Positions 1-64,000 of a stretch of DNA of 64,000 nucleotides are shown here, in pieces. The notes below the pieces were generated by a model. The model saw only the letters and a list, made by a program, of their open reading frames with translations, was not told the origin of the DNA and did not search any database. Made by a program: the position numbers and the translations under genes. Positions within the stretch are counted from its first letter, which is position 1, and every line of letters starts with the position of its first letter. The DNA comes from Candidatus Nealsonbacteria bacterium DGGOD1a (GTDB taxonomy: Bacteria; Patescibacteriota; Minisyncoccia; Minisyncoccales; UBA5738). The stretch spans positions 326,222-390,221 of the forward strand of contig CP092821.1 in NCBI GenBank assembly GCA_022530585.1. Direction: 5' to 3'.

Positions 1-813
1 GGTAAAAACGATGTCCAGATAATCGCGGCGAATATCGATATCGCGTTTGCCGTTGAATCCGTTGACAGCGATTTCAGCTTGAACCGTTTTGAAAGATATT
101 TTGCCATTGCCAATGACGGCGGGATAAAAACGGCGATTATTCTTAATAAAATCGACCTGATCCCAAAGGAGGAGTTGGAAGAAAAAATGGCGCGAATAAA
201 AACGCGGTTTGGCGATGTTGATATTGTCGCGACGAGCACTCTGGCCGAAACAGGGTTGGATACATTGAAACGATATTTGGAAAAAGGGAAAACTTATTGT
301 TTCCTGGGATCGTCGGGCGTGGGGAAATCGTCTTTGATCAACAAATTGATCGGCAAGGAAATCATCGACACCAAAGAAATTGATCTCCGCACCGACCGGG
401 GCCGGCACACCACTACCAGCCGGGAAATGTATTTTTTGGAAAACGGCGCGCCCGTTGGCGAAGCTCGCCCGACGGGCGGCGGCATTGTGATCGATAATCC
501 CGGAATGAGAGAAGTGGGGATGGCGGACGCGGGCGCCGGAATTGATGATTTGTTTGGCGAAATTGCCGCGCTGGCCTTGGATTGCAAATACCCCGACTGC
601 ACCCACACCCACGAGGCCGGGTGCGCGGTGCTGGCCGCGATTGAATCCGGCAAATTGGATGAAGACAAATTCAACAATTACGCCAAACTGAAAACCGAAT
701 CGGAATTCTACGAAATGAACGAGCTCGAAAAAAGACGAAAAGACCGGCAATTCGGAAAATTCCTCAAAACCGCGAAAAAGCAGTTAAAGGCGCAAGGCCA
801 TAAAGATTATTAA
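1..813 (+). CDS. rsgA: Ribosome small-subunit-dependent GTPase A (RsgA/YjeQ), 5' end cut by window edge
   Basis: Frame is open from base 1 (GKNDVQIIAANIDIAF..). NKIDL G4 box, GSSGVGKSSLINKL P-loop, C-terminal zinc knuckle CKYPDCTHTHEAGC. Confidence 0.85.
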   Translation, partial: GKNDVQIIAANIDIAFAVESVDSDFSLNRFERYFAIANDGGIKTAIILNKIDLIPKEELEEKMARIKTRFGDVDIVATSTLAETGLDTLKRYLEKGKTYCFLGSSGVGKSSLINKLIGKEIIDTKEIDLRTDRGRHTTTSREMYFLENGAPVGEARPTGGGIVIDNPGMREVGMADAGAGIDDLFGEIAALALDCKYPDCTHTHEAGCAVLAAIESGKLDEDKFNNYAKLKTESEFYEMNELEKRRKDRQFGKFLKTAKKQLKAQGHKDY

Positions 814-853
814 AAAATTAAAAAGGATTTAGCAAATAATAACAAAAAAACAT

Positions 854-1267
854 ATGGCACAATTTAAGGAGATTTATAAGTGCGCGGTTTGCGGGAATAT
901 TGTTGAGGTTTTGCGCGCGGGCGCGGGGCAATTGGTTTGTTGCGGACAGCCCATGGAGTTGCAGGTCGCAAAAACTTCGGACGAGGGTACCGAGAAGCAC
1001 CTGCCGGCGCTGGCGGAGCTTCCGGCCAATGTTTGCAGCGGCAAGGACGGGGTAAAAATAAAGATCGGCGCGGTGGAGCATCCGATGACGCCCGAACATT
1101 ATATCGAGTGGATCGAAATTGACACTATCGACGGCAAATCAGGCAAGAAATTTTTAAAACCAGCCGACTTGCCCGAATCCGAGTTCCAGACCCGGATGAA
1201 CATCGTGGGCGCCCGCGCCTACTGCAATGTTCACGGCCTCTGGGAAATAAAAATAGCCGCTAAATAG
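854..1267 (+). CDS. dfx: Desulfoferrodoxin (2Fe superoxide reductase)
   Basis: N-terminal desulforedoxin-type CxxC-x15-CC (KCAVCGN..VCCGQPM) plus SOR centre residues EKHLP, HPMTPEHYIEW, CNVHG. Confidence 0.85.
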   Translation: MAQFKEIYKCAVCGNIVEVLRAGAGQLVCCGQPMELQVAKTSDEGTEKHLPALAELPANVCSGKDGVKIKIGAVEHPMTPEHYIEWIEIDTIDGKSGKKFLKPADLPESEFQTRMNIVGARAYCNVHGLWEIKIAAK

Positions 1268-1409
1268 TTAATTACTTTGAATTACGAAACGCTTTGCATT
1301 TGGGGTCTATCCCTCGCGCTTGTCCCGAGGCTTTTGCGAGGGATAATCGCAAGGGTTAAACCCCTTCAAGGCATTTGAATTTAATGGTTTCGTAATTCAA
1401 GATAATTAA
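1267..1409. repeat. Nested palindromic intergenic element, family A, copy 1
   Basis: Terminal inverted repeats CTTTGAATTACGAAAC (1275-1290) and GTTTCGTAATTCAAG (1387-1401) enclose the core GGGGTCTATCCCTCGCG..CGCGAGGGATAATCGCAAGGGTTAAACCCC. About 90% identical by eye to 43346-43508. Confidence 0.85.
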
Positions 1410-1457
1410 AAAGAACAAGGGTTAGACCCTTGTAACCTTTATTCTTTTTTTAAAAAT

Positions 1458-1859
1458 ATGGCAAATAAAATCGACGGGTTCGCGTATTGGGCTCCGCGAA
1501 TACTATCAATCATGTTCGTTCTGTTTTTGGCGTTGTTTTCTTTGGATGTTTTTGAACCGGGGAAAAGTTTTGCGGAAGTCGCGGCGGGGTTGTTGGTTCA
1601 TAATATACCGGTGTTGTTGTTGGCCGCGGTCGTGGCAATTTCGTGGAAGCGCGAGATCGTGGGCGGGATTACATTCATTTTGGCGGGAATATTTTATATC
1701 GTGATGGTGATGGTGGGAGCGTTAAAGAACGGTTTTGAATGGTATATGGCCTCGTGGTTTTTGACAATTTCGGCCCCGGCATTTTTAATCGGCGCGCTGT
1801 TTCTTTGGGGATGGCACAGGAAGAGGATGCAAAAAATCAATTCGTCTGATAAAAAATAG
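1458..1859 (+). CDS. Hypothetical integral membrane protein
   Basis: 133-aa ORF with several hydrophobic helices, followed by an intrinsic terminator. Confidence 0.6.
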   Translation: MANKIDGFAYWAPRILSIMFVLFLALFSLDVFEPGKSFAEVAAGLLVHNIPVLLLAAVVAISWKREIVGGITFILAGIFYIVMVMVGALKNGFEWYMASWFLTISAPAFLIGALFLWGWHRKRMQKINSSDKK

Positions 1860-1875
1860 CAAGGTTTTAAAACAA

Positions 1876-1908
1876 AAACCGTCTCAAAAATGCGAGGCGG
1901 TTTTTTTT
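1876..1908. terminator. Intrinsic terminator between convergent genes
   Basis: AAAAACCGTCTC-loop-GAGGCGGTTTTTTTT hairpin plus T-tract, with an A-tract on the other side. Confidence 0.7.
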
Positions 1909-1919
1909 GAATTTAACAA

Positions 1920-2177
1920 CTATGAAAGGTGGGCGGAAACCAGTTTGGTCATTTCAAACATATTGACCACTTTCTTGCCGCCGAACACCGCTTGCAAGCC
2001 GGCATCGGCATTGATGTTGCGTTTGTTGTTCGGGTCCTGAAGATTGTTCTTCTTAATATAGGCCCAGAGATTTTTGACGACTTCGGACCTGGGCATTGGG
2101 CCTTTGCCGACGATTACCGCTAATTCTTCACTGATGGTCATTGGCTTCATAAAAGCCGAATTCACTTTTTTTGCCAT
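1920..2177 (-). CDS. SWIB/MDM2 domain protein
   Basis: 85 aa. MKPMTISEELAVIVGKGPMPRSEVVKNLWAYIKKNNLQDPNNKR..FEMTKLVSAHL matches the SWIB fold pattern. Confidence 0.8.
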   Translation of the reverse strand: MAKKVNSAFMKPMTISEELAVIVGKGPMPRSEVVKNLWAYIKKNNLQDPNNKRNINADAGLQAVFGGKKVVNMFEMTKLVSAHLS

Positions 2178-2380
2178 AATTTTTTTTATTATTAAAATTA
2201 TTTACCTTTATAGATATATACCACAAACCGGTTCATAATGGAATAAGCCGGGCGCTATTCGGTACAAAACGGATAATTTCGGACGGATTCGGGCATCGGG
2301 CATGAGAATTGATTTTGGAAGCGGACAAAGATAGAAGACAAAGGTAGAAGTTTTTATTACGCGTGTTTTAATGGTATATT

Positions 2381-2542
2381 GAGAGCGTGGAAAAACTATA
2401 TTTCAACTGCAATTTCCATCTTTCGGCCGCGAAAAATTCGTCGGTCGGCGGCAGACTTTAAGCCAAGTATGCCTTCTCCTTCCTTATTTTTCTCGCTCGA
2501 AATCTGAAAATTTCGTTCTGAAAATAGTTTTTCCACGCTCTC
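2381..2542. repeat. 19-bp perfect inverted repeat pair (GAGAGCGTGGAAAAACTAT / ATAGTTTTTCCACGCTCTC) enclosing 124 nt
   Basis: Arms at 2381-2399 and 2524-2542. The element ends 11 nt before the ATG at 2554. A related compact palindrome is at 24395-24423. Confidence 0.8.
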
Positions 2543-2553
2543 ATATTGATTTT

Positions 2554-3519
2554 ATGATTTTGAATAAAAGAATTGGCGTATCGTTTTTGCTGAGCGCGGC
2601 AATCTTCGCGGTCGCTGGCGCGGCAATCGCGTTTTTGGCGTCGCAGAATTATTTTCTGCGGGAGAACCGAAAATTGCTTGAAAACGAAATTTCGCAAACT
2701 TCGCGCGGGTTTGCCGCGACAATCAAAAATTTGAATTCCGAAATCAACAGTTCGGAAGCGGAATTGGCGTTGACAAAACAGAATTTGGCAATCACGGTTG
2801 CCCAGCGCGATAATATCGGCATGCAATACAATGATGCCGTGGACAAATACAACCAGGAAAAGATCCGGGTGGACACCCTCAACTCGCAAGTCGGCGAGAT
2901 TCGGGGATCGGTGGACGCTTTGGAAAAATTAAAAGCCATCGACGAAGAACTTCTTAAGAAATATTCAAAAGTTTATTTTTTGAATGAAAACTATATTCCC
3001 GAATCGTTTTCGGCGATTGATCCGGAATACGGCTATAATTCCAACGCCGATTATCTGGTTTATTCCAAGATTTGGCCGTTTCTGAAAGTTCTGCTGTCAA
3101 CGGCGCGCGCCGACAATGTCGATATAAAAATAGTTTCGGCTTATCGTTCGTTCGGCGAGCAGAGCAGTCTGAAGTCGTCGTACAAAATAACTTATGGCGC
3201 CGGGGCGAATAAGTTTTCGGCCGACCAGGGATATTCCGAACACCAGTTGGGCACCACGGTCGATTTCACCACGCCGGAGATCGGCGCGAGTTTTTCCGGT
3301 TTTGAAAAAAGCGATGCCTACGAATGGTTGCGGCAGAACGCTCACCAGTATGGCTTCGCGCTTTCCTATCCCGAGGACAACGATTATTACCAGTTTGAAC
3401 CGTGGCACTGGCGGTTCGTGGGACGGGCGCTGGCGCAAAAATTGCACGACGAAAACAAAAATTTTTACGATCTTGATCAGCGCGAAATCGACCAGTACAG
3501 GATTTCATTTTTTGATTAG
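2554..3519 (+). CDS. M15-family D-alanyl-D-alanine carboxypeptidase (VanY-like) with N-terminal TM anchor and coiled coil
   Basis: SAYRSFGEQ, SEHQLGTTVDF and EPWHWRFVG zinc-peptidase motifs; N-terminal hydrophobic helix. Confidence 0.8.
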   Translation: MILNKRIGVSFLLSAAIFAVAGAAIAFLASQNYFLRENRKLLENEISQTSRGFAATIKNLNSEINSSEAELALTKQNLAITVAQRDNIGMQYNDAVDKYNQEKIRVDTLNSQVGEIRGSVDALEKLKAIDEELLKKYSKVYFLNENYIPESFSAIDPEYGYNSNADYLVYSKIWPFLKVLLSTARADNVDIKIVSAYRSFGEQSSLKSSYKITYGAGANKFSADQGYSEHQLGTTVDFTTPEIGASFSGFEKSDAYEWLRQNAHQYGFALSYPEDNDYYQFEPWHWRFVGRALAQKLHDENKNFYDLDQREIDQYRISFFD

Positions 3520-3689
3520 CGGTCGGCAAACAACGATGGTTGTTTGCGGAATGGATGCCGTCGGTTGTAAATTGCCGCGCCATAGCCATTTGGCAAAAAA
3601 CCGAATATGGTGTATAGTGGGATAACGAGGATGATAAGCAACAAAACAGTCGATTTTCCCGTTGTTATTAATTTAAACAAAACAAAAAA

Positions 3690-3887
3690 ATGGAAGGTAC
3701 AATCAAAACACTTACGGAAAGAGGATTTGGCTTCATTTCCCGCGAAGGGGAAGCCAAAGACTTGTTTTTCCACTCCAAGGAATTGAAGGGCGTTACCTAC
3801 GATGAATTGAAAGTTGGCGACACCGTCTCTTTCGAGGTAATTGATGGCGATAAAGGCCCCGCGGCAGTGAATGTTTCCCGCGTCTAA
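3690..3887 (+). CDS. csp: Cold-shock domain protein
   Basis: 65 aa. RGFGFI (RNP1-like) and LFFH (RNP2-like) motifs. About 170 nt of non-coding leader lies upstream. Confidence 0.9.
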   Translation: MEGTIKTLTERGFGFISREGEAKDLFFHSKELKGVTYDELKVGDTVSFEVIDGDKGPAAVNVSRV

Positions 3888-3902
3888 TCATGAGACTTCA
3901 AA

Positions 3903-3934
3903 AGCGCTCCGATATTTTTCGGAGCGTTTTTTTG
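3903..3934 (+). terminator. Intrinsic terminator after csp
   Basis: GCGCTCCGA-loop-TCGGAGCGTTTTTTT. Confidence 0.8.
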
Positions 3935-3968
3935 TTGCTTTTCCGGCTTAATAGTGTAGTGTGGAGAT

Positions 3969-4169
3969 ATGACCCGGCAAGAGATGTTTTTATCAGAGCA
4001 TAACAAGTTGTCGCCGTTGAACCTGCGGGCAACGATTGCGTTGTTGGTGCGCTTCAAGGAAGAGAAACCGTCGCTTTTTGAAGACGGCGAGGATTGGCCG
4101 TTGGACAAATTGCGCCGGCCGTTCATAATGTGGCTCACATCTTTGCCGATCCGAAACCGCAAAAGTTAA
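3969..4169 (+). CDS. Hypothetical small protein (66 aa)
   Basis: GGAGA Shine-Dalgarno 4 nt upstream of the ATG. No recognisable motif. Confidence 0.4.
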   Translation: MTRQEMFLSEHNKLSPLNLRATIALLVRFKEEKPSLFEDGEDWPLDKLRRPFIMWLTSLPIRNRKS

Positions 4170-4178
4170 TATTATCTT

Positions 4179-4320
4179 AAATTGTGAAACCGGTATTTTC
4201 CGATAGCGCTCATACAATTTTTTCGTTATTGCCTTGCCAAATGCGCGGTGAAGCAAAGTTTGTAATTTTGGCAATAACGAAAAAAATGTAAATTATCGGA
4301 AAATACCGGTTTCACAATTT
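4179..4320. repeat. Long nested hairpin (27-bp perfect arms)
   Basis: AAATTGTGAAACCGGTATTTTCCGATA (4179-4205) pairs with its exact reverse complement at 4294-4320. Inner arms are TTTTTTCGTTATTGCC and GGCAATAACGAAAAAA. Confidence 0.85.
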
Positions 4321-4336
4321 AATTGAATTGTAAGCT

Positions 4337-4435
4337 ATGAAAAATTCGCACAACCCCAACAAGAACAAAAATAAAACCGCGCATCGCCGGCTGGTCAAAA
4401 AGCACCGCCCCAAAAAAGGAAACAGCCGAAAATAG
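4337..4435 (+). CDS. Possible 32-aa highly basic micro-protein
   Basis: MKNSHNPNKNKNKTAHRRLVKKHRPKKGNSRK (13 K/R of 32). Followed by the terminator AAATCGCC-CAAGC-GGCGATTTTTT (4443-4468). Below the ORF-track size cutoff. Confidence 0.3.
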   Translation: MKNSHNPNKNKNKTAHRRLVKKHRPKKGNSRK

Positions 4436-4584
4436 TTTTTCAAAAATCGCCCAAGCGGCGATTTTTTGGCGGAACAATTCGGGAGCGTTTAAAAAATTAT
4501 ATAAATTCAGCCATAGCTAAAATTATAGAATCGCGGAAAGGCGGCAGTTTGCATATATTCCATTTGAAATATATTTCGTTTTGG

Positions 4585-5106
4585 TTATTTGCATTTGGCC
4601 AGGATTCTGTTGATGAACTTGGTTTTGGCGCGGTAATATTTTTGAGTGCTCAAGCCGGCCGCGGCTTCTTTTATTTTTTCATATGCATTTAGTGCTTTGG
4701 GGTGGGTTTTTAGATGTTCTTCAAATTCCAATAAATTCGTCCAGTCGGCGCATTCCTCATTCACCACAATGATCTCCGCTTTTGTCTCTTTGATACAAAT
4801 TACGAAACGCGCCCTTCGCAAAGGATATAAACTACCCGGCTTGCCAAAGGCCCTTTCCATTTTTTTGATTGTTGTGTCAAAATCAGCCGGAGATACGGGA
4901 ATATCAATATCGATCTCGCCTTGCCCGGAAATTCCAAAGCTGACCGCGCCGTGAAGCTCTATTTTTGCGCCTTTTCCCAGTGTTTTCTTAATCATTTGTT
5001 TAATGAGGCTAAATTTGTCCAGTGAAGTTGGATCGTAAGGATGAATTTCAATTGAATTGCCATCCGGCAAATGCGCCAACCATTTTTCTTGTTCAGATGT
5101 GATCAT
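4585..5106 (-). CDS. GrpB/nucleotidyltransferase-fold protein (UPF0157-like)
   Basis: 173 aa. HGAVSFGISGQGEIDIDI resembles the GrpB HxGSTSVPGL..DIDI nucleotidyltransferase motif. Confidence 0.55.
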   Translation of the reverse strand: MITSEQEKWLAHLPDGNSIEIHPYDPTSLDKFSLIKQMIKKTLGKGAKIELHGAVSFGISGQGEIDIDIPVSPADFDTTIKKMERAFGKPGSLYPLRRARFVICIKETKAEIIVVNEECADWTNLLEFEEHLKTHPKALNAYEKIKEAAAGLSTQKYYRAKTKFINRILAKCK

Positions 5107-5299
5107 AATTTTTTTGCTTATCGTGATATTGTATCATATTTCATTTGTTTTTTGACAGCCAAGCCCGGGTGAAATAGCAGGCCGAGTGAAATCTCATATA
5201 TTCCATTTGGAATATATGAGGGCGGCATTATACTGTTTCTTGATTGATTTTTGGCGTAAAAACGGATAGATTGTAATTATTGACGAGGTAAAAACTAAA

Positions 5300-5782
5300 A
5301 TGGGCAAATTTAATTTCAATCAAGGTGATTTTAACAAGATAAAGGATGAAGCAGAAAAATTTTACGGTTCAATCGGGGAAATTTATTGTCCCTATTTTCA
5401 AGAAAAAATTGTTTTTAATTCAAAGGGATTAAAGCATCTTAAATTCAAAGCCGATCAACAGGCACGGCCGGCAAAAGACCAATATGCGAGATTAAAACTT
5501 TTGTGTTTGGTTCCCGAAGTATTAAAAAAATCCCATACTATTCAAGGGATATGGAAAATCAAAAGATTTGAAGAACAAAAAACGAGTGGCGGATGGAAGC
5601 ACATTTTAAGGGAGGTGGTTTATTATGAATTTGTAGCGGTTGTCTCCTCGGTTAGATTAAAAATAGTCGTCAAGGAGGTAATTGGCGGCGAAAAACATTT
5701 TTGGAGCGTTATCCCTTTTTGGGGCGTTGATAAGAAAAACAGTAAAAGGATTTTGCACAGCGGCAGTCTTGATCCCGATTAA
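5300..5782 (+). CDS. Hypothetical protein
   Basis: 160-aa ORF, AT-rich, no motif recognised. Hairpin ATACCGCGGACGCGGTAT lies downstream. Confidence 0.5.
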   Translation: MGKFNFNQGDFNKIKDEAEKFYGSIGEIYCPYFQEKIVFNSKGLKHLKFKADQQARPAKDQYARLKLLCLVPEVLKKSHTIQGIWKIKRFEEQKTSGGWKHILREVVYYEFVAVVSSVRLKIVVKEVIGGEKHFWSVIPFWGVDKKNSKRILHSGSLDPD

Positions 5783-5989
5783 ACTAAAAATACCGCGGAC
5801 GCGGTATGCTTTAGTGACGCTTGGTTACAGCTTGGATAGCCGTGACAGGGCCAAGGCCCTCCAAACGTCAATTTAAGCATATGATAAAATCGGACATTGT
5901 CAAGCTTGCTTGAGCATTGAACGATGCCATCTATGGCGTTATAGAGCGGGTTTGATATAATCTAATCAATAATAAAATAACCAAAAACT

Positions 5990-6973
5990 ATGGAAAACAC
6001 AAATGTTTCCAATGTCCCCAAGGAGACGGCCAAGGATGCGTTTTTGCATCTTTTGTCGGCGGCGATGATCTATTTGAGCGTGATCGCGTTCATCACTTTG
6101 TGGTGGCAGATCATCAATTTTCTGGTGCCCGACAAATTGAATCCCCAAGGCATCGGCAGCGGCATATATATGACGCTGATTTGGGCGACATCGGCGATCG
6201 TGGTGGCGTTTCCGGTGCATGTTTTGGTTTCCTGGATAATCGGCAAGGATCTGCGGGCCAATCCGGCCAAGCGCGAAGCCGGGGTGCGCAAATGGCTGTG
6301 GTATATCACTTTGTTTGTTTCGGCGCTGACCATGGTGATCGATCTGGTTTCATTGATCTTTAATTTTTTGCGGGGCGATCTGACCATGCAATTTTTCTTG
6401 AAATCGACGGTTATCCTGATCGTTGCCGCCGCGGTGTTCGGTTATTTTTTGTGGGATTTGAAAAAGAAAGACAAGGCGACCGATATGCCCAAAAAGATCG
6501 CCTGGATTACGGCGGCCGTGATCGCGGCCAGCATTATTTTCGGTTTTTCCTTGATGGGGTCGCCGGCAAACCAGCGCGATCTGCGGTTCGACGAGCAGCG
6601 AACGGGCAATTTGCAGGAAATACAAAACAACGCGGCCGATTATTGGCAGCAAAAAAAGGTTTTGGCCAAGGACTTGAATGAATTGAGCGTGACCGGCTAT
6701 GGCATGCCCAAAGATCCGGAAACCGGAAAACAATACGAATACGCGGTTACCGGAGAGCTTTCGTTCCGGATCTGCGCGGATTTCAAAACGGTTTTGAGCG
6801 CGGAATCGGTTGGCAAGAATACGCCCTATTATTACGGGACGCGGGCCGGGTTGATGACGGTGCCCCAATATTGGGTTCACGGCGCCGAACGCACCTGTTT
6901 TGACACCACTATCGATCCGGCTTTTTTCAAGACCGAATCCGATATCAAAGCGCAGAACATGCTGGCACCGTAA
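5990..6973 (+). CDS. Membrane protein (DUF5671-like N-terminal TM domain, from memory) with extracytoplasmic C-terminal domain
   Basis: 327 aa, about 5 TM helices. An extended -10 TGATATAAT is about 30 nt upstream. Confidence 0.6.
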   Translation: MENTNVSNVPKETAKDAFLHLLSAAMIYLSVIAFITLWWQIINFLVPDKLNPQGIGSGIYMTLIWATSAIVVAFPVHVLVSWIIGKDLRANPAKREAGVRKWLWYITLFVSALTMVIDLVSLIFNFLRGDLTMQFFLKSTVILIVAAAVFGYFLWDLKKKDKATDMPKKIAWITAAVIAASIIFGFSLMGSPANQRDLRFDEQRTGNLQEIQNNAADYWQQKKVLAKDLNELSVTGYGMPKDPETGKQYEYAVTGELSFRICADFKTVLSAESVGKNTPYYYGTRAGLMTVPQYWVHGAERTCFDTTIDPAFFKTESDIKAQNMLAP

Positions 6974-6985
6974 TGCGAATTTTTC

Positions 6986-7019
6986 AAAAAACCGCGGCAT
7001 AAAATGCCGCGGTTTTTTG
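6986..7019. terminator. Bidirectional intrinsic terminator
   Basis: AAAAAACCGCGGCAT-AAA-ATGCCGCGGTTTTTT between convergent genes. Confidence 0.8.
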
Positions 7020-7026
7020 TTTGGCG

Positions 7027-8127
7027 TTACTGCCGGCAATTGGCGATATCGGCCAAGCATCCGGAATTGTCGTAACCCGCCGGATCGAAATTGGGCAGAT
7101 TGTTTTTCCGGCATTGCAGGATTTTGTCCAAAACTTTTTGGCTCACCAAACACTCCGGGTTTTGCATTCTTGCGATTGTTGCGGCGGCGATTTCGGCTTG
7201 CGTCATGCATTTGTATTCCGTAACGCATCCTTGTTGATCGAAGTTGGTTTCAATCTGGCCGCCGCGCAAATTACAGGCGGTGCGTTCCGATTGCGCGGGT
7301 TGAATGATATTTTCGCACGCGACCGGCGCCAAGCATTGCGGTATCCAGGCGATTTTGGATTTTTCATTGGCGAAATTTTTAAGCGTCCAGCCCGGTCCTT
7401 GCGCGTTTTCAAAGGCCATAGAAACAACAAAAGGCAAGTTGATGTCGCCGATTTTTCGCGCCACGCAAACATTGAAAAACCCGTCGGTGTCGGTTGATTT
7501 CACCACCATCTTAAATTTTTTGCAGGGAACCGCGCCGGTATCGTCGTTTTCTTGCGGGATGATGGAATAATCGCCCGTGGATTGTCCCGTGAAAACATTT
7601 TTCAACAATATCGGCGAAGTTGTTTCCCAGTATTCTCTATCGTTAAAATTTTTACCGGCATAAGCAAACAGCCTGTTGAGCGTTAACGGCAAATCCAAAT
7701 CGTTGTATTTTGACACGGCATCGTCAAAAGCCATGCCGGTTTCGTTGACCCAGGTACTGACGGCCATTTGGCCATTATCGGCATAGATTGTGAATTTGGC
7801 GTATTGCGTTTGCGAATTTTTATCGTTCGGTCGGATTTCCATCAATCCCAAATAAGCCGGCCGGTTGTCGCATGTGGTTTTGTTTTCTATGTAATAAGAA
7901 ATCGTGTTGCTTTGGCCCGGACCAAAATTGCTGATGGCGTAATCAAGCCGCAAGGGAGTGATGGATTCTTCGGCGGGTTTGGTTTCCGCGTCTTCTTTCT
8001 TTTGTTCGGATTGCCGCAAAATCGGGGCGGGGATTGTTTTTTCATTTTGAAAGTAGAAAAACAAACCGCCGCTTATCGCCAGAACGAGGATAACAACGCT
8101 GCCCAGAACCATTGTTTTTTGTTTCAT
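7027..8127 (-). CDS. Hypothetical secreted/anchored protein, Cys-rich C-terminus
   Basis: 366 aa. N-terminal TM/signal MKQKTMVLGSVVILVLAISGGLFFYF. Confidence 0.6.
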   Translation of the reverse strand: MKQKTMVLGSVVILVLAISGGLFFYFQNEKTIPAPILRQSEQKKEDAETKPAEESITPLRLDYAISNFGPGQSNTISYYIENKTTCDNRPAYLGLMEIRPNDKNSQTQYAKFTIYADNGQMAVSTWVNETGMAFDDAVSKYNDLDLPLTLNRLFAYAGKNFNDREYWETTSPILLKNVFTGQSTGDYSIIPQENDDTGAVPCKKFKMVVKSTDTDGFFNVCVARKIGDINLPFVVSMAFENAQGPGWTLKNFANEKSKIAWIPQCLAPVACENIIQPAQSERTACNLRGGQIETNFDQQGCVTEYKCMTQAEIAAATIARMQNPECLVSQKVLDKILQCRKNNLPNFDPAGYDNSGCLADIANCRQ

Positions 8128-8180
8128 ATATTTTATTTTACAATCCCAATTTTATTATATCATCTTTGTATTTGTATTTA

Positions 8181-8310
8181 AGGGTCTATCTCCTGTTGCC
8201 TGTCCCGAGTATTTCCGAGGGATAATCAACAAGGGTTAGACCCTTGTAAGAAGAATCCGGGGTGAATTTCAAGGGACTATCCCTCGTATTAACGAGGGAT
8301 AGACCCTTGA
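8181..8310. repeat. Palindromic intergenic element, family A (two tandem hairpin modules)
   Basis: AGGGTCTATCTCC..GTTGCCTGTCCCGAG..CCGAGGGATAATCAACAAGGGTTAGACCCTTG, then GGGACTATCCCTCGTATTAACGAGGGATAGACCC (8273-8306). Confidence 0.8.
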
Positions 8311-8569
8311 AATCCCGTTCCCGGCGAGTGGCTACAACCACTGCAACCTTGACAGGGAGGCGGTTTTATGATATTGTTTAAACATAACTTAAATTCTCGT
8401 TAGTTTTGTTTAGGCAAAACCTATTCTCGTTAAGCGAGCGGTAATCCGCGAAGTCCTGAGCGTTGCGAAGGGCTATAAGCTTCAAAAACTGGCGAAAAAA
8501 ATGATTGGTCGCTTTTTTTGTTTTGCAAACGCACGCAGGAAAGCCTAAAGACCCGAAGTTATAAAAGAT

Positions 8570-9823
8570 ATGCAGACGAGTACGCAGAGCGGGGAAAAAA
8601 CCCGCGGATATTTTATGAAATCAAGGCTCTCGAGTTTTGGTTCCCGGCCCCGGCGTTTTAACGCCGGCAAGTTCGGCGCCAAGCGCGGGGGAGGCTCAAG
8701 GGGGAATAATTTCCGGGGAGCCAGAATCGATCCGGCAAAATTTGTCAACAAAGCAATCGGGCAAAGCGACCCGGCCGGCGAGAAGCTGTCCGAGACGAAA
8801 TTTTGCGATTTCGAAGTTGATAAGCAATTGAAACAAAGAATCGCGGATAAGGGTTATGTGAACGCCACGCCGATTCAAGCCAAAGCCATTCCGCAGATTC
8901 TGAAAGGGATCGATGTAGTGGGGATTGCCGATACCGGCACGGGGAAAACCGCGGCATTTTTGGTGCCGCTGATCAACAAAGTTTTGGGCAATCGCAAGGC
9001 CAAGGTTTTGATCGTGGCGCCGACGCGCGAATTGGCGGCGCAAACCGACCAGGAATTAAAAAATTTGGCCAAGGGATTAAAGATATTTTCGGTGTGTTGC
9101 GTGGGCGGAACCAGCGTGTCGCGGCAAATGTCCGAATTGCGCTATTTCAATAATTTTATTATCGGAACACCGGGGCGGTTAAAGGATTTAATCGACCGCA
9201 AGCGGATAAATCTGGCGGAATTCTCGACCATTGTTTTGGATGAAGCCGATCGGATGCTTGATATGGGGTTTATCAATGATATGAGATTTTTGATGGCGGG
9301 TATGCCGCAAAACCGCCAGACTTTGTTTTTTTCGGCGACTTTGTCGCCCGAAATCGATCGGCTTATCGGCGAGTTTTTGCGCGATCCGGTGAAAATTTCC
9401 ATCAAAACCCGCGACACTTCGCAGAATGTGGAGCAGGATGTGGTGAAAATCAACGGCCGCAACAAAACCGAAGTTTTGCGCGAGTTGCTGGCGCGGGAAG
9501 AATTCAGCAAAGTGCTGATTTTCGGCCGCACCAAGCATGGCGTGGAAAATCTTTGCAAGACTTTGGAGAAAAACGGCTTTAAAACCGAATCAATCCACGG
9601 CGACAAGAATTATTCGCGCCGCGTGAAATCATTGGAATTGTTCAAGCAGGACCGCATTCAAGTCCTTGTCGCCACCGATGTGGCCGCGCGGGGATTGGAT
9701 ATCGCCAATGTTTCGCATGTGATCAATTATGATTTGCCGCAATCCTACGAGGATTATATCCATCGCATCGGCCGCACCGGCCGCGGCAATCAATACGGCA
9801 AAGCGCTGACCTTTATCGACTAG
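8570..9823 (+). CDS. DEAD-box ATP-dependent RNA helicase (alternative start ATG 8615)
   Basis: Q-motif region, AxTGTGKT, PTRELA, VLDEADRM, SAT, HRIGRTGR. RG-rich N-terminus. Confidence 0.9.
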   Translation: MQTSTQSGEKTRGYFMKSRLSSFGSRPRRFNAGKFGAKRGGGSRGNNFRGARIDPAKFVNKAIGQSDPAGEKLSETKFCDFEVDKQLKQRIADKGYVNATPIQAKAIPQILKGIDVVGIADTGTGKTAAFLVPLINKVLGNRKAKVLIVAPTRELAAQTDQELKNLAKGLKIFSVCCVGGTSVSRQMSELRYFNNFIIGTPGRLKDLIDRKRINLAEFSTIVLDEADRMLDMGFINDMRFLMAGMPQNRQTLFFSATLSPEIDRLIGEFLRDPVKISIKTRDTSQNVEQDVVKINGRNKTEVLRELLAREEFSKVLIFGRTKHGVENLCKTLEKNGFKTESIHGDKNYSRRVKSLELFKQDRIQVLVATDVAARGLDIANVSHVINYDLPQSYEDYIHRIGRTGRGNQYGKALTFID

Positions 9824-9842
9824 TTTGCGTTTCAATTTTTTT

Positions 9843-9869
9843 AAAAATCGCCATTTTGGCGATTTTTTG
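9843..9869 (+). terminator. Intrinsic terminator after helicase
   Basis: AAAATCGCC-ATTTT-GGCGATTTTTTG. Confidence 0.8.
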
Positions 9870-9906
9870 TTAAAATAACCAAGCAACAGCTATAATAATC
9901 AAAAAA

Positions 9907-10779
9907 ATGGAAGATCAAAAATTGGAAAAAATCGAGAAATTGGATTATTACGCGATGGAAACGGCAAAAAATCTGGCCGGTTGGAAATATCCGGAATTGA
10001 AAATCATAAAATCGAGCCGCAATGTTTTCGTGGGTTCGGGCGACGCCGACAACACGGGACGGATTCTGGCGCAGAATTTCGGCGGCGTTGGATTCTCCGT
10101 GGTTGATTACAAAAAGTTTTTTGAGAACAATCCCGAACGCGATTCGGATATCTACATCGTCAACGCGTCGGGCGCGAAAGACGGCGTTAAAATGGCGCGA
10201 TGGCTCACCGAAAACAACTGGCGGCCCAAGTTGATTACTTCCAACCCCGAACCGCCCGCGGGCAAGTTTTTGAAACCCGAGGATATTTTCGTGTTTCCCG
10301 CGATTATGGAACCGCCGACTTACAATGTGAGCACTTACGCGGCCATGCTTTACGGGATTTTAAAAGAAGATGTTGCCGGCCTGGCGGATACGATGGAAAA
10401 TTTGCGGATTCCGGATTTGCGCAAATACAAATTTATTTTCTTTTTAGCCGACGATAAATATGAAATTGTCGGCAGGATGGCCAAGCGGAAAATCGCCGAA
10501 ACCCTGGACGGCATCGGCGCGGACGCGGGCGGATATTCCAACGCGGCGCATGGTATGTTGCTGCAGCCAAATCCCGACCGCTTGGTGTTTTGCCTAAATT
10601 GCAAGTATGACGGAACCGGCGATAGTTACGAGCTGGGTGGTGATTCTTATCTGGGATTGTTGCTTTGCATTCATTATATTATCGGAAAAAACCAGACCGA
10701 CCGAAATTCCGAAACAATCTTGCGCAACTATTTCGAGAACGCCAAAAAACAAGGCTGGAAATTCAACAAAGTTTGGTAA
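9907..10779 (+). CDS. Hypothetical protein (possibly SIS/sugar-isomerase-like fold)
   Basis: 290-aa ORF. Only weak resemblance (VFVGSGDA..); not assignable. Confidence 0.5.
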   Translation: MEDQKLEKIEKLDYYAMETAKNLAGWKYPELKIIKSSRNVFVGSGDADNTGRILAQNFGGVGFSVVDYKKFFENNPERDSDIYIVNASGAKDGVKMARWLTENNWRPKLITSNPEPPAGKFLKPEDIFVFPAIMEPPTYNVSTYAAMLYGILKEDVAGLADTMENLRIPDLRKYKFIFFLADDKYEIVGRMAKRKIAETLDGIGADAGGYSNAAHGMLLQPNPDRLVFCLNCKYDGTGDSYELGGDSYLGLLLCIHYIIGKNQTDRNSETILRNYFENAKKQGWKFNKVW

Positions 10780-11378
10780 AATACTTCAAAAAAGATCGGG
10801 GGGATGATGGCGTCTCGCGCGAAAATATAAAAACAGTCTCGGGATTTTTCTTCCGAGGCTTTGATCAATTGGAGGCAAATCTTGTTTTGTTCGAATATTT
10901 TTTCGCCTCCCAAGCTTTCGCAGGCTTCAAAAAGCCGCGAGCCGGTCATCGTTTTGATCAGGATATTTCGTCTTCCGTGCGGCCATATCAGTTTGGCGAC
11001 CAGTTCTTTTCCCGCGTCGGTTTCTTTCTCCGCGACAGTTGTCAAATCGTCCACGAAAAAAAAGATTTCGTCGCGCAGGATATCGTTCGATTCCGGGATT
11101 CCGATGAAGTCGCCAAAATAATTATCCGCGAAGAGGTTGATTATTTTGCCGTTTTCATCGGTGACGATTTCAAATCCCAGAACAAAACCGGCGATTTTGC
11201 CGTATTCGGCCGCGACCAGGCAAATTGAACCGCGTACCCCCATTTCAAGGCAGTCGCCGCATGTTCTGACCGGGTATCCGACGGGCAATTTCCGGCCGCA
11301 TATCAGGCATTCGCGGCTCTTGCCGTTTGACGGGGCGATGCCATTCAATCCAATCGAATTTGTTTTGCTTATTTTCAT
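10728..11378 (-). CDS. Hypothetical protein with N-terminal CxxC-x13-CxxC zinc ribbon (ORF could extend to 11465)
   Basis: Start chosen at MKISKTN.. (ATG 11378). CLICGRKLP..CGDC. The 3' end overlaps the convergent gene by 52 nt. Confidence 0.45.
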   Translation of the reverse strand: MKISKTNSIGLNGIAPSNGKSRECLICGRKLPVGYPVRTCGDCLEMGVRGSICLVAAEYGKIAGFVLGFEIVTDENGKIINLFADNYFGDFIGIPESNDILRDEIFFFVDDLTTVAEKETDAGKELVAKLIWPHGRRNILIKTMTGSRLFEACESLGGEKIFEQNKICLQLIKASEEKSRDCFYIFARDAIIPPIFFEVFYQTLLNFQPCFLAFSK

Positions 11379-11477
11379 TTTTCGACCACTCCGTTTTTTT
11401 AAAGAACCGCTTCCCCGAAGGATGCGCAACAAAAAACCCTTCCGGGAAGGGATTGACAGTGGCAAAATTTGTAAAAT

Positions 11478-11801
11478 TTAAAACCGACCGCGGCCAATCT
11501 CCGCCCGGGAGCGTTGGTTGCGGCGATGCAAACGGTTTAGAATGGTTTTGTAGCCGCCCAGCGGGCCGTTGAGCCATTTGGAAACGCGGGCAATCGTGGT
11601 TGAGCTTAGGCCGGTGGCATTGACGATGGCCGAATAGGGGATTTTTTCCGAAAGCATTCGTGCGGCTTTCAGCCGGTTGGCGAATTCTTTGATTTCGTCT
11701 TCGGTCATCAAATCGCGCAAAAAAGCTTGGGTTTCCCCAATAGTTTTAAACGCCAGAAACGCGCTGATCAAATTTTGTTTATCCTCATTTTTCCAATCCA
11801 T
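11478..11801 (-). CDS. TrpR-like YerC/YecD family DNA-binding protein
   Basis: 107 aa. FLRDLMTEDEIKEFANRLKAARML..IPYSAIVNATGLSSTTIARVSKWL matches the Trp-repressor-related family pattern. Confidence 0.75.
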   Translation of the reverse strand: MDWKNEDKQNLISAFLAFKTIGETQAFLRDLMTEDEIKEFANRLKAARMLSEKIPYSAIVNATGLSSTTIARVSKWLNGPLGGYKTILNRLHRRNQRSRAEIGRGRF

Positions 11802-12006
11802 ATTATCACTTTATCAAACTAAATTACTTTAGTCAAGTAAACTAACAAAAAATATAATCAAATTGCCTTGAGATCATCTCGATTTGAGAATCATTATCGC
11901 GGGGCGTTTCGCGCCAGCGGACCTTATTATGACATTGATAATTTTTTCTAAAAAAGTTAGTTTAAAAACAGATTTGCCAAACCCAACCGCGTATAAAGCC
12001 AAAAAT

Positions 12007-12660
12007 ATGAATTTTCCTCAAATCAACATAAAAAATAAATTTATTCCCCGGGCGGCGATCGCGGTTATTATTGTCGCGGTTTTTATCGTTGCTTATTTGA
12101 ACGATCGCAGAACGCCTTCCGGCGGCGCCGACGCGCGGGATCAGGAGTCGCGAGAACAATCGCCGGTGTTGACTGATCCTCAAAACAATATCGGGACTAC
12201 CGAGGGTGACGGCAAGTTCGCGCCGCTTTTGGAAACCGAAATTGGCGCGGTAAGCAATCCGGTTTCATCGTCAACCGCTCCCGAAGCCGGACGGATCGCG
12301 GGCAAGGTTTGTTTTGGCGAGCAATGTTATGGCGTGGAATTGGCAAAGACTTCGCAGGAAATCGAGCGTGGTTTGATGTACCGGGCAAGCTTGGATAAAG
12401 ACAAGGGGATGCTGTTTGATTTCGGCGGCGCCGGAATCCATAAATTTTGGATGAAAAACACTTTGATCAGTTTGGACATAATCTGGATCGGCACGGACAA
12501 AAAAATAATTTTTATTTCAAACAATATCTCGCCTTGTATCAAAGACCCTTGTCCGCTATACGGGCCGGATTTTTCGGCCAGATATGTTATTGAAGTGAAC
12601 GGCGGCGAAATGAAGCGTTTGGGCGCGAAAATTGGCGATATCGTGAAGATCGAACAATAA
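12007..12660 (+). CDS. DUF192 domain protein with N-terminal TM anchor
   Basis: GLMYRASLDKDKGMLFDF..FWMKNTLISLDIIWI. The ORF track starts at 11884, but ATG 12007 precedes the TM helix. Confidence 0.7.
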   Translation: MNFPQINIKNKFIPRAAIAVIIVAVFIVAYLNDRRTPSGGADARDQESREQSPVLTDPQNNIGTTEGDGKFAPLLETEIGAVSNPVSSSTAPEAGRIAGKVCFGEQCYGVELAKTSQEIERGLMYRASLDKDKGMLFDFGGAGIHKFWMKNTLISLDIIWIGTDKKIIFISNNISPCIKDPCPLYGPDFSARYVIEVNGGEMKRLGAKIGDIVKIEQ

Positions 12661-12697
12661 AAAATCGCTTGACCTTTGCATTCGCGCTATCCATTGC

Positions 12698-12755
12698 CGC
12701 AAATCCGTTGAGGATTGACCTCCCAAAAGCTGAGGTCAAACCTCAACAAATTTGC
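12698..12755. repeat. Palindromic intergenic element, family B
   Basis: GCAAATCCGTTGAGGATTGACCTC-loop-GAGGTCAAACCTCAACAAATTTGC. Same module at 28570-28633 and, in inverted form, at 15488-15546. Confidence 0.85.
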
Positions 12756-12775
12756 TTACCGGGTAACAATTACAT

Positions 12776-15448
12776 TTAACCCAAATTCAATTCCGCGGAG
12801 CCGCTGTCCGGGTTTTCAGCGATTGTGAATCCTTCTTTTTTAACCAGAGCTTTGATGGCGTAGTTGTCTTTCAGAAAGTTAAGATAGATTTTTTTCAATC
12901 CTTGCTGGCGGGCGATGCGGATCATATGATCGGTGATTTTTTTGCCCAATCCTTTTCTTTGCCAAGCGTCGGCCACCACAATCGCGAATTCCGCGGTTAC
13001 ATTGGGTTCTTCTTCAATGAGACGGCCCGCGCCGATGGTGGTTTTCTTGCCTTTTTCTTCAATCTCGGCGATAATCGCGGTTTCGCGTTCATAATCGATT
13101 TGGGTGAAGTGGCGCGCGAATTTGGCGTCGAAATTTTCCGGCGCGTTGAAAAACCGAAAGCGTTTGCTTTCCTCGGAGAGATTGTTCAGGAATTCCCGGT
13201 GGCGCGGTTCGTCTTCGGCCATAATGGGCCGAAGGAGCGCTTTCTGTCCGCCGGCAATCGTTATGCGGCTTTCATATTCTTTGATATAGGGCAGTATCGC
13301 CAAATGGGAGTATGGTTTGGGCGGATTGGCGATAGCTTCGGGATCGAAAACGACTTTCGCGTCAACGATAAGAACACCTTCCGTGTCCGCGGCCAGCGGA
13401 TTGATGTCGATTTCTTTGATTTGCGGAAAATCAGCCAGCAGATAGGAAAATTTGTACAGGAAAAATTGCAATTCGGCAATGTTGGCGCCCGGCATATTCC
13501 GATAGCCCTTGAGCAGGGTGAAAATTTTGGTTTGCTCCATCAGGTTTTTTGCCAGCGCCATATTCAGCGGCGGCAAGCCGATGGTTACATCGTTAAAAAC
13601 TTCCACGGCCACGCCGCCCATTCCAAAAACGATTACCGGGCCGAACATCGGATCTTTTTTCGCGCCCACAATCAGCTCGAATTTTTTGGAAACCATTTTT
13701 TCCACGGTTATGCCTTCAATATCCTTGGGATCGATGTAGTTTTTGGCGCTTTCCATGATTTGGCCAAAAGCTTTTTTAGCTTCGCCGGCCGACCGGATAT
13801 CAAGTTTTATGCCGCTAACTTCGGTTTTGTGCAATAGTCCGGCCGCTTCCAGTTTTATGGCCGCGGGAAAACCGATTTTTTTGGCGATTGCCGCCGCCCG
13901 TGCCGCGGTTTTGGCCAAATAGGCGGGGTTGGCGGCCAGACCGTAACAGCTTAAAAATTTTCGGGCCGGCGCGCCGGTGAGAATAAATCTTTTTTCTTCC
14001 GCCGCCCGTTCCATTATTATCCGCGCGGTTTGGGTGTCGGGGACAAATTGCGCCGGAATCGCTTCGGGCGGAGTTTGGATGTCGTCCAGATTTTTTTGCC
14101 ATTCGTTGATGCCCAGAAAACAGGCGATCGCTTTTTCCGGCGTGCGATAAACCGGAATGCCGGCGCCAAGCAATATCCGGACGCCGTCTTTTACTCGTTG
14201 CTGGCCCATAAATGACGCGAACACCGGTTTGCCGCCAATGTTGGGAAGATCGGCGATTTCGCGCGCGATTTGGCCGCTTTTGGTGACCGCTTGCGGGGTC
14301 AAAGTGATCATTATTCCGTCAACATTCGGATCGTTTAGGCAGGCTTCCACCGCGGCGCGGTAATGTTGGGGCTGGCCATCGCCCAAAACATCGATAGGGT
14401 TGCTTTTGCTCCATGCCGGCGGCAGTTGGGTGTTTAAAGTTTGAACGGTGGCCTGCGAAATTTCCGCCAGACGCCCGCCGTTGCCGGTCAAGAAATCAGT
14501 GGAGATCACGCCCGGACCGCCGGCATTGGTCACGATGGCCAAACGGTTGCCGGCGGGTTTTTTGTAGTGATTCAAAGTTTTGGCATAATTGAACAGTTCG
14601 CTGATGGTGGCGGCGCGAATCACGCCGGCGCGCGCAAACGCGGCTTGAAAGACTTTATTGTCGCCGGCGATCGTGCCGGTGTGCGAGGCCACGGCTTTTA
14701 CGCCGGCGGCGTCCACGCCGGATTTCAAACACACGATCGGTTTGGTTTTGGAAAACGCGCGCGCCGAACTCATAAACTTGCGCGCGTCGTTTAGCGATTC
14801 CATATACAGCAGAATGCTGGTTACATTGGGATCGGTGTCGAAATAATCGATCAGTTCATCGAAACTGATGTCAGCCATCGAGCCGATGGAAACAAAATAG
14901 GAAAATCCCACATTGTCGCCCAAAGACCAATCCAAGAATGTGTCGCACAAAGCGCCGCTTTGCGACACGAACGCGATATTCCCGGGGTTGGGCATTTCGG
15001 GCGCGAAGCTGGCATTTAACGAAATTCGCGGGTTGATGAATCCCAGACAATTGGGTCCCAGAATTTTGACCCCGTATTTTTTGCCCGCGGCCTGGATCCG
15101 GTCAAACATTTTTTGGCCTTCGGCGCCGGCTTCTTTGAAACCCGAAGAGATGATCGCGACGCCGCTGACTTTGGCTTTGCCGCATTCGATCACCAGATCG
15201 AGCACGGTTGGCGCGGGCGTGGCAATGATCGCCAAATCAATATGTTCGCCAATATCGGAAACCGAGCAATAAGCTTTAACCCCTTGCACGGTTTTGGCCT
15301 TGATATTCACCGGAAACGCTTTGCCGCCAAACGCGCTGTCCTTGATATTCTTGAAAATCGAATACCCGACCGAATTTTCCCGGTCATTGGCGCCGATGAC
15401 CGCGACGGTTTTGGGATTGAAGAAGTTGTGAAGTTGGGCAAGTGACAT
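12776..15448 (-). CDS. Pat/YfiQ-type bifunctional ADP-forming acyl-CoA synthetase-like / GNAT acetyltransferase
   Basis: 890 aa. N-terminal CoA-binding region (VAVIGANDRENSVGY), ligase-CoA and ATP-grasp regions, C-terminal GNAT (VVADAWQRKGLGKKI). Confidence 0.85.
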   Translation of the reverse strand: MSLAQLHNFFNPKTVAVIGANDRENSVGYSIFKNIKDSAFGGKAFPVNIKAKTVQGVKAYCSVSDIGEHIDLAIIATPAPTVLDLVIECGKAKVSGVAIISSGFKEAGAEGQKMFDRIQAAGKKYGVKILGPNCLGFINPRISLNASFAPEMPNPGNIAFVSQSGALCDTFLDWSLGDNVGFSYFVSIGSMADISFDELIDYFDTDPNVTSILLYMESLNDARKFMSSARAFSKTKPIVCLKSGVDAAGVKAVASHTGTIAGDNKVFQAAFARAGVIRAATISELFNYAKTLNHYKKPAGNRLAIVTNAGGPGVISTDFLTGNGGRLAEISQATVQTLNTQLPPAWSKSNPIDVLGDGQPQHYRAAVEACLNDPNVDGIMITLTPQAVTKSGQIAREIADLPNIGGKPVFASFMGQQRVKDGVRILLGAGIPVYRTPEKAIACFLGINEWQKNLDDIQTPPEAIPAQFVPDTQTARIIMERAAEEKRFILTGAPARKFLSCYGLAANPAYLAKTAARAAAIAKKIGFPAAIKLEAAGLLHKTEVSGIKLDIRSAGEAKKAFGQIMESAKNYIDPKDIEGITVEKMVSKKFELIVGAKKDPMFGPVIVFGMGGVAVEVFNDVTIGLPPLNMALAKNLMEQTKIFTLLKGYRNMPGANIAELQFFLYKFSYLLADFPQIKEIDINPLAADTEGVLIVDAKVVFDPEAIANPPKPYSHLAILPYIKEYESRITIAGGQKALLRPIMAEDEPRHREFLNNLSEESKRFRFFNAPENFDAKFARHFTQIDYERETAIIAEIEEKGKKTTIGAGRLIEEEPNVTAEFAIVVADAWQRKGLGKKITDHMIRIARQQGLKKIYLNFLKDNYAIKALVKKEGFTIAENPDSGSAELNLG

Positions 15449-15487
15449 AATATTTTAGAATAGTGAAAAATTTAAACTCGCGCGAAA

Positions 15488-15546
15488 GTTGAATTCGTGG
15501 AGGTTTGACCTCGGCTTTTGGGAAGTCAATCCTCAACGAATTCAAC
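15488..15546. repeat. Palindromic intergenic element, family B (inverted orientation)
   Basis: GTTGAATTCGTGGAGGTTTGACCTC-GGCTTTTGGG-AAGTCAATCCTCAACGAATTCAAC. Confidence 0.85.
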
Positions 15547-15857
15547 GGCTGGGGATAATTGCCATTTGTTTATTCTACCTTGTTATCGCATTTTTTAAAA
15601 ATTCGAGTATTCGCGTTTGTAAAATAAAAAACGCCAACGCGTTTATAAAAAGAGAGAAAGCAGAACGGTTTTATATTGTGCTCTGCTTATGAAAGGGGTG
15701 GCCGCTTGGTCAATGAAGGGATAGGAGGAGAATTCCAAGCGGCCGCTACAATAAGGAAGGAACTATGACTCGGGAGAGTATATCGTAATAATACGATAAA
15801 CCTCCAAGTCTATTTTTTATATAGCATATCCATAAAATTTGTCAATGCATTGCACGC

Positions 15858-15888
15858 TTGACATTGATCTATCAATGTTTTATATAAT
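15858..15888 (+). promoter_or_regulatory. Strong sigma70-type promoter
   Basis: TTGACA (15858-15863), 17-nt spacer, TATATA/TATAAT (15881-15888). Confidence 0.6.
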
Positions 15889-15934
15889 TAGTGATCTCTT
15901 AGGGATAGGAGATTCAAAATAAAAGAGGTGAAAT

Positions 15935-16048
15935 ATGCATCAGCGGATTTTTCTTTCCTACCTCCATGAGTTGGCCAGCCAACTTTTGGATGGGAGGAAT
16001 GTGACTGTTGAAAGTCACATCGATAGGTACCATCCAAAGCGTTATTAG
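15935..16048 (+). CDS. Possible 37-aa leader/micro-ORF overlapping a three-tier hairpin
   Basis: AAGAGGTGA Shine-Dalgarno 5 nt before the ATG. MHQRIFLSYLHELASQLLDGRNVTVESHIDRYHPKRY. Could instead be a non-coding structured RNA. Confidence 0.3.
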   Translation: MHQRIFLSYLHELASQLLDGRNVTVESHIDRYHPKRY

Positions 16049-16165
16049 TGGCTGGTATGGCAATAGATAGGGAGGATGAGGGCGCAAAATTTTACTTTGT
16101 TTTGCCCGAACCTCTCTCTTTTTAATTTATAAACAGATAGGCAAAAGCCTTGTTTTTGTTTATGT

Positions 16166-16507
16166 TTGATGGCTATTGACGGCGCCAACGGGCAAGATAC
16201 AATGGATTTACTAAATCATAATCAATTAAAAAATATGGAACCAAATCAAAAGTGTTATGATTGCAAGGCCGATATCGAGATCGAGGGCGACCGGATAAAA
16301 AACGGCGTGTTGCTTTCCTATAAAGAAGGCGATAAGGAATATGAGGTTTTCAAGTGCAGCGATTGTTACAAAGCCAGTCCGCGCTTGACCGATTACAAAC
16401 CTTGCGAAGTTTATTCGCGGGTCTGCGGTTATTTGCGGCCGGTCGGGCAATGGAACGCGGGCAAACAACAAGAATATAAAGAAAGGAAAGAATATAAAAA
16501 TTCTTAA
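16166..16507 (+). CDS. Stand-alone NrdD C-terminal-like glycyl-radical/zinc-ribbon mini-protein (start uncertain; internal ATGs at 16169, 16202, 16235)
   Basis: CYDC..CSDC Cys pairs followed by EVYSRVCGYLRPVGQWNAGKQQEYKERKEY. This matches the RVCGY glycyl-radical loop and NxGKxxE tail of class III ribonucleotide reductase. Confidence 0.6.
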   Translation: MMAIDGANGQDTMDLLNHNQLKNMEPNQKCYDCKADIEIEGDRIKNGVLLSYKEGDKEYEVFKCSDCYKASPRLTDYKPCEVYSRVCGYLRPVGQWNAGKQQEYKERKEYKNS

Positions 16508-16664
16508 ATCCGAATATTCGAATGTTCGAAATCCGAAACAATATCGAAATTAAAATATCGAATGACCAAAACAAAAAAATTGCATTTTGTTTTGAAAATT
16601 TAAATTTTGAAAATTAGAATTTGTTTCGGATTTCGATACTCGTGTTTCGAATTTTGCTACTTTT

Positions 16665-17249
16665 ATGGATAAAACTCTTATTAATTTGGCCAAGGCGTTT
16701 GTGGGCGAATCGCAGGCGCGCAACCGTTATACGATGTACGCCAAGATCGCGCGCAAGGAAGGGTTTGAACAGATCGCCGAGGTTTTTTTGATGAGCGCGG
16801 ATAACGAACGGGAACACGCCAGCTGGCTGTTCAAACTGATCAACCAGTTGCAGGCCAAGGCCGGCAAGGCCGGAGAAAAGATTGCGGTTGAGGCTGAAGT
16901 GCCCACGGTTTACGAAACCACCGTTGATAATTTGAAAGCCGCGATCGCGGGCGAAAATTACGAACACACGCAAATGTATCCCGAGTTCGCGCGGGTTGCC
17001 GACGAGGAAGGTTTGCCCGATATCGCCCGGCGCTTGCGGGCGATTGCCAAGGCCGAAGAGCACCACGAGAACCGTTATCAAAAAATCTTGGAAGTGATCG
17101 AGGCCGGCACGGTGTTCAGCAAGGCGGCCGATTCCTGGTGGGTTTGCCGCGAGTGCGGTTACATCCACTTTGGCAAAATTCCGCCGGAAGTTTGCCCGTC
17201 CTGTGATCACGCCCGGGCTTTCTACCAGTTGCGGTGCGAGAAGTATTAG
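16665..17249 (+). CDS. rbr: Rubrerythrin
   Basis: Diiron four-helix motifs (GESQARNRY, EREHASW, GENYEHT, EEHHENRY) plus C-terminal rubredoxin CRECG..CPSC. Confidence 0.9.
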   Translation: MDKTLINLAKAFVGESQARNRYTMYAKIARKEGFEQIAEVFLMSADNEREHASWLFKLINQLQAKAGKAGEKIAVEAEVPTVYETTVDNLKAAIAGENYEHTQMYPEFARVADEEGLPDIARRLRAIAKAEEHHENRYQKILEVIEAGTVFSKAADSWWVCRECGYIHFGKIPPEVCPSCDHARAFYQLRCEKY

Positions 17250-17260
17250 AGGGGGGCAAT

Positions 17261-17366
17261 CAATCGTGGGTAACTATTTTTGCGACGCGCATAATTTTCT
17301 GCTGAAAATTTGCTTTCGCTCGCGCCGTCGCGCTCGCGGCATCGCAAAAATAGTTGCCCACGATTG
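17261..17366. repeat. Long hairpin (25-bp arms, 1 G-U) downstream of rbr
   Basis: CAATCGTGGGTAACTATTTTTGCGA (17261-17285) pairs with TCGCAAAAATAGTTGCCCACGATTG (17342-17366). Confidence 0.8.
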
Positions 17367-17423
17367 ATTTTTTGGGAGAGAGAAGAAGACGGGGAACCGC
17401 TTTTTTTGTGTTAAAATATAATT

Positions 17424-18503
17424 ATGCCACGAACTTTGTGGATTTCGACATTGTTGTTATCGGCCGCCGCCGGGTCGGTTTTTTTGTGGTTGAATATCTT
17501 GCAAATCAGCCAAACGCCGCAAGATATTATTTTTGAGGGCGGCACCGTAAAAATAATTCAAGCGCCGGAGCCGGACAACGGCGCGGATACGGCCGATGTC
17601 GTTGATTCGAGCCTGATGTCACCGGAACAATCCGTGGATGTCGCCGGCCTGCCGGCCAAATTGTCTCCCGCGCCGAAAACGGTATCCGCGCCTTTGGTGG
17701 GCGAAATGCCGTTAACGCAAGACCGTATAACCGGCGATGGCGCGCTGACCCGGGCCGGCGTGATAAGTTTGACCAACAAGGAACGGCGGAATTATCTGGG
17801 CGCGGGTTTCGCGCTGGCCGAGAACGACCGGCTTAATCTTGCCGCGGCCGCCAAAGTCAAAGATATGTTTGACGGCCAATATTTTGAACATATGTCTCCC
17901 GCGGGCAATGGCGCGGATTATTTTATCGAATCCTCCGGTTATGAGTTCATATTGATCGGCGAAAATCTTGCCTTGGGAGATTATGCGAGCGACGCCGATT
18001 TGGTCAAGGCGTGGATGGACAGCCAAGGCCATCGCGAAAATATTTTGAAACCCGGTTTTAGGGAAATCGGCGTGGCGGTTGGTTTTGGCATCTACAAGGG
18101 ACGGCAAAGCTGGCTGGCGGTGCAGGAATTCGCCGTACCCAAATCCGCTTGTCCGCAGATAGATTCGGATCTGTCGGCCGGAATTGATGCCGACAAAAAA
18201 ACGCTTGACCAATTTTCAAGCCGGGAAAATTCTTTACTGGCGGAAATTAGCCGCCAAAAGGCGGTTGCGCGAACTTTGGAGAAAGAATTGAACGATTTGA
18301 TCGCGGTTAACGGTTCATACGCCGCGATCAAAGCAAAGCGCGCGGAATTAAACGCCGTCGTTGCCGCGGTAAACAAAGATATTGGCGAATACAACTCCGT
18401 GATCCGGGAAATGGAAAGCGTTTATAATGCCTACAAATCCCAAATCATCCGCTACAATCAACAAGTGAACGCTTACAATGCTTGCGCCGCCGCGCTGGAA
18501 TAA
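17424..18503 (+). CDS. CAP/SCP (PR-1-like) domain secreted protein with C-terminal coiled coil
   Basis: N-terminal TM. FEHMSP..NLALGDY..KAWMDSQGHRENIL..REIGVAV CAP motifs. Confidence 0.8.
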   Translation: MPRTLWISTLLLSAAAGSVFLWLNILQISQTPQDIIFEGGTVKIIQAPEPDNGADTADVVDSSLMSPEQSVDVAGLPAKLSPAPKTVSAPLVGEMPLTQDRITGDGALTRAGVISLTNKERRNYLGAGFALAENDRLNLAAAAKVKDMFDGQYFEHMSPAGNGADYFIESSGYEFILIGENLALGDYASDADLVKAWMDSQGHRENILKPGFREIGVAVGFGIYKGRQSWLAVQEFAVPKSACPQIDSDLSAGIDADKKTLDQFSSRENSLLAEISRQKAVARTLEKELNDLIAVNGSYAAIKAKRAELNAVVAAVNKDIGEYNSVIREMESVYNAYKSQIIRYNQQVNAYNACAAALE

Positions 18504-18594
18504 AAAAATACATTGATGCCGGGGTATTAACCCCGCCATCAACCAAAGGATGTTTTCTTCAAGATTATCGGAGCGCGATTTTTGCCGGCGTTTT

Positions 18595-21500
18595 TTAGTT
18601 TTCCGGCTTTACGAAATTGGCGAAGAGGGCCGGGATCATAAACAGAGTGAATAACGAGGAAACCGACAGGCCGCAGATGATCGCGGTTCCCAAGGCTTGC
18701 CAAGTGGCGGAAGACAAAGTGATCGGAACGATGCCGATGATGGTGCAAAACGAGGTGATGAAGATCGCTTCAAACCGGGATTTGCCCGCGTCGATGATGG
18801 CATCGCGGAATTCAATGCCGTTGTTTAAATTCAGATTGATTTTGTCGATCAGAATGATCGCGTTTTTTACCACGATTCCGAAGAGCGCCAGGATTCCGAT
18901 CAAGCCCGGAAAACTTAACGGAATTCCCAGTATCGCCAGACCGATAAACACGCCGATCAGCGCCAGCGGCACGGTCATCAGAACGATCGCGGCTTTGATG
19001 AACGAATTGAACTGGATCACCATGGTTACGATGATTAAAATGAATGCCAAGCTCATCGCCGCGACAATCGATTGCACCGATTCGGCGTTGGTTTCGTTGG
19101 CGCCGCCGTAAGTTATTTGGTAGCCTTCGGGCAACCCGTATGAAGCCGCTTTTTTCTCGAATTCGGCCAGAACCGCGTTGGAAGTGGTGTTGGCGGTGAT
19201 GTCGCTGGACAATGTCACGGTGCGTTTCTGGTCGATGCGGGTGATTTTCTCGACCGACGGATCAAGCGAGATCGAGGCGACATCTTTTAAGTAAACCGTT
19301 TGTTTGGCCGCGTTGATTATTTGCAAATTTTGCACCGCTTCCAGATCGGGGATTTGCGCGGAATCGAATCGGGCGACAACCGAAATGTCATCGCCGTCCC
19401 GCAGGATTGTGGTGATTTCCGTGCCGGAGATCGCGGTGCGCAACACCGAACCCACATAGGCCGCGGTCAGATTGTTTTGCGCCAATTTCACTTGGTCGAG
19501 CTTGAATGTGTATTGCGGGACCGATTCTTTGAGCGAAATGCCGCTGTTTACGGTTCCCGGCACCGAATCCAGAACCGGCTTTAGGTCATTGGCGATGCGT
19601 TGCAATTCGGAGATATCCTTGCCGCTGATTTGGGCTTCAAACGCCGATCCGCTGGGCGGGCCGCCGCGCAACGAAACTACGGTTACTTTGGCGTCCGGAA
19701 TATTCGCCAGATCATCGCGCAGGATTTCCTCCATTTGGTAGGATTTTAATTTGCGCTTGTTTTTTTCGACAAGGTTGATGGTGATCGACGCTTTGTTGGC
19801 GGATCCGCCCGAACCGTCCGATACCGAGGTTGACACGCTTGCGCCGATGGTGGTGGCAAAATTGTCGATCTCCCCGTAGTTTAAAAGTTTTTCTTCCACT
19901 TTTCGGGTAATTCCGTCGGTTTCGGAAAGCTTGTAACCGGTGGGCGTTTCGATATTGATATACATATAGCCCAAATCGTCGGCCGGGAAAAATTCCGATT
20001 TAACGATGCCGGTTATCGGCAGGGCCGCCGCGGCGACAAAAAGCAGGATAATCGCGGCAAAGAATCGTTGCCGGATTTTCTTGTCGTCGATGAGTTTGGC
20101 CAGATATTTTTCATAAAGCGGCAGGGCGGCATTCAAGTTTACTATGCCGTGCGCCAGCCGGGAAAGAAAACTTTTGCTTTCGGTCGGTTCGCCGCCGGCC
20201 ATTTTTTGTTTTATCAGATCATCGTTTTTCGCTTCCATACGCGCCAGCCGGCTGTTTTCTTCCAGGGCCGATTTCCCGCCTTTTTCATACCAATAAAGCA
20301 TCAATCCCAAACCGGCCAGAACGATTATGCCCGCGGCGATCGCGGACGGGTTGCTTTGGAAAAGCAGGATTGCCGCCAGCGACAATGTTCCCGCGCAATA
20401 AATATAAAAGAAATTTTTCGTGAAACGAACCCGTTCCAAGATCGCGGCCATCGGATGGTTTATCATCAGGGCGATCGCCAGCGACGCGGTGAGCGTGACC
20501 GAGATCGTGATTGGCACCGATTTCAGGAATTCACCCATTATGCCGCTGGAAAACAGCAGGGGCAGGAACGCCCAGACCGTGGTGAGCGTGGTGGTGGTTA
20601 AAACCACTTTAAAATCATTCAACACCAGCAAAACCGCTTCTTCCGGCGTGAATTTTCCCGTGCGCATATATTGCTTCGTGGCTGAAACCACCACGATTGC
20701 GTCGTCAACGATCAACCCCAGTGATAAAAGCAGGGAAAACATTGAAAGAAAATTTAATGTGATGCCGGTAAGATCCATTACTCCGAAAGTGATGAAGAAC
20801 ACCAGCGGTATCGCCAGACCCGCGACGAAGGCTTCTTTCAACCCGATAAGCAAAAACAGCACGCCCATCACCAAACAAAGGGTGATGATGAAATCGTGAG
20901 TGAGCTGGTCAAAATCATCCCGGATGTATTTAGCTTCGTCGAAAGTAATTCCGTAACTTAATCCGGGAATGGTTTTAACGAAACCGGCCACCGTTTCTTT
21001 GGCTTGATCGACGGTTTCAATGATATTGCCGCCGGTGCGCTTGACGATGCTGATCGTGACCGCGTCGGTCGGCGTTTTTCCTTCCGACGAGATGCGGGAG
21101 ATTTTGGTTTTTTCGATCGCGGTTTCGCGGACATTCGCGATATCTTTGAGCAATATCTGATTTCCCGAAGCCGCGCCCACGGGCAGGTTTTGCAATTGCG
21201 CGGCATCATAAATCCGGCCGTCGGCGCGTACCGGATAAACATAGGTCGACCCGTCGAAATTTCCGGATGGCACATTGATATTGGCCGCCTGCACGGCGCC
21301 GTTCGCCTGGGCGATCGTGATTCCGTAATAATTTAATTTTTCCGGCGAATAATCGATTTCAATTTCGCGCTGGTCGCCGCCGGTAATGCCGATTTCCCGG
21401 ATGCCGGGAATTTTTTCCAATTCGTCTTTTATATCCTTGGCGTAATCGTAAAGAGTCGATCCGTCGTAAGGGCCGCTTAGCGCGAGCGTCAGTACCGGGC

Positions 21501-21972
21501 TGTCGTCCATCGACACTTCGTATACCATCGGGTCGTTGGCGTCGCCGGGGAGATCGCCTTGGATATTGGCCACCGCATCGCGCACTTTGCGGATTGAGCC
21601 GTCCAGATCCTGATCGGCGTCAAACTGGACGACCACGCTGGAAACCGAATTCGCCGATGACGATGTTATCGTATCGATGCCGGTGATGCCTGAAATTTTG
21701 CTTTCGATTTTTTTCGTAACCAGTTCTTCGATGTCGGCCGGCGCGGCGCCGGGGAAGGTTGTGGTTACCACCGCGATCGGGATTTTCACTTCCGGGTTTG
21801 ATTCGCGCGGCAGTTGGAAAAACGAATATAATCCCCAGGCCGTGATAAGCATTACCAGCAGGGCGATTATTCGGAACCGGTAAACAAAAAAGCTAAGCCA
21901 CATTTTCTTTAGCTTTTGATCAAAGGCGAGGCGATCCAAGTAGAGCTGATCGAATGTTGGTTTTGATCCCAT
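18595..21972 (-). CDS. RND superfamily efflux permease (AcrB-like)
   Basis: 1125 aa, 12-TM two-fold repeat architecture, typical AcrB N-terminus and large periplasmic loops. Confidence 0.9.
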   Translation of the reverse strand: MGSKPTFDQLYLDRLAFDQKLKKMWLSFFVYRFRIIALLVMLITAWGLYSFFQLPRESNPEVKIPIAVVTTTFPGAAPADIEELVTKKIESKISGITGIDTITSSSANSVSSVVVQFDADQDLDGSIRKVRDAVANIQGDLPGDANDPMVYEVSMDDSPVLTLALSGPYDGSTLYDYAKDIKDELEKIPGIREIGITGGDQREIEIDYSPEKLNYYGITIAQANGAVQAANINVPSGNFDGSTYVYPVRADGRIYDAAQLQNLPVGAASGNQILLKDIANVRETAIEKTKISRISSEGKTPTDAVTISIVKRTGGNIIETVDQAKETVAGFVKTIPGLSYGITFDEAKYIRDDFDQLTHDFIITLCLVMGVLFLLIGLKEAFVAGLAIPLVFFITFGVMDLTGITLNFLSMFSLLLSLGLIVDDAIVVVSATKQYMRTGKFTPEEAVLLVLNDFKVVLTTTTLTTVWAFLPLLFSSGIMGEFLKSVPITISVTLTASLAIALMINHPMAAILERVRFTKNFFYIYCAGTLSLAAILLFQSNPSAIAAGIIVLAGLGLMLYWYEKGGKSALEENSRLARMEAKNDDLIKQKMAGGEPTESKSFLSRLAHGIVNLNAALPLYEKYLAKLIDDKKIRQRFFAAIILLFVAAAALPITGIVKSEFFPADDLGYMYINIETPTGYKLSETDGITRKVEEKLLNYGEIDNFATTIGASVSTSVSDGSGGSANKASITINLVEKNKRKLKSYQMEEILRDDLANIPDAKVTVVSLRGGPPSGSAFEAQISGKDISELQRIANDLKPVLDSVPGTVNSGISLKESVPQYTFKLDQVKLAQNNLTAAYVGSVLRTAISGTEITTILRDGDDISVVARFDSAQIPDLEAVQNLQIINAAKQTVYLKDVASISLDPSVEKITRIDQKRTVTLSSDITANTTSNAVLAEFEKKAASYGLPEGYQITYGGANETNAESVQSIVAAMSLAFILIIVTMVIQFNSFIKAAIVLMTVPLALIGVFIGLAILGIPLSFPGLIGILALFGIVVKNAIILIDKINLNLNNGIEFRDAIIDAGKSRFEAIFITSFCTIIGIVPITLSSATWQALGTAIICGLSVSSLFTLFMIPALFANFVKPEN

Positions 21973-22073
21973 ATTTTAATGCAAAGTTTAAAAATCAAAA
22001 TGAAAAATGACAATGTTAAAATTGCAAAATGTTTTAATTGTCATTTTAATTTTTGATTTTAACATTTTTAATT

Positions 22074-23675
22074 TTATTGAATATTGACTTTGTCTCCCGC
22101 CTTAAGTCCGCGCGCCGAGGAAACGATTTTCATATCGGGCGTTATGCCTTCTATCACATAGACATTCTCGCCCACGATTTCGCCGGTTGTCACCGGGACT
22201 TGTTCTATCAGGCCGTTGCCAACGATAAACACATAGTTCCCGTTTCCGGAAAACCGAACCATTTCTATCGGCAGCAAATAGGCGTTGCCGGTTTGTTTAA
22301 GTTTTGCGCTGGCGATCTTCAAGCTTACGCTCTGGCCGACAACGATTTGATTTCGCGCGTTTTTAGTCACAAGAACATTGATTTCGGCTTTTTTGGTTTG
22401 AGAATCGACCGCGGGGGAGATTGTTTGCACGATGCCTGTCGCGTTATCTCCGATTGTCGCCGCGTCGTTTTCGGAAACAAACGGCAAATCATTCTCGGAA
22501 ACATAGGCTTTGACTTGCAGCGCGTCGGGATTGATCACGCTGGCGACCAGCGCCCCGGCCGAAACGAATTCTCCAATGTGTCCGTTGATGTATGAAATTT
22601 CGCCGGCGATAGGTGAAACGATCGCGGTTTTCGCCAAAGTCGCCCGTAAGGCGTTGACCGAAGCCTGCGCCTGGTCAACCGCGGCCTGGCCTTGGCTTAT
22701 TTGTTCTTCCGATGATCCGGCGAGTTTTAAATCCAATGATTTGTTCGCGGTTCTCCACGAAGTTTCCGCCCCCTGCAAAGACGCGAGCGCGCCGCTCACG
22801 GTACTGCGGCTGGCGGAAAATTCGGTTTTGTATCCGTCGAGAACTTGTTTGTATGTCGTGTTGTCGATCGTCAGATCGTTTACTATCGGCGCCATCAGAT
22901 TCATAAAATCAATTTCCGATTGCAAATTGCTTTTGGCCGCCGCGAGAGCGATTTCGATCTCGTTTTTATCCGCGGATGCATGCAATTTTGAAGTGGCGTC
23001 TTGCCATATTTTGAAAGTTGACTCAAGAGCATATTTTTCGTTCGATACATCTCTGGCCAGATCGGAGTTCGACGGTTGCACGGTTGCCTGGTTGCCGCCG
23101 ATGTTGAGAATTATCAGGAAATCGGCGTTTATTCCCCGCGGATTCTGGAAAAATTTATCAATATGATTATGAATCGCGTCGTCGGATTTGGCATAGGCGT
23201 CTTTTATCGAATTGATCAGCGCGGTTTGGGTTTCGCCGGCCGATGTTTGCGAAATGGCGATGTCTTCGGCGCGATTGCCGCGTTTCAGTTCGTCCAAGCG
23301 CGATTGTGCGGATGCCAGCGCGGCTTGAGCCTGATCCATTTGGGCGATTATGTCGTCGTTTTTCAATTGTATCAGAACTTGCCCGGCGCCAACTTTATCG
23401 CCGAGTTTTGCGTTTATCCGGGTGATCGGCGCTGAAAATTGCGACCGCAGGTCGGCCTGGCCCAGCGATTGCACGGTTCCGTTGCCGATATCCACGGTTT
23501 TTTGTTTTTGGTAATCGCTTGCCGATACCAGCGAAACCATCGGCGCGCTTTCCGCGGTTTGGCCCGAGGTTTGCGTTTTAAGCGCGTTTATGGTCGCCAG
23601 AGAGGCCGCGGCGACCGCGAGAATTGAAAAGATTACGGTTATTTTGTGTTTGGCTAAAATTGTGAAAATGTTCAT
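22074..23675 (-). CDS. Efflux periplasmic adaptor (HlyD/MFP family)
   Basis: 533 aa. TM anchor, lipoyl-like hairpin (GDKVGAGQVLIQL), long coiled coil, beta-barrel C-terminus. Adjacent to the RND pump. Confidence 0.85.
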   Translation of the reverse strand: MNIFTILAKHKITVIFSILAVAAASLATINALKTQTSGQTAESAPMVSLVSASDYQKQKTVDIGNGTVQSLGQADLRSQFSAPITRINAKLGDKVGAGQVLIQLKNDDIIAQMDQAQAALASAQSRLDELKRGNRAEDIAISQTSAGETQTALINSIKDAYAKSDDAIHNHIDKFFQNPRGINADFLIILNIGGNQATVQPSNSDLARDVSNEKYALESTFKIWQDATSKLHASADKNEIEIALAAAKSNLQSEIDFMNLMAPIVNDLTIDNTTYKQVLDGYKTEFSASRSTVSGALASLQGAETSWRTANKSLDLKLAGSSEEQISQGQAAVDQAQASVNALRATLAKTAIVSPIAGEISYINGHIGEFVSAGALVASVINPDALQVKAYVSENDLPFVSENDAATIGDNATGIVQTISPAVDSQTKKAEINVLVTKNARNQIVVGQSVSLKIASAKLKQTGNAYLLPIEMVRFSGNGNYVFIVGNGLIEQVPVTTGEIVGENVYVIEGITPDMKIVSSARGLKAGDKVNIQ

Positions 23676-23684
23676 ATTGAATGT

Positions 23685-24230
23685 TTATTGTTTGATAAAA
23701 AGCGATGCCAGATACTCGCTGTAAGCTTTTTGCGGCGCGATTTTTATGCCGTGCTTGCTTTGCAACACATAGGCGTGCACCGAATTCACCAGAACTTCGG
23801 CGGCCAGATCATGATGCTTCACGCCGTAGCAGGCCAGCACTTTGCCCAGATTTTTTTTCATTTCGGCGAGCATCGGCAATATCTTTGTAAAAACGATCGG
23901 ATGCAATCCGGCGACTTTCATATCCACGGGCCGGATGACGATGCCGTTTTTCAGGCAAATGGCGATTGTGCGGTTAATCATTTGTGCCAAACAGCGCGAG
24001 TCGGGCTTGCAAACTTTCAATTCCGCGCCCAGCGAAAATTTGATTTCCGCGATCACTTCCTCGATAATGGCCGCGAATATTTCCTCTTTCCCTTTGAAAA
24101 AATAATAAAGCGACGCTTTGGTGATGCCGACATCCCGGGCGATATCGTCCATCGAGGTGGGCGAGTATCCCTTTAAAGCGAACAACTTCTTGGCCGCCGA
24201 AATTATCTCGTTTTTGCGTTCATTTTCCAT
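23685..24230 (-). CDS. TetR family transcriptional regulator
   Basis: N-terminal HTH: KGYSPTSMDDIARDVGITKASLYYFFKGKEEIF. First gene of the efflux operon. Confidence 0.9.
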   Translation of the reverse strand: MENERKNEIISAAKKLFALKGYSPTSMDDIARDVGITKASLYYFFKGKEEIFAAIIEEVIAEIKFSLGAELKVCKPDSRCLAQMINRTIAICLKNGIVIRPVDMKVAGLHPIVFTKILPMLAEMKKNLGKVLACYGVKHHDLAAEVLVNSVHAYVLQSKHGIKIAPQKAYSEYLASLFIKQ

Positions 24231-24284
24231 ATGAATTTTAATTTAATTCTTTTGAATTTAATGTTGCGTGATTCAAGATAATTA

Positions 24285-24300
24285 CCTACCATTCGGTAGG
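24285..24300. promoter_or_regulatory. Candidate TetR operator palindrome
   Basis: CCTACC-ATTC-GGTAGG, 55-70 nt upstream of the tetR start codon. Confidence 0.3.
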
Positions 24301-24346
24301 CAACAGTATCTATATATGATTTTTCCAAAAAATTGTCAATTTCGGG

Positions 24347-24372
24347 CCGATTGTTGTTTCCGATTGTTGTTT
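24347..24372. repeat. Exact tandem duplication CCGATTGTTGTTT x2
   Basis: 13-mer repeated head-to-tail in the tetR/rluA divergent intergenic region. Confidence 0.8.
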
Positions 24373-24452
24373 CTTTCGTTAAAAGATATAAAATGAGAGC
24401 GTGGAAAAATAGTTTTTCCACACTTTGAAAATAAGCTTAAAAAACGCGGGCT

Positions 24453-25151
24453 ATGGAAATACTGTACGAAGATAATCATATTATCGCGGTCAATAAGCGG
24501 GTTTCGGATATTGTCCAAGGGGACAAAACCGGAGATATCACTTTGGGCGATAAAGTTAAGGCTTATATCAAAGAAAAATATAATAAGCCGGGCGCGGTTT
24601 TTTTGGGCGTGGCGCATCGGATCGACCGGCCGGTGAGCGGAGTGGTGCTGTTCGCCCGCACCGGCAAAGCTTTGTCGCGATTGAATGAAATGATCAAGGA
24701 AAGGCAGATTCGCAAAACTTACTGGGCGATCGTGAAAAACCGGCCGGCCGCGGATTCGGGAACGCTGGAACATTATTTAGTGCGCGATACGGCGCGGAAT
24801 AAATCGCGGGCGTATGATCGGGAAGTTTTGAACTCGCAAAAGGCGGTTCTTTTCTATAAGATAGCGGCGGAAAGCGATGGTTATCGCTGTTTGGAAATTG
24901 ATTTGCAAACCGGCCGGCACCATCAGATACGCGCCCAGCTGGCCAAGATCGGTTGTCCGATAAGAGGCGATGTGAAATACGGATATGGAGGCGCCAACAT
25001 CGACGGCGGCATCAATCTTCACGCCCGCGGCATAGAGTTCGTCCATCCGGTCGCCAAAACCCGAGTCGCCATTATCGCCCCGCCGCCCAAAGACCGGTTA
25101 TGGGACGATTTTGTTTTGAAATTGGAAGCGCGGCCGCGGCCGCTTACTTAA
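24453..25151 (+). CDS. RluA-family pseudouridine synthase
   Basis: HRIDRPVSGVVLFARTGKA catalytic Asp motif; RHHQIRAQL. Confidence 0.85.
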   Translation: MEILYEDNHIIAVNKRVSDIVQGDKTGDITLGDKVKAYIKEKYNKPGAVFLGVAHRIDRPVSGVVLFARTGKALSRLNEMIKERQIRKTYWAIVKNRPAADSGTLEHYLVRDTARNKSRAYDREVLNSQKAVLFYKIAAESDGYRCLEIDLQTGRHHQIRAQLAKIGCPIRGDVKYGYGGANIDGGINLHARGIEFVHPVAKTRVAIIAPPPKDRLWDDFVLKLEARPRPLT

Positions 25152-25193
25152 TCGGTTTATTTTTGTTAAAATAAACGCGGAGCGGATTGGAAT

Positions 25194-25694
25194 ATGAAAA
25201 AAATTATTTTGATATTTTTTTTAGCCGGCGCGACCGCCGTTACGGCCGCGATTTTTTGGCACACAAGAGCCATCGCGCCGGTTGACGAAATTAAAATCCG
25301 GAATATCGAACTTTATTATTACGCGCCCGAAATCGACAAGGATTCCGCGGGCAATGTAATGTGTTCGCGCCGGGGATTGGTTTCGGTATCGCGCCAGATT
25401 CCGGTTACAAACACGCCGGTTTGGGACGCGATAAATTTATTGATCAAGGGGCAGTTGACCGAAAACGAAAAGAAAACCGGTTTGGCGACCGAATTTCCTT
25501 TGCCCGGATTGGCGCTTAAAGGGGCGAATCTTGAGGATGGAATTTTAACTTTGGAATTCGATGATCCGCAAAATAAAACCGGCGGCGGTTCCTGCCGTGC
25601 CGCGACGCTGTGGTTTCAGATCGAGGCCACGGCAAAACAATTCGCCGGAATCGGCGAAGCGAGATTCATTCCCGAAACCTTATTTCAACCTTAA
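25194..25694 (+). CDS. GerMN-domain secreted protein
   Basis: Signal/TM helix, then LYYY..VSVSRQIP..VWDAINLLIKGQLTENEKKTGLATEFP..GILTLEFD, which follows the GerMN pattern. Confidence 0.5.
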   Translation: MKKIILIFFLAGATAVTAAIFWHTRAIAPVDEIKIRNIELYYYAPEIDKDSAGNVMCSRRGLVSVSRQIPVTNTPVWDAINLLIKGQLTENEKKTGLATEFPLPGLALKGANLEDGILTLEFDDPQNKTGGGSCRAATLWFQIEATAKQFAGIGEARFIPETLFQP

Positions 25695-25708
25695 TACCGC
25701 GAAGAAAA

Positions 25709-28072
25709 ATGAATTCCAATGAAAATCAAAAGCGGGCCGGCGGCTTTTTTCTGACCTGCCGGATAATCGCCAAGAATCTTAGGCCGGTAGTTATCGGCAA
25801 CGCGGTGACTTTGGTGAACGCGATTTTTCTTGTTGCTTCGGGGTTGCTTCTGGTCTTCAAGGAAGCGCGGGAAGGTTTGTTTCTGGGCAGCGTTTTGGTT
25901 TTGAATGTGGTTATCGGCATCGTGCAGGATTTGCGCGCCAAGGTGGCGCTGGAAAAATTGCAGATATTGGCCGCGCCGCGGATTATCCGCGCGGAACCCA
26001 ATGGCGAGAAGCGGCGGATAACATTGGAACAGATCAAAAAAGACGATATTTTGCAAATCGATATCGGCGACCATGTGCCGGCCGACGGGTTGATTGTGGA
26101 GAGCGGCGGTATTGAGGCCAACGAAGCGTTGATAACCGGCGAATCGAATTATATCAAGAAAAAAACGGGGGATCAGATTTTGGCGGGAAGCATTGTTATG
26201 TCGGGTTTCGGATCTATGCGGGTTGAGGCTTTGCCGCAAGACAGTTATCTGATGCGGATGACCGAAAAGATAAAAAAATACAAACCCGATCCCAGCCCGA
26301 TCCAGAAAAATTTAAACGCGTTCATCAAATACATGTCGTATTTGCTGTTGTTCGTTATCGCTTATGTGGTGGCGCACGGCATTCAGACTAACGACGCGGT
26401 TGTTTCGATGGTGCGCGACATCGGCGCGCTGACCGGCACTTTGGTGCCGCAGGGCTTGGTTCTTTCGATCACGGTTTTTTTCACTTACGGAGCCATCAGG
26501 ATGCTGAAAGACGATGTGCTGATGCAGGAGATCAACGCCACGGAAAAGCTGGGCCGGATAAGAAATCTATGCATTGATAAAACCGGCACGCTTACCGAGC
26601 GCAAGCCGGTATTGGAAGAAGTGGTGGTTTACAACGGTTGCGATTCGGTTGCGATCGGGCAGATGCTGGCCGGTTATATTTTTGCCAACCGCGACACTTC
26701 CGAGATGGCCACGGCACTGCGCGTCCGCGCGGCAATTTCTTTTTCCGGCGCGGTCGAGGCTTCGCTGCCTTTTTCTTCGGAAAGGAAATACGGTATCGCT
26801 TGGCTGCGTTTCGGGGGCGCGCCGGTTGCCGTGGTACTGGGCGCGCCGGATATTTTAATGAGACACTTTTCTTCCGGGGACGGGAACGATATTTTGAAAG
26901 AGCATGTCGAAACCTACGCCGCCGCGGCCAAACGGTTGATTCTTTTGGCCACGACCGCCGGTTTGCCCGCCGGTTCGCTTTTGGACGGAAACAGCTTGCG
27001 GCCGGAGGCGCTGTTTGTTTTGCGCGATCCGCTGCGGCCCGGAACGGAAAAGATCATCGATTTTTTCCAAAAGCGGGATGTGCGGATTCGGGTGATTTCG
27101 GGGGACGGGCCGCGCACGGTGCAGGCGGTGGCGTTGCAGGCGGGAATGAAATACGCCGATATGGTGGCCACCGGACCGGAGATGGAATCGTGGGATGATA
27201 TCGAATACGAAGAAAGGGTGCCGGCGTTCCATTTATTCGCGCGCGTCAAGCCCGCGCAAAAAGAAAAAATAATCAAATTGTTGAAAAAGTCGGGTTACAC
27301 CGCGATGGTGGGCGACGGCGCCAATGACGCGCTGGCGATAAAAAAGGCCGATCTGGGCGTGGCCATGTTCGATGGCGCGGAAGCGACCCGCCAGATCGCT
27401 CAAGTGGTATTGATGAACAACAGTTTTTCCGCGCTGCCCAAAGGCGTGGCTTTGGCCGAGGCGGTGATTTTGAACATCGAGTTGGTCGCCAGCGTTTTTT
27501 TGAACAAAGTGGTGATCGGGCTGGTTTTGTTTTTGGCTTTGGCGATAATGGGGTACACTTATCCGCTTTCGCCCAGCAATATGACGGTGATAAATTATTT
27601 CACGATTTGGCTGCCGATGTTTTATTGGACATTTTTTCCGATTCCGAGCGAAGGATTCAATCCCAAATCGCGATTTATGGGAAAAATCCTGTTGTTTTCC
27701 GTTGTTAACGGGATTATTATGGCGCTCGCGGCCACATCGGTTTTTGTTTTGGAGCCGGTTGGCGCCCGGTATGCTTACTCCAATTTTCCGGTGATGATTT
27801 CGCTGATCGCGCTGGGATATTGGTATTTTATTTTGGCGCCGCTAAATTACGGTTTCGTCCCCGGAAAGATTCGGCGGCGCGCGCTGGGAATCGTGGCGGC
27901 GGTTTCCGCCATTTTGATCGCGGCCGCGGTTTATTGGCCTCCGCTGTCCGCGATTTTCGGATTGCAAAAACTTGAATTGATGTCGCTGGTTTTCACTTTT
28001 GGAATTATTTTGATATTCGGCTATTTGCAATACGCGATCGCGAAACGCTGGTTTTACCGCAAGCCGGTTTGA
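25709..28072 (+). CDS. P-type cation-transporting ATPase
   Basis: TGES (ITGESNY), CIDKTGTLT phosphorylation site, GDGANDALAIKKADLGVAM. Start set at ATG 25709 to avoid overlap with the upstream gene. Confidence 0.9.
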   Translation: MNSNENQKRAGGFFLTCRIIAKNLRPVVIGNAVTLVNAIFLVASGLLLVFKEAREGLFLGSVLVLNVVIGIVQDLRAKVALEKLQILAAPRIIRAEPNGEKRRITLEQIKKDDILQIDIGDHVPADGLIVESGGIEANEALITGESNYIKKKTGDQILAGSIVMSGFGSMRVEALPQDSYLMRMTEKIKKYKPDPSPIQKNLNAFIKYMSYLLLFVIAYVVAHGIQTNDAVVSMVRDIGALTGTLVPQGLVLSITVFFTYGAIRMLKDDVLMQEINATEKLGRIRNLCIDKTGTLTERKPVLEEVVVYNGCDSVAIGQMLAGYIFANRDTSEMATALRVRAAISFSGAVEASLPFSSERKYGIAWLRFGGAPVAVVLGAPDILMRHFSSGDGNDILKEHVETYAAAAKRLILLATTAGLPAGSLLDGNSLRPEALFVLRDPLRPGTEKIIDFFQKRDVRIRVISGDGPRTVQAVALQAGMKYADMVATGPEMESWDDIEYEERVPAFHLFARVKPAQKEKIIKLLKKSGYTAMVGDGANDALAIKKADLGVAMFDGAEATRQIAQVVLMNNSFSALPKGVALAEAVILNIELVASVFLNKVVIGLVLFLALAIMGYTYPLSPSNMTVINYFTIWLPMFYWTFFPIPSEGFNPKSRFMGKILLFSVVNGIIMALAATSVFVLEPVGARYAYSNFPVMISLIALGYWYFILAPLNYGFVPGKIRRRALGIVAAVSAILIAAAVYWPPLSAIFGLQKLELMSLVFTFGIILIFGYLQYAIAKRWFYRKPV

Positions 28073-28504
28073 CGGTTTTTTAAACGGATTGCCTGCCGCG
28101 CCGCCGCGTTTCGCCCGCGTTTTTTATCCTGTGGATAAGTTTGCGATTTTGGCACTTGAATTTTTTTTCATTATCGTTACACTGAAGTAATGATTTTGCT
28201 TTCGCATTTTCATCAATCCGGTTCTGCGCCCGATTTTTCAAGTCCTCGCTGTCGCAATTTGTTCTTGACGCGTTTTTAAATTTTCTTTTCCGGCGGACGG
28301 AATATATTTAGTGGCGTTTAAGATATTCGCCGCTCGATTTTAGGGTTTGGTTCCGCGCATTGGTTATGTTTATATTTTTGACGGCAAGGATTATTTTTGA
28401 TTCGCGCGATAAACGCGTTTTTTCATATATTCGCGCGGCAAATCAATCGATTCCGGCCAAGTCGGGCCGATATCGCGGTAACCGCTTACCGGGAAGTAAA
28501 AATA

Positions 28505-28633
28505 GCGAATTTGGAGGTCAATCCTCGGCTTGTGAGATGTTTGACCTTCAAATTCGCGCCAGCCCTTACCGCAAATTCGTTGAGGATTGACCTCAAAATA
28601 CAAATTCTTGAGGTCAAACCTCAACAAATTTGC
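28505..28633. repeat. Two adjacent family B palindromic modules
   Basis: GCGAATTTGGAGGTCAA..TTGACCTTCAAATTCGC (28505-28557) and CGCAAATTCGTTGAGGATTGACCTC..GAGGTCAAACCTCAACAAATTTGC (28570-28633). Confidence 0.85.
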
Positions 28634-28726
28634 TCCCCGGTGAGGGGTTACATATCGCGGGATTGGCAATGGGAAACGGTTGTTTTATAATAAAAACAAG
28701 CGATTGGCTTAAAATTTATCGGTGAA

Positions 28727-30253
28727 ATGAATAAAAAAATAATTTTTGCGGCAATTGTCGTTTGCGCGTCGCTTTTTTCCGCCGCCGCGGCGCAGGCGGC
28801 ATTGGTAACTTGCACCGGCCACAATAACGAATGCACGATATGCGATTTTTTCGCGATGATCGCCAATACCATAGGTTATGTTTTGAAAGCGGTGGTTCCC
28901 GCGGCTATTTTGATATCGCTGGTTATCGCCGGGTTGATTTTGATGGTAAAAAAAGACGATCCTGAAATTCTGGAAAAAATAAAAAATACTTTCAAGGCGG
29001 TGGCGATCGGCGCGTTTGTGGCTTATAGCGGTTGGCTGATTGTCACGCTGGCTTTAACCGTGACAGGATCTTTTAACAAGGACAGCTGGTGGAAATTTCA
29101 GCTTAGTTGCCAGTCCTGCGGCGATGGGATCGTTCAATCGTCCGAAGAATGCGAGCCGGCTGAAAATATCGACGAATGCGTGGCGCGGGGCGGAGGCGAT
29201 GAAACGGAATGTGAAAATTTGATCGCGTCTTGCGACGATAATTGCAAAATAGGGATAACTCCGCCGGTGGTGGAGACGCCTCTCTCCGTTAATTGCACCA
29301 ACAGTATTGATTCTTGCGGGCTAAACACGGTTTTGGTAATGGACAGCTCTCTTAGCATCAGCAATAGTTCCCTTGTTTTAATGAAGAACGCTTTTAAAAA
29401 TTTTACCAACACGCTGTCGGGTACGCCCAGCCAATTTTCGGTGATTGATTTTGACACGAACGCAACCTTGCTGAACGGTTTTACATCCGATATCAACGCC
29501 ATCAATGCGGCGATTGGTACGCCGCGCAGCGACGGGGTCACAAACTGGGAAGCGGCTTTGGTGGCCGCGAAAGACGCATTTGCATCTTCAAATTCGAATC
29601 GCAAAAATCTTATAATTTTTGCGTCGGACGGCAATCCCACCCGTTGTATCGGAACGCTTGCGGCCAACAACAGAAGAATGGCTCGAGATTGTAATAAAAA
29701 TGAGGCATTGGCGGCGGCTCTGACGCAGGCGGCGACGATTAAAAGTTCCGGTATTCGGATTATAGGGATTGGGTTGGGCAACAGCCTGAAAGCCAACAAT
29801 ATGATTGCGGTTTCAAGTCCCGAATCTTATTACAGCGTAAGCGATTACGGCCAGCTCGCGGCGACATTGGAAGAGATCGCCACGGAACTTTGCGGCGGTA
29901 CGATCAGCGTTAACAAAGTTATCGACAGGGATGGAAATCTTGCGACGACCGATGATCAAATAAACAGCAACAGCCAGGAGCTGGCGGCTTGGGCTTATAC
30001 GATTGCCGGTGAAGCCAATAAGATAACCGATAGCAACGGCCGGGCCGATTCCGTATGCGTGGATACGGCGGAAGGCCCTTTCTCGATCGCCGAACAGCAA
30101 TCCGCGTCCAAGGCGGGATATCATCTGGTTAGCGGCTCTTGCACGGGCTCTTCGCAGTCAAACGGCGCGTTTTCCGCCGACAGGCAAGAAATATCCGGGA
30201 TTTATGTCGGCAATAACGATATCGTATCCTGTATTTTTTATAGCGCGCCGTAA
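28727..30253 (+). CDS. Pilin-like (TrbC/VirB2-type N-terminus) - Cys-rich repeat - von Willebrand factor A fusion protein
   Basis: Signal peptide, LVTCTGHNNECTICDF plus two TM helices, CGDGIVQSSEECE repeat, VWA MIDAS VLVMDSSLSIS..SDG.. Confidence 0.75.
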   Translation: MNKKIIFAAIVVCASLFSAAAAQAALVTCTGHNNECTICDFFAMIANTIGYVLKAVVPAAILISLVIAGLILMVKKDDPEILEKIKNTFKAVAIGAFVAYSGWLIVTLALTVTGSFNKDSWWKFQLSCQSCGDGIVQSSEECEPAENIDECVARGGGDETECENLIASCDDNCKIGITPPVVETPLSVNCTNSIDSCGLNTVLVMDSSLSISNSSLVLMKNAFKNFTNTLSGTPSQFSVIDFDTNATLLNGFTSDINAINAAIGTPRSDGVTNWEAALVAAKDAFASSNSNRKNLIIFASDGNPTRCIGTLAANNRRMARDCNKNEALAAALTQAATIKSSGIRIIGIGLGNSLKANNMIAVSSPESYYSVSDYGQLAATLEEIATELCGGTISVNKVIDRDGNLATTDDQINSNSQELAAWAYTIAGEANKITDSNGRADSVCVDTAEGPFSIAEQQSASKAGYHLVSGSCTGSSQSNGAFSADRQEISGIYVGNNDIVSCIFYSAP

Positions 30254-30309
30254 GGTTATGATAAATTTGCCTCACGAATATTTTTTTGTTGCAATAATAT
30301 AATATATGT

Positions 30310-31089
30310 ATGGAACAAAATTGGGAAATTGACGGCGAACAAAACGAAGAATATGAAATTGGCGATGAAAGTTCGGCCAAGTCCGGGCCGCTGAAGGCGA
30401 TAATTATTGCCGCGGCGGTTCTGCTTGTCGCCGCGCCAATGGTTTGGTTTTTGGCGTTTCACCAAGAAAAGGGCGTTAGCGACCGCGTCCAAAAAGATGT
30501 TGATGTGGACAAACAGTCGGATCAAGCGGCGGCCGGTGAAATAAGCGGCAATATTTATGATTACGCCGCGCCCTCGGCCGATGATTGCGGTTGGTTTAAA
30601 ACAAGCCAGGGAGTGCGGAAATGTTTGGATGAGGCCGCCGCCGCCGCGGCCGTTAAAAATAATAATCCGGCGGGTTGTTCCGAAGTGGAAAACGATCTTT
30701 TGAGAGACAACTGTGTGTTGATGGTCGCGAAAGCCGTCGGAAATCCGGATTTTTGCGGCCAGATAAGCAATACGGCGTTGGAAAATCTTTGCGTATCCGC
30801 CATTGCTCTTGCCAAGAAGGACGCCGGGATTTGCGCGCTTATCGGCGATAGCGATATGTCGGTTTGCCAAGCTGGCGTGGAGGCGTTTTTAATCGCCAAC
30901 GATGGCGATAAAAAAAGTTTATACAAGTGTCGTGAATTAAAGTTTGACGGACCCGTCGCCGACTGTTTGTTGGATTCCTATATCAATAAATTCAACGGCG
31001 ATTGTTCTCTCTTGCCCGGAGATTATCGCCAAGATTGCATCGATAAATTTTCCGGGGAAGACCAAACGGAGGATGAGAATTTAGAATAA
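30310..31089 (+). CDS. Membrane-anchored acidic Cys-rich repeat protein
   Basis: One TM helix, then about 7 repeats of the C-x(6-12)-C pattern (..RDNCVLMVAKAVGNPDFC..). Confidence 0.55.
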   Translation: MEQNWEIDGEQNEEYEIGDESSAKSGPLKAIIIAAAVLLVAAPMVWFLAFHQEKGVSDRVQKDVDVDKQSDQAAAGEISGNIYDYAAPSADDCGWFKTSQGVRKCLDEAAAAAAVKNNNPAGCSEVENDLLRDNCVLMVAKAVGNPDFCGQISNTALENLCVSAIALAKKDAGICALIGDSDMSVCQAGVEAFLIANDGDKKSLYKCRELKFDGPVADCLLDSYINKFNGDCSLLPGDYRQDCIDKFSGEDQTEDENLE

Positions 31090-31112
31090 AAAATCGAATA
31101 ACAGCGAAAATT

Positions 31113-32351
31113 ATGGAAAAAATAAATATATTGGTCGGAGAGCACAACAAGTGGAGAGGCGAATGTTTGAATTTGATCGCGTCGGAAAACGCGATGTCGC
31201 CGGTTTGCGAAAAACTTTATACCAGCGATTTGATGCATCGATACGCCGAGGGTGTGCCCTACAAACGCTATTACCGCGGATTGCAATATGTGGATCAGAT
31301 CGAGGATTTGACCCAGCAAGAAATGAAAAAGCATTTTGGCGCGAATTTTTGCGATATCCGGCCGCTTTCGGGAACCATTGCCAACTACGCGGCGTTCGCG
31401 GCCATTTCCCAAAGGGGAGATAAAATTTTATCTTTGGGGATCGAACACGGATCGCATGTTTCCCACGAAAAAGCGGGCGCGGCGGGCACTCTTGGTTTGG
31501 AAGTTGACTCGCTGATATATAATGACGATTGCACGATGAACGCGGAAAAATCATGCGCCAAGATATTGGAAACCAAACCGAAATTCATCGTCATCGGCGG
31601 GTCGGTAATCCTGTTCCCCCAGCCGATTAAAGAATTGCGCAAAGCGTGCGATGAGGCGGGGGCGAAAATTATTTACGACGCGGCGCATGTTTTGGGCTTG
31701 ATCGCGGCCGGGATTTTCCAGGACCCTTTGCGCGAAGGCGCGGATATCGTCACCACCTCGACCCACAAAACTTTTCCCGGCCCGCAAGGAGGAATGATTC
31801 TGGGGAATATCGACGAGGCAACGCAGAAAAAGATTCAGGCGGCGGTGTTTCCGCAATTCTCTTCCAACCATCACTTGCATAGAATGCCGGCGCTGTACGG
31901 CGCGTTGCGCGAAATGCAAACATTCGGCAAGGATTACGCGGCGCAGATTGTCGGCAACGCGCAGGCGCTGGCGCGAGAGTTGTATAACCTCGGGTTTAAT
32001 GTATTGGCCAAAGAGCTGGGATTTACCAAATCGCATCAGGTGCTTGTCGATTGCGGCGAGATCGGTTTTGGCGGGTTGGTGGCCGACACTCTTGAAAAGG
32101 CGAATATCATTTTGAATAAAAACATTATTCCGGGCGACGGCATCAGTCCCAAGAATCCGCGCGGCATTCGCATTGGCACGCAGGAAATGACGCGCTTCGG
32201 GATGAAAGAAGATGAAATGAAGCAGATCGCCAAATTCATCAAGCGCGCGGTTTTGGACAAAGAATCGCCCGAAACCGTGGCCAAAGAAGTCGCCGCGTTT
32301 CGCAGAAATTACCAAACCGCGCGATATTGTTTCGGAAAACAGGCTTCGTAG
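31113..32351 (+). CDS. glyA: Serine hydroxymethyltransferase
   Basis: 412 aa. LIASENAMSP, PLP-lysine motif TTSTHKTFPGPQGG. Confidence 0.9.
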   Translation: MEKINILVGEHNKWRGECLNLIASENAMSPVCEKLYTSDLMHRYAEGVPYKRYYRGLQYVDQIEDLTQQEMKKHFGANFCDIRPLSGTIANYAAFAAISQRGDKILSLGIEHGSHVSHEKAGAAGTLGLEVDSLIYNDDCTMNAEKSCAKILETKPKFIVIGGSVILFPQPIKELRKACDEAGAKIIYDAAHVLGLIAAGIFQDPLREGADIVTTSTHKTFPGPQGGMILGNIDEATQKKIQAAVFPQFSSNHHLHRMPALYGALREMQTFGKDYAAQIVGNAQALARELYNLGFNVLAKELGFTKSHQVLVDCGEIGFGGLVADTLEKANIILNKNIIPGDGISPKNPRGIRIGTQEMTRFGMKEDEMKQIAKFIKRAVLDKESPETVAKEVAAFRRNYQTARYCFGKQAS

Positions 32352-32491
32352 CCCAAGCTTGGCCTGTGGATATCCGATTTGATTAAAATCAAGATAAGTG
32401 CTATTATGTTTTTGAAAGCGTAGGTGTTCTCTATGGTTAGAATTCAACTTCAGCCGGCGAGTGGTCGCCCTACCAAAAAAATTTTATATCA

Positions 32492-32800
32492 ATGAACAAG
32501 AAATTATACATTGGTGGGTTGCCTTACAGCACCACCCAGGATAGCTTGAGAGAAGGTTTCTCGGTTGCCGGCAATGTTGAATCGGCGATTGTTATCACCG
32601 ATAAAATGTCCGGTCGCTCGAAAGGTTTTGGATTCGTGGAATTTTCCACCGAAGAAGAAGCCGAGAAGGCCATCGAGATGTTCAACGGCAAGGATTTCGA
32701 AGGCCGCAGAATTACGGTCAGCGAAGCTCGGCCGATGGAGCCTCGCGCGCCTCGCCGCAGTTTTGACCGCGACAATGGCGGTGATTACGGCGATCGCTAG
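32492..32800 (+). CDS. RRM-type RNA-binding protein
   Basis: RNP-2 LYIGGL and RNP-1 KGFGFVEF; Arg/Gly/Asp-rich tail. Confidence 0.85.
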   Translation: MNKKLYIGGLPYSTTQDSLREGFSVAGNVESAIVITDKMSGRSKGFGFVEFSTEEEAEKAIEMFNGKDFEGRRITVSEARPMEPRAPRRSFDRDNGGDYGDR

Positions 32801-32818
32801 TCTTTAAAAGCGATTTTA

Positions 32819-32860
32819 GAAAACAGCCCTTTCCTTGACCGGAAGGCTGTTTTCGTTTAA
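32819..32860 (+). terminator. Intrinsic terminator after RRM gene
   Basis: GAAAACAGCC-loop-GGCTGTTTTCGTTT. Confidence 0.75.
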
Positions 32861-32965
32861 CGGCGTTTTTGTTTCGTGGAAAATGTCTTGCGGCGCGCGA
32901 TGATTTGTCTTTTTTTTGATCGTGGATTACAATGAATCCGGAAATGCGATTTTTACATTTTTAAT

Positions 32966-33679
32966 ATGAATAAAAATAATCTGATCGTTTTCGGGGCCGC
33001 GATCGTTGTGATCGCGGCGGGCGCTTGGTTTATGGGTTTTGGCAAGAGCCAGCCCAAAACACTGCTGGAAGAAGCCGCTCTTCGGAAAGGAGATGGCAAC
33101 GCCGGGATCGCGCAATCGCAAAAACCGGCGGAAAATAACAATGCGCCGGCCGATCACGCCATGAGCAGCGCCGTGCCGCAAGTTGATCTTGAATATAATA
33201 AAATTATGAACGCAACCATTAAAACAAATTTGGGAGAGATCAAAGTTGAATTGAGCGGCGACAAAACGCCGGTTACCGCGGGAAATTTTGCCAAACTGGC
33301 CGAGGCCGGATTTTACAACGGCGTTAAATTTCATCGGGTGATCAAAGGGTTTATGATTCAGGGCGGCGATCCGCTGACCAAAGATGATTCAATGAAAGCG
33401 CGCTGGGGCACGGGCGGCCCGGGCTATCAGTTTGCCGATGAACCTTTTTCCGGCGAGTATGATCGGGGAGTTTTGGCTATGGCCAACAGCGGCCCGAACA
33501 CCAATGGCAGCCAGTTTTTCATTATGCACCAAGATTATCCCTTGCCGCCCAGCTATGTGATTTTCGGCAAAGTGACTTCAGGCATCGAAGTGGTGGACAA
33601 AATCGCCGAATTGCCGACCGGCGCCAACGACCAGCCGTTGACCCCGCCAGTGATTGAAAGCGTAACCGTGGAAAAGTAA
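32966..33679 (+). CDS. Cyclophilin-type peptidyl-prolyl isomerase with N-terminal TM anchor
   Basis: FHRVIKGFMIQGGDP, LAMANSGPNTNGSQFFI. Confidence 0.9.
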   Translation: MNKNNLIVFGAAIVVIAAGAWFMGFGKSQPKTLLEEAALRKGDGNAGIAQSQKPAENNNAPADHAMSSAVPQVDLEYNKIMNATIKTNLGEIKVELSGDKTPVTAGNFAKLAEAGFYNGVKFHRVIKGFMIQGGDPLTKDDSMKARWGTGGPGYQFADEPFSGEYDRGVLAMANSGPNTNGSQFFIMHQDYPLPPSYVIFGKVTSGIEVVDKIAELPTGANDQPLTPPVIESVTVEK

Positions 33680-33688
33680 TAACAGATT

Positions 33689-33765
33689 TGTAGGGGCGGG
33701 CCTTGTGTCCGCCCTTTGCGTTACAATTAAATTTAATTCGGGCGAACACAAGGCCCGCCCCTACA
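33689..33765. repeat. 20-bp perfect-arm hairpin
   Basis: TGTAGGGGCGGGCCTTGTGT (33689-33708) pairs with ACACAAGGCCCGCCCCTACA (33746-33765). Located at the left border of the R-M insert. Confidence 0.85.
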
Positions 33766-33848
33766 ACACGAATCGGATGGCAAAAAAACATGAATCGAAT
33801 TTCTGGATTTTTTGTTAAAATTTAGCGGTATGGTAATATTGAATCAAT

Positions 33849-34715
33849 ATGGTGGTATTTACGAGAGAGAAAATTGATTTATTCAGTAAAAACAAGGTTA
33901 AAACCGATGTTATTTTGGGTGATTGCCTTGAGATTTTGAAGCGGATTGATTCCGATAGTGTTGATTTGATTGTAACTTCGCCGCCATATGCCGATCAACG
34001 AAAAAAAACTTATGGCGGAATTGCTCCCGATGATTATGTGCAATGGTTTTTGCCGATAACTAACGAATTATTGCGGGTTGTTAAACCAAGCGGTACATTT
34101 ATCCTTAATATTAAAGAAAAAGCGATTGAAGGAGAAAGGCATACCTATGTGATGGAATTGGTGATAGAAATGAAGAAACAAGGATGGTTTTGGACGGAAG
34201 AGTTTATCTGGCATAAAAAAAATTGTTTTCCCGGAAAATGGCCAAACCGATTTCGGGACGCTTGGGAAAGGCTTTTGCAATTCAATAAAAGTAAGAATTT
34301 TGCGATGTACCAAGATGAGGTAATGGTGCCAATGGGCGATTGGGCGAAAACTCGTTTAAAAAATTTAAGTGAAACTGATAAAATCCGGGACAATTCGCGT
34401 GTTGGCAGCGGGTTTGGCAAGAATGTGTCTAAATGGGTGGGGCGGGAAATGGCTTATCCAACCAATGTTTTAGTGATGGCGACTGAGACTTCAAATAAAA
34501 GCCATAGTGCGGTTTTTCCCAAAGAATTACCGGCGTGGTTTATTAAGCTTTTTACGCAACAGGGAGATTTGGTGCTCGATCCTTTTCTTGGTTCGGGAAC
34601 GACATCTCTTGCCGCCCTTGAACTGGATAGAAATTCGATTGGCATTGAAATTAAGGAAGAGTACTATAAATTGGCGATTGAAAATATCAACAACGGTATT
34701 AATCGGATTGTATGA
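33849..34715 (+). CDS. Beta-class DNA methyltransferase (N4-cytosine or N6-adenine; PF01555-like)
   Basis: Motif IV TSPPY near the N-terminus and motif I DPFLGSGTT near the C-terminus. Confidence 0.85.
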   Translation: MVVFTREKIDLFSKNKVKTDVILGDCLEILKRIDSDSVDLIVTSPPYADQRKKTYGGIAPDDYVQWFLPITNELLRVVKPSGTFILNIKEKAIEGERHTYVMELVIEMKKQGWFWTEEFIWHKKNCFPGKWPNRFRDAWERLLQFNKSKNFAMYQDEVMVPMGDWAKTRLKNLSETDKIRDNSRVGSGFGKNVSKWVGREMAYPTNVLVMATETSNKSHSAVFPKELPAWFIKLFTQQGDLVLDPFLGSGTTSLAALELDRNSIGIEIKEEYYKLAIENINNGINRIV

Positions 34716-35479
34716 AAAAACTTGATTACGAAAAATTAAATGATTTTATTGTTTCGGATGTGATTCAGCCGTTTTACGAGATCAGGCTTAAACGCTTGGG
34801 AATGGCAAATTTGGTCGATATTGCAAAGCGGAAAAATCCTTATCTGTTTAAAGCGAAAAATATTGAAACTGCCGGCGATTTTGCGAAAGGCATTCTTGAC
34901 GCTTTTTTGTCTTCTCAAGAAGAAACGATTTTTGGAGACTTGATGGAAAATTTGGCGATAAATATTTGCCGCCAAGTTTTTGACGGTAAAAAGGCCGAAG
35001 AGGGCATATATCGTAGCGTTGATTTGATGTTTGAGCGGGAAGATAAAATTTATATTGTTGGGATAAAGTCCGGTCCGAATTGGGGCAATAGTGATCAAGT
35101 AAACGCATTAAGAAAAAATTTAAAAGCGGCAAAAAAAATCATCCGAGCTCAATTTCCAAGAAAAGAGATTATAAATGTTAACGGTTGTATCTATGGGCGC
35201 GACAACCAGCCGCACAAGATAAGCAAAAAGGATTCGAATTTGAGTTATTATAAGATTTGCGGTCAATCTTTTTGGGAATTGATTTCAGGCGACAATGAAT
35301 TATATAAAAAAATAATTCGGCCTTTGGACAAGGAAGCAAAAAAGCGCGATGACAAATTTAAGGAGTTATATGTGAAGAAAATTAATGAAATGACTAAAGA
35401 TGTTGTCGATATTTTTTACGAAAACGATAATTTGGACTGGGATAAAATAATAGACTATGTTTTTAAAGCAAAGTCATAA
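34712..35479 (+). CDS. Putative type II restriction endonuclease partner
   Basis: ATGA start/stop overlap with the methyltransferase; AT-rich. From memory, it weakly resembles TdeIII/Eco47II-like enzymes (KNPYLFKAK). Not verified. Confidence 0.55.
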   Translation: MKKLDYEKLNDFIVSDVIQPFYEIRLKRLGMANLVDIAKRKNPYLFKAKNIETAGDFAKGILDAFLSSQEETIFGDLMENLAINICRQVFDGKKAEEGIYRSVDLMFEREDKIYIVGIKSGPNWGNSDQVNALRKNLKAAKKIIRAQFPRKEIINVNGCIYGRDNQPHKISKKDSNLSYYKICGQSFWELISGDNELYKKIIRPLDKEAKKRDDKFKELYVKKINEMTKDVVDIFYENDNLDWDKIIDYVFKAKS

Positions 35480-35526
35480 TTTCTAAAGAAAATCTTTTAA
35501 AAACACAAAATACAAGAATTATAACC

Positions 35527-35556
35527 TTGCATTTTTTGTTAAATAATCTATAAAAT
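35527..35556 (+). promoter_or_regulatory. Sigma70-type promoter
   Basis: TTGCAT, 16-nt spacer, TATAAA(AT). Confidence 0.45.
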
Positions 35557-35593
35557 GTTTTAGTATCAGCAACCGCCTTATAAGGGGGTGATT

Positions 35594-35707
35594 GTGATTA
35601 AAAATTATAAGAAACAGTTCTGCGCCGATTGTTCGGCACCCCGTAGCGGAAGTGAGGAAAAATGCCATCGGTGCGGCTGTAGGAAATGGAAGAAGAAACA
35701 AAGGTGA
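35594..35707 (+). CDS. Possible 37-aa zinc-ribbon micro-protein
   Basis: AAGGGGGTGA Shine-Dalgarno, GTG start. MIKNYKKQFCADCSAPRSGSEEKCHRCGCRKWKKKQR (CxxC..CxxC, basic tail). Confidence 0.4.
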   Translation: MIKNYKKQFCADCSAPRSGSEEKCHRCGCRKWKKKQR

Positions 35708-35745
35708 CTTTTTTTATTTTTTTAATTAGGGGGTAATATATAAAA

Positions 35746-36819
35746 ATGAAATATGGTAAAAAAATTCGGGTGGTCTGCGCCATGTCGGGCGGGGTGGATA
35801 GCGCGGTGAGCGCGGCGATTTTGGTTAGAGAGGGGTTTGAGGTGATCGGGGCGTTTATGAAGTTTTGGGCGGACAAGCCGGAAAACAACGCTTGTTTGCC
35901 GCAGAACAGATGTTGCTCTGAGGAATCCGAACAGCGGGCGCGCAAAACCGCGCTTCAATTGGATATTCCGTTTTATGTTTTGGATGTGCGTGATGAATTC
36001 AAGAAGCTGGTGGTGGACCGGTTTATCCGCGGCGTCAAAAAAGGATTGACGCCCAATCCTTGCGTGGTTTGCAATCAGGAAATCAAATTCGGATTGCTCG
36101 TTAAAAAAGCGTTGGCTATGGACGCGGAATTTGTGGCCACGGGCCATTACTGCCAAATCAAAAAAGACAAAGGCGGCGTTTTCCGTTTATTGAGGGGCGC
36201 GGATAAAAATAAAGACCAATCCTATTTTCTATGGCGGCTTGAGCAAAAACAATTAAGCCGGATTATTTTTCCGGTTGGTTGTTTTGAAAAAAACGAGGTT
36301 CGGCAGTTGGCGAAGAAATGGAAATTGCCAAGCGCGCTCACGGCCGAGTCGCAGGAGGTTTGTTTTGTGAACGGCGATATTGATAAGTTTTTGGAAAAAT
36401 ATTGCGGGAAAAAACCGGGGAATATTATCGACGGCGCCGGAAACATCATTGGACGGCATAACGGCCTGTGGTTTTACACTATCGGCCAGCGCAAAGGCAT
36501 CGGGCTTTCGGGCGGGCCGTTCTATGTGGCAAAAAAAGATTCGAGAAAGAATGAATTGTTGGTTGGGCCGTCCAAAGAGTTCGCGGTAAAAAATGTTCCG
36601 TTGGAAAGCGTGCGCTGGATTGGCGCGCAGCCCGAACTCCCGCTTGAAATCAAAACCAAAATCCGCTATCGGAGCAAAGAAGCCAAGGCGAAAGTTGTGG
36701 AAACGGCCGGCAAATACAAACTGAAATTTTTAAAGCCGCAATACGCGGTTACTCCGGGCCAATCAGCCGTGTTCTATCGCGGCCGGGAACTTTTGGGCGG
36801 CGGGATTATAAAGGCGTAA
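35746..36819 (+). CDS. mnmA: tRNA 2-thiouridine(34) synthase
   Basis: PP-loop CAMSGGVDSAV; conserved NPCVVCN and KDQSYFL motifs. Confidence 0.9.
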   Translation: MKYGKKIRVVCAMSGGVDSAVSAAILVREGFEVIGAFMKFWADKPENNACLPQNRCCSEESEQRARKTALQLDIPFYVLDVRDEFKKLVVDRFIRGVKKGLTPNPCVVCNQEIKFGLLVKKALAMDAEFVATGHYCQIKKDKGGVFRLLRGADKNKDQSYFLWRLEQKQLSRIIFPVGCFEKNEVRQLAKKWKLPSALTAESQEVCFVNGDIDKFLEKYCGKKPGNIIDGAGNIIGRHNGLWFYTIGQRKGIGLSGGPFYVAKKDSRKNELLVGPSKEFAVKNVPLESVRWIGAQPELPLEIKTKIRYRSKEAKAKVVETAGKYKLKFLKPQYAVTPGQSAVFYRGRELLGGGIIKA

Positions 36820-36902
36820 AACCAATGTTTGCCGTTTTGCGTTTTGCGCTCGCATTGTGGTATTATTGATAAACGGAGGAACAGAATTTTAGCGAAAATA
36901 CA

Positions 36903-38555
36903 ATGAAAACGAAAAAAAACAAGATAATCCGGAAGAAAAATGTCGGGACGAAAAAAACGCCGGTAATTATTGAGAAGCCGAAAATCACGGCGCAAAAACC
37001 GCTCGTAAAAATCGCGTCAAAACTGCGGTCGAAGGTGTTGAATATCAAGGCGGTGGAACAGGGGCATGCCGGAACAAAGGGAGGCGCTTCGATATCGGGC
37101 GACAGACGCCTTCGCAAAACTTTGGCAAGCCAAACCGCCGGCAAGACGATTGAGCCGGAGTTTGAAGTTAAAAAAACCAAGATCAGGATCATCGGCATCG
37201 GCGGCGGCGGCGGAAACATTGTTTCCGAAATTGCTGGCAAGGTGAAAAAATCGTCGTTTTATATCGCCAACACCGATTTCGCGGCGCTGCGCAACGCGCC
37301 CAAGAATGTGTCGGTTTTTCAGTTCGGCGAAAATTTTACCCATGGTCTGGGTACGGGAATGGACGCGCGGATCGCCGAAGAAGCGGCCAACACCGACCGC
37401 GAAAGCATCAAGAAGATGCTTGAAGGGCAGGACTTGGTGGTTATTGTTTCTTCGTTGGGCGGCGGCGCGGGTTCGGGCGCGGCGCCGGTGTTCGCGCAAA
37501 TATCGAAAAGTATGGGAAATCTCACATATGGCATATTCACCCTGCCGTTTGTTTTTGAGGGCGTCAAAAAAGACGAGATTGCCAAAACCGCGCTGGAAAA
37601 ATTGAAGCCTTATATGAACGCGATGACCATTCTGCCCAACGAACGGGTTTTCGAGGTGGTTCCAAAAAATACTCCTTTCAACAAAACGCTTTCCTACATT
37701 AACACGATGCTTTCCGACAGCCTTGAGGGGCTGATTGAAACAATCTACGATACCGGAGTGATCAATATCGATTTTGCCGATTTGCGGGCGATTCTTTCCG
37801 GCAACGGGAAGATGTCGTTTTTGAATACCGTAACATTTAAAAAAGGCGAAGAGGCGAATCTGGATGCGTTTGAAAAGGCTTTCGACTCGCCGCTTTATCC
37901 CTATATGATCGACAAGGCGCGCGGGCTTTTATTGAATATCGTCGCCCAGAATGATTTAAAATTGCTTGAAGTCAACCGGATATTGACCAGCGTGGCGAGC
38001 CGTATCCATAAAGATGCCAAGATAATTTTCGGGGTTGGCCACGAAGGCGCCAAGGCGGATTGGGTCAGGGTAACGGTGCTTGCGACCGGATGCGTCTACG
38101 GCGGCGCCGAAGATAACGCCAAAGAACCCGCTTTGGCCGCGGAAAAAATCAAAGAAGCGCCGGCCGCCGCGGCAAAGCCGGATCGAAAACCGGCGGAAAA
38201 GAAAAATCCGGCCGCGGCAAACAACGCGAAAATAATTTCACCCAAAAAGAACGGCGCGGTCAAACCGTTAAAACCGCGGAAAAAAATTGAAATTAAAAAA
38301 TCCGCGCCGGTGAAGATAAACGCCGCGGCGGCGGAAAAGAAAAATCCCCAAATCGCTCCCCGGGAGCGGCCCGCGGCGGCCGCGGAGGAAAACCATGAGG
38401 TTGGCCGGGGGCAAAGCGTTCCCGTCCAATTCGAGGCTCCGGTAAGGAAGAACGCGCTGCAGGTGAAGAAAGAGATCGAGATGGAAGAAAATGAGATGCT
38501 GGAAAAGGAAAAGGCGTGGGAGGTACCCGCTTTTTTGAGGAAACAGAAAAAATAA
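36903..38555 (+). CDS. ftsZ: Cell division GTPase FtsZ with long basic N-terminal and A/K/P-rich C-terminal extensions
   Basis: IIGIGGGGGN, GLGTGMDARIAEEAA, SSLGGGAGSGAAP tubulin signature, terminal VPAFLRKQKK peptide. Confidence 0.9.
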   Translation: MKTKKNKIIRKKNVGTKKTPVIIEKPKITAQKPLVKIASKLRSKVLNIKAVEQGHAGTKGGASISGDRRLRKTLASQTAGKTIEPEFEVKKTKIRIIGIGGGGGNIVSEIAGKVKKSSFYIANTDFAALRNAPKNVSVFQFGENFTHGLGTGMDARIAEEAANTDRESIKKMLEGQDLVVIVSSLGGGAGSGAAPVFAQISKSMGNLTYGIFTLPFVFEGVKKDEIAKTALEKLKPYMNAMTILPNERVFEVVPKNTPFNKTLSYINTMLSDSLEGLIETIYDTGVINIDFADLRAILSGNGKMSFLNTVTFKKGEEANLDAFEKAFDSPLYPYMIDKARGLLLNIVAQNDLKLLEVNRILTSVASRIHKDAKIIFGVGHEGAKADWVRVTVLATGCVYGGAEDNAKEPALAAEKIKEAPAAAAKPDRKPAEKKNPAAANNAKIISPKKNGAVKPLKPRKKIEIKKSAPVKINAAAAEKKNPQIAPRERPAAAAEENHEVGRGQSVPVQFEAPVRKNALQVKKEIEMEENEMLEKEKAWEVPAFLRKQKK

Positions 38556-38676
38556 AACTAAAAATTTCTAATTTTAAATTATTAATTTCTATTAAATTTA
38601 TAATTTTCAGTGATTGTTTTTTTGAAAATTGTTTCATTGAAAATTCAATGAAAATTGGAAATTATGAATTTGGATT

Positions 38677-39588
38677 ATGCACGATTTAATTATCATCGGG
38701 GCCGGACCGGCGGGAATGACCGCCGCGATTTATGCGGCGCGGCAAAAAACAAAATCGGTTTTGATTACGCGCGAATTCGGCGGCCAGATGGCAAAAAAAG
38801 AAGTGGCCATCGAGAATTATCCGGGTTTGGGGATCGTCACGGCGCCGGAATTGATTGCGAAATTTAGAGACCATCTGAAATTGCTGGGCGCCGAAATTAT
38901 GATCGCCGACGCGATTAAACTGGAAAAAACCGGAGCAGGGTTTTCTTTGGCCACCGAGCGCGAAAAACTTGAAGCGCGCGCGGTGATAATCGCCACCGGT
39001 TCGTCGCCGCGGATGCTGGATATTCCGGGCGAAAAAGAGTTTTTGGGCCGGGGCGTGGGTTATTGCGTCACCTGCGACGGGCCGCTGTTTTCCAAACGCG
39101 ATGTGGCGGTGGTTGGCGGCGGCAATTCGGCGTTTGAGGCGGCGCTGTTTTTGGCCAAATTCGCCAAGAAGATATTCATATTGGAGCGCGGCCCGGCGGT
39201 TTTCGCCGATGCGTCCAATCAAGAATCGGCCAAAAACACCGGCAAGGTTGAAATTGTCGCCAATGCGAAAATTTTGCGTATCGAAGGCGCGAATTTCGTG
39301 AAAAATATCGTTTATCGGGACGCCGCCGGCGCGGAAACAAGCTTGCCCGTGGAGGGGGTTTTTATAAAAGCGGGCAACCGGCCGGCATCTTCGTTTGCCG
39401 AGGGGCTGGTGGAGTTAAACGATCGCAACGAGATTAAATTCGATTCCAAAAGTTGCCAGACCAAAACTCCGGGATTGTTCGTTGCCGGCGATGTGAGCGA
39501 TGTGAAATACAAGCAAATCGTGGTGGCGGCGGGCGAAGGCGCCAAAGCGGCGATGGCGGCCGGGGAATTTTTGCGCACGCAAAAATAA
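38677..39588 (+). CDS. trxB: Thioredoxin-disulfide reductase
   Basis: IIGAGPAGMTAA, redox CVTCDG, VVGGGNSAFE. Confidence 0.9.
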   Translation: MHDLIIIGAGPAGMTAAIYAARQKTKSVLITREFGGQMAKKEVAIENYPGLGIVTAPELIAKFRDHLKLLGAEIMIADAIKLEKTGAGFSLATEREKLEARAVIIATGSSPRMLDIPGEKEFLGRGVGYCVTCDGPLFSKRDVAVVGGGNSAFEAALFLAKFAKKIFILERGPAVFADASNQESAKNTGKVEIVANAKILRIEGANFVKNIVYRDAAGAETSLPVEGVFIKAGNRPASSFAEGLVELNDRNEIKFDSKSCQTKTPGLFVAGDVSDVKYKQIVVAAGEGAKAAMAAGEFLRTQK

Positions 39589-39713
39589 TTTTCAATTTTC
39601 AAACCTCCAATTTTCAATAAATGTTTCAAATTCCAATGTTACAAACAAAACGCAAATCAGCATTCCGTTTGGTTCATTGAAACATTGAAAATTCATTGAA
39701 AATTGAAAATTGG
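39589..39713. repeat. AT-rich extended hairpin built from AATTTTCAA / TTGAAAATT motif arrays
   Basis: CCAATTTTCAAT (39607-39618) pairs with ATTGAAAATTGG (39702-39713). AATGTTTCAA pairs with TTGAAACATT. A direct copy of the right arm lies at 38620-38668. Confidence 0.75.
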
Positions 39714-39734
39714 TAATTAAAAATTTAAGTTTCT

Positions 39735-40979
39735 ATGTTTTCAAATCAAACCAAAATTAAATCGGTGAAGGCGCGCGAGATTCTTGATTCGCGCGGGAAT
39801 CCGACTCTCGAAGTCTGCGTTGCGAACGGCGCGGGCGTGTTTTGCGCGGGCGTCCCGTCGGGCGCGTCCACGGGCGTTTATGAAGCGGCGGAATTGCGCG
39901 ACGGGGATTTGGCCCGCTACGGCGGAAAAGGCGTTTTAAAAGCGGTTGCCAATGTTAATTCAATCATCAATCCGGAATTGATCGGCATGGATTGCCGCCG
40001 GCAACAGGAAATCGATCAAAAAATGCGGGAGATTGACGCCACGCCGAACAAGGTTCGTTTGGGCGCCAACGCGATGTGCGGAGTGTCGCTGGCGATCGCG
40101 CGCGCCGCGGCGGGAAGCCAAAAAACGCCGCTCTATCGCTATGTCGCCAAGCTGGCAAAAAACAAAAATGTCGCTTTGCCCAAGCCGTGTTTCAATGTGA
40201 TCAACGGCGGGGCGCACGCGGGCGGCGATCTGGATTTTCAGGAATTTATGATCGTGCCGCAAGCCGGAAAATTTATCGATAACCTGCGGATTGCCAGCGA
40301 GGTTTATCATCAATTGAAAAAAGACCTTGTCGCCAAATACGGCAAATCAAGCGCGAATCTGGGTGATGAGGGCGGGTTCGCGCCGCCGCTGAACGCGCCC
40401 AAAGAGGCGCTGGATTGTTTGTGCGCGGCGATTGCGATCGTTCAGCCGCCGGTGCCGGTGAAATTCATTATCGATGTCGCGTCGAGCCAATTTTTCAATT
40501 CCGGAAAATACAATACGCGGATGGGGAGTTTTGACGGCGCCAATTTGGCCGGTTTCTACGCGCGATTAATATCGCAGTATCCGCAAATCATCGGACTGGA
40601 GGACCCGTTCGCGGAGGATGATTGGGCGGGATGGCAGAGATTTTCATTCACGGGAATGGTGATTGGCGATGATTTGTTGGTGACCAATCCGCAAAGAATG
40701 AAAGAGGCCAAAGAGAAAAAGGCGTGCAACGCGATGATCTTGAAAATAAACCAGATCGGCACGGTGAGCGAAGCGCTGGAAGCCGCGGCGCTGGCGAAAA
40801 ACTACGGCTGGAAGATGATCGTTTCCCATCGGAGCGGCGAAACCAACGATGATTTTATCGCGGATTTCGCGGTCGGCATTGGCGCGGATTTTATCAAAAC
40901 CGGCGCGCCGGCCCGCGGCGAGCGGCTGGCCAAATATAACCGCCTGGCCAAGATCGAAGAAGAAATAAATGAAAAATAA
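39735..40979 (+). CDS. eno: Enolase
   Basis: AREILDSRGNPTLEV, SHRSGETND, KTGAPARGERLAKYN. Confidence 0.9.
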   Translation: MFSNQTKIKSVKAREILDSRGNPTLEVCVANGAGVFCAGVPSGASTGVYEAAELRDGDLARYGGKGVLKAVANVNSIINPELIGMDCRRQQEIDQKMREIDATPNKVRLGANAMCGVSLAIARAAAGSQKTPLYRYVAKLAKNKNVALPKPCFNVINGGAHAGGDLDFQEFMIVPQAGKFIDNLRIASEVYHQLKKDLVAKYGKSSANLGDEGGFAPPLNAPKEALDCLCAAIAIVQPPVPVKFIIDVASSQFFNSGKYNTRMGSFDGANLAGFYARLISQYPQIIGLEDPFAEDDWAGWQRFSFTGMVIGDDLLVTNPQRMKEAKEKKACNAMILKINQIGTVSEALEAAALAKNYGWKMIVSHRSGETNDDFIADFAVGIGADFIKTGAPARGERLAKYNRLAKIEEEINEK

Positions 40980-41961
40980 TTTTGAGCGGGGCGAGATCGC
41001 GATCTATAAATCGCCGGACAATCAAATAGAACTGAAAATAAAATTACGGCAGGAAACCGTTTGGTTATCTCAAGCGCAAATTGCGTCGCTTTTTGGAATA
41101 CAGCGACCGGCGATTACAAAACATCTTAATAATATCTTTAGAACGGGCGAATTAAAGGAAAAATCAGTATGTTCCATTTTGGAACATACTGCCGCGGACG
41201 GGAAAAAGTACAAAACCGCTTTTTATAATCTTGATGCGGTAATTTCGGTTGGGTATCGCGTTAATTCAAAGCGGGCGACTCAATTCCGCGTTTGGGCCAC
41301 AAAAACACTGAAGAGTTATTTAATACAAGGATACATGATTAATGAAAAGCGGCTGTCGGAAGTCAAAGAAAAATTTGAACAATTGTCAAACACGGTTGCT
41401 TTTCTCCGCGAAAAATCAAAAAAAGAATTATTAATCGGCGAGGCGGACAAAATTTTGAATTTGCTGGCTGATTACGCGAAGACTCTGACTATTCTTGACG
41501 AATATGACCGCGGGAAAATCAAACAAATCAAGGGAAAACGAGGCGAATTTACGCTAACTTACGAATTAAGCTTGAATATTATCGTCCAGATTAAACAAGA
41601 ATTAACGGCAAAAAAAGAGATTGGCGGCTTGTTTGGCGCCCAAAGAGAACATTACTTCGAAGGGATTATAAAAGGAATTTACCAAAGCTTCGGCGGCAAT
41701 GAATTATATCCGGAATTGGAAATAAAAGCCGCGAATTTGCTTTATATGGTCATAAAAGACCATCCGTTTTCCGACGGCAATAAGCGTATCGCTTCGTTCC
41801 TGTTTGTTTATTTTCTGGATAAAAATAACGCGCTTTACCGCCAAACCGGCGAGAAAAAAATTAATGACAACGCGCTGGCCGCCTTGGCATTATTGATTGC
41901 CGAAAGCAATACCAAAGAAAAAGACCAAATGATCGCCTTAATCACGCAGTTGATCAAATAA
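40969..41961 (+). CDS. RhuM-family N-terminal domain fused to Fic/DOC domain
   Basis: RhuM-like AVISVGYRVNSKRATQFRVWATKTL. Fic motif HPFSDGNKRIASFLF. Overlaps the eno stop by 11 nt. Lower GC than its neighbours. Confidence 0.8.
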   Translation: MKNNFERGEIAIYKSPDNQIELKIKLRQETVWLSQAQIASLFGIQRPAITKHLNNIFRTGELKEKSVCSILEHTAADGKKYKTAFYNLDAVISVGYRVNSKRATQFRVWATKTLKSYLIQGYMINEKRLSEVKEKFEQLSNTVAFLREKSKKELLIGEADKILNLLADYAKTLTILDEYDRGKIKQIKGKRGEFTLTYELSLNIIVQIKQELTAKKEIGGLFGAQREHYFEGIIKGIYQSFGGNELYPELEIKAANLLYMVIKDHPFSDGNKRIASFLFVYFLDKNNALYRQTGEKKINDNALAALALLIAESNTKEKDQMIALITQLIK

Positions 41962-41973
41962 TGTTAAAATAAC

Positions 41974-42051
41974 TTCAGCGCGCCGGCGCGGGGCGAGCGG
42001 CTGGCAAAATACAACCGTTTGGCAAAAATAGACGCGGAATTGGCAATATAA
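41974..42051 (+). pseudogene. Relic 3' end of an enolase gene
   Basis: Translates to ..SAPARGERLAKYNRLAKIDAELAI*. 17 of 18 aligned codons encode the same residues as eno 40905-40958, with 10 nt differences (9 synonymous). Confidence 0.8.
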
Positions 42052-42059
42052 CTATTTTC

Positions 42060-42368
42060 ATGCAATCAATCAACAAATCAATTATCTCACTATCAATACT
42101 TGGGCTTATAATTACCGGGCCGGTTTTTGCTTGCGTGACCGTTGGCGCGGATCAGGAAAAATCTTTATTGAGTACTTTATTGGGGATAGTGGCTTTTATT
42201 TTGTACGCGGCCCTTCTGTTTTCCGGGCCGATTTTCTATTCTTTGTATGTTAAGCGCGGCGGGACGAAAAGGTGGTTGATAACATTGTGGGGATGGTCGT
42301 TTATAATGATAATTTTGGCAATGTTGATTAAGGGAATATTCAGTTTAATGCTTTGCGCCTCGATTTAG
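42060..42368 (+). CDS. Hypothetical small membrane protein
   Basis: 102 aa, 3 hydrophobic helices. Confidence 0.5.
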   Translation: MQSINKSIISLSILGLIITGPVFACVTVGADQEKSLLSTLLGIVAFILYAALLFSGPIFYSLYVKRGGTKRWLITLWGWSFIMIILAMLIKGIFSLMLCASI

Positions 42369-42381
42369 TCAAATTAGATTT

Positions 42382-43341
42382 ATGAAAATGTTCCAATTAA
42401 AATTATTATTTTTGGGTTTGCTGTTCATGGGAACGGTAAACGCGCAAGAGAATATTTCGATATCCATGGCCGAGCGTAGCTTGGCTACCCCAATAATTTC
42501 GATTGCCAATATAATAGTTACTATTTTGATTTTGGCGGCGTTGCCCGGGCTTGTTTTGCCGATGATTGAATATTTCAAGCTCGCTCTGAAAAAATCCGTA
42601 TACAAAATTGTTTTTTTGCGGCACGGAGAATCAATATGGAACAAGGAAAACCGGTTTACCGGCTGGGTTGATGTTGGATTGTCGGAGAGGGGCGTTTGGG
42701 AGGCAAGCGAAGCGGGAAAAATTCTCAAAAACGAGGGATATGTTTTTGATTTGGCCCATACTTCGGTTTTGAAGCGCGCCGCCGACACCACCGCGATTGT
42801 TTTGGAACAAATGGGGTTGCGAAACATTGAAACAAAGTTCGCGTGGGAGTTAAACGAGCGCCATTATGGCGGCTTGCAAGGATTGAACAAGGCCGAAATG
42901 GCGCGAAAGTACGGCGAGGAGCAAGTGCGTATCTGGCGCCGGAGTTTTTCCGTGCGGCCTCCGGAAATGGACGAAACGGATTATCGAAAGCAAAACGATT
43001 TGGAGATTTTTAAAGCCGTGCCGATCTATCAAATGCCCCGGACCGAGTCGCTGGCCGACACTTGCGCGCGCGCGGTTGGTTATTGGCAAAAAGAAATCGC
43101 GCCGGCGATAAAGGGCGGGAAAAATGTTTTAATTTCGGCGCATGGCAACAGCTTGCGCGCGATCATCAAACATTTGGACAACATTGGCGACAAGGAAATT
43201 TCGGAGTTAAACATTCCCACGGGCGCGCCGCTGGTCTATGAGCTGGACGATGATTTAAAACCGATAAAACATTATTATTTGGGCGATCAAAAAGAAATCG
43301 CGCGAAAAATCGCCGCGGTCAAAAACCAATACAAAACATAA
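42382..43341 (+). CDS. gpmA: 2,3-bisphosphoglycerate-dependent phosphoglycerate mutase (true start may be ATG 42562)
   Basis: KIVFLRHGESIWNKENRFTGW, SAHGNSLRA. The first 60 codons are hydrophobic and atypical for GpmA. Confidence 0.85.
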   Translation: MKMFQLKLLFLGLLFMGTVNAQENISISMAERSLATPIISIANIIVTILILAALPGLVLPMIEYFKLALKKSVYKIVFLRHGESIWNKENRFTGWVDVGLSERGVWEASEAGKILKNEGYVFDLAHTSVLKRAADTTAIVLEQMGLRNIETKFAWELNERHYGGLQGLNKAEMARKYGEEQVRIWRRSFSVRPPEMDETDYRKQNDLEIFKAVPIYQMPRTESLADTCARAVGYWQKEIAPAIKGGKNVLISAHGNSLRAIIKHLDNIGDKEISELNIPTGAPLVYELDDDLKPIKHYYLGDQKEIARKIAAVKNQYKT

Positions 43342-43345
43342 ATAT

Positions 43346-43508
43346 CTTTGAATCGCGAAACGCTTTGCATTTGGGGTCTATCCCTTGCGTTTGTCCCGAG
43401 GCTTTCGCGAGGGATAATCGCAAGGGTTAGACCCCTTCAAATCATTTGCATTTAACGGTTTTAGAGTAGGTATCGTCTGGCCTGGGAGTAAAGTTTCGCA
43501 ATTCAAAG
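43346..43508. repeat. Nested palindromic intergenic element, family A, copy 2
   Basis: TIRs CTTTGAATCGCGAAAC (43346-43361) and GTTTCGCAATTCAAAG (43493-43508). The core matches 1275-1401 and carries an extra ~35-nt insert. Confidence 0.85.
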
Positions 43509-43542
43509 TATAAAGACAGAAATAAAAATCGGCGTTTAGTTT

Positions 43543-43574
43543 ACATTCTCACATTCTCAAGAATGTGAGAATGT
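43543..43574. promoter_or_regulatory. Perfect 15-bp-arm palindrome upstream of the radical SAM gene
   Basis: ACATTCTCACATTCT-CA-AGAATGTGAGAATGT. Could be an operator or a hairpin. Confidence 0.4.
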
Positions 43575-43666
43575 CCGTAATCGCGTCAGGGATAAAAATC
43601 GCGAAGGTATGGCTTTTGCAAAATGCTAGCGCCGGATATCGCGCCCATTGTCAGTATATCAATAAA

Positions 43667-44752
43667 ATGGCTAATATTTTTAAGATCGGAAAATTGAGGT
43701 TGTGGCAGGAGTATTGCAAGCGGGAGACCGTCGAGCATAAACTGACCTATTTGTTTTGGGAGTGCACTTTGCGGTGCAATTTGAGATGCCGGCATTGCGG
43801 CAGTTCTTGCGGCGATGTGGTGCCGCCGGGTGAATTAACGACCGAGGAGATCAAGAAAGCTTTTGGCGATATCGCCAAGAATTTTGACGCGAAAAAGATT
43901 ATGGTGGCCGTGACCGGCGGCGAAGCGCTTTTGCGGCCCGATCTTTTTGAGGTGATGAAATACGCCAACGGACTGGGTTTTCCATGGGGTATGGTGACCA
44001 ACGGCACATTGATTACTCCGGAAATCGTTGAAAAAATGAAAGACGCGGGAATGTCATCGGTATCGGTGAGTTTGGACGGTTTGGAGGCCAACCATACATG
44101 GCAAAGGGTTGGCATTGACACTTTCAAGCGCGCCACCGCGGGAATCAGGATGCTGGCGGCGGCAAAATTTCCGATCGTGGAGGCGATTACTTGCGTAAAC
44201 AAGCGCAATATCAAAGAGCTTGATCAGATTTGCGCGCTTTGCAAGGAATTGGGCGTTACCAATTGGCGAATGTTTTCTATCAGTCCGGTCGGCCGCGCCA
44301 AAGAATGCGCCGAAATGTTTCTGGACGCCAAGGAATGGGAATATCTGCTTGATTATATCGCCCGAAAACGAAAAGTCGAGAAAAAATTGAAGGTCAGTTT
44401 TTGCGAAGAGGGATTTTTCGGCCCGGAATTGGAAGGTACAATGCGCGACCAGTTTTTCTTTTGCTGGGCGGGTATTAAAGTTGGCAGTATTTTGTATAAT
44501 GGAGATATTGGCGCGTGTCCGATATTGCCGCGCGGACAAACCAAGCAGGGAAATATCCGCACTGACGATTTTGCCAAGGTTTGGAACCAGAAATTCCAGC
44601 TTTTCCGCGATCGCGACTGGCGCAAAACCGGCAAATGCGAAAATTGCGTCTGGTGGGATTTTTGCCAAGGAAACAGCCTGCACTTATGGGATTTCAACCA
44701 AAAAAAGCTGAACCTGTGCCATATGGAGATGTTTGGCAAGAAAAAATTATGA
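43667..44752 (+). CDS. Radical SAM / SPASM-domain enzyme
   Basis: CNLRCRHC (CxxxCxxC) cluster motif and C-terminal Cys-rich SPASM region (CWAG..GACP..CENCVWWDFCQG). Start set at MANIFKIG. Confidence 0.8.
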   Translation: MANIFKIGKLRLWQEYCKRETVEHKLTYLFWECTLRCNLRCRHCGSSCGDVVPPGELTTEEIKKAFGDIAKNFDAKKIMVAVTGGEALLRPDLFEVMKYANGLGFPWGMVTNGTLITPEIVEKMKDAGMSSVSVSLDGLEANHTWQRVGIDTFKRATAGIRMLAAAKFPIVEAITCVNKRNIKELDQICALCKELGVTNWRMFSISPVGRAKECAEMFLDAKEWEYLLDYIARKRKVEKKLKVSFCEEGFFGPELEGTMRDQFFFCWAGIKVGSILYNGDIGACPILPRGQTKQGNIRTDDFAKVWNQKFQLFRDRDWRKTGKCENCVWWDFCQGNSLHLWDFNQKKLNLCHMEMFGKKKL

Positions 44753-45075
44753 AACCATTTTACAAAATAAAATATTTATTTTTTCGCCTGACGAGTTTTT
44801 TGCTTCTATCATTGTTTTTTGGCAAAGCAAAGGCGCAAGACTCTTCGTTGTATGGTGTATGGGTACCCCCTCCATCGCCGGCAGAAAGGATTCATGAAAT
44901 TACTAATTATTTGGCTGGTATCGCGATAATTGCGATGTTAATTGTTATTCCAATTCTTGGTTTTAGATGGTTGGTTTTGAAAAAACAGGTAAATAAAAAG
45001 TTGCTTTGCGCTTTGGCGATAATAATTTTTATTATTCTTGAGAAAATTTTGTTTTTTTTCGTGACAAACCCGTAA
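44749..45075 (+). CDS. Hypothetical small secreted/membrane protein
   Basis: ATGA overlap with the radical SAM stop. Signal peptide (..FFGKAKAQ) plus 2 TM helices. Confidence 0.5.
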   Translation: MKPFYKIKYLFFRLTSFLLLSLFFGKAKAQDSSLYGVWVPPPSPAERIHEITNYLAGIAIIAMLIVIPILGFRWLVLKKQVNKKLLCALAIIIFIILEKILFFFVTNP

Positions 45076-45223
45076 AACTAGTTTGATTTGTTCCAATTTC
45101 GCTTTCTTAAAAGTTGGTGAATGTCAAAACAATGAAGTTGATTATAGATGTGGCCATAACTAATGGGGGGTTGCGTAAATAAATTAATTTGGTAAACTTA
45201 ATGGTATTAAATAACAAAATAAT

Positions 45224-45406
45224 ATGGCAAAATATCAAGTGAACAAAGATAAATGTTTGGGATGCTTTATTTGCACCGTGAACTGTCCGGCCGGGATGGC
45301 GCAAGACGATGACGCCAAAGCCAAGGTGGTGGATTCCGACGCGGTGGAAACTTGCGGCGGCGAGAGCGTTTGCCCGCACGGCGTGATCGAAAAAACGGAA
45401 GAGTAA
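45224..45406 (+). CDS. Small 4Fe-4S ferredoxin
   Basis: CLGCFICTVNCP plus distal C..CP; 60 aa. Confidence 0.8.
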   Translation: MAKYQVNKDKCLGCFICTVNCPAGMAQDDDAKAKVVDSDAVETCGGESVCPHGVIEKTEE

Positions 45407-45419
45407 AAAATCTTTAACG

Positions 45420-45439
45420 GCGCCCGAAAGGGCGCTTTT
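45420..45439 (+). terminator. Intrinsic terminator after ferredoxin
   Basis: GCGCCC-GAAA-GGGCGCTTTT. Confidence 0.75.
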
Positions 45440-45703
45440 GCGTTATACATATTGCATTTTTTTGCAGATATGCGACAATTAACGAGTCGCATCAATGATA
45501 GCGTTTATCGGTAACGGCTAAGCCTTTTTTGTTAAAACCCGAGTTTTCGGAGGTTTTAGGTAAAAAGGGGCGATGGTTCCAATTTGCTTAACCGTTTGGT
45601 AAGCGTTATCATTGGGCGACAACCATCGTCCCTTTTTGGCAAAATAAAATCATAATCATTATATAATTTTTGCTATCGCAAAAAATACATAATCAAAAAA
45701 CTT

Positions 45704-48700
45704 ATGGCAAAAGAAAAAGCAAATAAAAATTTTAATGACTTTAAAAATATTTTTCCACTATCAAAAACTCGAAAGTTTTCGTTAATTCCTGTTTTAAACA
45801 TAGAGCAAGAAAGGCGAATATGCATAGAAAAAGGATATTCAAATAAAGATGAAATTACAAGACAAAACAGAGTTGAAAAATTTTTTAAAGATAATAATCA
45901 AGATATTTTTAATGTTGATATTGAAAGAAAAAAACGATATCAAGCGCTTAAGTATTATTTAACTGAATTGCATAAGCTCTTTATTAAGGATTCTTTGGAA
46001 ATGATTAAAAGAAACAACGATATTAATTTTTCTAATCTTTTTGAATTATATATAGGATATGAAGCTTCTAATAATGAAAAAAAAAGAAAGGTTATAGGAA
46101 AAATTAACAATGAAAAGGTTAGATTGGCTAAATATTTTGGAGATAAAGAAGGCAAGGGCGGGGTATTCCAAAAAATAGCGAAAAGATATTACGAATATCT
46201 GGAAAAAAATTTAAGGAATAATGAAAAAATTAAGGGTGGCGATGATAAGCAGAAATTTGCCGATGGGACAAAAAATATTTTGATCTCCCAAAATGTTTTG
46301 ATGATTTTAAGTAAAAAGATAAATGATGGCAGTATTCGGGAAAAAAAAGAGAAAAATCAAGGTAAAGAAAATGAATATGCAATTAAATTCAAAACAAAAG
46401 AAAATAAAGATCAGGAAACAAATTTAGTTGAATATTTTGGTGGATGGTCTACATATTTTAAGAACTTTAATGAGATCAGGGGCAATCTTTATAAAGATGA
46501 AGGAAGAAGACAAGGTGATGAGGGGGATGATGAAACGGGAGAGAAGCTTGTAAAGGCAAATTCAGGACAATTAACAACGCGGATTTTAGACGAAAATTTC
46601 GAGATTTTTGTAAAAAACGCATTTTTGGCAGAAAAAAATAAAATTGACTTAGGTTTAACGGATTATCAAAAGAAGAATGTGATTGCTAATCATAATATTT
46701 TTGAGCCCGATTATTATGCAAATTGCTTATTGCAAGCTGACATAAACACCTATAACGCGGCCATTGCTGAACTTAATAAACTGTTTAACGAGAAAAAAGG
46801 AAAAAAGAAGATTGATTATCTTGAACCATTGTATAAGCAGTTATTATTATCCGATGGCCTTGAGGAGTTTGAAAATGGATATATCAATGAATTTAACAAC
46901 GATTCTGATCTAATTGAGGGATTGGAAAAATTTTATAGGCACGCTCGCGAAAAATTATCCATAGTTGGTAATTTCTTAAAGGATGGTCTAATTAACGGTG
47001 ATTTAGATTCCATACTGCTTAAGGAAAATCAAACGCATTATTATTGTAATATTTTTTTTGGATCGTGGTCGTATATAAGAGATTTGTATTATGAACAAAA
47101 CGGTATTGGTATAAAAAATAGACCCGATAAGAAAAGTGAATTAAAAGATAAGGATGGAAGAACAAAAATAGAGATTTCTTTGGCAGAGATAAAATCAATT
47201 TTAGATGGAATTAGCAAGGAGAGATTTCAAGAAGACATTAAAAATGCAATAGAGAACGCGAAACAGAGGTCAAGATCCGTATTTGATCTTCTAGGTGTTC
47301 ACGGCAGCGAAAAAATTTATAAAGAAGATAAAAGCAATTTTGAAAACTTCGTTTTGTTTTTTAAATTTTATTTTGATTCATTGTTGAATGGTAGAAATTT
47401 GTTGACTGAAAAAGAAAAGAAAGATAAGGAAAAAATTACCCAAATAAAATCATTCTTGCAAAAGTCAAAAACCGAAGGAGAGCGAGTAGATGAATTATTG
47501 ATGTCAAAATTTTCAGAAGCAAATTATTTGGCAAGCATTAACGCAAGTATTAATAAAAAACAAGAGGAATTCGAAAACGAATTTAAAGATTTAAGGCAAT
47601 CAATCAATCTAAAAAAGGGATTATCTCGAAGGAAAGATTTTGAATGCAAACAGGCGATAAACGATTATTGCGTTAGAATTTCCGATATTAACGGTTTTTT
47701 TGCTTTGTTTTCAATTCCAGAGGGTATTGTGGCTGACGGCGATAACGGAATAATCCAAAAGTTTAAAGATAAAAACGAAATAAATGCGCTTTTTGGTGCA
47801 ATCAGAAATTATATTACAAAGAAAGATGCCGGAAATGAAAAAATCAAGGTAACATTCGACAATCCAACATTTTTGGGTGGTTGGGCATATAAAACCACTG
47901 ATTATTGTTGCCGAATTTTGAAGAAACAAGATAATTATTATTTATTAATCATTGGCAAAGAAAAAAGTAAAAATAAAAACGATGTTAGCAAGCAAATAAA
48001 TGTTAATAGTCTCACCGGTTATCAAATGATGGATTATTATCAGCAAAAAGGCCAGACTATTTTTGGATCTGTTTATACGGGAAAATTTGATTCAAAATAT
48101 GGAGATGACAGGACGAAATTGAAGAATTCTGAATTTATAAAAAGAATAGAGCAAATTATTGATGGTCTTAATAGAGAATTTTGTAATGTGCAAAAAGTTA
48201 AAATGCATTTGGAAAGTTTAAAAGAAATGATTAGGGTTGGAAAGTTTAATTTTGGTATAACCGCATCTGATTTTGGCAAAGCTTTTCTTGGGAAAACTGA
48301 AAAATATTACCATCAATATAAAAATAAGAAAGGTATTCTTAATAAAGAAGATGTAATTATCAGTATTTTAAAAGAATTGTTTGGTAGTGAGATGTTTGAT
48401 TATGGACATGAAAAAGATTATTTAGTCAATCGGGTAAAAGAAATAATGAAAGAAGATGCCCCCAAAACGAGTTTTTTAGGGTCTGATTTATTGGCATATG
48501 AAGTTACTAAACTTGAGCCTTATTATTATAAAAATAACTTTAGGGAGATGGATTTCAAAAAAGACGGGATAGATGAAAAATTATTAGATAAAGAATTATT
48601 TATTTTCCAAATTTATTGCAAAGATTTTTCTTTGAAGAGGGGAAGTATAATTCCGAATCCAAAGAAAGATTTAAACACGCTTGAATTTGAGGAACTTTTC

Positions 48701-50176
48701 TCGATAGAGAATAGAGAAAAACCATTGTTTAGATTAGCTGGACAAGCCGAAGTTTTTTTCTATCCTCAAAAAGAAAGCTATAAGGTTGAGCGGTGGTCAA
48801 AAGATGACTTAAAAAATCCGAAAACCGATAAAATTCCGTATAAAAAAAGGCGATACGCGGAAAATCAAATTATTTTTCATATCCCAATAGTTGTGAATAA
48901 TATCAGCAATGGCGGCAATGTTGATAGGAAAATACACGAGTATATTCAACAAAGAAACGATGTAAAGATGTTGGGCATTGATCGTGGAGAAAGGGAGCTT
49001 GCTTATTGTTGCTTGCTTGATGGGAAAGGAGCGATTTGCGGCGATGTGAAATCAATGAATATTGTTGGCTCTAATATCAAAAATGGGATAAAACAGCCGA
49101 TAAACTACCAAAAGAAATTAGATATTAGAGAAAAGGAAAGATTAATGGCCAGACGATCTTGGACCAAGATTGAAAGCATCAAAGATATTAAGCGCGGCTA
49201 TGACGCGAATTTAATGCACGAAATTACGACGCTTATGGCTCAAGAGAACGCGCTGATTTGTTTGGAAGAATTAAATCGTGGATTTAAAAAAGATAGAACA
49301 AGGATCGAAAAGAGTATATACCAGCAATTTGAAAACGATTTAGTTAACAAATTAAATTATTTGGTGATTGAAAAATCACCTCAAGGAGTTAGAAACGCTT
49401 TGCAACTAACACCTCCAAATAGAGCTCAAAAGACTTGGGGTAATCAAATGGGCGCAATTTTTTATACAGATGCAAGATATACATCAAAAACTTGCCCTAA
49501 TTGTGGTTTTAGGCATAGAAGCGTTGGAGGACTGAAAACATCCCAAGAAATAAAGAATAAAATTGCCGCAAAAGAGCTTAGAATATCCTACGATAAAAAA
49601 TACGATAGATTTAGGATTGAGTATCATTGGAATTATGAATTTAAACAGAACAGTAAGCAATGCGAATTTGCAAGCAAAGATTTATACAATGGAGAAATGG
49701 AATATATTTTTTCAGATGTGAACCGAAGTCATTGGAATAATAATGATTTAAAGGATATTTTTAAAGATTACCTCATTGAGAATGAAGATTTGTTTTTGCT
49801 TGTAAAGAATGAGCCGAAATTCCGTTATGTTGATTTTGGTAAAGTATTTGTTAGTCTTACATGGATAAGGCATTCAGTTAAAGAGGGCGATCAAGAATAT
49901 GATGAAATTTCTTGTCCGAAATGCCATTTTTGGACAAGATCTCCAAAAGTTCAAAAAATTAAAGATGGAGATGCAAACGGGGCTTACAATATCGCCAGAA
50001 AAGGATTGATCATTTTGGATAAAATCAGGAGCGAAAAATTAAGAAATAAAATGAATACAAAAAACGGGATTAAGAGCAAGGGCTTAAAAATAAATCTTAA
50101 AGAATGGGATGAAGCAACTTATTCTCAATGGGATAGGAAAGATTGGGGCGAGAGCGATAATAAAAGAGGTTTATAA
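45704..50176 (+). CDS. cas12a: Type V-A CRISPR effector Cas12a (Cpf1), 1490 aa
   Basis: Family-typical motifs FPLSKTRKFSLIP, WSTYFKNFNEIRGNLY, FDNPTFLGGW, LFIFQIYCKDFS, IIFHIPI. Split RuvC: GIDRGE (D1093), ICLEELNRGFK (E1188), DGDANGAYNIARKG (D1423). No HNH. cas4-cas1-cas2 and a Cas12a-type repeat array lie downstream. Confidence 0.95.
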   Translation: MAKEKANKNFNDFKNIFPLSKTRKFSLIPVLNIEQERRICIEKGYSNKDEITRQNRVEKFFKDNNQDIFNVDIERKKRYQALKYYLTELHKLFIKDSLEMIKRNNDINFSNLFELYIGYEASNNEKKRKVIGKINNEKVRLAKYFGDKEGKGGVFQKIAKRYYEYLEKNLRNNEKIKGGDDKQKFADGTKNILISQNVLMILSKKINDGSIREKKEKNQGKENEYAIKFKTKENKDQETNLVEYFGGWSTYFKNFNEIRGNLYKDEGRRQGDEGDDETGEKLVKANSGQLTTRILDENFEIFVKNAFLAEKNKIDLGLTDYQKKNVIANHNIFEPDYYANCLLQADINTYNAAIAELNKLFNEKKGKKKIDYLEPLYKQLLLSDGLEEFENGYINEFNNDSDLIEGLEKFYRHAREKLSIVGNFLKDGLINGDLDSILLKENQTHYYCNIFFGSWSYIRDLYYEQNGIGIKNRPDKKSELKDKDGRTKIEISLAEIKSILDGISKERFQEDIKNAIENAKQRSRSVFDLLGVHGSEKIYKEDKSNFENFVLFFKFYFDSLLNGRNLLTEKEKKDKEKITQIKSFLQKSKTEGERVDELLMSKFSEANYLASINASINKKQEEFENEFKDLRQSINLKKGLSRRKDFECKQAINDYCVRISDINGFFALFSIPEGIVADGDNGIIQKFKDKNEINALFGAIRNYITKKDAGNEKIKVTFDNPTFLGGWAYKTTDYCCRILKKQDNYYLLIIGKEKSKNKNDVSKQINVNSLTGYQMMDYYQQKGQTIFGSVYTGKFDSKYGDDRTKLKNSEFIKRIEQIIDGLNREFCNVQKVKMHLESLKEMIRVGKFNFGITASDFGKAFLGKTEKYYHQYKNKKGILNKEDVIISILKELFGSEMFDYGHEKDYLVNRVKEIMKEDAPKTSFLGSDLLAYEVTKLEPYYYKNNFREMDFKKDGIDEKLLDKELFIFQIYCKDFSLKRGSIIPNPKKDLNTLEFEELFSIENREKPLFRLAGQAEVFFYPQKESYKVERWSKDDLKNPKTDKIPYKKRRYAENQIIFHIPIVVNNISNGGNVDRKIHEYIQQRNDVKMLGIDRGERELAYCCLLDGKGAICGDVKSMNIVGSNIKNGIKQPINYQKKLDIREKERLMARRSWTKIESIKDIKRGYDANLMHEITTLMAQENALICLEELNRGFKKDRTRIEKSIYQQFENDLVNKLNYLVIEKSPQGVRNALQLTPPNRAQKTWGNQMGAIFYTDARYTSKTCPNCGFRHRSVGGLKTSQEIKNKIAAKELRISYDKKYDRFRIEYHWNYEFKQNSKQCEFASKDLYNGEMEYIFSDVNRSHWNNNDLKDIFKDYLIENEDLFLLVKNEPKFRYVDFGKVFVSLTWIRHSVKEGDQEYDEISCPKCHFWTRSPKVQKIKDGDANGAYNIARKGLIILDKIRSEKLRNKMNTKNGIKSKGLKINLKEWDEATYSQWDRKDWGESDNKRGL

Positions 50177-50183
50177 AAATTCA

Positions 50184-50723
50184 ATGGAGGATTATATTCA
50201 GATTTCCAAGATAAATGATTTTGTGTTTTGTCCGTATTCGATTTATTTGCATTCGGTATACGAGAATTTCAACGCCAAAACCTATCATCGGACGGCGCAG
50301 ACCGTGGGCAAGATCGCGCACAGGCCGGTTGATGGCGGAACATACACGACCAGCGCGCGAGTGTTGCAGGGAATGGAAGTTTGTTGCGAGCGGCTGGGGA
50401 TTATGGGTAAAATCGACACATTTGATGCCGAAAGCGGATTGCTGGTGGAGCGCAAATACAAGATCAAAAAGATTTTTGACGGTTATCGCTACCAGCTCTA
50501 CGCGCAAATGTTTTGTTTGCGGGAAATGGGTTATGAAGTGAAATCGCTGGCGATCCAATCGCTGGCGGATAACAAGCGGTATAAAATTTCTTTGCCGGAC
50601 GCACAAGAAACCGCGAAGTTTGAAGAATTGATTGAAGCAATGAAGAATTACCGGCCGAGTCCGCCGGAGAATAAAAATCCGGCAAAATGCGCGCAATGCG
50701 TTTATAAGCCGCTGTGCCATTAA
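50184..50723 (+). CDS. cas4: Cas4 (RecB-like nuclease with 4-Cys Fe-S cluster)
   Basis: N-terminal FCPYS Cys, GKIDTF..LVERKYK (D..ExK), QLYAQM, C-terminal CAQCVYKPLC. ATG is 8 nt after the cas12a stop. Confidence 0.9.
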   Translation: MEDYIQISKINDFVFCPYSIYLHSVYENFNAKTYHRTAQTVGKIAHRPVDGGTYTTSARVLQGMEVCCERLGIMGKIDTFDAESGLLVERKYKIKKIFDGYRYQLYAQMFCLREMGYEVKSLAIQSLADNKRYKISLPDAQETAKFEELIEAMKNYRPSPPENKNPAKCAQCVYKPLCH

Positions 50724-50737
50724 AGAAATTTTCGCGA

Positions 50738-50773
50738 GGGACTAACCCTCGTGATTACTCGAGGGATAGACCC
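50738..50773. repeat. Family A hairpin module inserted between cas4 and cas1
   Basis: GGGACTAACCCTCGTGATTACTCGAGGGATAGACCC is about 85% identical by eye to 8273-8306. Confidence 0.8.
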
Positions 50774-50783
50774 CCGCGAAAAT

Positions 50784-51734
50784 ATGTTGAGTTTGCCTGA
50801 TTTCAAAGAAAAACAATTGTTGTTTGTGAGCGCCAAGAATGCCGAGATTGAAAAGATCAAGTTTTTGAATGACAATATCTGCTTGTCAAAGGACGGAAAA
50901 ATCGTCAACCGGATTTCGTGCCACAAGGTTTTCGCGCTGTTTTTGATCGGCGATTGTTCGCTTACCAGCGTGTTGGTCCGCAATTGCGCCGATTACGGCG
51001 TGTCGATTTTTCTTTTAAAAAATAATTTCTTGAATTATGCGCGGTTGTTGGCGCAAGCGGACGGGAATTATTTGTTGCGCGAAAGGCAATACGCGGCGAC
51101 CGAAGAGCAAGAGCTGGCGGCGGCAAAAATTTTGGTGGCGAATAAAATTTCAAACCAGATTTGCTTGCTGGAAAGTTCGGACGGTAAAGACGCGGCGTTA
51201 TCTTTGGAAAAAATAAAGGCAAAAATCAAAAACGCGCGAAACGGCAAGGATTTGCTTGGATTGGAAGGCGCGGCGGGCAAATTTTTCTTTCAAAGTTATT
51301 TCAAAAATTTGGAATGGAAACGGCGTTTGCCGCGGGCAAAGATTGATATTCCGAATTATTTGATGGATATGGGCTATACGATGCTGTTTAATTTTGTTGA
51401 GGCAATGCTGGGGATATACGGGTTTGATGTCTATCGCGGGTTTTACCACAAGCTGTTTTTTCAGCGCAAATCGCTGGCGTGCGATTTGATGGAGCCGTTT
51501 CGGTGCGTGATTGATAAGCAGATCATGAAATCCCATAATTTGGGGCAGATAAAGGCCAATGATTTCAAATTGAGCAAAGGCGTCTATGGCTTGGGATTTG
51601 AAGAGCAGAAGAAATACGCGGAGATTTTCGCGCAGGCGATTATGGATCGCAGAGAAGACATTTTTTGCTACGCGCGCGATTATTACTATTTTACGATTAA
51701 CGGCGCGGAATTTCCGGCATTTAAGATGAAATGA
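50784..51734 (+). CDS. cas1: Cas1 integrase
   Basis: LLGLEGAAGKFFF (Glu), GFYH (His), LACDLMEPFR (Asp/Glu). The ATG at 50784 is preferred over GTG 50751, which lies inside the palindromic element. Confidence 0.9.
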   Translation: MLSLPDFKEKQLLFVSAKNAEIEKIKFLNDNICLSKDGKIVNRISCHKVFALFLIGDCSLTSVLVRNCADYGVSIFLLKNNFLNYARLLAQADGNYLLRERQYAATEEQELAAAKILVANKISNQICLLESSDGKDAALSLEKIKAKIKNARNGKDLLGLEGAAGKFFFQSYFKNLEWKRRLPRAKIDIPNYLMDMGYTMLFNFVEAMLGIYGFDVYRGFYHKLFFQRKSLACDLMEPFRCVIDKQIMKSHNLGQIKANDFKLSKGVYGLGFEEQKKYAEIFAQAIMDRREDIFCYARDYYYFTINGAEFPAFKMK

Positions 51735-51735
51735 T

Positions 51736-52014
51736 ATGTTTATAGTTTCTTATGATTTCGAAGATACGCGCCGCCGGACGAAATTCTCGAATCTTTTGAA
51801 AAAATACGGCCGGCGATTGCAATACTCGGTTTTTGAGATAAAAAACAGCCAGCGGATATTGGATAACATCCAAAAAGAGATTGATATGAAATATAAGCCG
51901 TACTTTACGAAAAACGACAGTATTGTTATAATTTATGTGTGCGAGGCGTGCAAAGCCAAAGTCAAGCGATATGGTTATGCCGCCAACGAAGAAAAGGAAG
52001 TGGTGTTCTTCTAA
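51736..52014 (+). CDS. cas2: Cas2
   Basis: 92 aa. MFIVSYDFEDTRRRTKFSNLLKKYGRRLQYSVFE is the canonical Cas2 N-terminus. Starts 1 nt after the cas1 stop. Confidence 0.9.
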   Translation: MFIVSYDFEDTRRRTKFSNLLKKYGRRLQYSVFEIKNSQRILDNIQKEIDMKYKPYFTKNDSIVIIYVCEACKAKVKRYGYAANEEKEVVFF

Positions 52015-52201
52015 AATTGAATAGATACAAAACAAAAAGTAGCAAATTGGTGGAAATTGCAGTGTATCTATTAGAAATCTAGCTTTTTGAGGTTATTAAA
52101 CCTCGGTCTTTATGGATTTTCCAACTTTAACCGGCTTTAAGTCGTTAATCAAATTTTATCGGTTAATCGCATCTTTCAAGCCGGTTAAAGCTAATCCAGC
52201 T
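52015..52201 (+). promoter_or_regulatory. CRISPR leader
   Basis: 187-nt AT-rich non-coding stretch between cas2 and repeat 1. Contains hairpin GAGGTT-ATTA-AACCTC and an 11-bp inverted repeat, TTAACCGGCTT (52127-52137) with AAGCCGGTTAA (52178-52188), ending 13 nt before repeat 1. Confidence 0.65.
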
Positions 52202-55200
52202 CTCTAATAGGCATATTCAATTTCTACTTTTGTAGATAACAATGTGAAATTGATTTATTTGAACTCTAATAGGCATATTCAATTTCTACTTTTGTAGATT
52301 GACGGGTAAGTTCGCCATTCCTTTAATACTCTAATAGGCATATTCAATTTCTACTTTTGTAGATCTCCAACGCTTCACCTCCGAAATAAGCTCTAATAGG
52401 CATATTCAATTTCTACTTTTGTAGATTCCGCGCAATAATTTAGCTTCCAAATCTCTAATAGGCATATTCAATTTCTACTTTTGTAGATGTGGGAAATAGG
52501 GTTCTGCTGCCGCGGGACTCTAATAGGCATATTCAATTTCTACTTTTGTAGATATTACACAGCACGAAGATAAACACGCCTCTAATAGGCATATTCAATT
52601 TCTACTTTTGTAGATAAAAGTCAAGTATCTGTTTTTTATTTTCTCTAATAGGCATATTCAATTTCTACTTTTGTAGATGAAAGGGTTGAGCGATGATGGA
52701 TCAACTCTAATAGGCATATTCAATTTCTACTTTTGTAGATCTATGAATTGAAATACTTGTGGGGACTCTAATAGGCATATTCAATTTCTACTTTTGTAGA
52801 TGGAAAGCGCGATGATGTGGAACATACTCTAATAGGCATATTCAATTTCTACTTTTGTAGATTCCTCCGGTGTCAACTCTTTGTCCCATCTCTAATAGGC
52901 ATATTCAATTTCTACTTTTGTAGATATGAAAAATTTGCGTGGAGTGCGAGGACTCTAATAGGCATATTCAATTTCTACTTTTGTAGATGGTTAACGCTTT
53001 TTTGCCGCGGAACCTCTAATAGGCATATTCAATTTCTACTTTTGTAGATCTTCTCAACGGTAACGGCAGTTTCTACTCTAATAGGCATATTCAATTTCTA
53101 CTTTTGTAGATACGACGCCATCGGATTTATTCATAACTCTAATAGGCATATTCAATTTCTACTTTTGTAGATATGAACAGGTTGAAGCCTGTCCCTCGCT
53201 CTAATAGGCATATTCAATTTCTACTTTTGTAGATATGCCGACAATCAGATTCCGTTTGAGCTCTAATAGGCATATTCAATTTCTACTTTTGTAGATGAAA
53301 TCGGGTAACTCAACAAAAGCGTCTCTAATAGGCATATTCAATTTCTACTTTTGTAGATTTATTGATTTTGTTTTAGCGTGGATTCTCTAATAGGCATATT
53401 CAATTTCTACTTTTGTAGATTCAAGAGCCATCTTGTAATTATTTTTTACTCTAATAGGCATATTCAATTTCTACTTTTGTAGATGTAAAAAATTGTGCCA
53501 ATGGTGGCGTCTCTAATAGGCATATTCAATTTCTACTTTTGTAGATGTTGTCGGAGCTTTCCTGCCTTCTGACTCTAATAGGCATATTCAATTTCTACTT
53601 TTGTAGATCCAAGCGGCGAGCGCACAAGACCTTGAGTCTCTAATAGGCATATTCAATTTCTACTTTTGTAGATAAAGAGCGCACAGCGATAAGATGTTGT
53701 CTCTAATAGGCATATTCAATTTCTACTTTTGTAGATCTCAAAAAGCGGGGGATGTCGTTCAACTCTAATAGGCATATTCAATTTCTACTTTTGTAGATAA
53801 CACTAATCCCGTGCTTACCGGAGCGACTCTAATAGGCATATTCAATTTCTACTTTTGTAGATATCTGATAATTTGTTCATTTTGTTTTGACTCTAATAGG
53901 CATATTCAATTTCTACTTTTGTAGATAATACGAAGCCGCGATTGCCCCGATACTCTAATAGGCATATTCAATTTCTACTTTTGTAGATTCTATTATTGGA
54001 GGGGTGGTTGATAACTCTAATAGGCATATTCAATTTCTACTTTTGTAGATTCGCTGGTTTAGTTAGCCAGAGATTGACTCTAATAGGCATATTCAATTTC
54101 TACTTTTGTAGATTGCAATAATCGTTATTAACAATTATTCTCTAATAGGCATATTCAATTTCTACTTTTGTAGATTCTATGTGTGCGAACGGGGTATTGT
54201 CTCTAATAGGCATATTCAATTTCTACTTTTGTAGATTAAAAATCTTCTTCTTGTTCCGCTTTCTCTCTAATAGGCATATTCAATTTCTACTTTTGTAGAT
54301 GAATCCCGCTGTTCTTGATTTCTGTGTCTCTAATAGGCATATTCAATTTCTACTTTTGTAGATTTGGCCAATACAACTGATGAATGGTTTCTCTAATAGG
54401 CATATTCAATTTCTACTTTTGTAGATTTTGCCCCGCCGGATACCACCCATTTCCTCTAATAGGCATATTCAATTTCTACTTTTGTAGATTGTACAAACCA
54501 AATAAAGAGGAAATAACTCTAATAGGCATATTCAATTTCTACTTTTGTAGATTTCGTGTGTCGCGAATTTCGAATGTTCTCTAATAGGCATATTCAATTT
54601 CTACTTTTGTAGATATTGACCCGCACTTTTCTTACGGCGAGCTCTAATAGGCATATTCAATTTCTACTTTTGTAGATTCTCCCAAGAGCAAATAATAATG
54701 ATAACTCTAATAGGCATATTCAATTTCTACTTTTGTAGATCGAAGCCTTCCGAAAATTCTATTGGACTCTAATAGGCATATTCAATTTCTACTTTTGTAG
54801 ATTCGCCGATACAATACCACCATATTTTCTCTAATAGGCATATTCAATTTCTACTTTTGTAGATCTTAATTCGCTTACTCTTGCCATTACTCTAATAGGC
54901 ATATTCAATTTCTACTTTTGTAGATTCAAAACAGAATAAAAAAATAATCAACTCTAATAGGCATATTCAATTTCTACTTTTGTAGATGGCGACAGCATAA
55001 TGGCCTTCACGCTCTCTAATAGGCATATTCAATTTCTACTTTTGTAGATACTCCGGCAACCCTATGCCCCGAATTCTCTAATAGGCATATTCAATTTCTA
55101 CTTTTGTAGATGGCGGGGATGGCGGTTATGTGTGCGCTCTAATAGGCATATTCAATTTCTACTTTTGTAGATTTATTCTTTCCGGCGATTGCCACCAACT

Positions 55201-55295
55201 CTAATAGGCATATTCAATTTCTACTTTTGTAGATAAAAAAGTATTCACTTTGTCCTGGGCTCTAATAGGCATATTCAATTTCTACTTTTGTAGAT
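52202..55295 (+). CRISPR. Type V-A CRISPR array: 50 identical 36-nt repeats, 49 spacers of 25-29 nt
   Basis: Repeat is CTCTAATAGGCATATTCAATTTCTACTTTTGTAGAT, counted line by line. The 3' end forms the UCUAC-UUUU-GUAGA crRNA hairpin. Same strand as the cas genes. Confidence 0.98.
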
Positions 55296-55324
55296 TTTTT
55301 TCGTTTTGAATGGGGACTTCAAAT

Positions 55325-55515
55325 TATTTAAATACTTTGAATTACGAAATTAGCGTTTGGGGAAATTTGACTTCAGCTTTTGGGAAGTCAATTTTCACCA
55401 AACGCGGCGGTAACCGCGCGAATTTTGAAATCAAATTTCCGCGATTACGCCGAAAATTGATTTCAAAATTCGCTGTTTCGTAATTCAAAATAAATAAGTA
55501 TTTAAATAAGTATTT
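55325..55515. repeat. Composite nested palindromic element (family A termini, family B-like core)
   Basis: Outer TATTTAAATACTTTGAATTACGAAA pairs with TTTCGTAATTCAAAATAAATAAGTATTTAAATA. Inner modules are AAATTTGACTTCAGCTTTTGGGAAGTCAATTT and GAATTTTGAAATCAAATTT..AAATTGATTTCAAAATTC. Confidence 0.8.
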
Positions 55516-55576
55516 AAATAATAACTTGGTATGAATCGAAAAATTGAAAACAAGAGCATCGGAAAACTTGCCAATA

Positions 55577-55645
55577 GGGACTAACCGCTCGCGAGTATCT
55601 CTCGCAAGAACCTCGGGACAGGCAACGAGGGTTAGACTCTTAAAA
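55577..55645. repeat. Family A core in reverse orientation
   Basis: The reverse complement contains GTTGCCTGTCCCGAG and GGGTTAGA motifs shared with 8181-8255. Confidence 0.7.
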
Positions 55646-55707
55646 TACCGTCCCAGTGCGCGCGTTTTAACGATAATATCGCCCGTGAGCGGGTTTTTTG
55701 CGGACTA

Positions 55708-55736
55708 TTGACAATGGTTTGGCATCGGGATATAAC
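55708..55736 (+). promoter_or_regulatory. Sigma70-type promoter for the RHS gene
   Basis: TTGACA (55708-55713), 17-nt spacer, TATAAC (55731-55736). Confidence 0.5.
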
Positions 55737-55841
55737 ACAGATTAAGAAAAACTAAAATCCGGGGGCTGTGAATAAAATCAACGCCGATAGATTATTATTT
55801 GCAATTTTTTTAGCCATCGCTTAGCGTTGGTTTTTTGAATT

Positions 55842-58800
55842 ATGAAAAAATTTATGAACAATATTTCAAAAACGATATTTGGAAAAGCGGGGAGATCGAT
55901 TCGCAAAGCGACGGTTGTGTTTTTAACATTTGCAACCATTGCGCAGCCCTTGTCGCCGCTGATTGTTTTGGCCGAGGAAACGGCTATCAGCCCGGAATCA
56001 ATTCCGGCCGCGGCTAATGCCGTGGAAGTAATTGAAAACGCGCTCGTTTTGGCAACTCCCGAAATCCCCGGCAACGCAGACTCGAGCGAAAAATCGGAAA
56101 CAAAACCCGCAATCAAAACCGCGCCGGATTCAGACAATCAAACACCCCGGATAATCATCAATTCAATCTCGGATACTTCGTCGTTTTCCGAAACTTTGGA
56201 ATCAAATTCAAGCGAACAATCCCCCAAAACTAAAGTCGCGGCGGGCGCCGGAACAGAAATGAGCGCGATGAACGCCAGCGCCGCGGGAATAAATTCGGTA
56301 AACGGGTTATCGGTTTCGGTATCAAATCCCGCGACAACAAAAAACCAACCCGACATCGACCAGAATACCGGCGCTTTAACATATAGCTTTCCCATTACAG
56401 TGCCGCCGGGCCGGAGCGGAATGCAACCCAACCTTGCCTTAACCTATAATAGTTCCAATAACGAACAAGGGAGCATTTTCGGCTACGGCTGGTCAATCAA
56501 TATTCCCTACATTCAGCGGCTCAACAAATTTGGCCTTAATGAAATGTATCATAACACCGGCAGCTCGGAATTTTTTTACTCGTCGATAGACGGCGAGATT
56601 ACCAGCGCGCTTGATAATTCCAATTTATACTTTGCAAGAACCGAAAATGGAGACTTCAATAAATATCTGTTAATGGACAACTATTGGATAATGCACGGGA
56701 AGGACGGTACGCAGTATAAATTCGGCGATTACGACGCCTCCCGGCAATACGATCCCGGCAATACCGATCATATCTACAAGTGGATGCTGAAAGAAATCCG
56801 CGACACAAACAATAACTTCATAACCTTTTCATATTATAAAGACGCCAACCAAATTTACCCGGAATCAATCAAATACACGGGCAACGGATCCACTGATGGA
56901 ATTTTTGAAGTTTCTTTCATGAAATCTTGGCGTCCAGATAACGGGATTGTTTCATATGATGCCGGATTTCCCGTTACTTCGAATTACTACATTACTGAAA
57001 TTGACACTAAGGTAAACGGCAATTGGGCGATGAAATACTTTCTCAATTACAATCTTAATCCCACCAACACCGGAGCGCTTTTGAATTCCATTGGAACGCA
57101 GGCGCAAGCGGCCGACGGCGTAATAACCGTGCTGCCGCTCGAACAATTCAGCTACCAAAACAACGCCCCCGGCTGGGCGCAAACCGCAACAACAACTCTG
57201 CCGTCTATCAGCTACAAACCGGGACCCGGATTTTCCTTTGCCACCGGCGACCATCAGCAGTTCATCGATCTGAACGGCGACGGTTTGCCCGAATTCATTG
57301 ATTTCGCTTTTTTATATCACGGGGATGGAATCATGACTTCCGATTCCTGTGACTCGCAATACGGTTCCGGCCAAGGATATTCACTTTTAAACGCCGTGGC
57401 CGCCGTGAACCGAAGAAATTACTGGGACAGCGGCGACACCACATGGAAACTTCCACAGGATCAAAACAGATTTTTTGAACGCGCCTGCCTTGACAGCGAT
57501 ATGAATGTGCAATTTGCCGATTTAAACGGCGACAATTTGCCCGACCTTATAAAAAGTTATATTGATTACAAATATTCATCGCCGGAAACTTTGCGAAGCG
57601 AGGTTTATTTGAACAATGGCAATGGCTGGACATTAAGCCCGAATTGGAAACTACCGTCATATACGCTGGGAAGCCAAGGTTATGCGACCACGCAAATTAT
57701 TTTTGGCGATGTCAACGGCGACAATTTGCCCGATTTGATTGAGACCGCCGCATGCTCGGGCTACCATTCCGGATCAAAATGCAGCGTAAACAATTCTCTC
57801 GTTTATCTTAATAATAATGGCTTGGGCTGGGGCCGGAACTACCAATGGGCATTCGGCTCCGCGCCCGGATTCGCATCTTTCCAATTTGTTGATCTGAACG
57901 GCGATGGCGCGCTCGAATTGGTCAGCAGCGCCTATGGAGACGCCGGCGCGCAAATCAAAGCCTATCGACCCGGATCAGATTGGTACCAAGGATGGGCGGA
58001 ATTTAATTCATACTCTATAAATTACGGTAAAGTTAACACCCCATATAGCGGCAGCATCCTTCCGCGCACGACCTTCGCGGATTGGAATAATGACAATCGT
58101 TTTGACGCAGTGGCGTATTTCATTAATAATAATCCTGCCAACAATGTAATCAACGGATACAAAAACGGCATATCGAATTTATCGCCGGCTTCCTTAACTT
58201 TACCGATCAATAATAGCGTGTGCGGCGCCAACAATTCATTCTGCGTCCCGCAATTTTCCGATACCAATGGCGACGGCTTGCAAGATCTTGTTCAAATAAA
58301 CAGCAATGTGACCACCCAAGGAATTGATTTCCGCGGCGCGGTTTTCGCCAACATTGCCCAAAAACAAGATTTGTTAAGCAAGGTATCTTATCCGCAGGGA
58401 GGGGAGACTGCAATCGCTTACAAAACTGCGACGCAATACGCGAACAACAAATCGCCTTACCAGCTGTTTACGGTTTCGCAAATCACAAACAATGATAACG
58501 CCGGCAATTTCGATAGCCACACTTATGATTATTCGGGGGCGTCGTATTATTTTGATTCGCCGATGAACCGCAAGTTTGCCGGATTTAAGATAATTACTCA
58601 AACCGATGCGGCCGGAAATGTTGCGAAAACCTATTTTAACACCGGAAACGGCACCGATTCAGCCAACGGCCAATACGCCGACAGCTATTACAAAATTGGT
58701 AAAGTTTATCGTACCGAGCAATACGACGGCGCGGGAAATCTTTACGCGGCAACAATCAATAAATGGGACTCGTCGCAACGAAATATTAATTCAAATTTTG

Positions 58801-61800
58801 TGTATCCGGCACAAACCATAGAGCAAAGTTACGATGGCCAGGCAACCCACCGCGACAAAGCGCAAAGCTTTTTATACGACAACCAAAGCGGCAATTTGAT
58901 CCAAAAAACCAATCATGGCGAGGTTATTGCAAACCAAGACGGATCTTTTGCCGGAATTGACAGCGCGCAATATACCGCCAGCTATTCTTATGGCCTGTTA
59001 AGAGGCTATTCCACCACTTCATATGTAACGAGCATCCAAATTCGGGACCAAAATTCAAACAAAATAAGCGAATCAAAATTCTATTATGATTGGTCGTCCT
59101 ATAACTATATTATTGCCGGCAACTTGACAAAGGAAGAAAATTGGATTTCAGGTTCAACCTACGCCACATCGTATAAATACTATAATAATTACGGCTTGGT
59201 TGGCCAGTCGGTCGATCCCAACGGCAACTCCACAAATTTTAACTACGACAGTTATAATTTATATCCGGCGGAAGCGATCAACGCGTTCGGCCAAATCACT
59301 AGATATGCCTATGATTATCCATCGGGCCAGGTAACGCAAACTACGGACGCGAACAACTTGCTTTCAAATACGACTTACGACGGTTTTGGCCGGGTCCTGC
59401 GATACTTGGAGTATCCATCGATACAAAGCGCCAAATCAACATTTGTCTACACCGATGTGATTGGAAATTTCAGCGTACAGGAAACCGCCTATCTTAATTC
59501 GCAAACCGCGGTAACCGGTTACAGTTATTACGATGGCTTGGGGCGTTTGATCCAAACCAAAAAATCCGCTCGAAAAGGTAATTTTGAAACGAAAGATTTT
59601 GCTTATGACAATCGCGGCAACTTGCAAAAAGAATCATTGCCGTATTTCACCGCCAACAGCGCGAAAACTAGCCCCACAACAAATTCACTGCTTTACACAA
59701 CCTATTCCTACGACGCGCTGGGCCGGAAAACCAGTGTTGCGAACGCGCTGGGAACCACAACTTACAGTTACAAAAATTGGCAGACGACAATCACCGACGC
59801 CAATTCAAATTCCAAAGATTATTCTTATGACGCATATGGCAATTTAGCAAAAGTTGTGGAACACGACGATTCAAAAGACTACGCTACCGCCTATTCTTAT
59901 GACGGACTGGGTAATTTAACCAATATCACCGACGCATCGGGCAATGTGCGGAATTTCCATTACAATGGTTTGGGCCGCGCTGTAAACATCGAGGATTTGC
60001 ATGCCCCCACAGCCACTGTTTTTGGCTATCGCGGATACCTTTACGATAACGCCGGTAATTTGCTTAAGTTGGTCGATGCAAAAAATCGAACGACCGCTTT
60101 CGAATATGATTCGATCAACCGCCAAAAATCGGAAAGCATTGACGGCTCAACGACAAAAACATTCACCTATGACAATTGCGCCAATGGCGTTGGGCGTTTG
60201 TGTCAAGTTGTTATGTCCGGTGAAACCGAGAATTTTGAGTATTCCATCTTGGGCAATCTCGCCAAAGATACGAAAGTTCGCGATAACCAAACTTTTACCA
60301 CCCAATATACCTACGATTACCAAGGAAATCCGCTCACAATCACCAATCCCGACGGTTCAATCGCAAAATTCAGTTACAACGCCGCAGGCCTGACCGAAAG
60401 CGTTTCACGCCAGGAACCAGCGGTGGCGGCGGTTGGCGTAGTGAGCAGTTTTGATTATTCGCCGGCGCGCCAAGTAAGCGCGCTAAATTACGGCTCCGGC
60501 ATCGCGACCGTTAATACCTTTGATCCAAACCAGCTATATCGCTTAACGCGCAAAATTTCCGGCGTCGGCGCAACCAACTTGCAGGATCTTGCCTATAACT
60601 ATGATGCGGTTGGCAACATCATTAAGATAACGGATAGCTCCGCAACCGCGACAAAGAAAACCGTTGCCTATGGATATGATAAACTTTACCGATTAACATC
60701 GGTTGCGGCCGCAAACACCGCCAACAACCAGAACTACACGCAGAATTTCACCTATGATCCGCTGGGAAATATGTTAAGTCAAAAACTCAATGACCAAACA
60801 ATGAGTTATAGCTACCAGCCAAGCTCGACTCTGGCCAACCCGGACGCGGTTACCTCAATTACAACCAATAATCCTTTGGCGGAGCCAATCATTTCCACTT
60901 TCACCGCCACTCCGGCAACGATCAACGCCGGCGCCACCACGACCTTGGCTTGGACATTATCCGGCGGCGCGCCGACCACGCTGACGATCACTCCAAGCGT
61001 GGGCAGTGTGCTGAACACTCTTTCCAAAGTCGTTACCGTTTCGGCAACCACAACCTACACGCTCACCGCGACCAACGCGGTGGGCACCACTGCCAAAACC
61101 GTGACCGTGAACGCCAAACCGACCGCGCCGGTGATCAAAACTTTCACCGCCGCTCCGGCAACGATCAACGCCGGCGCCACCACGACCTTGGCCTGGACCT
61201 TGGACGGCGGGACTCCCACATCTTTAACAATTAATAATGGCGTGGGTTCGGTGCTGGGTGCGACATCCAAAACGGTATCGCCGGTAACCACCGCTACCTA
61301 CACCTTGACCGCGGCCAATGCCGCCGGGACAGTGACCAAAACGGTTAGCGTCACGGTTATTCCAACTCCGGTGATTTCCAGTTTTACGGCCGCGCCCGCG
61401 GCCATTACCAAGGGGAAATCAGCAACTTTGTCGTGGACGCTTACAGGCGGAACCGCCACCTCGCTTTCAATCAATAATGGCGTCGGGTCAGTTCTTGGAA
61501 AAACATCAGTCACGGTTAAGCCGTCATTGACCACAACCTACACGCTCACGGCGGTTGGTTCGGCGGGAACCGCAACCGCAACTGCAACCGTAACCGTGGT
61601 TGCGGCTCCAACTATTTCCAGCTTTACCGCAAGTTCGGTGAACATTAACCAGGGCGGCTCGGTAACGCTTTCCTGGAAATTAGGCGGCGGCGCTCCCGAT
61701 ACTTTGGCAATTGACAATAATGTGGGTTCGGTTGTCGGTAAAACATCGATTGTCGTGGCGCCAACGCAAACTACAACCTACAAACTGACATCCAAAAACA

Positions 61801-63542
61801 TTGCCGGAACCGCGACTAAAACCGTGAAAGTTACTGTAAAGATTCCCGCTCCGACAATTACCGGTTTCACGGCAACATCGGTCGTTATTAACAAAGGACA
61901 ATCGACAACTTTGTCGTGGACGCTGGGAGGTTCGACTCCAACCACATTAAGCATAGATCAAGGCGTTGGTTCGGTGCTTGGCGCAACCTCAAAAATCGTG
62001 GCGCCCACGAAAACCACCACCTATACGCTGACATCTAAAAATAGCGCCGGGACCGCGACCAAAAAAATTACGATTACGGTTAGGCGAGTTTTTCTGCTTA
62101 ATGATTTGACAAGTAAAATTGTTCGCGCCGCAATCGGTTCGGCGGCAAAGATTTTCGCGGTCATCGCCGATACATTCTCAATTCCCACCGCCTATGCCGC
62201 CGGCGCCACCACCACGGCCAATTATCAATATGACGCCAATGGCAATCTGTTAACCGACGGCAAAACCACTTACACCTACGATTACCAAAACCGCATAGTT
62301 TCAACCGCAACCGGTATAACCGGCGCGAGCACGGTTTCCGCTTACTCGTATGATTTCCAAGGCCAAAGGGATAAATCAGTTGTTACCATCACCACTACCG
62401 ACGCGGCCACGGGGAATGTTACAATAAAGGTAATCACAACCTACACGCCGACAAGCTATTACAGTTCGTCGGTTACAACCACGACCGTAAAAAGTAAAAC
62501 CGGAACGGTTTTGTCCGCCACGACCGCGCCCGCGGAAATCACCAAACACATCTTTGCCAACGGCCGGATGTTGGCCACGGTGAGGGGGACGGGTGCCAGC
62601 GCCAAGGCATATGTAACTCTCACCGACAGCCTAAACGGTTCCACGGTGGTATTGGATTCCAACAATGCCATTGTTGAAACCACGGATTACTATCCCTTTG
62701 GCGCGATCCGGTTTGACAATCAAGTAAATTCGTACAATGAAAAGCGCAAATACATCGGTCAGGAGTACGATGCCGAAACCAGCTTGTCATACCTCAACGC
62801 CCGGTATTACAATGGAACCATCGGCAGATTCATAACCCAAGACCCGGTCTTCTGGGGAAATCAGAATTTGAGCGATCCGCAGAGCTTGAATGCGTATTCG
62901 TACGCTAACAACAATCCGATTACCTTGAGCGACCCGAGCGGGTTGATGACACTCGCAGAGATACAAACTCAGATAGACTCAATCAAATCGCAAATTGGGA
63001 CGCTCACGAAAGCGGTTGGCGATTATACGGCACAAGCGGGCAAAGCGGCGGTAAATGGCGTTAAATCGGCGGCGACTACTGCTTACAACGCTACCACAGG
63101 TACTGTCGCAAAAGCTAAAAATTATGTTTCCAATTCTGACCCGGACAAGAATATTTTTGCATCCCGTAAAAATCCCAACGGTACGGATGGTTTATCGAAT
63201 TTTGACGCTTTTTTGACATTCGGGATGCCCGGTGTTGGCGGTATGATGGTTGGCGCTGGGAAAGGAATTGGCAAAACCGCAATCGTAGTTAAAAAAGCGT
63301 TAGCTGATGAAAATAAATTTACGCACCTATTTAACAATACCAAGCATGGTTTGGCACCATTGGTGGAACAATTTGGTAGTCAAAAAAATGTAATTCAAGA
63401 GGTGGCAAAAAACATTGTAGGTAAATATCAAGGTAGTGGCGTAAACGAAATAGTTGTAAAAATTGGTGATACCATGGTAACGGTGAGAGGCCAAATTGTT
63501 GATGGGATTGAACGTATCGGCACTTTCTTTGTTAAAAATTAA
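55842..63542 (+). CDS. Giant SpvB/FG-GAP/RHS-repeat polymorphic toxin (2566 aa)
   Basis: N-terminal anchor. SpvB-like GALTYSFPITVPPGRSGMQPNLALTYNS..GYGWS. Five DLNGDGLPE-type FG-GAP/VCBS repeats. Dozens of YD repeats (YDGLGRL, YDALGRK, YDAYGNL..). RHS core end YLNARYYNGTIGRFITQDP..NPITLSDPSGL, followed by a 198-aa variable tail. Confidence 0.9.
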   Translation: MKKFMNNISKTIFGKAGRSIRKATVVFLTFATIAQPLSPLIVLAEETAISPESIPAAANAVEVIENALVLATPEIPGNADSSEKSETKPAIKTAPDSDNQTPRIIINSISDTSSFSETLESNSSEQSPKTKVAAGAGTEMSAMNASAAGINSVNGLSVSVSNPATTKNQPDIDQNTGALTYSFPITVPPGRSGMQPNLALTYNSSNNEQGSIFGYGWSINIPYIQRLNKFGLNEMYHNTGSSEFFYSSIDGEITSALDNSNLYFARTENGDFNKYLLMDNYWIMHGKDGTQYKFGDYDASRQYDPGNTDHIYKWMLKEIRDTNNNFITFSYYKDANQIYPESIKYTGNGSTDGIFEVSFMKSWRPDNGIVSYDAGFPVTSNYYITEIDTKVNGNWAMKYFLNYNLNPTNTGALLNSIGTQAQAADGVITVLPLEQFSYQNNAPGWAQTATTTLPSISYKPGPGFSFATGDHQQFIDLNGDGLPEFIDFAFLYHGDGIMTSDSCDSQYGSGQGYSLLNAVAAVNRRNYWDSGDTTWKLPQDQNRFFERACLDSDMNVQFADLNGDNLPDLIKSYIDYKYSSPETLRSEVYLNNGNGWTLSPNWKLPSYTLGSQGYATTQIIFGDVNGDNLPDLIETAACSGYHSGSKCSVNNSLVYLNNNGLGWGRNYQWAFGSAPGFASFQFVDLNGDGALELVSSAYGDAGAQIKAYRPGSDWYQGWAEFNSYSINYGKVNTPYSGSILPRTTFADWNNDNRFDAVAYFINNNPANNVINGYKNGISNLSPASLTLPINNSVCGANNSFCVPQFSDTNGDGLQDLVQINSNVTTQGIDFRGAVFANIAQKQDLLSKVSYPQGGETAIAYKTATQYANNKSPYQLFTVSQITNNDNAGNFDSHTYDYSGASYYFDSPMNRKFAGFKIITQTDAAGNVAKTYFNTGNGTDSANGQYADSYYKIGKVYRTEQYDGAGNLYAATINKWDSSQRNINSNFVYPAQTIEQSYDGQATHRDKAQSFLYDNQSGNLIQKTNHGEVIANQDGSFAGIDSAQYTASYSYGLLRGYSTTSYVTSIQIRDQNSNKISESKFYYDWSSYNYIIAGNLTKEENWISGSTYATSYKYYNNYGLVGQSVDPNGNSTNFNYDSYNLYPAEAINAFGQITRYAYDYPSGQVTQTTDANNLLSNTTYDGFGRVLRYLEYPSIQSAKSTFVYTDVIGNFSVQETAYLNSQTAVTGYSYYDGLGRLIQTKKSARKGNFETKDFAYDNRGNLQKESLPYFTANSAKTSPTTNSLLYTTYSYDALGRKTSVANALGTTTYSYKNWQTTITDANSNSKDYSYDAYGNLAKVVEHDDSKDYATAYSYDGLGNLTNITDASGNVRNFHYNGLGRAVNIEDLHAPTATVFGYRGYLYDNAGNLLKLVDAKNRTTAFEYDSINRQKSESIDGSTTKTFTYDNCANGVGRLCQVVMSGETENFEYSILGNLAKDTKVRDNQTFTTQYTYDYQGNPLTITNPDGSIAKFSYNAAGLTESVSRQEPAVAAVGVVSSFDYSPARQVSALNYGSGIATVNTFDPNQLYRLTRKISGVGATNLQDLAYNYDAVGNIIKITDSSATATKKTVAYGYDKLYRLTSVAAANTANNQNYTQNFTYDPLGNMLSQKLNDQTMSYSYQPSSTLANPDAVTSITTNNPLAEPIISTFTATPATINAGATTTLAWTLSGGAPTTLTITPSVGSVLNTLSKVVTVSATTTYTLTATNAVGTTAKTVTVNAKPTAPVIKTFTAAPATINAGATTTLAWTLDGGTPTSLTINNGVGSVLGATSKTVSPVTTATYTLTAANAAGTVTKTVSVTVIPTPVISSFTAAPAAITKGKSATLSWTLTGGTATSLSINNGVGSVLGKTSVTVKPSLTTTYTLTAVGSAGTATATATVTVVAAPTISSFTASSVNINQGGSVTLSWKLGGGAPDTLAIDNNVGSVVGKTSIVVAPTQTTTYKLTSKNIAGTATKTVKVTVKIPAPTITGFTATSVVINKGQSTTLSWTLGGSTPTTLSIDQGVGSVLGATSKIVAPTKTTTYTLTSKNSAGTATKKITITVRRVFLLNDLTSKIVRAAIGSAAKIFAVIADTFSIPTAYAAGATTTANYQYDANGNLLTDGKTTYTYDYQNRIVSTATGITGASTVSAYSYDFQGQRDKSVVTITTTDAATGNVTIKVITTYTPTSYYSSSVTTTTVKSKTGTVLSATTAPAEITKHIFANGRMLATVRGTGASAKAYVTLTDSLNGSTVVLDSNNAIVETTDYYPFGAIRFDNQVNSYNEKRKYIGQEYDAETSLSYLNARYYNGTIGRFITQDPVFWGNQNLSDPQSLNAYSYANNNPITLSDPSGLMTLAEIQTQIDSIKSQIGTLTKAVGDYTAQAGKAAVNGVKSAATTAYNATTGTVAKAKNYVSNSDPDKNIFASRKNPNGTDGLSNFDAFLTFGMPGVGGMMVGAGKGIGKTAIVVKKALADENKFTHLFNNTKHGLAPLVEQFGSQKNVIQEVAKNIVGKYQGSGVNEIVVKIGDTMVTVRGQIVDGIERIGTFFVKN
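60881..62087 (+). repeat. Five tandem ~80-aa (~240-nt) Ig-like beta-sandwich repeats inside the RHS gene
   Basis: Each unit reads P.I..FTA.P..I..G...TL.W.L.GG....L.I...VGSV.G..S..V.P...TTY.LT..N..GT.TKTV.VTV. Units 1 and 2 share a near-identical ~55-nt stretch (60901-60955 vs 61145-61199). Confidence 0.85.
62946..63539 (+). other. C-terminal variable toxin module of the RHS protein (family unassigned)
   Basis: Begins right after the DPSGL (62931-62945) RHS core boundary. 198 aa; no motif recognised. Confidence 0.6.
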
Positions 63543-63550
63543 TAAAATAT

Positions 63551-64000
63551 ATGAATTGGAAACAACAGCTTTATGAGTATGAGACAAAAAAAGATTGGAA
63601 ATCCGCTATTGCTTATGCGGAACAGATAACTAAAGACTATCCCGAGGATGTTGATGTTTGGTTGAGTGTGATTTATTTACTATTCAATTGTATTTTGGAA
63701 GAAAGTTATGACATTATTAACCCCAACGAATTAACTTCATCATTGTTGAGATATTTTCAGTTTTCATATAAAAAATTTAAAAATAATCCGGAATATTTAT
63801 TTTTCGTCGGAACACTCGGCCATGTAGCCGAATGGTTATTCGGATATAGCGAAACTGATTTTGCTACTAAAATGATAAAGCACGGTCTTGAATTAGAACC
63901 AAATAATAGATTATTGATGTGGGAATACGAAATGACAAAAATAAACAATAATTTAAGTGAAGAAAAAAATAGCCTCGCCCTACAACGGGCACGTGAGATA
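63551..64000 (+). CDS. Probable cognate immunity protein (3' end beyond window)
   Basis: ATG is 9 nt after the RHS stop and the frame stays open to the window end (150 codons). AT-rich and helical-looking (MNWKQQLYEYETKKDWKSAIAYAEQ..). Not in the ORF track because no stop is reached. Confidence 0.45.
   Translation, partial: MNWKQQLYEYETKKDWKSAIAYAEQITKDYPEDVDVWLSVIYLLFNCILEESYDIINPNELTSSLLRYFQFSYKKFKNNPEYLFFVGTLGHVAEWLFGYSETDFATKMIKHGLELEPNNRLLMWEYEMTKINNNLSEEKNSLALQRAREI

Follow-up and report, generated by a model that had tools for sequence, protein, structure and literature searches.

The window, that is, the whole 64-kb stretch of DNA analysed, contains a glycolytic operon in which a single gene coding for a RhuM-Doc protein is wedged between the enolase (eno) and phosphoglycerate mutase (pgam) genes in the order trxB-eno-[RhuM-Doc]-pgam (Table 1). 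The core of pgam showed 97% nucleotide identity to the closest relative (L086) and 92% to a second species carrying the insert (L087), and pgam is the gene directly 3' of eno where the site is empty. A first-pass annotation, made from the letters and their reading frames, had described a 330-aa RhuM-Fic ORF overlapping the eno stop codon by 11 nt, with which the ORF coordinates agree, and this placement of the RhuM-Doc ATG inside eno suggests translational coupling. The insert is also AT-richer, as had been remarked, with GC content dropping from ~0.55 in eno to ~0.39, though the region beyond the relic (42000-42600) is likewise AT-rich. Within the 3' flank of the cassette, the motif TAATG(T/C)TAA is also kept in L008, and the version in L160 is TGATGCTAA. 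Scans of the surrounding sequence for Rfam families, tRNAs, and terminators gave nothing relevant; the terminator scan found no plus-strand terminator-like site between the RhuM-Doc stop codon (41961) and pgam, and a few weak plus-strand matches inside the RhuM-Doc ORF. A methyltransferase and restriction endonuclease pair ~5 kb upstream and Cas12a ~4 kb downstream are not adjacent to RhuM-Doc. The eno/RhuM-Doc/relic arrangement occurs on nine contigs from independent samples and assemblers and is therefore not an assembly artefact.

Table 1. Features of the eno to pgam region, in window positions.
Feature	Position	Strand	Basis
eno, whole ORF	39735-40979	+	ORF call
Native eno body	39735-40902	+	Pfam Enolase_N and Enolase_C; 39855-40910 98-100% nt identical to L086
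Imported replacement eno tail, the current functional end, encoding a terminus in APARGERLAKYNRLAKIEEEINEK and stop	40903-40979	+	Divergence cluster vs L086
Repeat copy 1, within imported eno tail	40903-40964	+	Direct-repeat search
RhuM-Doc ORF, 330 aa, PADLOC PDC-S23	40969-41961	+	Pfam RhuM and Fic
Short cassette 3' flank (TGTTAAAATAACTTCA)	41962-41977	+	Homology with L087 flank (TGTTAAGATAATTTTAAT)
Native eno tail relic, without start codon	41978-42051	+	Match to L086 functional eno tail
Repeat copy 2, within relic	41978-42039	+	Direct-repeat search
AT-rich spacer, lineage-specific	42052-42602	+	No counterpart in L086
102-aa membrane ORF within AT-rich spacer	42060-42368	+	ORF call
73-aa N-terminal extension fused to pgam	from 42382	+	Within AT-rich spacer
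pgam core (phosphoglycerate mutase)	42603-43341	+	NCBIfam dPGM equivalog match

The gene is bracketed by a direct repeat of 62 nt with 81% identity and a spacing of 1075 nt, whose local alignment score lies at z ~25 relative to shuffled flanks and which is the sole repeat of such kind in the 64-kb window, a CRISPR array and protein-repeat families aside. The first-pass annotation had noticed that codons from the 3' end of eno recur downstream, and recomputing gave the same counts: 10 of 54 nt differ between 40905-40958 and 41980-42033, nine of them synonymously and one exchanging E for D. With neutral drift of both copies, nine or more synonymous differences in ten would arise with a probability of 3e-5, and with drift of one copy alone with a probability of 1.7e-3, which indicates that the copies diverged as functional genes in separate lineages. 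The downstream copy continues as DAELAI and a stop codon ending at 42051, and these last six codons do not follow the ..IEEEL.. ending that is conserved in enolase. The earlier proviso that it might belong to a real gene was not borne out, since it has no start codon and falls outside the called genes; between it and the RhuM-Doc frame lie two stop codons, and the ORF calls include no plus-strand ORF of at least 30 aa across it and two 33-aa minus-strand ORFs that overlap the relic.

Related genomes reveal which of the two tails is native. In L086, just 84 nt lie between eno (95% nucleotide identity) and pgam and the insert is absent, and pgam likewise comes directly after eno in L006 and L011; uninterrupted eno genes were thus found where the first-pass annotation had advised looking for them, and with empty sites in close relatives the duplicated arrangement does not appear as an ancestral feature. 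The expected ending ..KIDAELAI was found in no relative, the last six codons being variable or decayed. Aligned with L086, the window eno has 14 differences in ~1050 nt (39855-40910) followed by 15 in 62 nt (40913-40974), and this jump in divergence sets in where the repeat begins. Between the active tail and L086, eight of 54 nt differ, all synonymously, compared to a relic that agrees with the functional L086 tail in 52 of 55 nt, including every one of the first 40, which identifies the relic as the native tail. In a distance table over the 51 nt encoding APARGERLAKYNRLAKI, the relic grouped with L086 and L135 (three differences) and the active tail with another lineage, L010 (5/51 differences), consistent with the earlier suggestion of a diverged eno 3' end from elsewhere. 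Judged from these alignments, a cassette was inserted, the active eno tail came with it, and the native tail was left behind as the relic. Both import boundaries lie inside one 10-nt GC-rich palindromic stretch (GCGCGCCGGC), which fits better with a single crossover or a site-specific event than with two random RecA crossovers.

The RhuM-Doc protein matched Pfam Virulence_RhuM (PF13310; 2.5e-24, 86.4 bits against a cut-off of 33.7) and, over residues 200-283, Pfam Fic (PF02661; 5.5e-11, 43.6 bits against a cut-off of 24), and was covered nearly end to end by the PADLOC model PDC-S23 (PDLC04965; 6.8e-120, residues 7-330 against model positions 4-324 of 327). The Doc motif is HxFx(D/N)(A/G)NKR and the Fic motif HxFx(D/E)GNGRxxR, and Doc phosphorylates EF-Tu. 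The protein carries HPFSDGNKR at residues 265-273, in which H265, F267, D269, G270, N271, K272, and R273 were invariant in 32 homologues, such that the earlier listing of AMPylation among the options for a Fic domain gives way to a kinase-type toxin as more likely. A Doc-family chain in the PDB (9vzc_A) was matched with an E-value of 1.5e-4, and the match to TIGR01550 DOC_P1 fell under the cut-off (32.1 compared to 38.65 bits). An AlphaFold2 model from the 32-sequence alignment was poor (pLDDT 57.6) and confident solely at residues 31-110, which are winged-helix-like; the N-terminal RhuM/winged-helix part is most likely a putative sensor domain. A toxin role in multi-layer defense has been proposed for RhuM-like proteins of restriction-modification (R-M) loci, whose RhuM-like domains are often fused to DOC (PMC3710099), and such domains are enriched beside type I R-M and inversion loci (PMC9881135). 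Based on the matches to PDC-S23 and to the PDB Doc chain, on the Doc motif, and on the purifying selection acting on the gene, the predicted function of RhuM-Doc is most likely that of a Doc-type (kinase) toxin or abortive-infection effector. No paper on PDC-S23 was found in the literature, and the family stands as a candidate only. The partner antitoxin for which a search had been recommended did not appear among the neighbors, which are eno, the relic, and the 102-aa membrane ORF, none of them Phd-like. The 102-aa ORF was rejected as a partner, having no Pfam, NCBIfam, or PADLOC match. It resembles neither the pgam N-extension nor the 109-aa ORF that takes the corresponding position in L087, and the AT-rich spacer as a whole is likewise dissimilar to the latter at the nucleotide and protein levels. 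A conserved partner gene is accordingly unsupported.

The same architecture with the same right junction as in the window was identified in a second species, represented by L087 and also by L088 and L089, and the junction at GCGC(GC)CGG is common to the window and L087. The RhuM-Doc gene was 90-98% identical in nucleotides between the window and L087 compared to 65-74% for baseline genes (94% amino acid identity compared to 80% for enolase; dS ~0.17, dN/dS 0.17). Identity was also raised in the 3' third of eno and in pgam (86-92% between the window and the L087 species), and the 5' part of eno and trxB of L087 were nearest to other lineages (L135 and L016). Similarity of RhuM-Doc far above the baseline together with these mosaic flanks points to spread by homologous recombination, and at the level of the sequences compared shows mosaic transfer of RhuM-Doc between species. 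The divergence of the module between the window and L087 (dS ~0.17) exceeds that of eno between the window and L086, such that the history may have been more complicated, including loss in L086 or repeated conversion. A second junction class at eno (K|IEEEL) was seen in L008, where the relic is cut down to ~22 nt, and probably in L160. Decay at the eno locus forms a series from full-length genes via 155-160 aa to a 165-nt remnant, and identical RhuM-Doc proteins always had one genomic context each. A metagenome scan with RhuM-Doc returned mostly distant relatives, and an alignment-based scan of IMG/VR viral contigs returned none, leaving phage carriage without evidence. The “NEK” eno tail was dismissed as a sure mark of a former RhuM insertion, as L134 has NEK with pgam 6 nt on and no remnant.

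Duplicated host-gene ends also bracket RhuM-Doc at holB, secD/F, an amidohydrolase gene, and a TPR gene. Together with eno, such duplications were identified at 5/30 RhuM ORFs against 4/510 control ORFs (Fisher p = 4e-5). Varying in length from 36-75 nt, the repeats are non-identical, with differences between copies mostly synonymous where they are coding. They consist of target-specific host-gene pieces, and no att or dif-like core was common to the different RhuM-Doc targets. Flanking repeats at L126, L120, L122, and L035 were left out of the target-duplication count, as they proved to be tandem heptamer arrays, tandem RhuM paralogues, or REP-like intergenic repeats. Three of the four host genes other than eno are housekeeping genes.

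The account that is probably correct is that a one-gene cassette entered a native, L086-like eno gene at codon A392 and that a RhuM-Doc lineage tied to eno moves by homologous recombination. The cassette (40903-41977) would comprise ~75 nt of a foreign eno 3' end, the RhuM-Doc gene, and 16 nt of flank; the foreign tail would complete eno and keep the glycolytic gene intact, RhuM-Doc would be translated from within the eno operon starting at its ATG 11 nt before the eno stop, and the displaced native tail would stay as an untranslated relic. Such a recombinase-less lineage could pass between related Nealsonbacteria-like genomes with conserved eno as the left homology arm and the eno-derived relic or pgam as the right one. 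The event itself could have been one Campbell-type crossover, or a looped heteroduplex formed while DNA was being taken up. The relatives support the entry of a one-gene cassette by recombination as first proposed, and for the route itself we infer recombination from the same comparisons. RecA acts poorly on arms of 38-75 nt with 81% identity, which counts against homologous recombination. Searches with Pfam recombinase families found no integrase or transposase within ~6 kb in the window or ~5 kb in L087, and the cassette ends have no inverted repeats. A XerD half-site at the cassette end (TAATGTTAAAAT) was judged a chance resemblance, its second arm and spacer being absent.

That the locus is instead what remains of an integrase-bearing, site-specific integrative element (e14/icd or CIME type) that had an eno 3' end in its attP and later shrank to its RhuM-Doc cargo, or that is mobilized in trans by a recombinase encoded elsewhere, is unlikely. 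The repeats do resemble attL and attR, the targeting of a gene 3' end with a replacement tail recalls e14/icd-icdC (PMC13626634), and the right junction shared by the window and L087 as well as the single identical palindrome holding both boundaries would suit such an element. Set against this, no integrase accompanies any eno-linked locus, be the locus full length or decayed, the repeats always enclose one ORF only, the other RhuM-Doc loci duplicate parts of different genes, 5' ends among them, with no common core, and eno has a second junction class, in L008 and probably L160.

Two further readings concern the age and role of the downstream copy. An ancestral eno-RhuM-relic order, with the cassette later removed from L086, L006, and L011 when the tail copies recombined, could draw on the RhuM remnants and NEK tails widespread in the clade and on the similar identities of eno (79%) and RhuM-Doc (76%) in L008, which are compatible with vertical descent there; it is nevertheless highly improbable, as a deletion between repeats would yield a hybrid tail and the L086 tail is of the relic type from the first variable site, L086 also lacks 42052-42602, an old neutral relic would not differ almost solely at synonymous sites, and the 94% amino acid identity of RhuM-Doc against 80% for eno in L087 denotes horizontal movement. 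Still less probability attaches to a functional downstream copy serving as a regulatory RNA, a leader of the gene that follows, or a reserve eno end for reversible switching: its retention in two lineages, its position 9 nt upstream of the 102-aa ORF, and the equivalent relic in L141, which forms a leader ORF of 16 codons that stops 11 nt short of the RhuM ATG, speak for it, but the copy has no start codon, two stops separate it from the upstream frame, no Rfam match or terminator-like site lies there, its last six codons are off the conserved ending, and only ~22 nt are left in L008.

Under the favored cassette reading, the locus shows at single-base resolution how a symbiont with a very small genome can gain a toxin or defense candidate inside an essential glycolytic operon without damaging it, and that RhuM-Doc then moves between species together with flanking pieces of core genes. 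If the pattern is wider, it would amount to a way for genes to move without an integrase or transposase and would explain the spread of single-gene defense candidates in candidate-phyla bacteria; a relic gene end differing from the active end mainly at synonymous sites offers a search signature for such insertions, and PDC-S23 is marked as a candidate deserving experiments. As a tentative and rather doubtful generalization, RhuM-Doc (PDC-S23) genes might be recombinase-less “gene-end hitchhiker” cassettes of candidate-phyla bacteria, each lineage capturing the last 35-75 nt of a conserved housekeeping gene next to it. The captured end would then repair the gene on insertion and plug the cassette into the translation signals of the host operon, and with the relic it would give the homology for entering the same gene in other species.

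Among known mobile units, a transposon or insertion sequence was rejected on account of the missing transposase and terminal inverted repeats and of the non-identical repeats of variable length (36-75 nt), and an integron gene cassette because 41940-42060 contains no inverted repeat (no attC) and no integrase is nearby. Integrase-less elements mobilized in trans include CIMEs and the Xer-dependent IMEXs, and during transformation cassettes can be transferred by recombination that is either homologous or homology-facilitated illegitimate. The eno insert resembles these in being small, recombinase-less, flanked by direct repeats, and mosaic in its flanks on transfer; it differs from CIMEs and IMEXs in that the repeats are parts of the host gene itself, vary with the target, and have no common att/dif-like core. 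Like Doc of Phd-Doc, the C-terminal domain of RhuM-Doc passes the Pfam Fic threshold and has the HxFxD(A/G)NKR motif, whereas it has no Phd-like antitoxin and is fused to an N-terminal RhuM. The full-length PDC-S23 match links it to RhuM-like R-M/defense proteins, although the window gene lies outside any R-M operon or defense island, wedged in trxB-eno-pgam. The e14 element in the icd gene of Escherichia coli is a ~15-kb prophage with its own integrase and SOS-induced excision, and a chimeric gene is restored when the two copies recombine (PMC13626634), whereas the eno insert amounts to one gene of 1 kb that lacks a recombinase, only one ORF lying between the eno repeats and no element-encoded integrase or excisionase. 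In both e14/icd and the eno insert, the 3' end of a central-metabolism gene is targeted, the replacement end departs from the original mostly in synonymous positions, and the original end persists as a downstream pseudogene (icdC; PMC13626634); direct repeats at the gene 3' end, an active copy supplied by the element, a downstream relic, and empty sites in relatives were all found at eno.

A 62-nt direct repeat flanked a gene with RhuM and Fic/Doc domains at the 3' end of eno, its alignment score lying ~25 standard deviations over shuffled flanks. Read in the eno frame, 40905-40958 and 41980-42033 each encoded APARGERLAKYNRLAKI(E/D) and, as the first-pass annotation had claimed, differed at 10 of 54 nt, nine of the differences being synonymous, which makes a neutrally drifting copy very unlikely (synonymous excess p = 3e-5 under neutral drift and p = 1.7e-3 with one copy only drifting). 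The ORF calls agreed with the annotated 330-aa ORF and its overlap with eno, its RhuM and Fic domains exceeded Pfam thresholds, and GC fell from ~0.55 to ~0.39 across it, in keeping with the claim of an AT-richer insert. The eno/RhuM-Doc/relic arrangement was present on nine contigs from independent samples, and the DGGOD1a genome paper makes no mention of enolase, RhuM, or Fic.

Features of the window, of contigs from relatives (L007, L008, L010), and of further loci, with host-gene repeats at other RhuM-Doc genes
Sequence	Feature	Position	Strand	Remarks
Window	Direct repeat around trxB, 43 nt	38628-38670 / 39676-39718		81% identity; rich in TTGAAAATTG
Window	eno	39735-40979	+	
Window	Direct repeat, 62 nt	40903-40964 / 41978-42039		81% identity, spacing 1075; either side of RhuM-Doc ORF
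Window	RhuM-Doc ORF, 330 aa	40969-41961	+	Start 11 nt inside eno
Window	AT-rich spacer	42052-42602		3' of relic eno tail
Window	Altered start of phosphoglycerate mutase gene (pgam)	42382-42612		ORF now from 42382
Window	pgam to ferredoxin region	43346-45208		Radical SAM/SPASM gene and small membrane ORF
Window	Radical SAM/SPASM gene	43565-44752		
Window	Ferredoxin, 60 aa	45224-45406		After radical SAM/SPASM region
Window	Cas12a and CRISPR region	45704-55300		Cas12a of 1490 aa (REC1 + RuvC_1); further ORFs to ~51734; array of ~50 36-nt repeats (..AATTTCTACTTTTGTAGAT)
Window	2566-aa ORF	55842-63542		
Window	~38-nt repeats inside 2566-aa ORF	57258-58288		Encode ..DLNGDGLP.. motifs
L007	SPFH/Band-7 gene	5338-6165		In eno-pgam spacer
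L008	SPFH/Band-7 gene	6293-7123		In eno-pgam spacer
L010	DNA methyltransferase	5291-7048		Immediately 3' of eno
L035	GIY-YIG-like ORF	5290-5925		Dehalococcoidales genome; ~150 nt past eno end
L151	RhuM-Doc gene	2501-3502		Convergent with pyruvate kinase, 3' ends overlapping 23 nt
L141	holB, 5' end			38-nt repeat; three differences, all synonymous
L103	secD/F, 3' end		opposite	36-nt repeat; 35/36 identical
L112	Amidohydro_2 gene, 5' end			55-nt repeat; 51/55 identical
L092	TPR gene, 5' end			38-nt repeat

Relatives with an uninterrupted eno were found as anticipated. The best eno match (P0001, 96% aa) lay on contig L086, where eno, an 84-nt spacer, and pgam followed one another without a RhuM gene, and pgam directly followed eno in L006 (90% aa) and L011. 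The window eno had 98-100% nt identity to that of L086 over 39855-40910 (14 differences) and then 15 differences within 40913-40974, and the break therefore coincided with the start of the repeat. The downstream copy matched the functional L086 tail at 52/55 nt, the first 40 being identical, including synonymous sites where the active tail deviated. Across the 51 nt encoding APARGERLAKYNRLAKI in 18 eno loci, the downstream copy was nearest L086 and L135 (3 differences each) and the active tail was nearest L010 from another lineage (5 differences). Break position, L086 match, and tail distances together give good support to the annotated reading that the downstream copy is a relic of the original 3' terminus of an eno like that of L086 and that the active end came in with the RhuM gene. 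The anticipated DAELAI* ending was absent from these genes: the last six codons of the relic had no counterpart in any relative, all of these ending ..IEEE(L/I).., and this part is either lineage-specific or decayed. At the other end of eno, the first 120 nt (39738-39854) carried ~40 differences from L086 ahead of the next 1050 nt of 98-100% identity, and a different gene lay upstream in L086; this marks a second recombination breakpoint, at the eno 5' end.

Contigs L087, L088, and L089 from other hydrocarbon or methanogenic samples shared the window architecture of eno with a replacement tail, RhuM-Doc, a homologous ~20-nt flank, and a relic starting at the same eno codon. RhuM-Doc of L087 had 90-98% nt identity to that of the window (dS 0.17, dN/dS 0.17) against 65-74% for the baseline genes ftsZ, trxB, and mnmA. 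The L087 locus was a mosaic, with trxB and the eno 5' part nearest other lineages (L135, L016) and the eno 3' third and pgam nearest the window/L086 group (86-92%). Transfer between lineages is thus well supported, and the high RhuM-Doc identity and mosaic locus show that the cassette moved together with core-gene sequence at its flanks, pointing to homologous recombination. Relatives also displayed a decay series at the same site, from full-length RhuM genes (L008, L160) through genes truncated to 155-160 aa (L009, L107, L108, L138-140) to a 165-nt remnant (L135-137). The relic of L008, and probably of L160, was shorter and started at K|IEEEL, giving at least two junction classes. The closest RhuM-Doc after the eno-linked ones (P0126, 69% identity) lay away from eno, so the eno-linked genes form their own lineage. 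The eno-pgam spacer was also an insertion hot spot for other genes in relatives (L007, L008, L010).

Both import boundaries in the window fell within the 10 nt GCGCGCCGGC common to the two copies. The simplest account of this would be one Campbell-type crossover in which the native tail recombined with an eno tail borne by the cassette or, equivalently, a looped heteroduplex on uptake of donor DNA already bearing both copies. A promiscuous transposon is disfavored, since identical RhuM-Doc proteins kept a single genomic context without exception. Movement by a recombinase acting in trans is possible; no integrase or transposase families were detected within ~6 kb in the window or ~5 kb in L087, and the window cassette had neither inverted repeats at its ends nor a tRNA around it. 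For the one-gene cassette from a diverged lineage proposed by the first-pass annotation, insertion and imported tail are well supported, while the recombination step is one that we infer.

The full length of RhuM-Doc matched the PADLOC defense candidate PDC-S23 (6.8e-120). Its Doc-type catalytic motif HPFSDGNKR was invariant across 32 homologues, the profile of which matched a solved Doc-family chain; the TIGR01550 DOC_P1 match fell under the cut-off and the AlphaFold model was too weak for use. A role as toxins lodged within R-M loci has been proposed for DOC-fused RhuM-like domains (PMC3710099). The search for a partner antitoxin gave no antitoxin-like gene among the neighbors, and no relative of the 102-aa membrane ORF 3' of the relic could be detected at the corresponding position in L087. 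The start/stop overlap and the lack of a + strand terminator-like site downstream of the RhuM-Doc stop codon as far as pgam suggest, from sequence, expression coupled to eno.

Scanning the other fetched RhuM-Doc loci for repeats shared by their 5' and 3' flanks revealed four more in which the repeat was a host-gene end. The L141 relic formed a leader ORF of 16 codons, the end of which lay 11 nt ahead of the RhuM ATG, and the L092 RhuM ORF was fused to the first seven codons of the host TPR gene. Repeat scores ≥ 50 occurred for 5/30 RhuM ORFs compared to 4/510 other ORFs under the same procedure (Fisher p = 4e-5; small sample), and two of the four control hits adjoined RhuM genes or were REP-like repeats. 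Given this sample and an empty-site comparison that covered eno only, host-gene end duplication as a general RhuM-Doc pattern is a hypothesis. No flanking duplication was detected at the L151 RhuM-Doc gene, which neighbored a second Fic_N-Fic gene. The GIY-YIG-like ORF of L035 lay between 143-nt near-identical REP-like repeats (..GTCATTGCGAGGGCGAAGCC..).

Elsewhere in the window, pgam had lost its ancestral start codon (GTA TAC AAA ATT vs. ATG.. in relatives) and gained 73 aa at its N-terminus, resembling a signal peptide or membrane segment, on what is otherwise a cytoplasmic enzyme of glycolysis. Ferredoxin directly followed pgam in four relatives (L086, L006, L087, L008), marking the intervening radical SAM/SPASM region as a second lineage-specific insertion in the operon. 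The TTGAAAATTG motif of the trxB-flanking repeat also filled the eno-pgam spacer of L086, and for this repeat a promoter-like intergenic element and a further insertion-made duplication are both candidate explanations. The Cas12a/CRISPR locus has already been published, with cas4, cas1, and cas2 (bioRxiv 10.1101/2022.04.20.488981).

Insertion, imported tail, native relic, and inter-lineage transfer are together well supported. The same architecture is found for prophage e14 in Escherichia coli icd, where icdC is the relic (PMC13626634), whereas the element at eno consists of one gene and carries no integrase.

Follow-up and report, generated by a model that had tools for sequence, protein, structure and literature searches.

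What kind of nuclease does the CRISPR locus of Candidatus Nealsonbacteria DGGOD1a encode, and how did its gene come to stand beside the spacer-acquisition genes? DGGOD1a is a Parcubacteria/CPR episymbiont of methanogens, and its locus has been described before (Chen et al., bioRxiv 10.1101/2022.04.20.488981): a type V system comprising Cas12a, cas4/1/2 and 49 spacers. The V-A locus is thus already known from that work, and the finding as first written, in an initial annotation of the 64,000-nucleotide stretch of DNA analyzed here (the window), is not new. The new point is that the nuclease gene resembles a recently swapped-in cassette beside a conserved spacer-acquisition module.

The effector and its locus

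The effector has exactly the sequence of the DGGOD1a protein UMX48270.1, which is encoded on a 1.16-Mb contig and annotated at NCBI as a hypothetical protein. The initial annotation raised a Parcubacteria Cpf1 from the 2015 survey as a possible match; that protein, of GW2011_GWC2_44_17, was rejected, the source being DGGOD1a. On one strand, cas12a is followed by cas4, cas1, cas2, a leader and a 50-repeat array, a complete and ordinary architecture (Table 1). Every sequence feature in the initial annotation was recovered at the same position, including the three split RuvC motifs, the 8-nt step from cas12a to cas4, the 187-nt leader after cas1 and cas2, and the 50 identical repeats with their UCUAC/GUAGA hairpin. 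We regard the whole as very likely a chromosomal type V-A CRISPR-Cas adaptive immune locus.

Table 1. Features of the locus, with positions in the window and strand
Feature	Position	Details
Conserved upstream block	45452..45639 (+)	putative left boundary of replaceable effector cassette; 81-85% nt identity to L013/L018 5' ends
cas12a promoter region	45640-45703	follows conserved upstream block
cas12a (Cpf1)	45704..50176 (+)	1490 aa; CPR "long" clade
K1047	48842..48844 (+)	counterpart of FnCas12a K869 in crRNA-processing site
RuvC-I catalytic D1093	48980..48982 (+)	GIDRGE, aa 1091-1096; invariant in alignment A1
Bridge helix, aa 1135-1153	49106..49162 (+)	ends in invariant W1153; aligns to MbCas12a and ReChb bridge helix
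RuvC-II catalytic E1188	49265..49267 (+)	ICLEELN, aa 1185-1191
First zinc knuckle	49493..49504 (+)	C1264-P-N-C1267; entry to Nuc domain; weak Cas12f1-like_TNB match
Nuc-domain R1389	49868..49870 (+)	invariant column in A1
Second zinc knuckle	49913..49924 (+)	C1404-P-K-C1407; 136 aa past first
RuvC-III catalytic D1423	49970..49972 (+)	DGDANGAYNIARKG, aa 1421-1434
cas4	50184..50723 (+)	179 aa; type V "PREFRAN" kind; TIGR04328 229.6 bits (cut-off 70); GC3 0.572
cas1	50751..51734 (+)	TIGR04329 (cas1_PREFRAN) 320.6 bits (cut-off 300); GC3 0.576
cas2	51736..52014 (+)	92 aa; TIGR01573 and PF09827; GC3 0.516
Leader	52015..52201 (+)	187 nt
CRISPR array	52202..55295 (+)	50 identical 36-nt repeats; 49 unique spacers of 25-29 nt

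The proposed type V-A assignment was supported by several independent lines of analysis. The effector scored above the cut-off of the cas_Cpf1 profile TIGR04330 (365.8 bits; cut-off 300) and matched Pfam RuvC_1 (1.7e-61) and PADLOC Cas12a (727 bits). In phmmer searches of the PDB, the full protein matched Cas12a chains at 4e-73 and its C-terminal half at 4e-65 to 1.7e-53; only Cas12a chains gave meaningful E-values, six other rows at E <= 10 being at chance level (E 0.3-2.5). Both AlphaFold fragments matched only Cas12a structures in Foldseek: for residues 690-1490 (pLDDT 77.7) the top 50 were all Cas12a (E 3e-35 to 3e-27), and for residues 1-760 (pLDDT 79) so were 38 of 38 significant matches. 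The protein carries the motifs FPLSKTRKFSLIP (aa 17-29), WSTYFKNFNEIRGNLY (aa 248-263), FDNPTFLGGW (aa 718-727) and LFIFQIYCKDFS (aa 965-976). Its catalytic and structural residues are invariant in an alignment with 19 homologues, and the bridge helix is modelled as a helix (AlphaFold model residues 446-463). R1389 we take to be the counterpart of AsCas12a R1226. By sequence and predicted fold, the effector is a genuine Cas12a with WED, REC1/REC2, PI, RuvC, bridge-helix and Nuc elements, and is placed in Cas12a proper, outside the RNA-triggered Cas12a2/Cas12a3 relatives.

The repeat, CTCTAATAGGCATATTCAATTTCTACTTTTGTAGAT, occurs in exactly 50 perfect copies (0 expected from shuffles), and its 3' end is the universal Cas12a handle, AAUUUCUACUUUUGUAGAU. 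Its minimum-free-energy structure is the 5-bp 3' hairpin, of unexceptional energy (z = -1.6). No anti-repeat was found: the best reverse-strand match, a 15-nt stretch of cas12a (46366-46380) with a single mismatch, is at chance level (E = 0.3), in agreement with the initial report of no convincing tracrRNA. Among the adaptation genes, Cas4 of the relatives is also 179 aa long. The GTG start of cas1 is doubtful; translation likely begins at the ATG at 50784, the start (316 aa) used in the NCBI annotation and in all relatives.

Origin of the cas12a gene

An identical repeat is carried by 18 public metagenome/MAG stretches. Among same-repeat loci, Cas4 is 74-78% identical, Cas2 74-98% and Cas1 62-82% (78-82% if L020 and L022 are set aside). 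The related loci align to the window (67-82% identity overall) through the leader up to the last base before the first repeat, and their leader segments are 78-92% identical to one another. The effectors of same-repeat loci with flanking cas genes, in contrast, are only 27-35% identical and represent at least six Cas12a lineages. This pairing of related cas4-cas1-cas2 modules with divergent effectors indicates what appears to be repeated effector-cassette replacement. Conversely, effectors with 52-55% identity to that of the window occur in loci whose Cas1 is only 43-49% identical.

The breakpoints lie close to the effector gene. L013 and L018 share the upstream block with the window yet carry unrelated Cas12a genes. 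In blastn comparisons of loci with different effectors, segments of at least 100 nt fell in the flanks only (75-92% identity); on the downstream side, three of the four pairs aligned from within a few nucleotides of the effector stop onward, and the L018/L010 alignment began about 150 nt before the effector gene ended. Promoter scans were uninformative (44 found, 40 expected), and the preceding ferredoxin gene has a terminator-like hairpin at 45419-45436.

Composition sets the gene apart as well: cas12a has a GC of 0.307 and a GC3 of 0.274, against a GC3 of 0.52-0.58 in neighboring genes, and the segment at about 45640-50175 is judged compositionally foreign. GC3 is low in every Cas12a examined, whatever the host GC, so composition alone could reflect gene-specific bias rather than recency; the argument for replacement draws mainly on phylogenetic incongruence. 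Given the foreign composition, and the presence in related genomes of five or more other deep-branching Cas12a lineages in the same slot, cas12a was most likely installed by cassette replacement.

Spacers, activity and alternative readings

No protospacer was found in the window itself, the retrieved loci, 50,697 phage records or eight exact scans of IMG/VR. Chen et al. (bioRxiv 10.1101/2022.04.20.488981) likewise reported no spacer target, the consortium metagenome included. With no protospacer, we only infer DNA targeting and the PAM, as well as the staggered cut proposed in the initial annotation. By established Cas12a biology, array transcription would start from the leader side, and Cas12a would bind each repeat hairpin, giving rise to crRNAs some 42-46 nt long that carry a 19-20-nt 5' handle. 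The resulting ribonucleoprotein would recognize a 5' PAM, probably T-rich, on double-stranded DNA, form an R-loop and cut both strands with its single RuvC site, and Cas4-Cas1-Cas2 would place new PAM-selected spacers beside the leader.

Sixteen same-repeat arrays were readable (the window and 15 in the 18 public stretches), with spacers shared only between re-sampled contigs. The 15 spacer-bearing arrays (window and 14 metagenome loci) hold 192 unique spacers, none shared; the three MAG loci proved to be re-samplings of two of these arrays and of a further one with spacers already counted. The lack of shared spacers suggests ongoing acquisition in the lineage and lends indirect support to the initial description of the locus as intact and probably active, which we still infer.

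The crRNA-processing site bears on the self-processing of crRNA that the initial annotation assumed. Residues 1015-1051, from AEVFF (aa 1015) to KKRRY (aa 1047-1051), contain no histidine, and the clade alignment has no conserved histidine at the position of FnCas12a H843, leaving the processing histidine without a counterpart. The counterpart of FnCas12a K852 is ambiguous in the alignment, and the same loop is of low confidence in the AlphaFold model. The histidine-less loop, the foreign composition of cas12a and the orphan state of all spacers could together mean that the locus, intact in sequence, is functionally impaired, the imported effector being unable to mature pre-crRNA, so that a host RNase does so or the system is silent. 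We consider this improbable. The histidine-less clade comprises at least 15 homologues, and in all examined clade loci that extend downstream of the effector, cas12a adjoins cas4-cas1-cas2 and a conserved-handle array, as would be expected if these parts function together. Conservation extends to the K869 counterpart and to a basic KKRR patch, an alignable histidine is also missing from many other Cas12a family representatives, and all genes are full length and all repeats identical.

A main role other than antiviral defense, namely breaking down DNA of the methanogen host or the environment as a source of nucleotides, was suggested by Chen et al. (bioRxiv 10.1101/2022.04.20.488981), who describe the organism as unable to make nucleotides, and a viral target was not found; we judge such a role very unlikely, since the spacers match nothing, including the consortium metagenome those authors searched, related arrays differ completely in spacers, as is typical of a virus arms race rather than a fixed host target, and the locus shows no difference from defense-type V-A systems.

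The effector retains the ancestral CxxC...CxxC zinc ribbon around its Nuc domain. Such ribbons have been described as characteristic of Cas12a2 and Cas12a3, RNA-triggered abortive-infection nucleases that share the Cas12a repeat and cas4-1-2; the four cysteines are conserved here, a "Roizmanbacteria Cas12a3" exists while the effector's clade has a Roizmanbacteria protein, and a DNA protospacer was not found. That the effector is of this kind, rather than a DNA-cutting Cas12a, is nevertheless highly improbable. What defines Cas12a2 is a large insertion where Cas12a has its bridge helix and, instead of Nuc, a compact zinc finger (C1170/1173/1188/1191), whereas the window effector has a bridge helix with its invariant Trp, and between its two knuckles lies a Nuc domain of Cas12a type that retains the conserved Arg. 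Cas12a3 proteins span 1099-1226 aa and share only 10-20% identity with Cas12a; over its C-terminal half, the window effector shares 33-39% with canonical Cas12a. Neither the PDB sequence searches (E <= 10) nor the Foldseek top 50 contained a Cas12a2 or Cas12a3 chain. A CPxCG knuckle is also present in about 28 Cas12a representatives of ordinary length (among 146 new proteins from a representative search) and is therefore not diagnostic.

Comparison with known systems

The canonical V-A systems of FnCas12a, LbCas12a, AsCas12a and MbCas12a share with the window the gene order cas12a-cas4-cas1-cas2-leader-array, a 36-nt repeat ending in AAUUUCUACUUUUGUAGAU without a tracrRNA, the RuvC D/E/D residues, the bridge-helix Trp, the Nuc Arg and the overall fold, which is predicted for the window protein. 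The window effector exceeds canonical Cas12a by about 190-260 aa and the best-matching solved chains (1261 aa) by about 230 aa, the excess being distributed across REC1, PI and the C-terminal tail. It keeps the zinc ribbon where crystallized Cas12a enzymes have DPxTG and SPV, lacks a counterpart of the canonical Fn H843, and is much less similar in REC than in the C-terminal half. With SuCas12a2 and BaCas12a3 it shares V-A-like repeats, cas4-1-2 association, RuvC and zinc-binding cysteines; in those RNA-targeting, collateral nucleases the bridge helix and Nuc are replaced, whereas the window protein keeps both, and no specific similarity to either was detectable.

The effector belongs to a small clade, confined to the CPR, whose members are long (1415-1497 aa). 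They are uncharacterized and annotated mostly as hypothetical; examples are Ca. Roizmanbacteria PIP62078.1 (UniRef A0A2H0BYR2) and Patescibacteria MAG proteins. Most are 49-73% identical to the window effector over the full length, the most divergent (P0027-P0029, P0031) 30-46%. They share its length class, zinc knuckles, histidine-less loop and C-terminal tail motif W1468-D1469, and their loci have the same order, cas12a-cas4-cas1-cas2-array, and the same handle, (A/G)AUUUCUACUUUUGUAGAU. The window differs in host lineage (Nealsonbacteria) and in an adaptation module that has not co-diverged with the effector.

The incongruence of Cas1 and effector phylogenies resembles the "module shuffling" of adaptation and effector modules described by Koonin and Makarova (PMC6452270). 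In the window lineage it occurs at a very fine scale, among loci with an identical repeat, Cas1 at 62-82% and Cas2 at 74-98% identity, with breakpoints at or near the effector ORF ends and at least six Cas12a lineages in one slot.

The DGGOD1a locus and its published record

We conclude that the window carries a real, complete and architecturally conventional type V-A CRISPR–Cas locus, with a layout that matches the initial annotation in its details. The 1490-aa ORF and all the motifs quoted from it were recovered in place, with the RuvC residues D1093, E1188 and D1423 mapping to nt 48980, 49265 and 49970, and cas4, cas1, cas2, the leader and the identical repeats follow in the order described (see table). 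For cas4, an overlapping upstream start at 50109 was offered by a mechanical ORF list. Cas4 (TIGR04328, 229.6 bits against a cut-off of 70) and Cas1 (TIGR04329, 320.6 bits against a cut-off of 300) both pass V-A-specific models, and Cas2 matches TIGR01573 with 52.5 bits (cut-off 24.5). By chance, no perfect copy of the 36-nt repeat is expected, compared with the 50 observed. The minimum-energy fold of the repeat is a 5-bp UCUAC/GUAGA hairpin at its 3′ end on the cas strand, the same hairpin that had been proposed from inspection. The 50th and last repeat (55260-55295) does not differ from the rest; in CRISPR arrays the repeat at the trailer end is usually degenerate.

Features of the type V-A locus, with positions in the window
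Feature	Position	Strand	Remarks
cas12a ORF	45704-50176	+	1490 aa
First CxxC knuckle, C1264/C1267	49493-49504	+	From alignment; flanks the Nuc domain
Second CxxC knuckle, C1404/C1407	49913-49924	+	136 aa from the first; the pair encloses Nuc
cas4	ATG at 50184	+	179 aa in all relatives; 8 nt past the cas12a stop
cas1	50751-51734	+	Internal ATG at 50784 gives 316 aa, as in NCBI and every relative
cas2	51736-52014	+	
Leader			187 nt, directly ahead of the array
CRISPR array	52202-55295	+	50 perfect 36-nt repeats; 49 unique spacers of 25-29 nt

A tracrRNA-dependent class 2 system (type II, V-B, V-E or others) was also considered. When the repeat was searched by blastn-short against the array-masked 64-kb window, no anti-repeat emerged above chance; the best antisense match outside the array spans 15 nt with 1 mismatch, lies inside cas12a and has an E-value of 0.3, in agreement with the absence of a convincing tracrRNA noted initially. 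Rfam families and tRNA genes likewise gave no match anywhere in the window (1-64000), and the tracrRNA-dependent alternative is rejected on the anti-repeat and Rfam results. Promoter and terminator scans were uninformative, with 44 promoter-like sites found and 40 expected. Immediately downstream of the array, at 55842-63542, is a gene for a 2566-aa Tc-toxin/RHS-type protein (SpvB, FG-GAP, TcdB_mid/N and RHS repeats), a very large product for a CPR genome of 1.16 Mb.

The effector is an exact match of UMX48270.1 ("hypothetical protein L7H18_01865") on the 1,159,797-bp contig of Candidatus Nealsonbacteria bacterium DGGOD1a. This exact match rules out identity with the 2015 Parcubacteria GW2011 Cpf1 (PbCpf1), which the initial annotation had mentioned as possibly the same locus. 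The type V-A locus was reported in the DGGOD1a genome paper (bioRxiv 10.1101/2022.04.20.488981), so that the locus as first described here is already published and, as a locus, contains nothing new. The same paper states that CRISPR is rare in Parcubacteria, as had been remarked for CPR genomes, and that its authors' spacer searches matched only the array itself. GenBank labels the window Cas12a and several of its clade relatives "hypothetical protein," despite the window protein passing the NCBIfam Cas12a cut-off.

Architecture of the effector

The profile searches sustain the type V-A call: the effector scores 365.8 bits with TIGR04330, against a cut-off of 300, and up to 727 bits with PADLOC Cas12a models. 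Its Pfam matches are limited to RuvC_1 (1.7e-61), REC1 and a weak Cas12f-TNB match, as anticipated for a RuvC-only effector lacking HNH, and the catalytic D1093, E1188 and D1423 of the split RuvC are invariant in 19 homologues. A bridge helix, aa 1135-1153, starts ∼40 aa past RuvC-I, aligns with those of the reference proteins MbCas12a and ReChb, ends in the invariant W1153 and is helical in the predicted model; R1389 of the Nuc domain is likewise an invariant alignment column. AlphaFold2 models were obtained for aa 1-760 (pLDDT 79.0, pTM 0.71) and aa 690-1490 (pLDDT 77.7, pTM 0.69), and among the Foldseek matches listed both fragments match Cas12a alone. Specifically, all 38 matches below 1e-3 for the N-terminal fragment and the best 50 for the C-terminal fragment (E-values of 3e-35 to 3e-27) are Cas12a. 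PDB sequence searches returned Cas12a chains alone at meaningful E-values, from copies in which the presence of Cas12a2 and Cas12a3 is unconfirmed, and the six other rows at E ≤ 10 were chance-level (E 0.3-2.5). The window effector is thus predicted, from models rather than a solved structure, to have the bilobed Cas12a fold, with REC lobe, WED, PI, RuvC, bridge helix and Nuc. It adds a new, so far uncharacterised protein to Cas12a and does not constitute a new kind of system.

In homology searches the effector falls into a tight clade of long proteins (1415-1497 aa) from Patescibacteria and Roizmanbacteria metagenomes, with 30-73% full-length identity; canonical Cas12a proteins rank next, with 30-39% identity confined to the C-terminal third. 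An exhaustive representative search of 1015 family clusters places the clade clusters at 359-697 bits, followed by a gap to ≤268 bits. Compared with the 1261-aa ReChb, the additional 229 aa of the window effector are distributed over REC1 (∼90), the PI region (∼70), mid-REC and a conserved C-terminal tail, and no discrete novel domain was seen in them. The tail, aa 1466-1490 (nt 50099-50173; KEWDE..Y.QWD.KDW), is clade-specific and lies beyond the end of canonical Cas12a; within it W1468 is invariant and D1469 nearly so. Those clade relatives that were examined with sufficient flanking DNA have the order cas12a-cas4-cas1-cas2-array, and their repeats end in (A/G)ATTTCTACTTTTGTAGAT. One distant relative, locus L006 on the branch of protein P0031, contains an extra 1189-aa ORF between cas12a and cas4 (L006:14268-17837) with a GLDRGE motif. 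This ORF has no Pfam, NCBIfam or PDB sequence match and perhaps encodes another effector in tandem, of the Cas12a′, V-L, a2 or a3 kind.

The four cysteines of the two CxxC knuckles set the window effector apart from the crystallised Cas12a enzymes, which have DPxTG and SPV at these places. Because zinc ribbons have been described as features of the RNA-triggered Cas12a2 and Cas12a3, and there is a report of a Cas12a3 from Roizmanbacteria, the possibility that the effector belongs with these relatives was put to the test. Cas12a3 proteins are roughly 1100-1230 aa long, share 10-20% identity with Cas12a and carry an insertion or tRNA-loading domain besides their zinc ribbon; the window protein has 1490 aa, shares 33-39% identity with Cas12a across the C-terminal half and has Cas12a as all of its listed structure matches. 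In Cas12a2, by definition, a large domain takes the place of the bridge helix and a compact zinc finger that of Nuc, the cysteines of SuCas12a2 (C1170, C1173, C1188 and C1191) lying within 22 residues. In the window effector the bridge helix is normal, with no replacing insertion, and the widely separated CxxC pairs surround a Cas12a-like Nuc. Neither assignment fits the window effector, and the argument from architecture holds whether or not the searched PDB copies include Cas12a2 and Cas12a3 chains. Nor does the ribbon itself mark RNA targeting. The CPxCG knuckle is present in 54 of the 194 family members fetched, ∼28 of which are ordinary-length Cas12a, and the bridge helix and Nuc beside it here are Cas12a-like; it is an ancestral trait retained by a sizeable minority of Cas12a. 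Since about a quarter of the fetched representatives keep CxxC...CxxC, the crystallised, cysteine-less enzymes are unrepresentative of the family.

By HMMER alignment, the processing residues H843, K852 and K869 of FnCas12a map to the loop that separates AEVFF from KKRRY. K1047, the counterpart of K869, is the sole clearly conserved processing residue in this loop. The window effector has no histidine in aa 1015-1051 (nt 48746-48856), none is conserved across the CPR clade, and the position of K852 is an alignment gap; many other Cas12a family members likewise have no alignable histidine. In the model the loop (model residues 335-360) is disordered, with pLDDT below 50. Pre-crRNA self-processing by the window effector would be expected of a Cas12a, but the missing histidine, the gap at K852 and the disordered loop leave it an inference not backed residue by residue. 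Among the PAM-contact lysines only AsCas12a K548 has an alignable counterpart, K730; sequence divergence in the PI domain is too great for alignment.

Same-repeat loci and probable turnover of the effector

An exact scan for the 36-nt repeat identified 18 further stretches (L007-L024), 15 in public metagenomes and 3 in species-representative genomes (MAGs). There is some re-sampling among them, L014 and L019 being one contig and L023 being the L016 contig. Named sources include Patescibacteria bacterium RA.bin35, Ca. Paceibacterota SO_2016_LW1_25 and a MAG labelled Ca. Saccharibacteria. Where these loci have adaptation genes, the products are 74-78% (Cas4), 62-82% (Cas1) and 74-98% (Cas2) identical to those of the window, with Cas1 at 78-82% in all except L020 and L022. 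Same-repeat loci align to the window at 67-82% nucleotide identity, through the leader up to the first repeat.

The slot ahead of cas4 is occupied by at least six effector lineages, represented by the window and the related locus L001 (73% identical effectors), L010, L013/L023 (88%), L014, L018 and L022, and these lineages are mutually only 27-35% identical. The effectors of L010, L013, L014 and L018 pass TIGR04330; for L022 the comparison is by blastp alone. When loci that differ in effector are compared pairwise by blastn, segments of ≥100 nt align in the flanks alone, with 75-92% identity, except that L013/L014 have an additional ∼130 nt in common across the effector 5′ end. The downstream flank starts a few nucleotides from the effector stop in three of four pairs and ∼150 nt inside the effector 3′ end in L018/L010. 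Conservation in the window covers 45452-45639 and resumes at 50175, and these boundaries equate the variable cassette between them (45640-50175) with the low-GC segment. Within the window, cas12a is compositionally foreign, with a GC of 0.307 and a GC3 of 0.274; GC3 is 0.572, 0.576 and 0.516 in cas4, cas1 and cas2, and flanking genes have 0.53-0.58. A low GC3 is common to the effectors of all these lineages (0.27-0.35) and to every Cas12a examined in related loci (0.26-0.35), at any host GC from 0.36 to 0.46. Conversely, there are loci with a Cas1 just 43-49% identical to that of the window whose effectors reach 52-55% identity to the window effector. As judged from sequence comparison, this incongruence between effector and Cas1 indicates recombinational replacement of the effector, with in-place divergence excluded. 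In L013 (L013:337-1215) an ORF of ∼290 aa with a Bro-N domain separates the effector from the conserved block upstream of it, and L018 has an equivalent; the ORF is absent from the window and L014.

The window and 14 spacer-bearing metagenome loci contain 192 unique spacers, and the fact that none is common to any two of these same-repeat loci points to active spacer acquisition in the lineage. Three MAG loci re-sample arrays already counted, with 35 of 35, 12 of 13 and 2 of 2 spacers present in the 192-spacer set. No protospacer was found for any of the 192 in the array-masked window, the fetched loci, a phage collection or IMG/VR. Specifically, the 49 window and 143 other spacers gave no target among 50,697 phage records, with low-complexity matches at E = 7 alone, and eight exact 22-23-nt IMG/VR scans gave no match. 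A T-rich 5′ PAM, a dsDNA target and a staggered cut are type V-A traits that the locus would presumably have.

We lean towards a reading of the V-A locus as a docking site, in which cas4-cas1-cas2, the leader and the invariant 36-nt repeat would have been retained in a Nealsonbacteria/Paceibacterota lineage while the ∼4.5-kb cas12a ORF was replaced again and again by deep-branching, low-GC3 Cas12a lineages. Each incoming Cas12a would be able to use the universal AAUUUCUACUUUUGUAGAU handle and the spacers already stored, and the His-less, zinc-ribbon long Cas12a of the window would be one recently installed cassette. Escape from anti-CRISPR proteins is a plausible driver of such swaps.

The interest of the locus, modest overall, is both biochemical and evolutionary. 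Its effector represents an uncharacterised CPR clade publicly annotated as hypothetical and, because an intact ribbon is joined in it to a Cas12a architecture that has no processing histidine, provides a natural test of how essential ribbon and histidine are. As DGGOD1a is among the few CPR bacteria in stable laboratory co-culture, crRNA expression and spacer uptake are directly measurable. The loci with the same repeat and different effectors form a clean natural experiment on effector interchangeability and speak to the causes of effector turnover, of which anti-CRISPR pressure may be one. CRISPR–Cas evolution is known to be modular, and the turnover of effector cassettes beside a constant repeat and adaptation module illustrates that modularity at fine scale (PMC6452270).

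Follow-up and report, generated by a model that had tools for sequence, protein, structure and literature searches.

The cas12a gene of Candidatus Nealsonbacteria bacterium DGGOD1a encodes a bona fide Cas12a that keeps the probably ancestral CxxC pairs of a zinc ribbon on either side of an otherwise typical Nuc domain, most likely holding one structural Zn2+, a reading to which we assign a probability of about 0.8. We infer that the site binds metal, that its role is structural and not catalytic, and that it was retained and not regained. The gene lies in a 64,000-nt window of contig CP092821.1, which is the whole stretch of DNA analyzed here and to which all coordinates refer. Its product (NCBI UMX48270.1) carries the annotation "hypothetical protein"; the locus was previously published as type V/Cas12a.

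Four cysteines at zinc-ribbon positions

The 1,490-aa translation contains only 18 cysteines, and the segments FYTDARYTSKTCPNCGFRHRS and YDEISCPKCHFWTRS hold the first and second zinc knuckle, respectively. An earlier note on this DNA had reported CxxC pairs at C1264/C1267 and C1404/C1407, and we observe the codons exactly there: TGC at 49493-49495 and TGT at 49502-49504 for the first pair, TGT at 49913-49915 and TGC at 49922-49924 for the second. The knuckles are placed relative to the catalytic motifs as follows ("clade" is the clade of the DGGOD1a protein, described below).

45704..50176, + strand: cas12a, 1,490-aa ORF
48980..48982, + strand: RuvC-I catalytic Asp D1093 (GIDRGE), clade-invariant, aligned with the LbCas12a motif
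49265..49267, + strand: RuvC-II catalytic Glu E1188 (CLEELN), clade-invariant, aligned with the LbCas12a motif
49481..49510, + strand: knuckle 1, TSKTCPNCGF (T1260-F1269), with C1264/C1267, directly past the last RuvC-II strand
49514..49900, + strand: Nuc insertion, residues ~1271-1399, between the two knuckles (Foldseek and alignment)
49907..49930, + strand: knuckle 2, ISCPKCHF (I1402-F1409), with C1404/C1407, 16 residues upstream of the RuvC-III Asp
49964..49996, + strand: RuvC-III motif DGDANGAYNIA, catalytic Asp D1423 at 49970-49972, clade-invariant

Across the clade alignment (17 sequences, mean column identity 49%, divergence down to 32% identity), the invariant residues are T1260, S1261, T1263, C1264, P1265, C1267, and G1268 in knuckle 1 and C1404, P1405, and C1407 in knuckle 2; the invariance of four Cys and two adjacent Pro indicates that the pattern is not a product of chance. 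We modeled residues 1035-1490 with AF2 (456 residues, input alignment of 61 sequences; pLDDT 88.9, pTM 0.88), and in this model knuckle 1 forms a tight turn (bridge residues 229 and 236 in fragment numbering, pLDDT ~93), with knuckle 2 following the strand 363-369 (fragment numbering, pLDDT 94-96).

The ribbon is not compact, with 137 residues between C1267 and C1404, where the Nuc domain is inserted. Because this ~130-aa domain interrupts the ribbon, the native protein matches half of the PF07282 profile, scoring 24.2 bits (cutoff, 26.3) over residues 1254-1272, that is, knuckle 1 only. A composite from which Nuc was removed in silico reaches 34.6 bits and covers profile positions 21-60 of 60, compared to 12.2 bits for a control composite built likewise from LbCas12a. 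These scores support the assignment, also proposed in the earlier note, of the four cysteines to TnpB/Cas12f-type zinc-ribbon knuckle positions. As in the TNB of TnpB and Cas12f (OrfB_Zn_ribbon, PF07282), a CxxC...CxxC pattern lies between RuvC-II and RuvC-III and immediately upstream of the RuvC-III Asp; tens of residues separate the Cys pairs in TnpB and Cas12f, whereas the DGGOD1a ribbon is split by Nuc.

Where the DGGOD1a protein has both CxxC knuckles, canonical Cas12a reads (D/C)PxT and SPV. The earlier note had given TSKIDPxTGF and SPV as the state of the well-studied proteins, which holds for LbCas12a and for the Pb2, Ml, Mp, and Ma sequences (TSKIDPxTGF and ISPV) and, at the first knuckle, for MbCas12a, but not for FnCas12a, which keeps one Cys there (TSKICPVTGF).

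The Nuc domain is built as in other Cas12a proteins. In the arrangement that we propose, the chain leaves and re-enters the RuvC fold through two short hairpins that bear the ancestral TnpB/Cas12f-type CxxC pairs. C1264, C1267, C1404, and C1407 would most likely coordinate one structural Zn2+, an ion that would pin the Nuc (target-strand-loading) domain at its base to RuvC, beside the Nuc arginine R1389 and the RuvC-III aspartate D1423. In the crown group with all characterized Cas12a proteins, the knuckle positions read D/C-T-S-x, and the site would be metal-free.

Could the four cysteines instead be a vestige that binds no metal, forms disulfides, or has no role, in a protein that works as a Cys-less Cas12a does? 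Classical Cas12a enzymes work without the site, so that zinc should in principle be dispensable for the fold. We nevertheless consider a vestige improbable, given that the cysteines are invariant in a clade diverged to 32% identity and that the knuckles are all-or-none in sets of 149 and 75 sequences (see below), while a reducing cytoplasm is unfavorable to disulfides. Furthermore, the homologous cysteines are essential in Cas12a2, where Cys-to-Ser mutants of the ribbon (C1170, C1173, C1188, and C1191) abolished activity (bioRxiv 10.1101/2022.06.13.495973).

Identity of the effector and its locus

With respect to the identity of the protein, the TIGR04330 (cas_Cpf1) profile matches it at 365.8 bits (cutoff, 300; E 4.9e-109) and Pfam RuvC_1 at E 1.7e-61, and every significant PDB sequence match is a Cas12a (E 4e-73 to 2.5e-55). 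Foldseek aligns 430-446 of the 456 model residues to Cas12a RuvC plus Nuc (TMq 0.72-0.73), with LbCas12a (TMq 0.72), FnCas12a, and AsCas12a as the best fold matches. The conserved Nuc Arg of the (L/I)R(N/H)S motif is R1389 (49868-49870) and is clade-invariant, and the net length of the Nuc domain is no greater than that of LbCas12a. Sequence and predicted fold both identify the ORF product as a genuine Cas12a, the type V-A effector, in agreement with the earlier note. It shares with the canonical proteins (LbCas12a, FnCas12a, AsCas12a, and MbCas12a) the HMM, the RuvC D/E/D residues, the Nuc Arg, and the fold of the C-terminal half, as well as the V-A repeat handle and the cas4-cas1-cas2 neighbors. 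The gene is part of a complete cas12a-cas4-cas1-cas2-CRISPR unit of this CPR bacterium, which continues downstream with the following features.

50109..50723, + strand: cas4, TIGR04328 type V Cas4, 229.6 bits
50751..51734, + strand: cas1 (type V), TIGR04329, 320.6 bits (cutoff, 300)
51736..52014, + strand: cas2, 92-aa ORF, PF09827 on the public gene call
52202..55295, + strand: CRISPR array of 50 identical 36-nt repeats, CTCTAATAGGCATATTCAATTTCTACTTTTGTAGAT, and 49 spacers of 25-29 nt

The GC content of cas12a is 30.7%, compared to 45% for the window. The longest cas4 ORF overlaps the 3' end of cas12a; its start in public gene calls is at ~50184 (179 aa). The array adjoins cas4-cas1-cas2 and lies on the same strand, and its repeat is of the canonical V-A type (UCUAC-N4-GUAGA handle), with a 3' end, AATTTCTACTTTTGTAGAT, that folds into a 5-bp stem and a 4-nt loop. 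An Rfam scan of the window gave no matches. With respect to targets, a blastn search with the entire array in 50,697 phage records returned only noise at E ~0.9, the spacers have no self-matches within the window, exact 22-mers of three spacers have no match in IMG/VR, and two spacers have no match in JGI metagenomes; the published DGGOD1a genome paper likewise found no protospacers.

Comparison with Cas12a2, Cas12a3, and Cas12a4

The RNA-triggered effectors Cas12a2, Cas12a3, and Cas12a4 have knuckle motifs homologous to those of the DGGOD1a protein, and their systems likewise combine Cas12a-type repeats with type V adaptation genes. The Cas12a2 ribbon context (TSKTCPRCG...CFVCGFDT) is the same as that of the DGGOD1a knuckles, and the Cas12a2/a3/a4 clades occur in Roizmanbacteria and other CPR. 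Taken with their cas4-cas1-cas2 modules, and with the non-classical PI module and the lack of protospacer matches on the DGGOD1a side, these likenesses are what would be expected if the protein were a member or functional analogue of this ribbon-bearing group and not a DNA-cutting Cas12a. We regard this as very unlikely on several grounds. The RuvC-Nuc region is 35-36% identical to Cas12a over its full length (blastp, 1e-47 to 1e-63) but matches Cas12a2/a3/a4 only locally (24-30% identity; 1e-11 to 0.009), and a phmmer search with it against the PDB retrieved neither Cas12a2 nor Cas12a3 chains (E<=10). In Cas12a2/a3/a4, a compact ZR replaces Nuc, whereas in DGGOD1a a complete Nuc domain interrupts the ribbon, with 137 aa between the Cys pairs. 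Those proteins also bear a large insertion where the bridge-helix region would be; in DGGOD1a, RuvC-I and RuvC-II are 95 aa apart, much as in LbCas12a (93 aa), indicating that the protein is without the large insertion domain of Cas12a2/a3. The middle region is nearest to FnCas12a (E 7.5e-8, compared to 4.5e-4 for Cas12a3 and 0.54 for Cas12a2), and the Cas12a ingroup is monophyletic with respect to the Cas12a2/a3/a4 outgroups in 37/40 bootstraps.

A candidate assignment as a Cas12a2/a3/a4 homolog, suspected from the ZR domain of those clades and from their occurrence in Roizmanbacteria, was set aside after comparison of sequence, architecture, and tree. The Roizmanbacteria Cas12a3 in the Nature supplement has 1,080 aa, unlike the long clade of DGGOD1a.

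Distribution of the four-Cys state

Bona fide Cas12a proteins with all four cysteines are found well beyond DGGOD1a. Among the scorable nearest family representatives, 50/163 are four-Cys in the alignment and 113/163 are without a complete first knuckle (~21 of these 113 keep the first Cys only); the family sets were ranked, among ~1,000 family representatives, by similarity to the DGGOD1a protein, so that four-Cys forms are enriched in these counts. A motif count among 149 sequences gave 44 with both knuckles, 105 with neither, and none with one alone. At independent GTDB genome loci, both knuckles are present in 11/75, neither in 64/75, and one alone in 0/75. The strictly all-or-none occurrence of the knuckles in the 149 and 75 sequences points to selection on the four-Cys unit.

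The four-Cys GTDB loci belong to Wildermuth-, Doudna-, Gottesman-, and Saccharibacteria, Dependentiae, Muiribacteriota, and uncultured Gammaproteobacteria. KaCas12a, which served as a reference in a published tree and is included in the supplementary FASTA of PMC12851939, carries all four Cys, as do the further metagenomic Cas12a proteins P0025-P0034, P0038-40, P0068, P0096, and P0103. These four-Cys proteins have the same split ribbon around Nuc, with TSxxCPxCG[FWY] and CPxCxF motifs and 132-193 aa between the Cys pairs. They are mostly of standard length (1,180-1,381 aa), many with a classical PI loop, whereas the DGGOD1a clade is long. A literature search with partial coverage found no explicit description of a zinc-ribbon-bearing Cas12a.

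As judged from alignments and motif counts, the four-Cys trait is genuine and common to dozens of uncharacterized Cas12a lineages, and it is not unique to DGGOD1a. In line with the earlier note, characterized Cas12a proteins are without the site, but the 50/163 representatives and 11/75 GTDB loci that are four-Cys speak against the trait as a marker of this protein or its clade. Conversely, the case that the note itself had considered adverse, with most orthologs carrying the four Cys, is not what we observe, the holders being a large minority (50/163 and 11/75).

Ancestry of the ribbon

The DGGOD1a clade consists of proteins of 1,415-1,497 aa, mostly from uncultivated bacteria, in which the four Cys are invariant. 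It is set apart by a gap in bit scores (598-308 bits, then 225) and is monophyletic in 40/40 bootstraps. All trees are neighbor-joining (NJ) trees rooted on Cas12a2/a3/a4, and the four Cys columns were removed for the bootstraps (n = 40). In the outgroup-rooted tree, the four-Cys sequences form a basal grade, and the Fitch root state with the Cys columns removed is four-Cys, with 2-5 changes. The Cys-less group is monophyletic in just 1/40 of these bootstraps, and deep nodes are weak, so that the number of losses and the branching depth of the long clade are tentative. A single loss of the cysteines, suggested by the first NJ tree, was not robust once the Cys columns were removed and the tree was bootstrapped. 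With respect to the alignment and phylogeny that the earlier note had proposed as a check, the four Cys align to the ribbon positions and the four-Cys state is reconstructed at the family root; the retention part of the note's claim of a deep-branching lineage with a retained ribbon is thereby supported, but its depth is not. We conclude that the four-Cys state is probably ancestral in Cas12a, with 2-5 subsequent losses as the likely number.

The same weak deep nodes and 2-5 state changes could also be accommodated by convergent regain of the four Cys in several lineages in place of retention from a TnpB-like ancestor, and some Cys-less members do hold a single Cys at position 1, such as FnCas12a. 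Regain seems to us scarcely credible, however, since a few losses are a far more parsimonious account than repeated gain of four coordinated residues, the root state is four-Cys, and a complete knuckle is never found alone. The motif context is also that of the outgroups and of TnpB-type ribbons (TSKxCPxCG ... CxxCxF[DH][ST]).

Extra length and the WED-II/PI module

The earlier note put the protein at ~200 aa longer than familiar orthologs, which agrees with solved Cas12a chains of 1,206-1,365 aa and with our L-INS-i alignment to LbCas12a, in which insertions sum to 256 aa and deletions to 36 aa. The protein is ~260 aa larger than canonical Cas12a through insertions in REC1, REC2, and PI; the extra length sits in these regions and is unrelated to the ribbon.

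46325..46561, + strand: REC1 region with K/E/D-rich insertions, residues 208-231 and 269-286 (L-INS-i versus LbCas12a)
47951..48553, + strand: variant WED-II/PI module, residues ~750-950, ~60 aa longer than in LbCas12a

Both K/E-rich stretches that the note had singled out, REKKEKNQGKENEY (from residue 212) and DEGRRQGDEGDDETGEK (from residue 265), are located in insertions relative to LbCas12a. REC1 has further insertions at residues 39-57 and 149-184, and those of REC2 fall within residues 499-639.

In the classical PI loop, LPGPNKMLPKVFF, a Lys inserts at the T-rich PAM. This loop, present in canonical Cas12a, is absent from the DGGOD1a protein, which has YYQQKGQTIFGSVY in its place, with a conserved Lys at a similar position. 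Compared with P0001, the closest homolog, the WED-II/PI module has been swapped as a unit (12-26% identity there, 74-96% elsewhere), and phmmer did not align the module to solved Cas12a. The AF2 model of the module has a helical core at pLDDT 86-95, and its best fold matches are Cas12a, although weak (TMq 0.33, E 7.5e-8).

The pre-crRNA RNase site in the WED domain of FnCas12a reportedly comprises H843, K852, and K869. Between AEVFF and FHIPI, the segment that holds the pre-crRNA-processing His in canonical Cas12a (Lb H759/Fn H843), we found no His in the DGGOD1a protein or in the clade consensus, in a loop alignment that is gappy; Lys residues are present there (LKNPKTDK, YKKRRY). A His-to-Asn change in NLHTLY (DLNTLEF here) was considered as the loss of the crRNA-processing His and rejected, the catalytic His being the downstream VVHP His. 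Because the PI module is atypical and the clade shows no His in the pre-crRNA-processing segment, full functional equivalence to characterized Cas12a is an assumption.

It is conceivable, though we think it rather doubtful, that the long clade (1,415-1,497 aa, mostly CPR and uncultivated bacteria) is a functionally distinct V-A sub-lineage. If so, it would combine a Zn-stapled Nuc with an exchangeable, non-classical PI and no canonical processing His, and its PAM or target needs, crRNA maturation, or stability could differ from those of characterized Cas12a. The four-Cys grade as a whole would then be a surviving link from the compact ribbon of TnpB and Cas12a2 to a metal-free Nuc.

Implications for Cas12a evolution

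The understanding of Cas12a mechanism is unchanged by the four-Cys finding, and since the trait is common among uncharacterized orthologs, its significance is moderate, that of a modest evolutionary curiosity. On the practical side, zinc and reducing conditions may be required when four-Cys orthologs are expressed and purified. If zinc is bound, these proteins would be natural Zn-stapled orthologs with which to ask how the site affects Nuc positioning, thermostability, and trans-cleavage. They would also preserve a record of the origin of the Cas12a Nuc domain as an insertion into a TnpB zinc ribbon, with the metal site later lost in the lineage that yielded every genome-editing Cas12a, and would thereby give Cas12a evolution a testable polarity.

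Four cysteines of the long Cas12a at zinc-ribbon positions

The translation of the cas12a ORF contains both peptides quoted in the earlier note, with the codons of the four cysteines at the positions reported there.

The cas12a gene and its four cysteine codons (ORF translation)
45704..50176, + strand, cas12a ORF, 1490 aa
49493, + strand, C1264 codon TGC
49502, + strand, C1267 codon TGT
49913, + strand, C1404 codon TGT
49922, + strand, C1407 codon TGC

The protein has only 18 cysteines in total and corresponds by exact-sequence look-up to UMX48270.1, labelled "hypothetical protein." On five lines of evidence, it is a Cas12a. It scores 365.8 bits on the NCBIfam Cas12a equivalog model (cutoff 300), and the neighboring Cas4 and Cas1 clear type V NCBIfam models. 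Every significant match in a PDB sequence search is a Cas12a (E 4e-73 to 2.5e-55), and the RuvC-Nuc region as query retrieves zero Cas12a2 or Cas12a3 chains, even at E<=10. By blastp, this region aligns along its whole length with Cas12a of either kind, Cys-bearing or Cys-less, at 35-36% identity (E 1e-47 to 1e-63), whereas the RNA-triggered relatives Cas12a2, Cas12a3, and Cas12a4 give local matches only (24-30%). The best structural matches of an AlphaFold2 model of residues 1035-1490 (pLDDT 88.9, pTM 0.88) are LbCas12a, FnCas12a, and AsCas12a (~435 columns, TMq up to 0.73), and the catalytic D1093, E1188, and D1423 are invariant, as is the Nuc arginine R1389.

The proposal that the four cysteines sit at zinc-ribbon positions is borne out by alignments and by a profile comparison. 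In the alignments, C1264 and C1267 (knuckle 1) take the places of D and T in TSKIDPxTGF, and C1404 and C1407 (knuckle 2) fall at the S-P-V...N segment directly before RuvC-III. The Pfam Cas12f1-like TNB model PF07282, i.e., the TnpB/OrfB zinc ribbon (cutoff 26.3 bits), matches knuckle 1 of the native protein at 24.2 bits, slightly below cutoff; a composite with the two knuckles joined in silico and the ~130-aa Nuc insertion deleted matches positions 21-60 of 60 in a single stretch at 34.6 bits (E 2e-8), versus 12.2 bits for the equivalent LbCas12a composite. The motif context TSKxCPxCG ... CxxCxF(D/H)(S/T) is common to our protein and the Cas12a2 ribbon, in which Cys-to-Ser mutants abolish activity (bioRxiv 10.1101/2022.06.13.495973). 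Structure prediction, suggested earlier as a check, places each CxxC in a tight turn ending a beta-hairpin with high confidence (pLDDT 93-96), and we infer that the four sulfurs converge and bind zinc.

Spread and origin of the trait

With the C-terminal 456 aa as query, HMMER retrieved 1003 relatives (E<=1e-3) from 1.84 billion cluster representatives, with bit scores of 598-308 for the protein's own group (the long clade), then a gap, and the remaining family from 225 down. According to the first search and a genome scan, the long clade comprises mainly metagenomic proteins of 1415-1497 aa (32-73% identity), with named members from Patescibacteria, Roizmanbacteria, and Dependentiae; across a 17-sequence alignment of the clade, the four Cys and two neighboring Pro are all invariant. 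The trait reaches well outside this clade: in a motif census, 44 sequences carried the two knuckles, 105 lacked both, and 0 had just one, an alignment-based count gave 50 with all four Cys and 113 with no complete first knuckle, and an independent set of 75 GTDB genome loci held 11 with all four, 64 with none, and 0 half states, fractions that overestimate the family-wide frequency because both sequence sets were ranked by similarity to the query. The first Cys alone is kept in ~21 of the 113 sequences, as in FnCas12a (TSKICPVTGF). The four-Cys GTDB hosts are Wildermuth-, Doudna-, Gottesman-, and Saccharibacteria, other Patescibacteria, Dependentiae, Muiribacteriota, and uncultured Gammaproteobacteria. 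The strictly all-or-none occurrence of the knuckles is the strongest indirect sign that the four Cys function as a unit.

For the RuvC-Nuc region, 168 sequences and 374 columns were used for a neighbor-joining tree rooted with Cas12a2, Cas12a3, and Cas12a4 from the Nature supplement (PMC12851939). With the Cys columns included, the four-Cys sequences branch as a basal grade, and the Cys-less sequences, LbCas12a among them, all fall in one nested clade. The four columns were then deleted to keep the character from driving the topology; over 40 bootstraps, the long clade was monophyletic in 40, the ingroup in 37, and the Cys-less group in only 1. Fitch parsimony without these columns gives 2-5 changes and a four-Cys root state. 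The most plausible reading is that the site was retained from a TnpB-like ancestor and lost a few times afterward; of the earlier idea of a deep-branching lineage keeping the ribbon, retention is favored, and deep branching cannot be claimed for the long clade specifically.

Proposed mechanism

In Cas12a structures, the Nuc domain lies beside the RuvC active site and aids target-strand loading. Knuckle 2 is positioned 15 residues past R1389 and 16 residues ahead of D1423. The chain leaves RuvC via knuckle 1 and re-enters via knuckle 2, and Zn2+ on the four Cys would clamp both crossings and hold the Nuc domain at its base beside the catalytic center, a mechanism proposed from homology and conservation. 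Crown-group Cas12a, in contrast, have D/T/S residues instead of the Cys site. In TnpB, Cas12f, and Cas12a2, the ribbon has been assigned the same clamping role (bioRxiv 10.1101/2022.06.13.495973 among the sources).

Extra length and the WED/PI module

The ~200 aa of extra length noted earlier is confirmed, with insertions summing to 256 aa versus LbCas12a.

Extra segments (alignment versus LbCas12a)
REC1 insertions, residues 39-57, 149-184, 208-231, 269-286
REC2 insertions, several segments inside 499-639
PI insertions, residues 829-865, 873-895
C-terminal tail, extra

The K/E/D-rich stretches quoted in the earlier note are the REC1 insertions 208-231 and 269-286. The Nuc domain shows no enlargement versus LbCas12a, and the protein's length is a feature independent of its zinc ribbon.

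Identity to the closest homolog, P0001, is 74-96% outside residues ~750-950 and 12-26% inside (window 47951-48553). Two PI types occur in the clade: "...IPK[CS]STQL..." in P0001 and the database relatives P0011, P0012, and P0024, and "MDYYQxKGQTIFGS," which lacks the classical LPGPNKMLPKVFF PAM loop, in our protein and about 10 other members. Together with the identity drop, these types point to a WED-II/PI module that was probably swapped as a block. A motif resembling the second type is also present in P0019, an unrelated short ortholog. For residues 690-1075, the AlphaFold2 model is weak overall (pLDDT 67) but confident in its helical core, and Cas12a remains its best match.

In classical Cas12a, the WED-III loop carries the canonical His for pre-crRNA processing (Lb "VVHP," Fn H843). 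No His is found in this loop at residues ~1014-1053 AEVFFYPQKESYKVERWSKDDLKNPKTDKIPYKKRRYAENQIIFHIPI (window ~48740-48860), where the alignment is gappy, and it is missing throughout the long clade, again with a gappy loop alignment. The same column, in a gappy alignment, holds T, K, or N in other four-Cys lineages and mostly His in the Cys-less orthologs shown. From these residues, crRNA maturation may be different in the long clade.

CRISPR locus and neighboring genes

Downstream of cas12a follow cas4, cas1, cas2, and a CRISPR array of 50 identical 36-nt repeats and 49 spacers of 25-29 nt. DGGOD1a belongs to the CPR bacteria and has a closed genome of 1.16 Mb, and its CRISPR locus is already known from published genome work; the published account of the locus makes no mention of the zinc-ribbon feature. 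The longest cas4 ORF (ATG at 50109, 204 aa) shares the last 68 nt of cas12a (50109-50176). The shorter start is the likelier one: public Cas4 gene calls begin ~8 nt past the cas12a stop (179 aa), and in the long ORF the Cas4 HMM matches set in only from residue 30. The GC content of cas12a (45704-50176) is 30.7%, against a window average of ~45%, 44-52% in flanking genes, and ~43% in a 2-kb window covering most of cas4-cas1-cas2, a contrast that suggests that the effector gene arrived, or was replaced, later than the DNA around it. Spacer GC (42.5%) lies far above the cas12a value. The 49 spacers (52238-55259) have no match in the window itself or in 50,697 phage genomes, and no match was found in IMG/VR for 3 spacers tried or in JGI metagenomes for 2, consistent with the published DGGOD1a work, in which no spacer targets are known.

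Right after the last repeat, 55300-55540 shows apparent inverted-repeat stretches, e.g., "ggggaaatttgacttc...gaagtcaattttcacc," and short tandem TAAATAAGTATT copies. Directly 3' of the array lies a 2566-aa ORF (55842-63542, + strand) whose SpvB, TcdB middle/N, FG-GAP, and RHS-repeat domains suggest an Rhs/Tc-type polymorphic toxin, notable for a 1.16-Mb ectosymbiont genome. An RND-type efflux permease (1125 aa) adjoins a membrane-fusion adaptor (18595-23675, - strand) in this CPR genome, and no tRNA or other Rfam family scores above threshold in the whole 64 kb.

Significance

The ribbon-plus-Nuc architecture is seen in none of the solved Cas12a inspected, and no description of such a Cas12a was found in the searchable literature. 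Among published sequences, the long-clade member P0016 is already in a V-A alignment, and KaCas12a (YTSKTCPECGF ... INCPCCGFDS) is the 1 of 8 Cas12a references with the ribbon in the Nature 2026 supplementary FASTA (PMC12851939); the main text of that paper does not mention KaCas12a, which appears to serve there only as a tree reference. The architecture is nevertheless widespread among database sequences.
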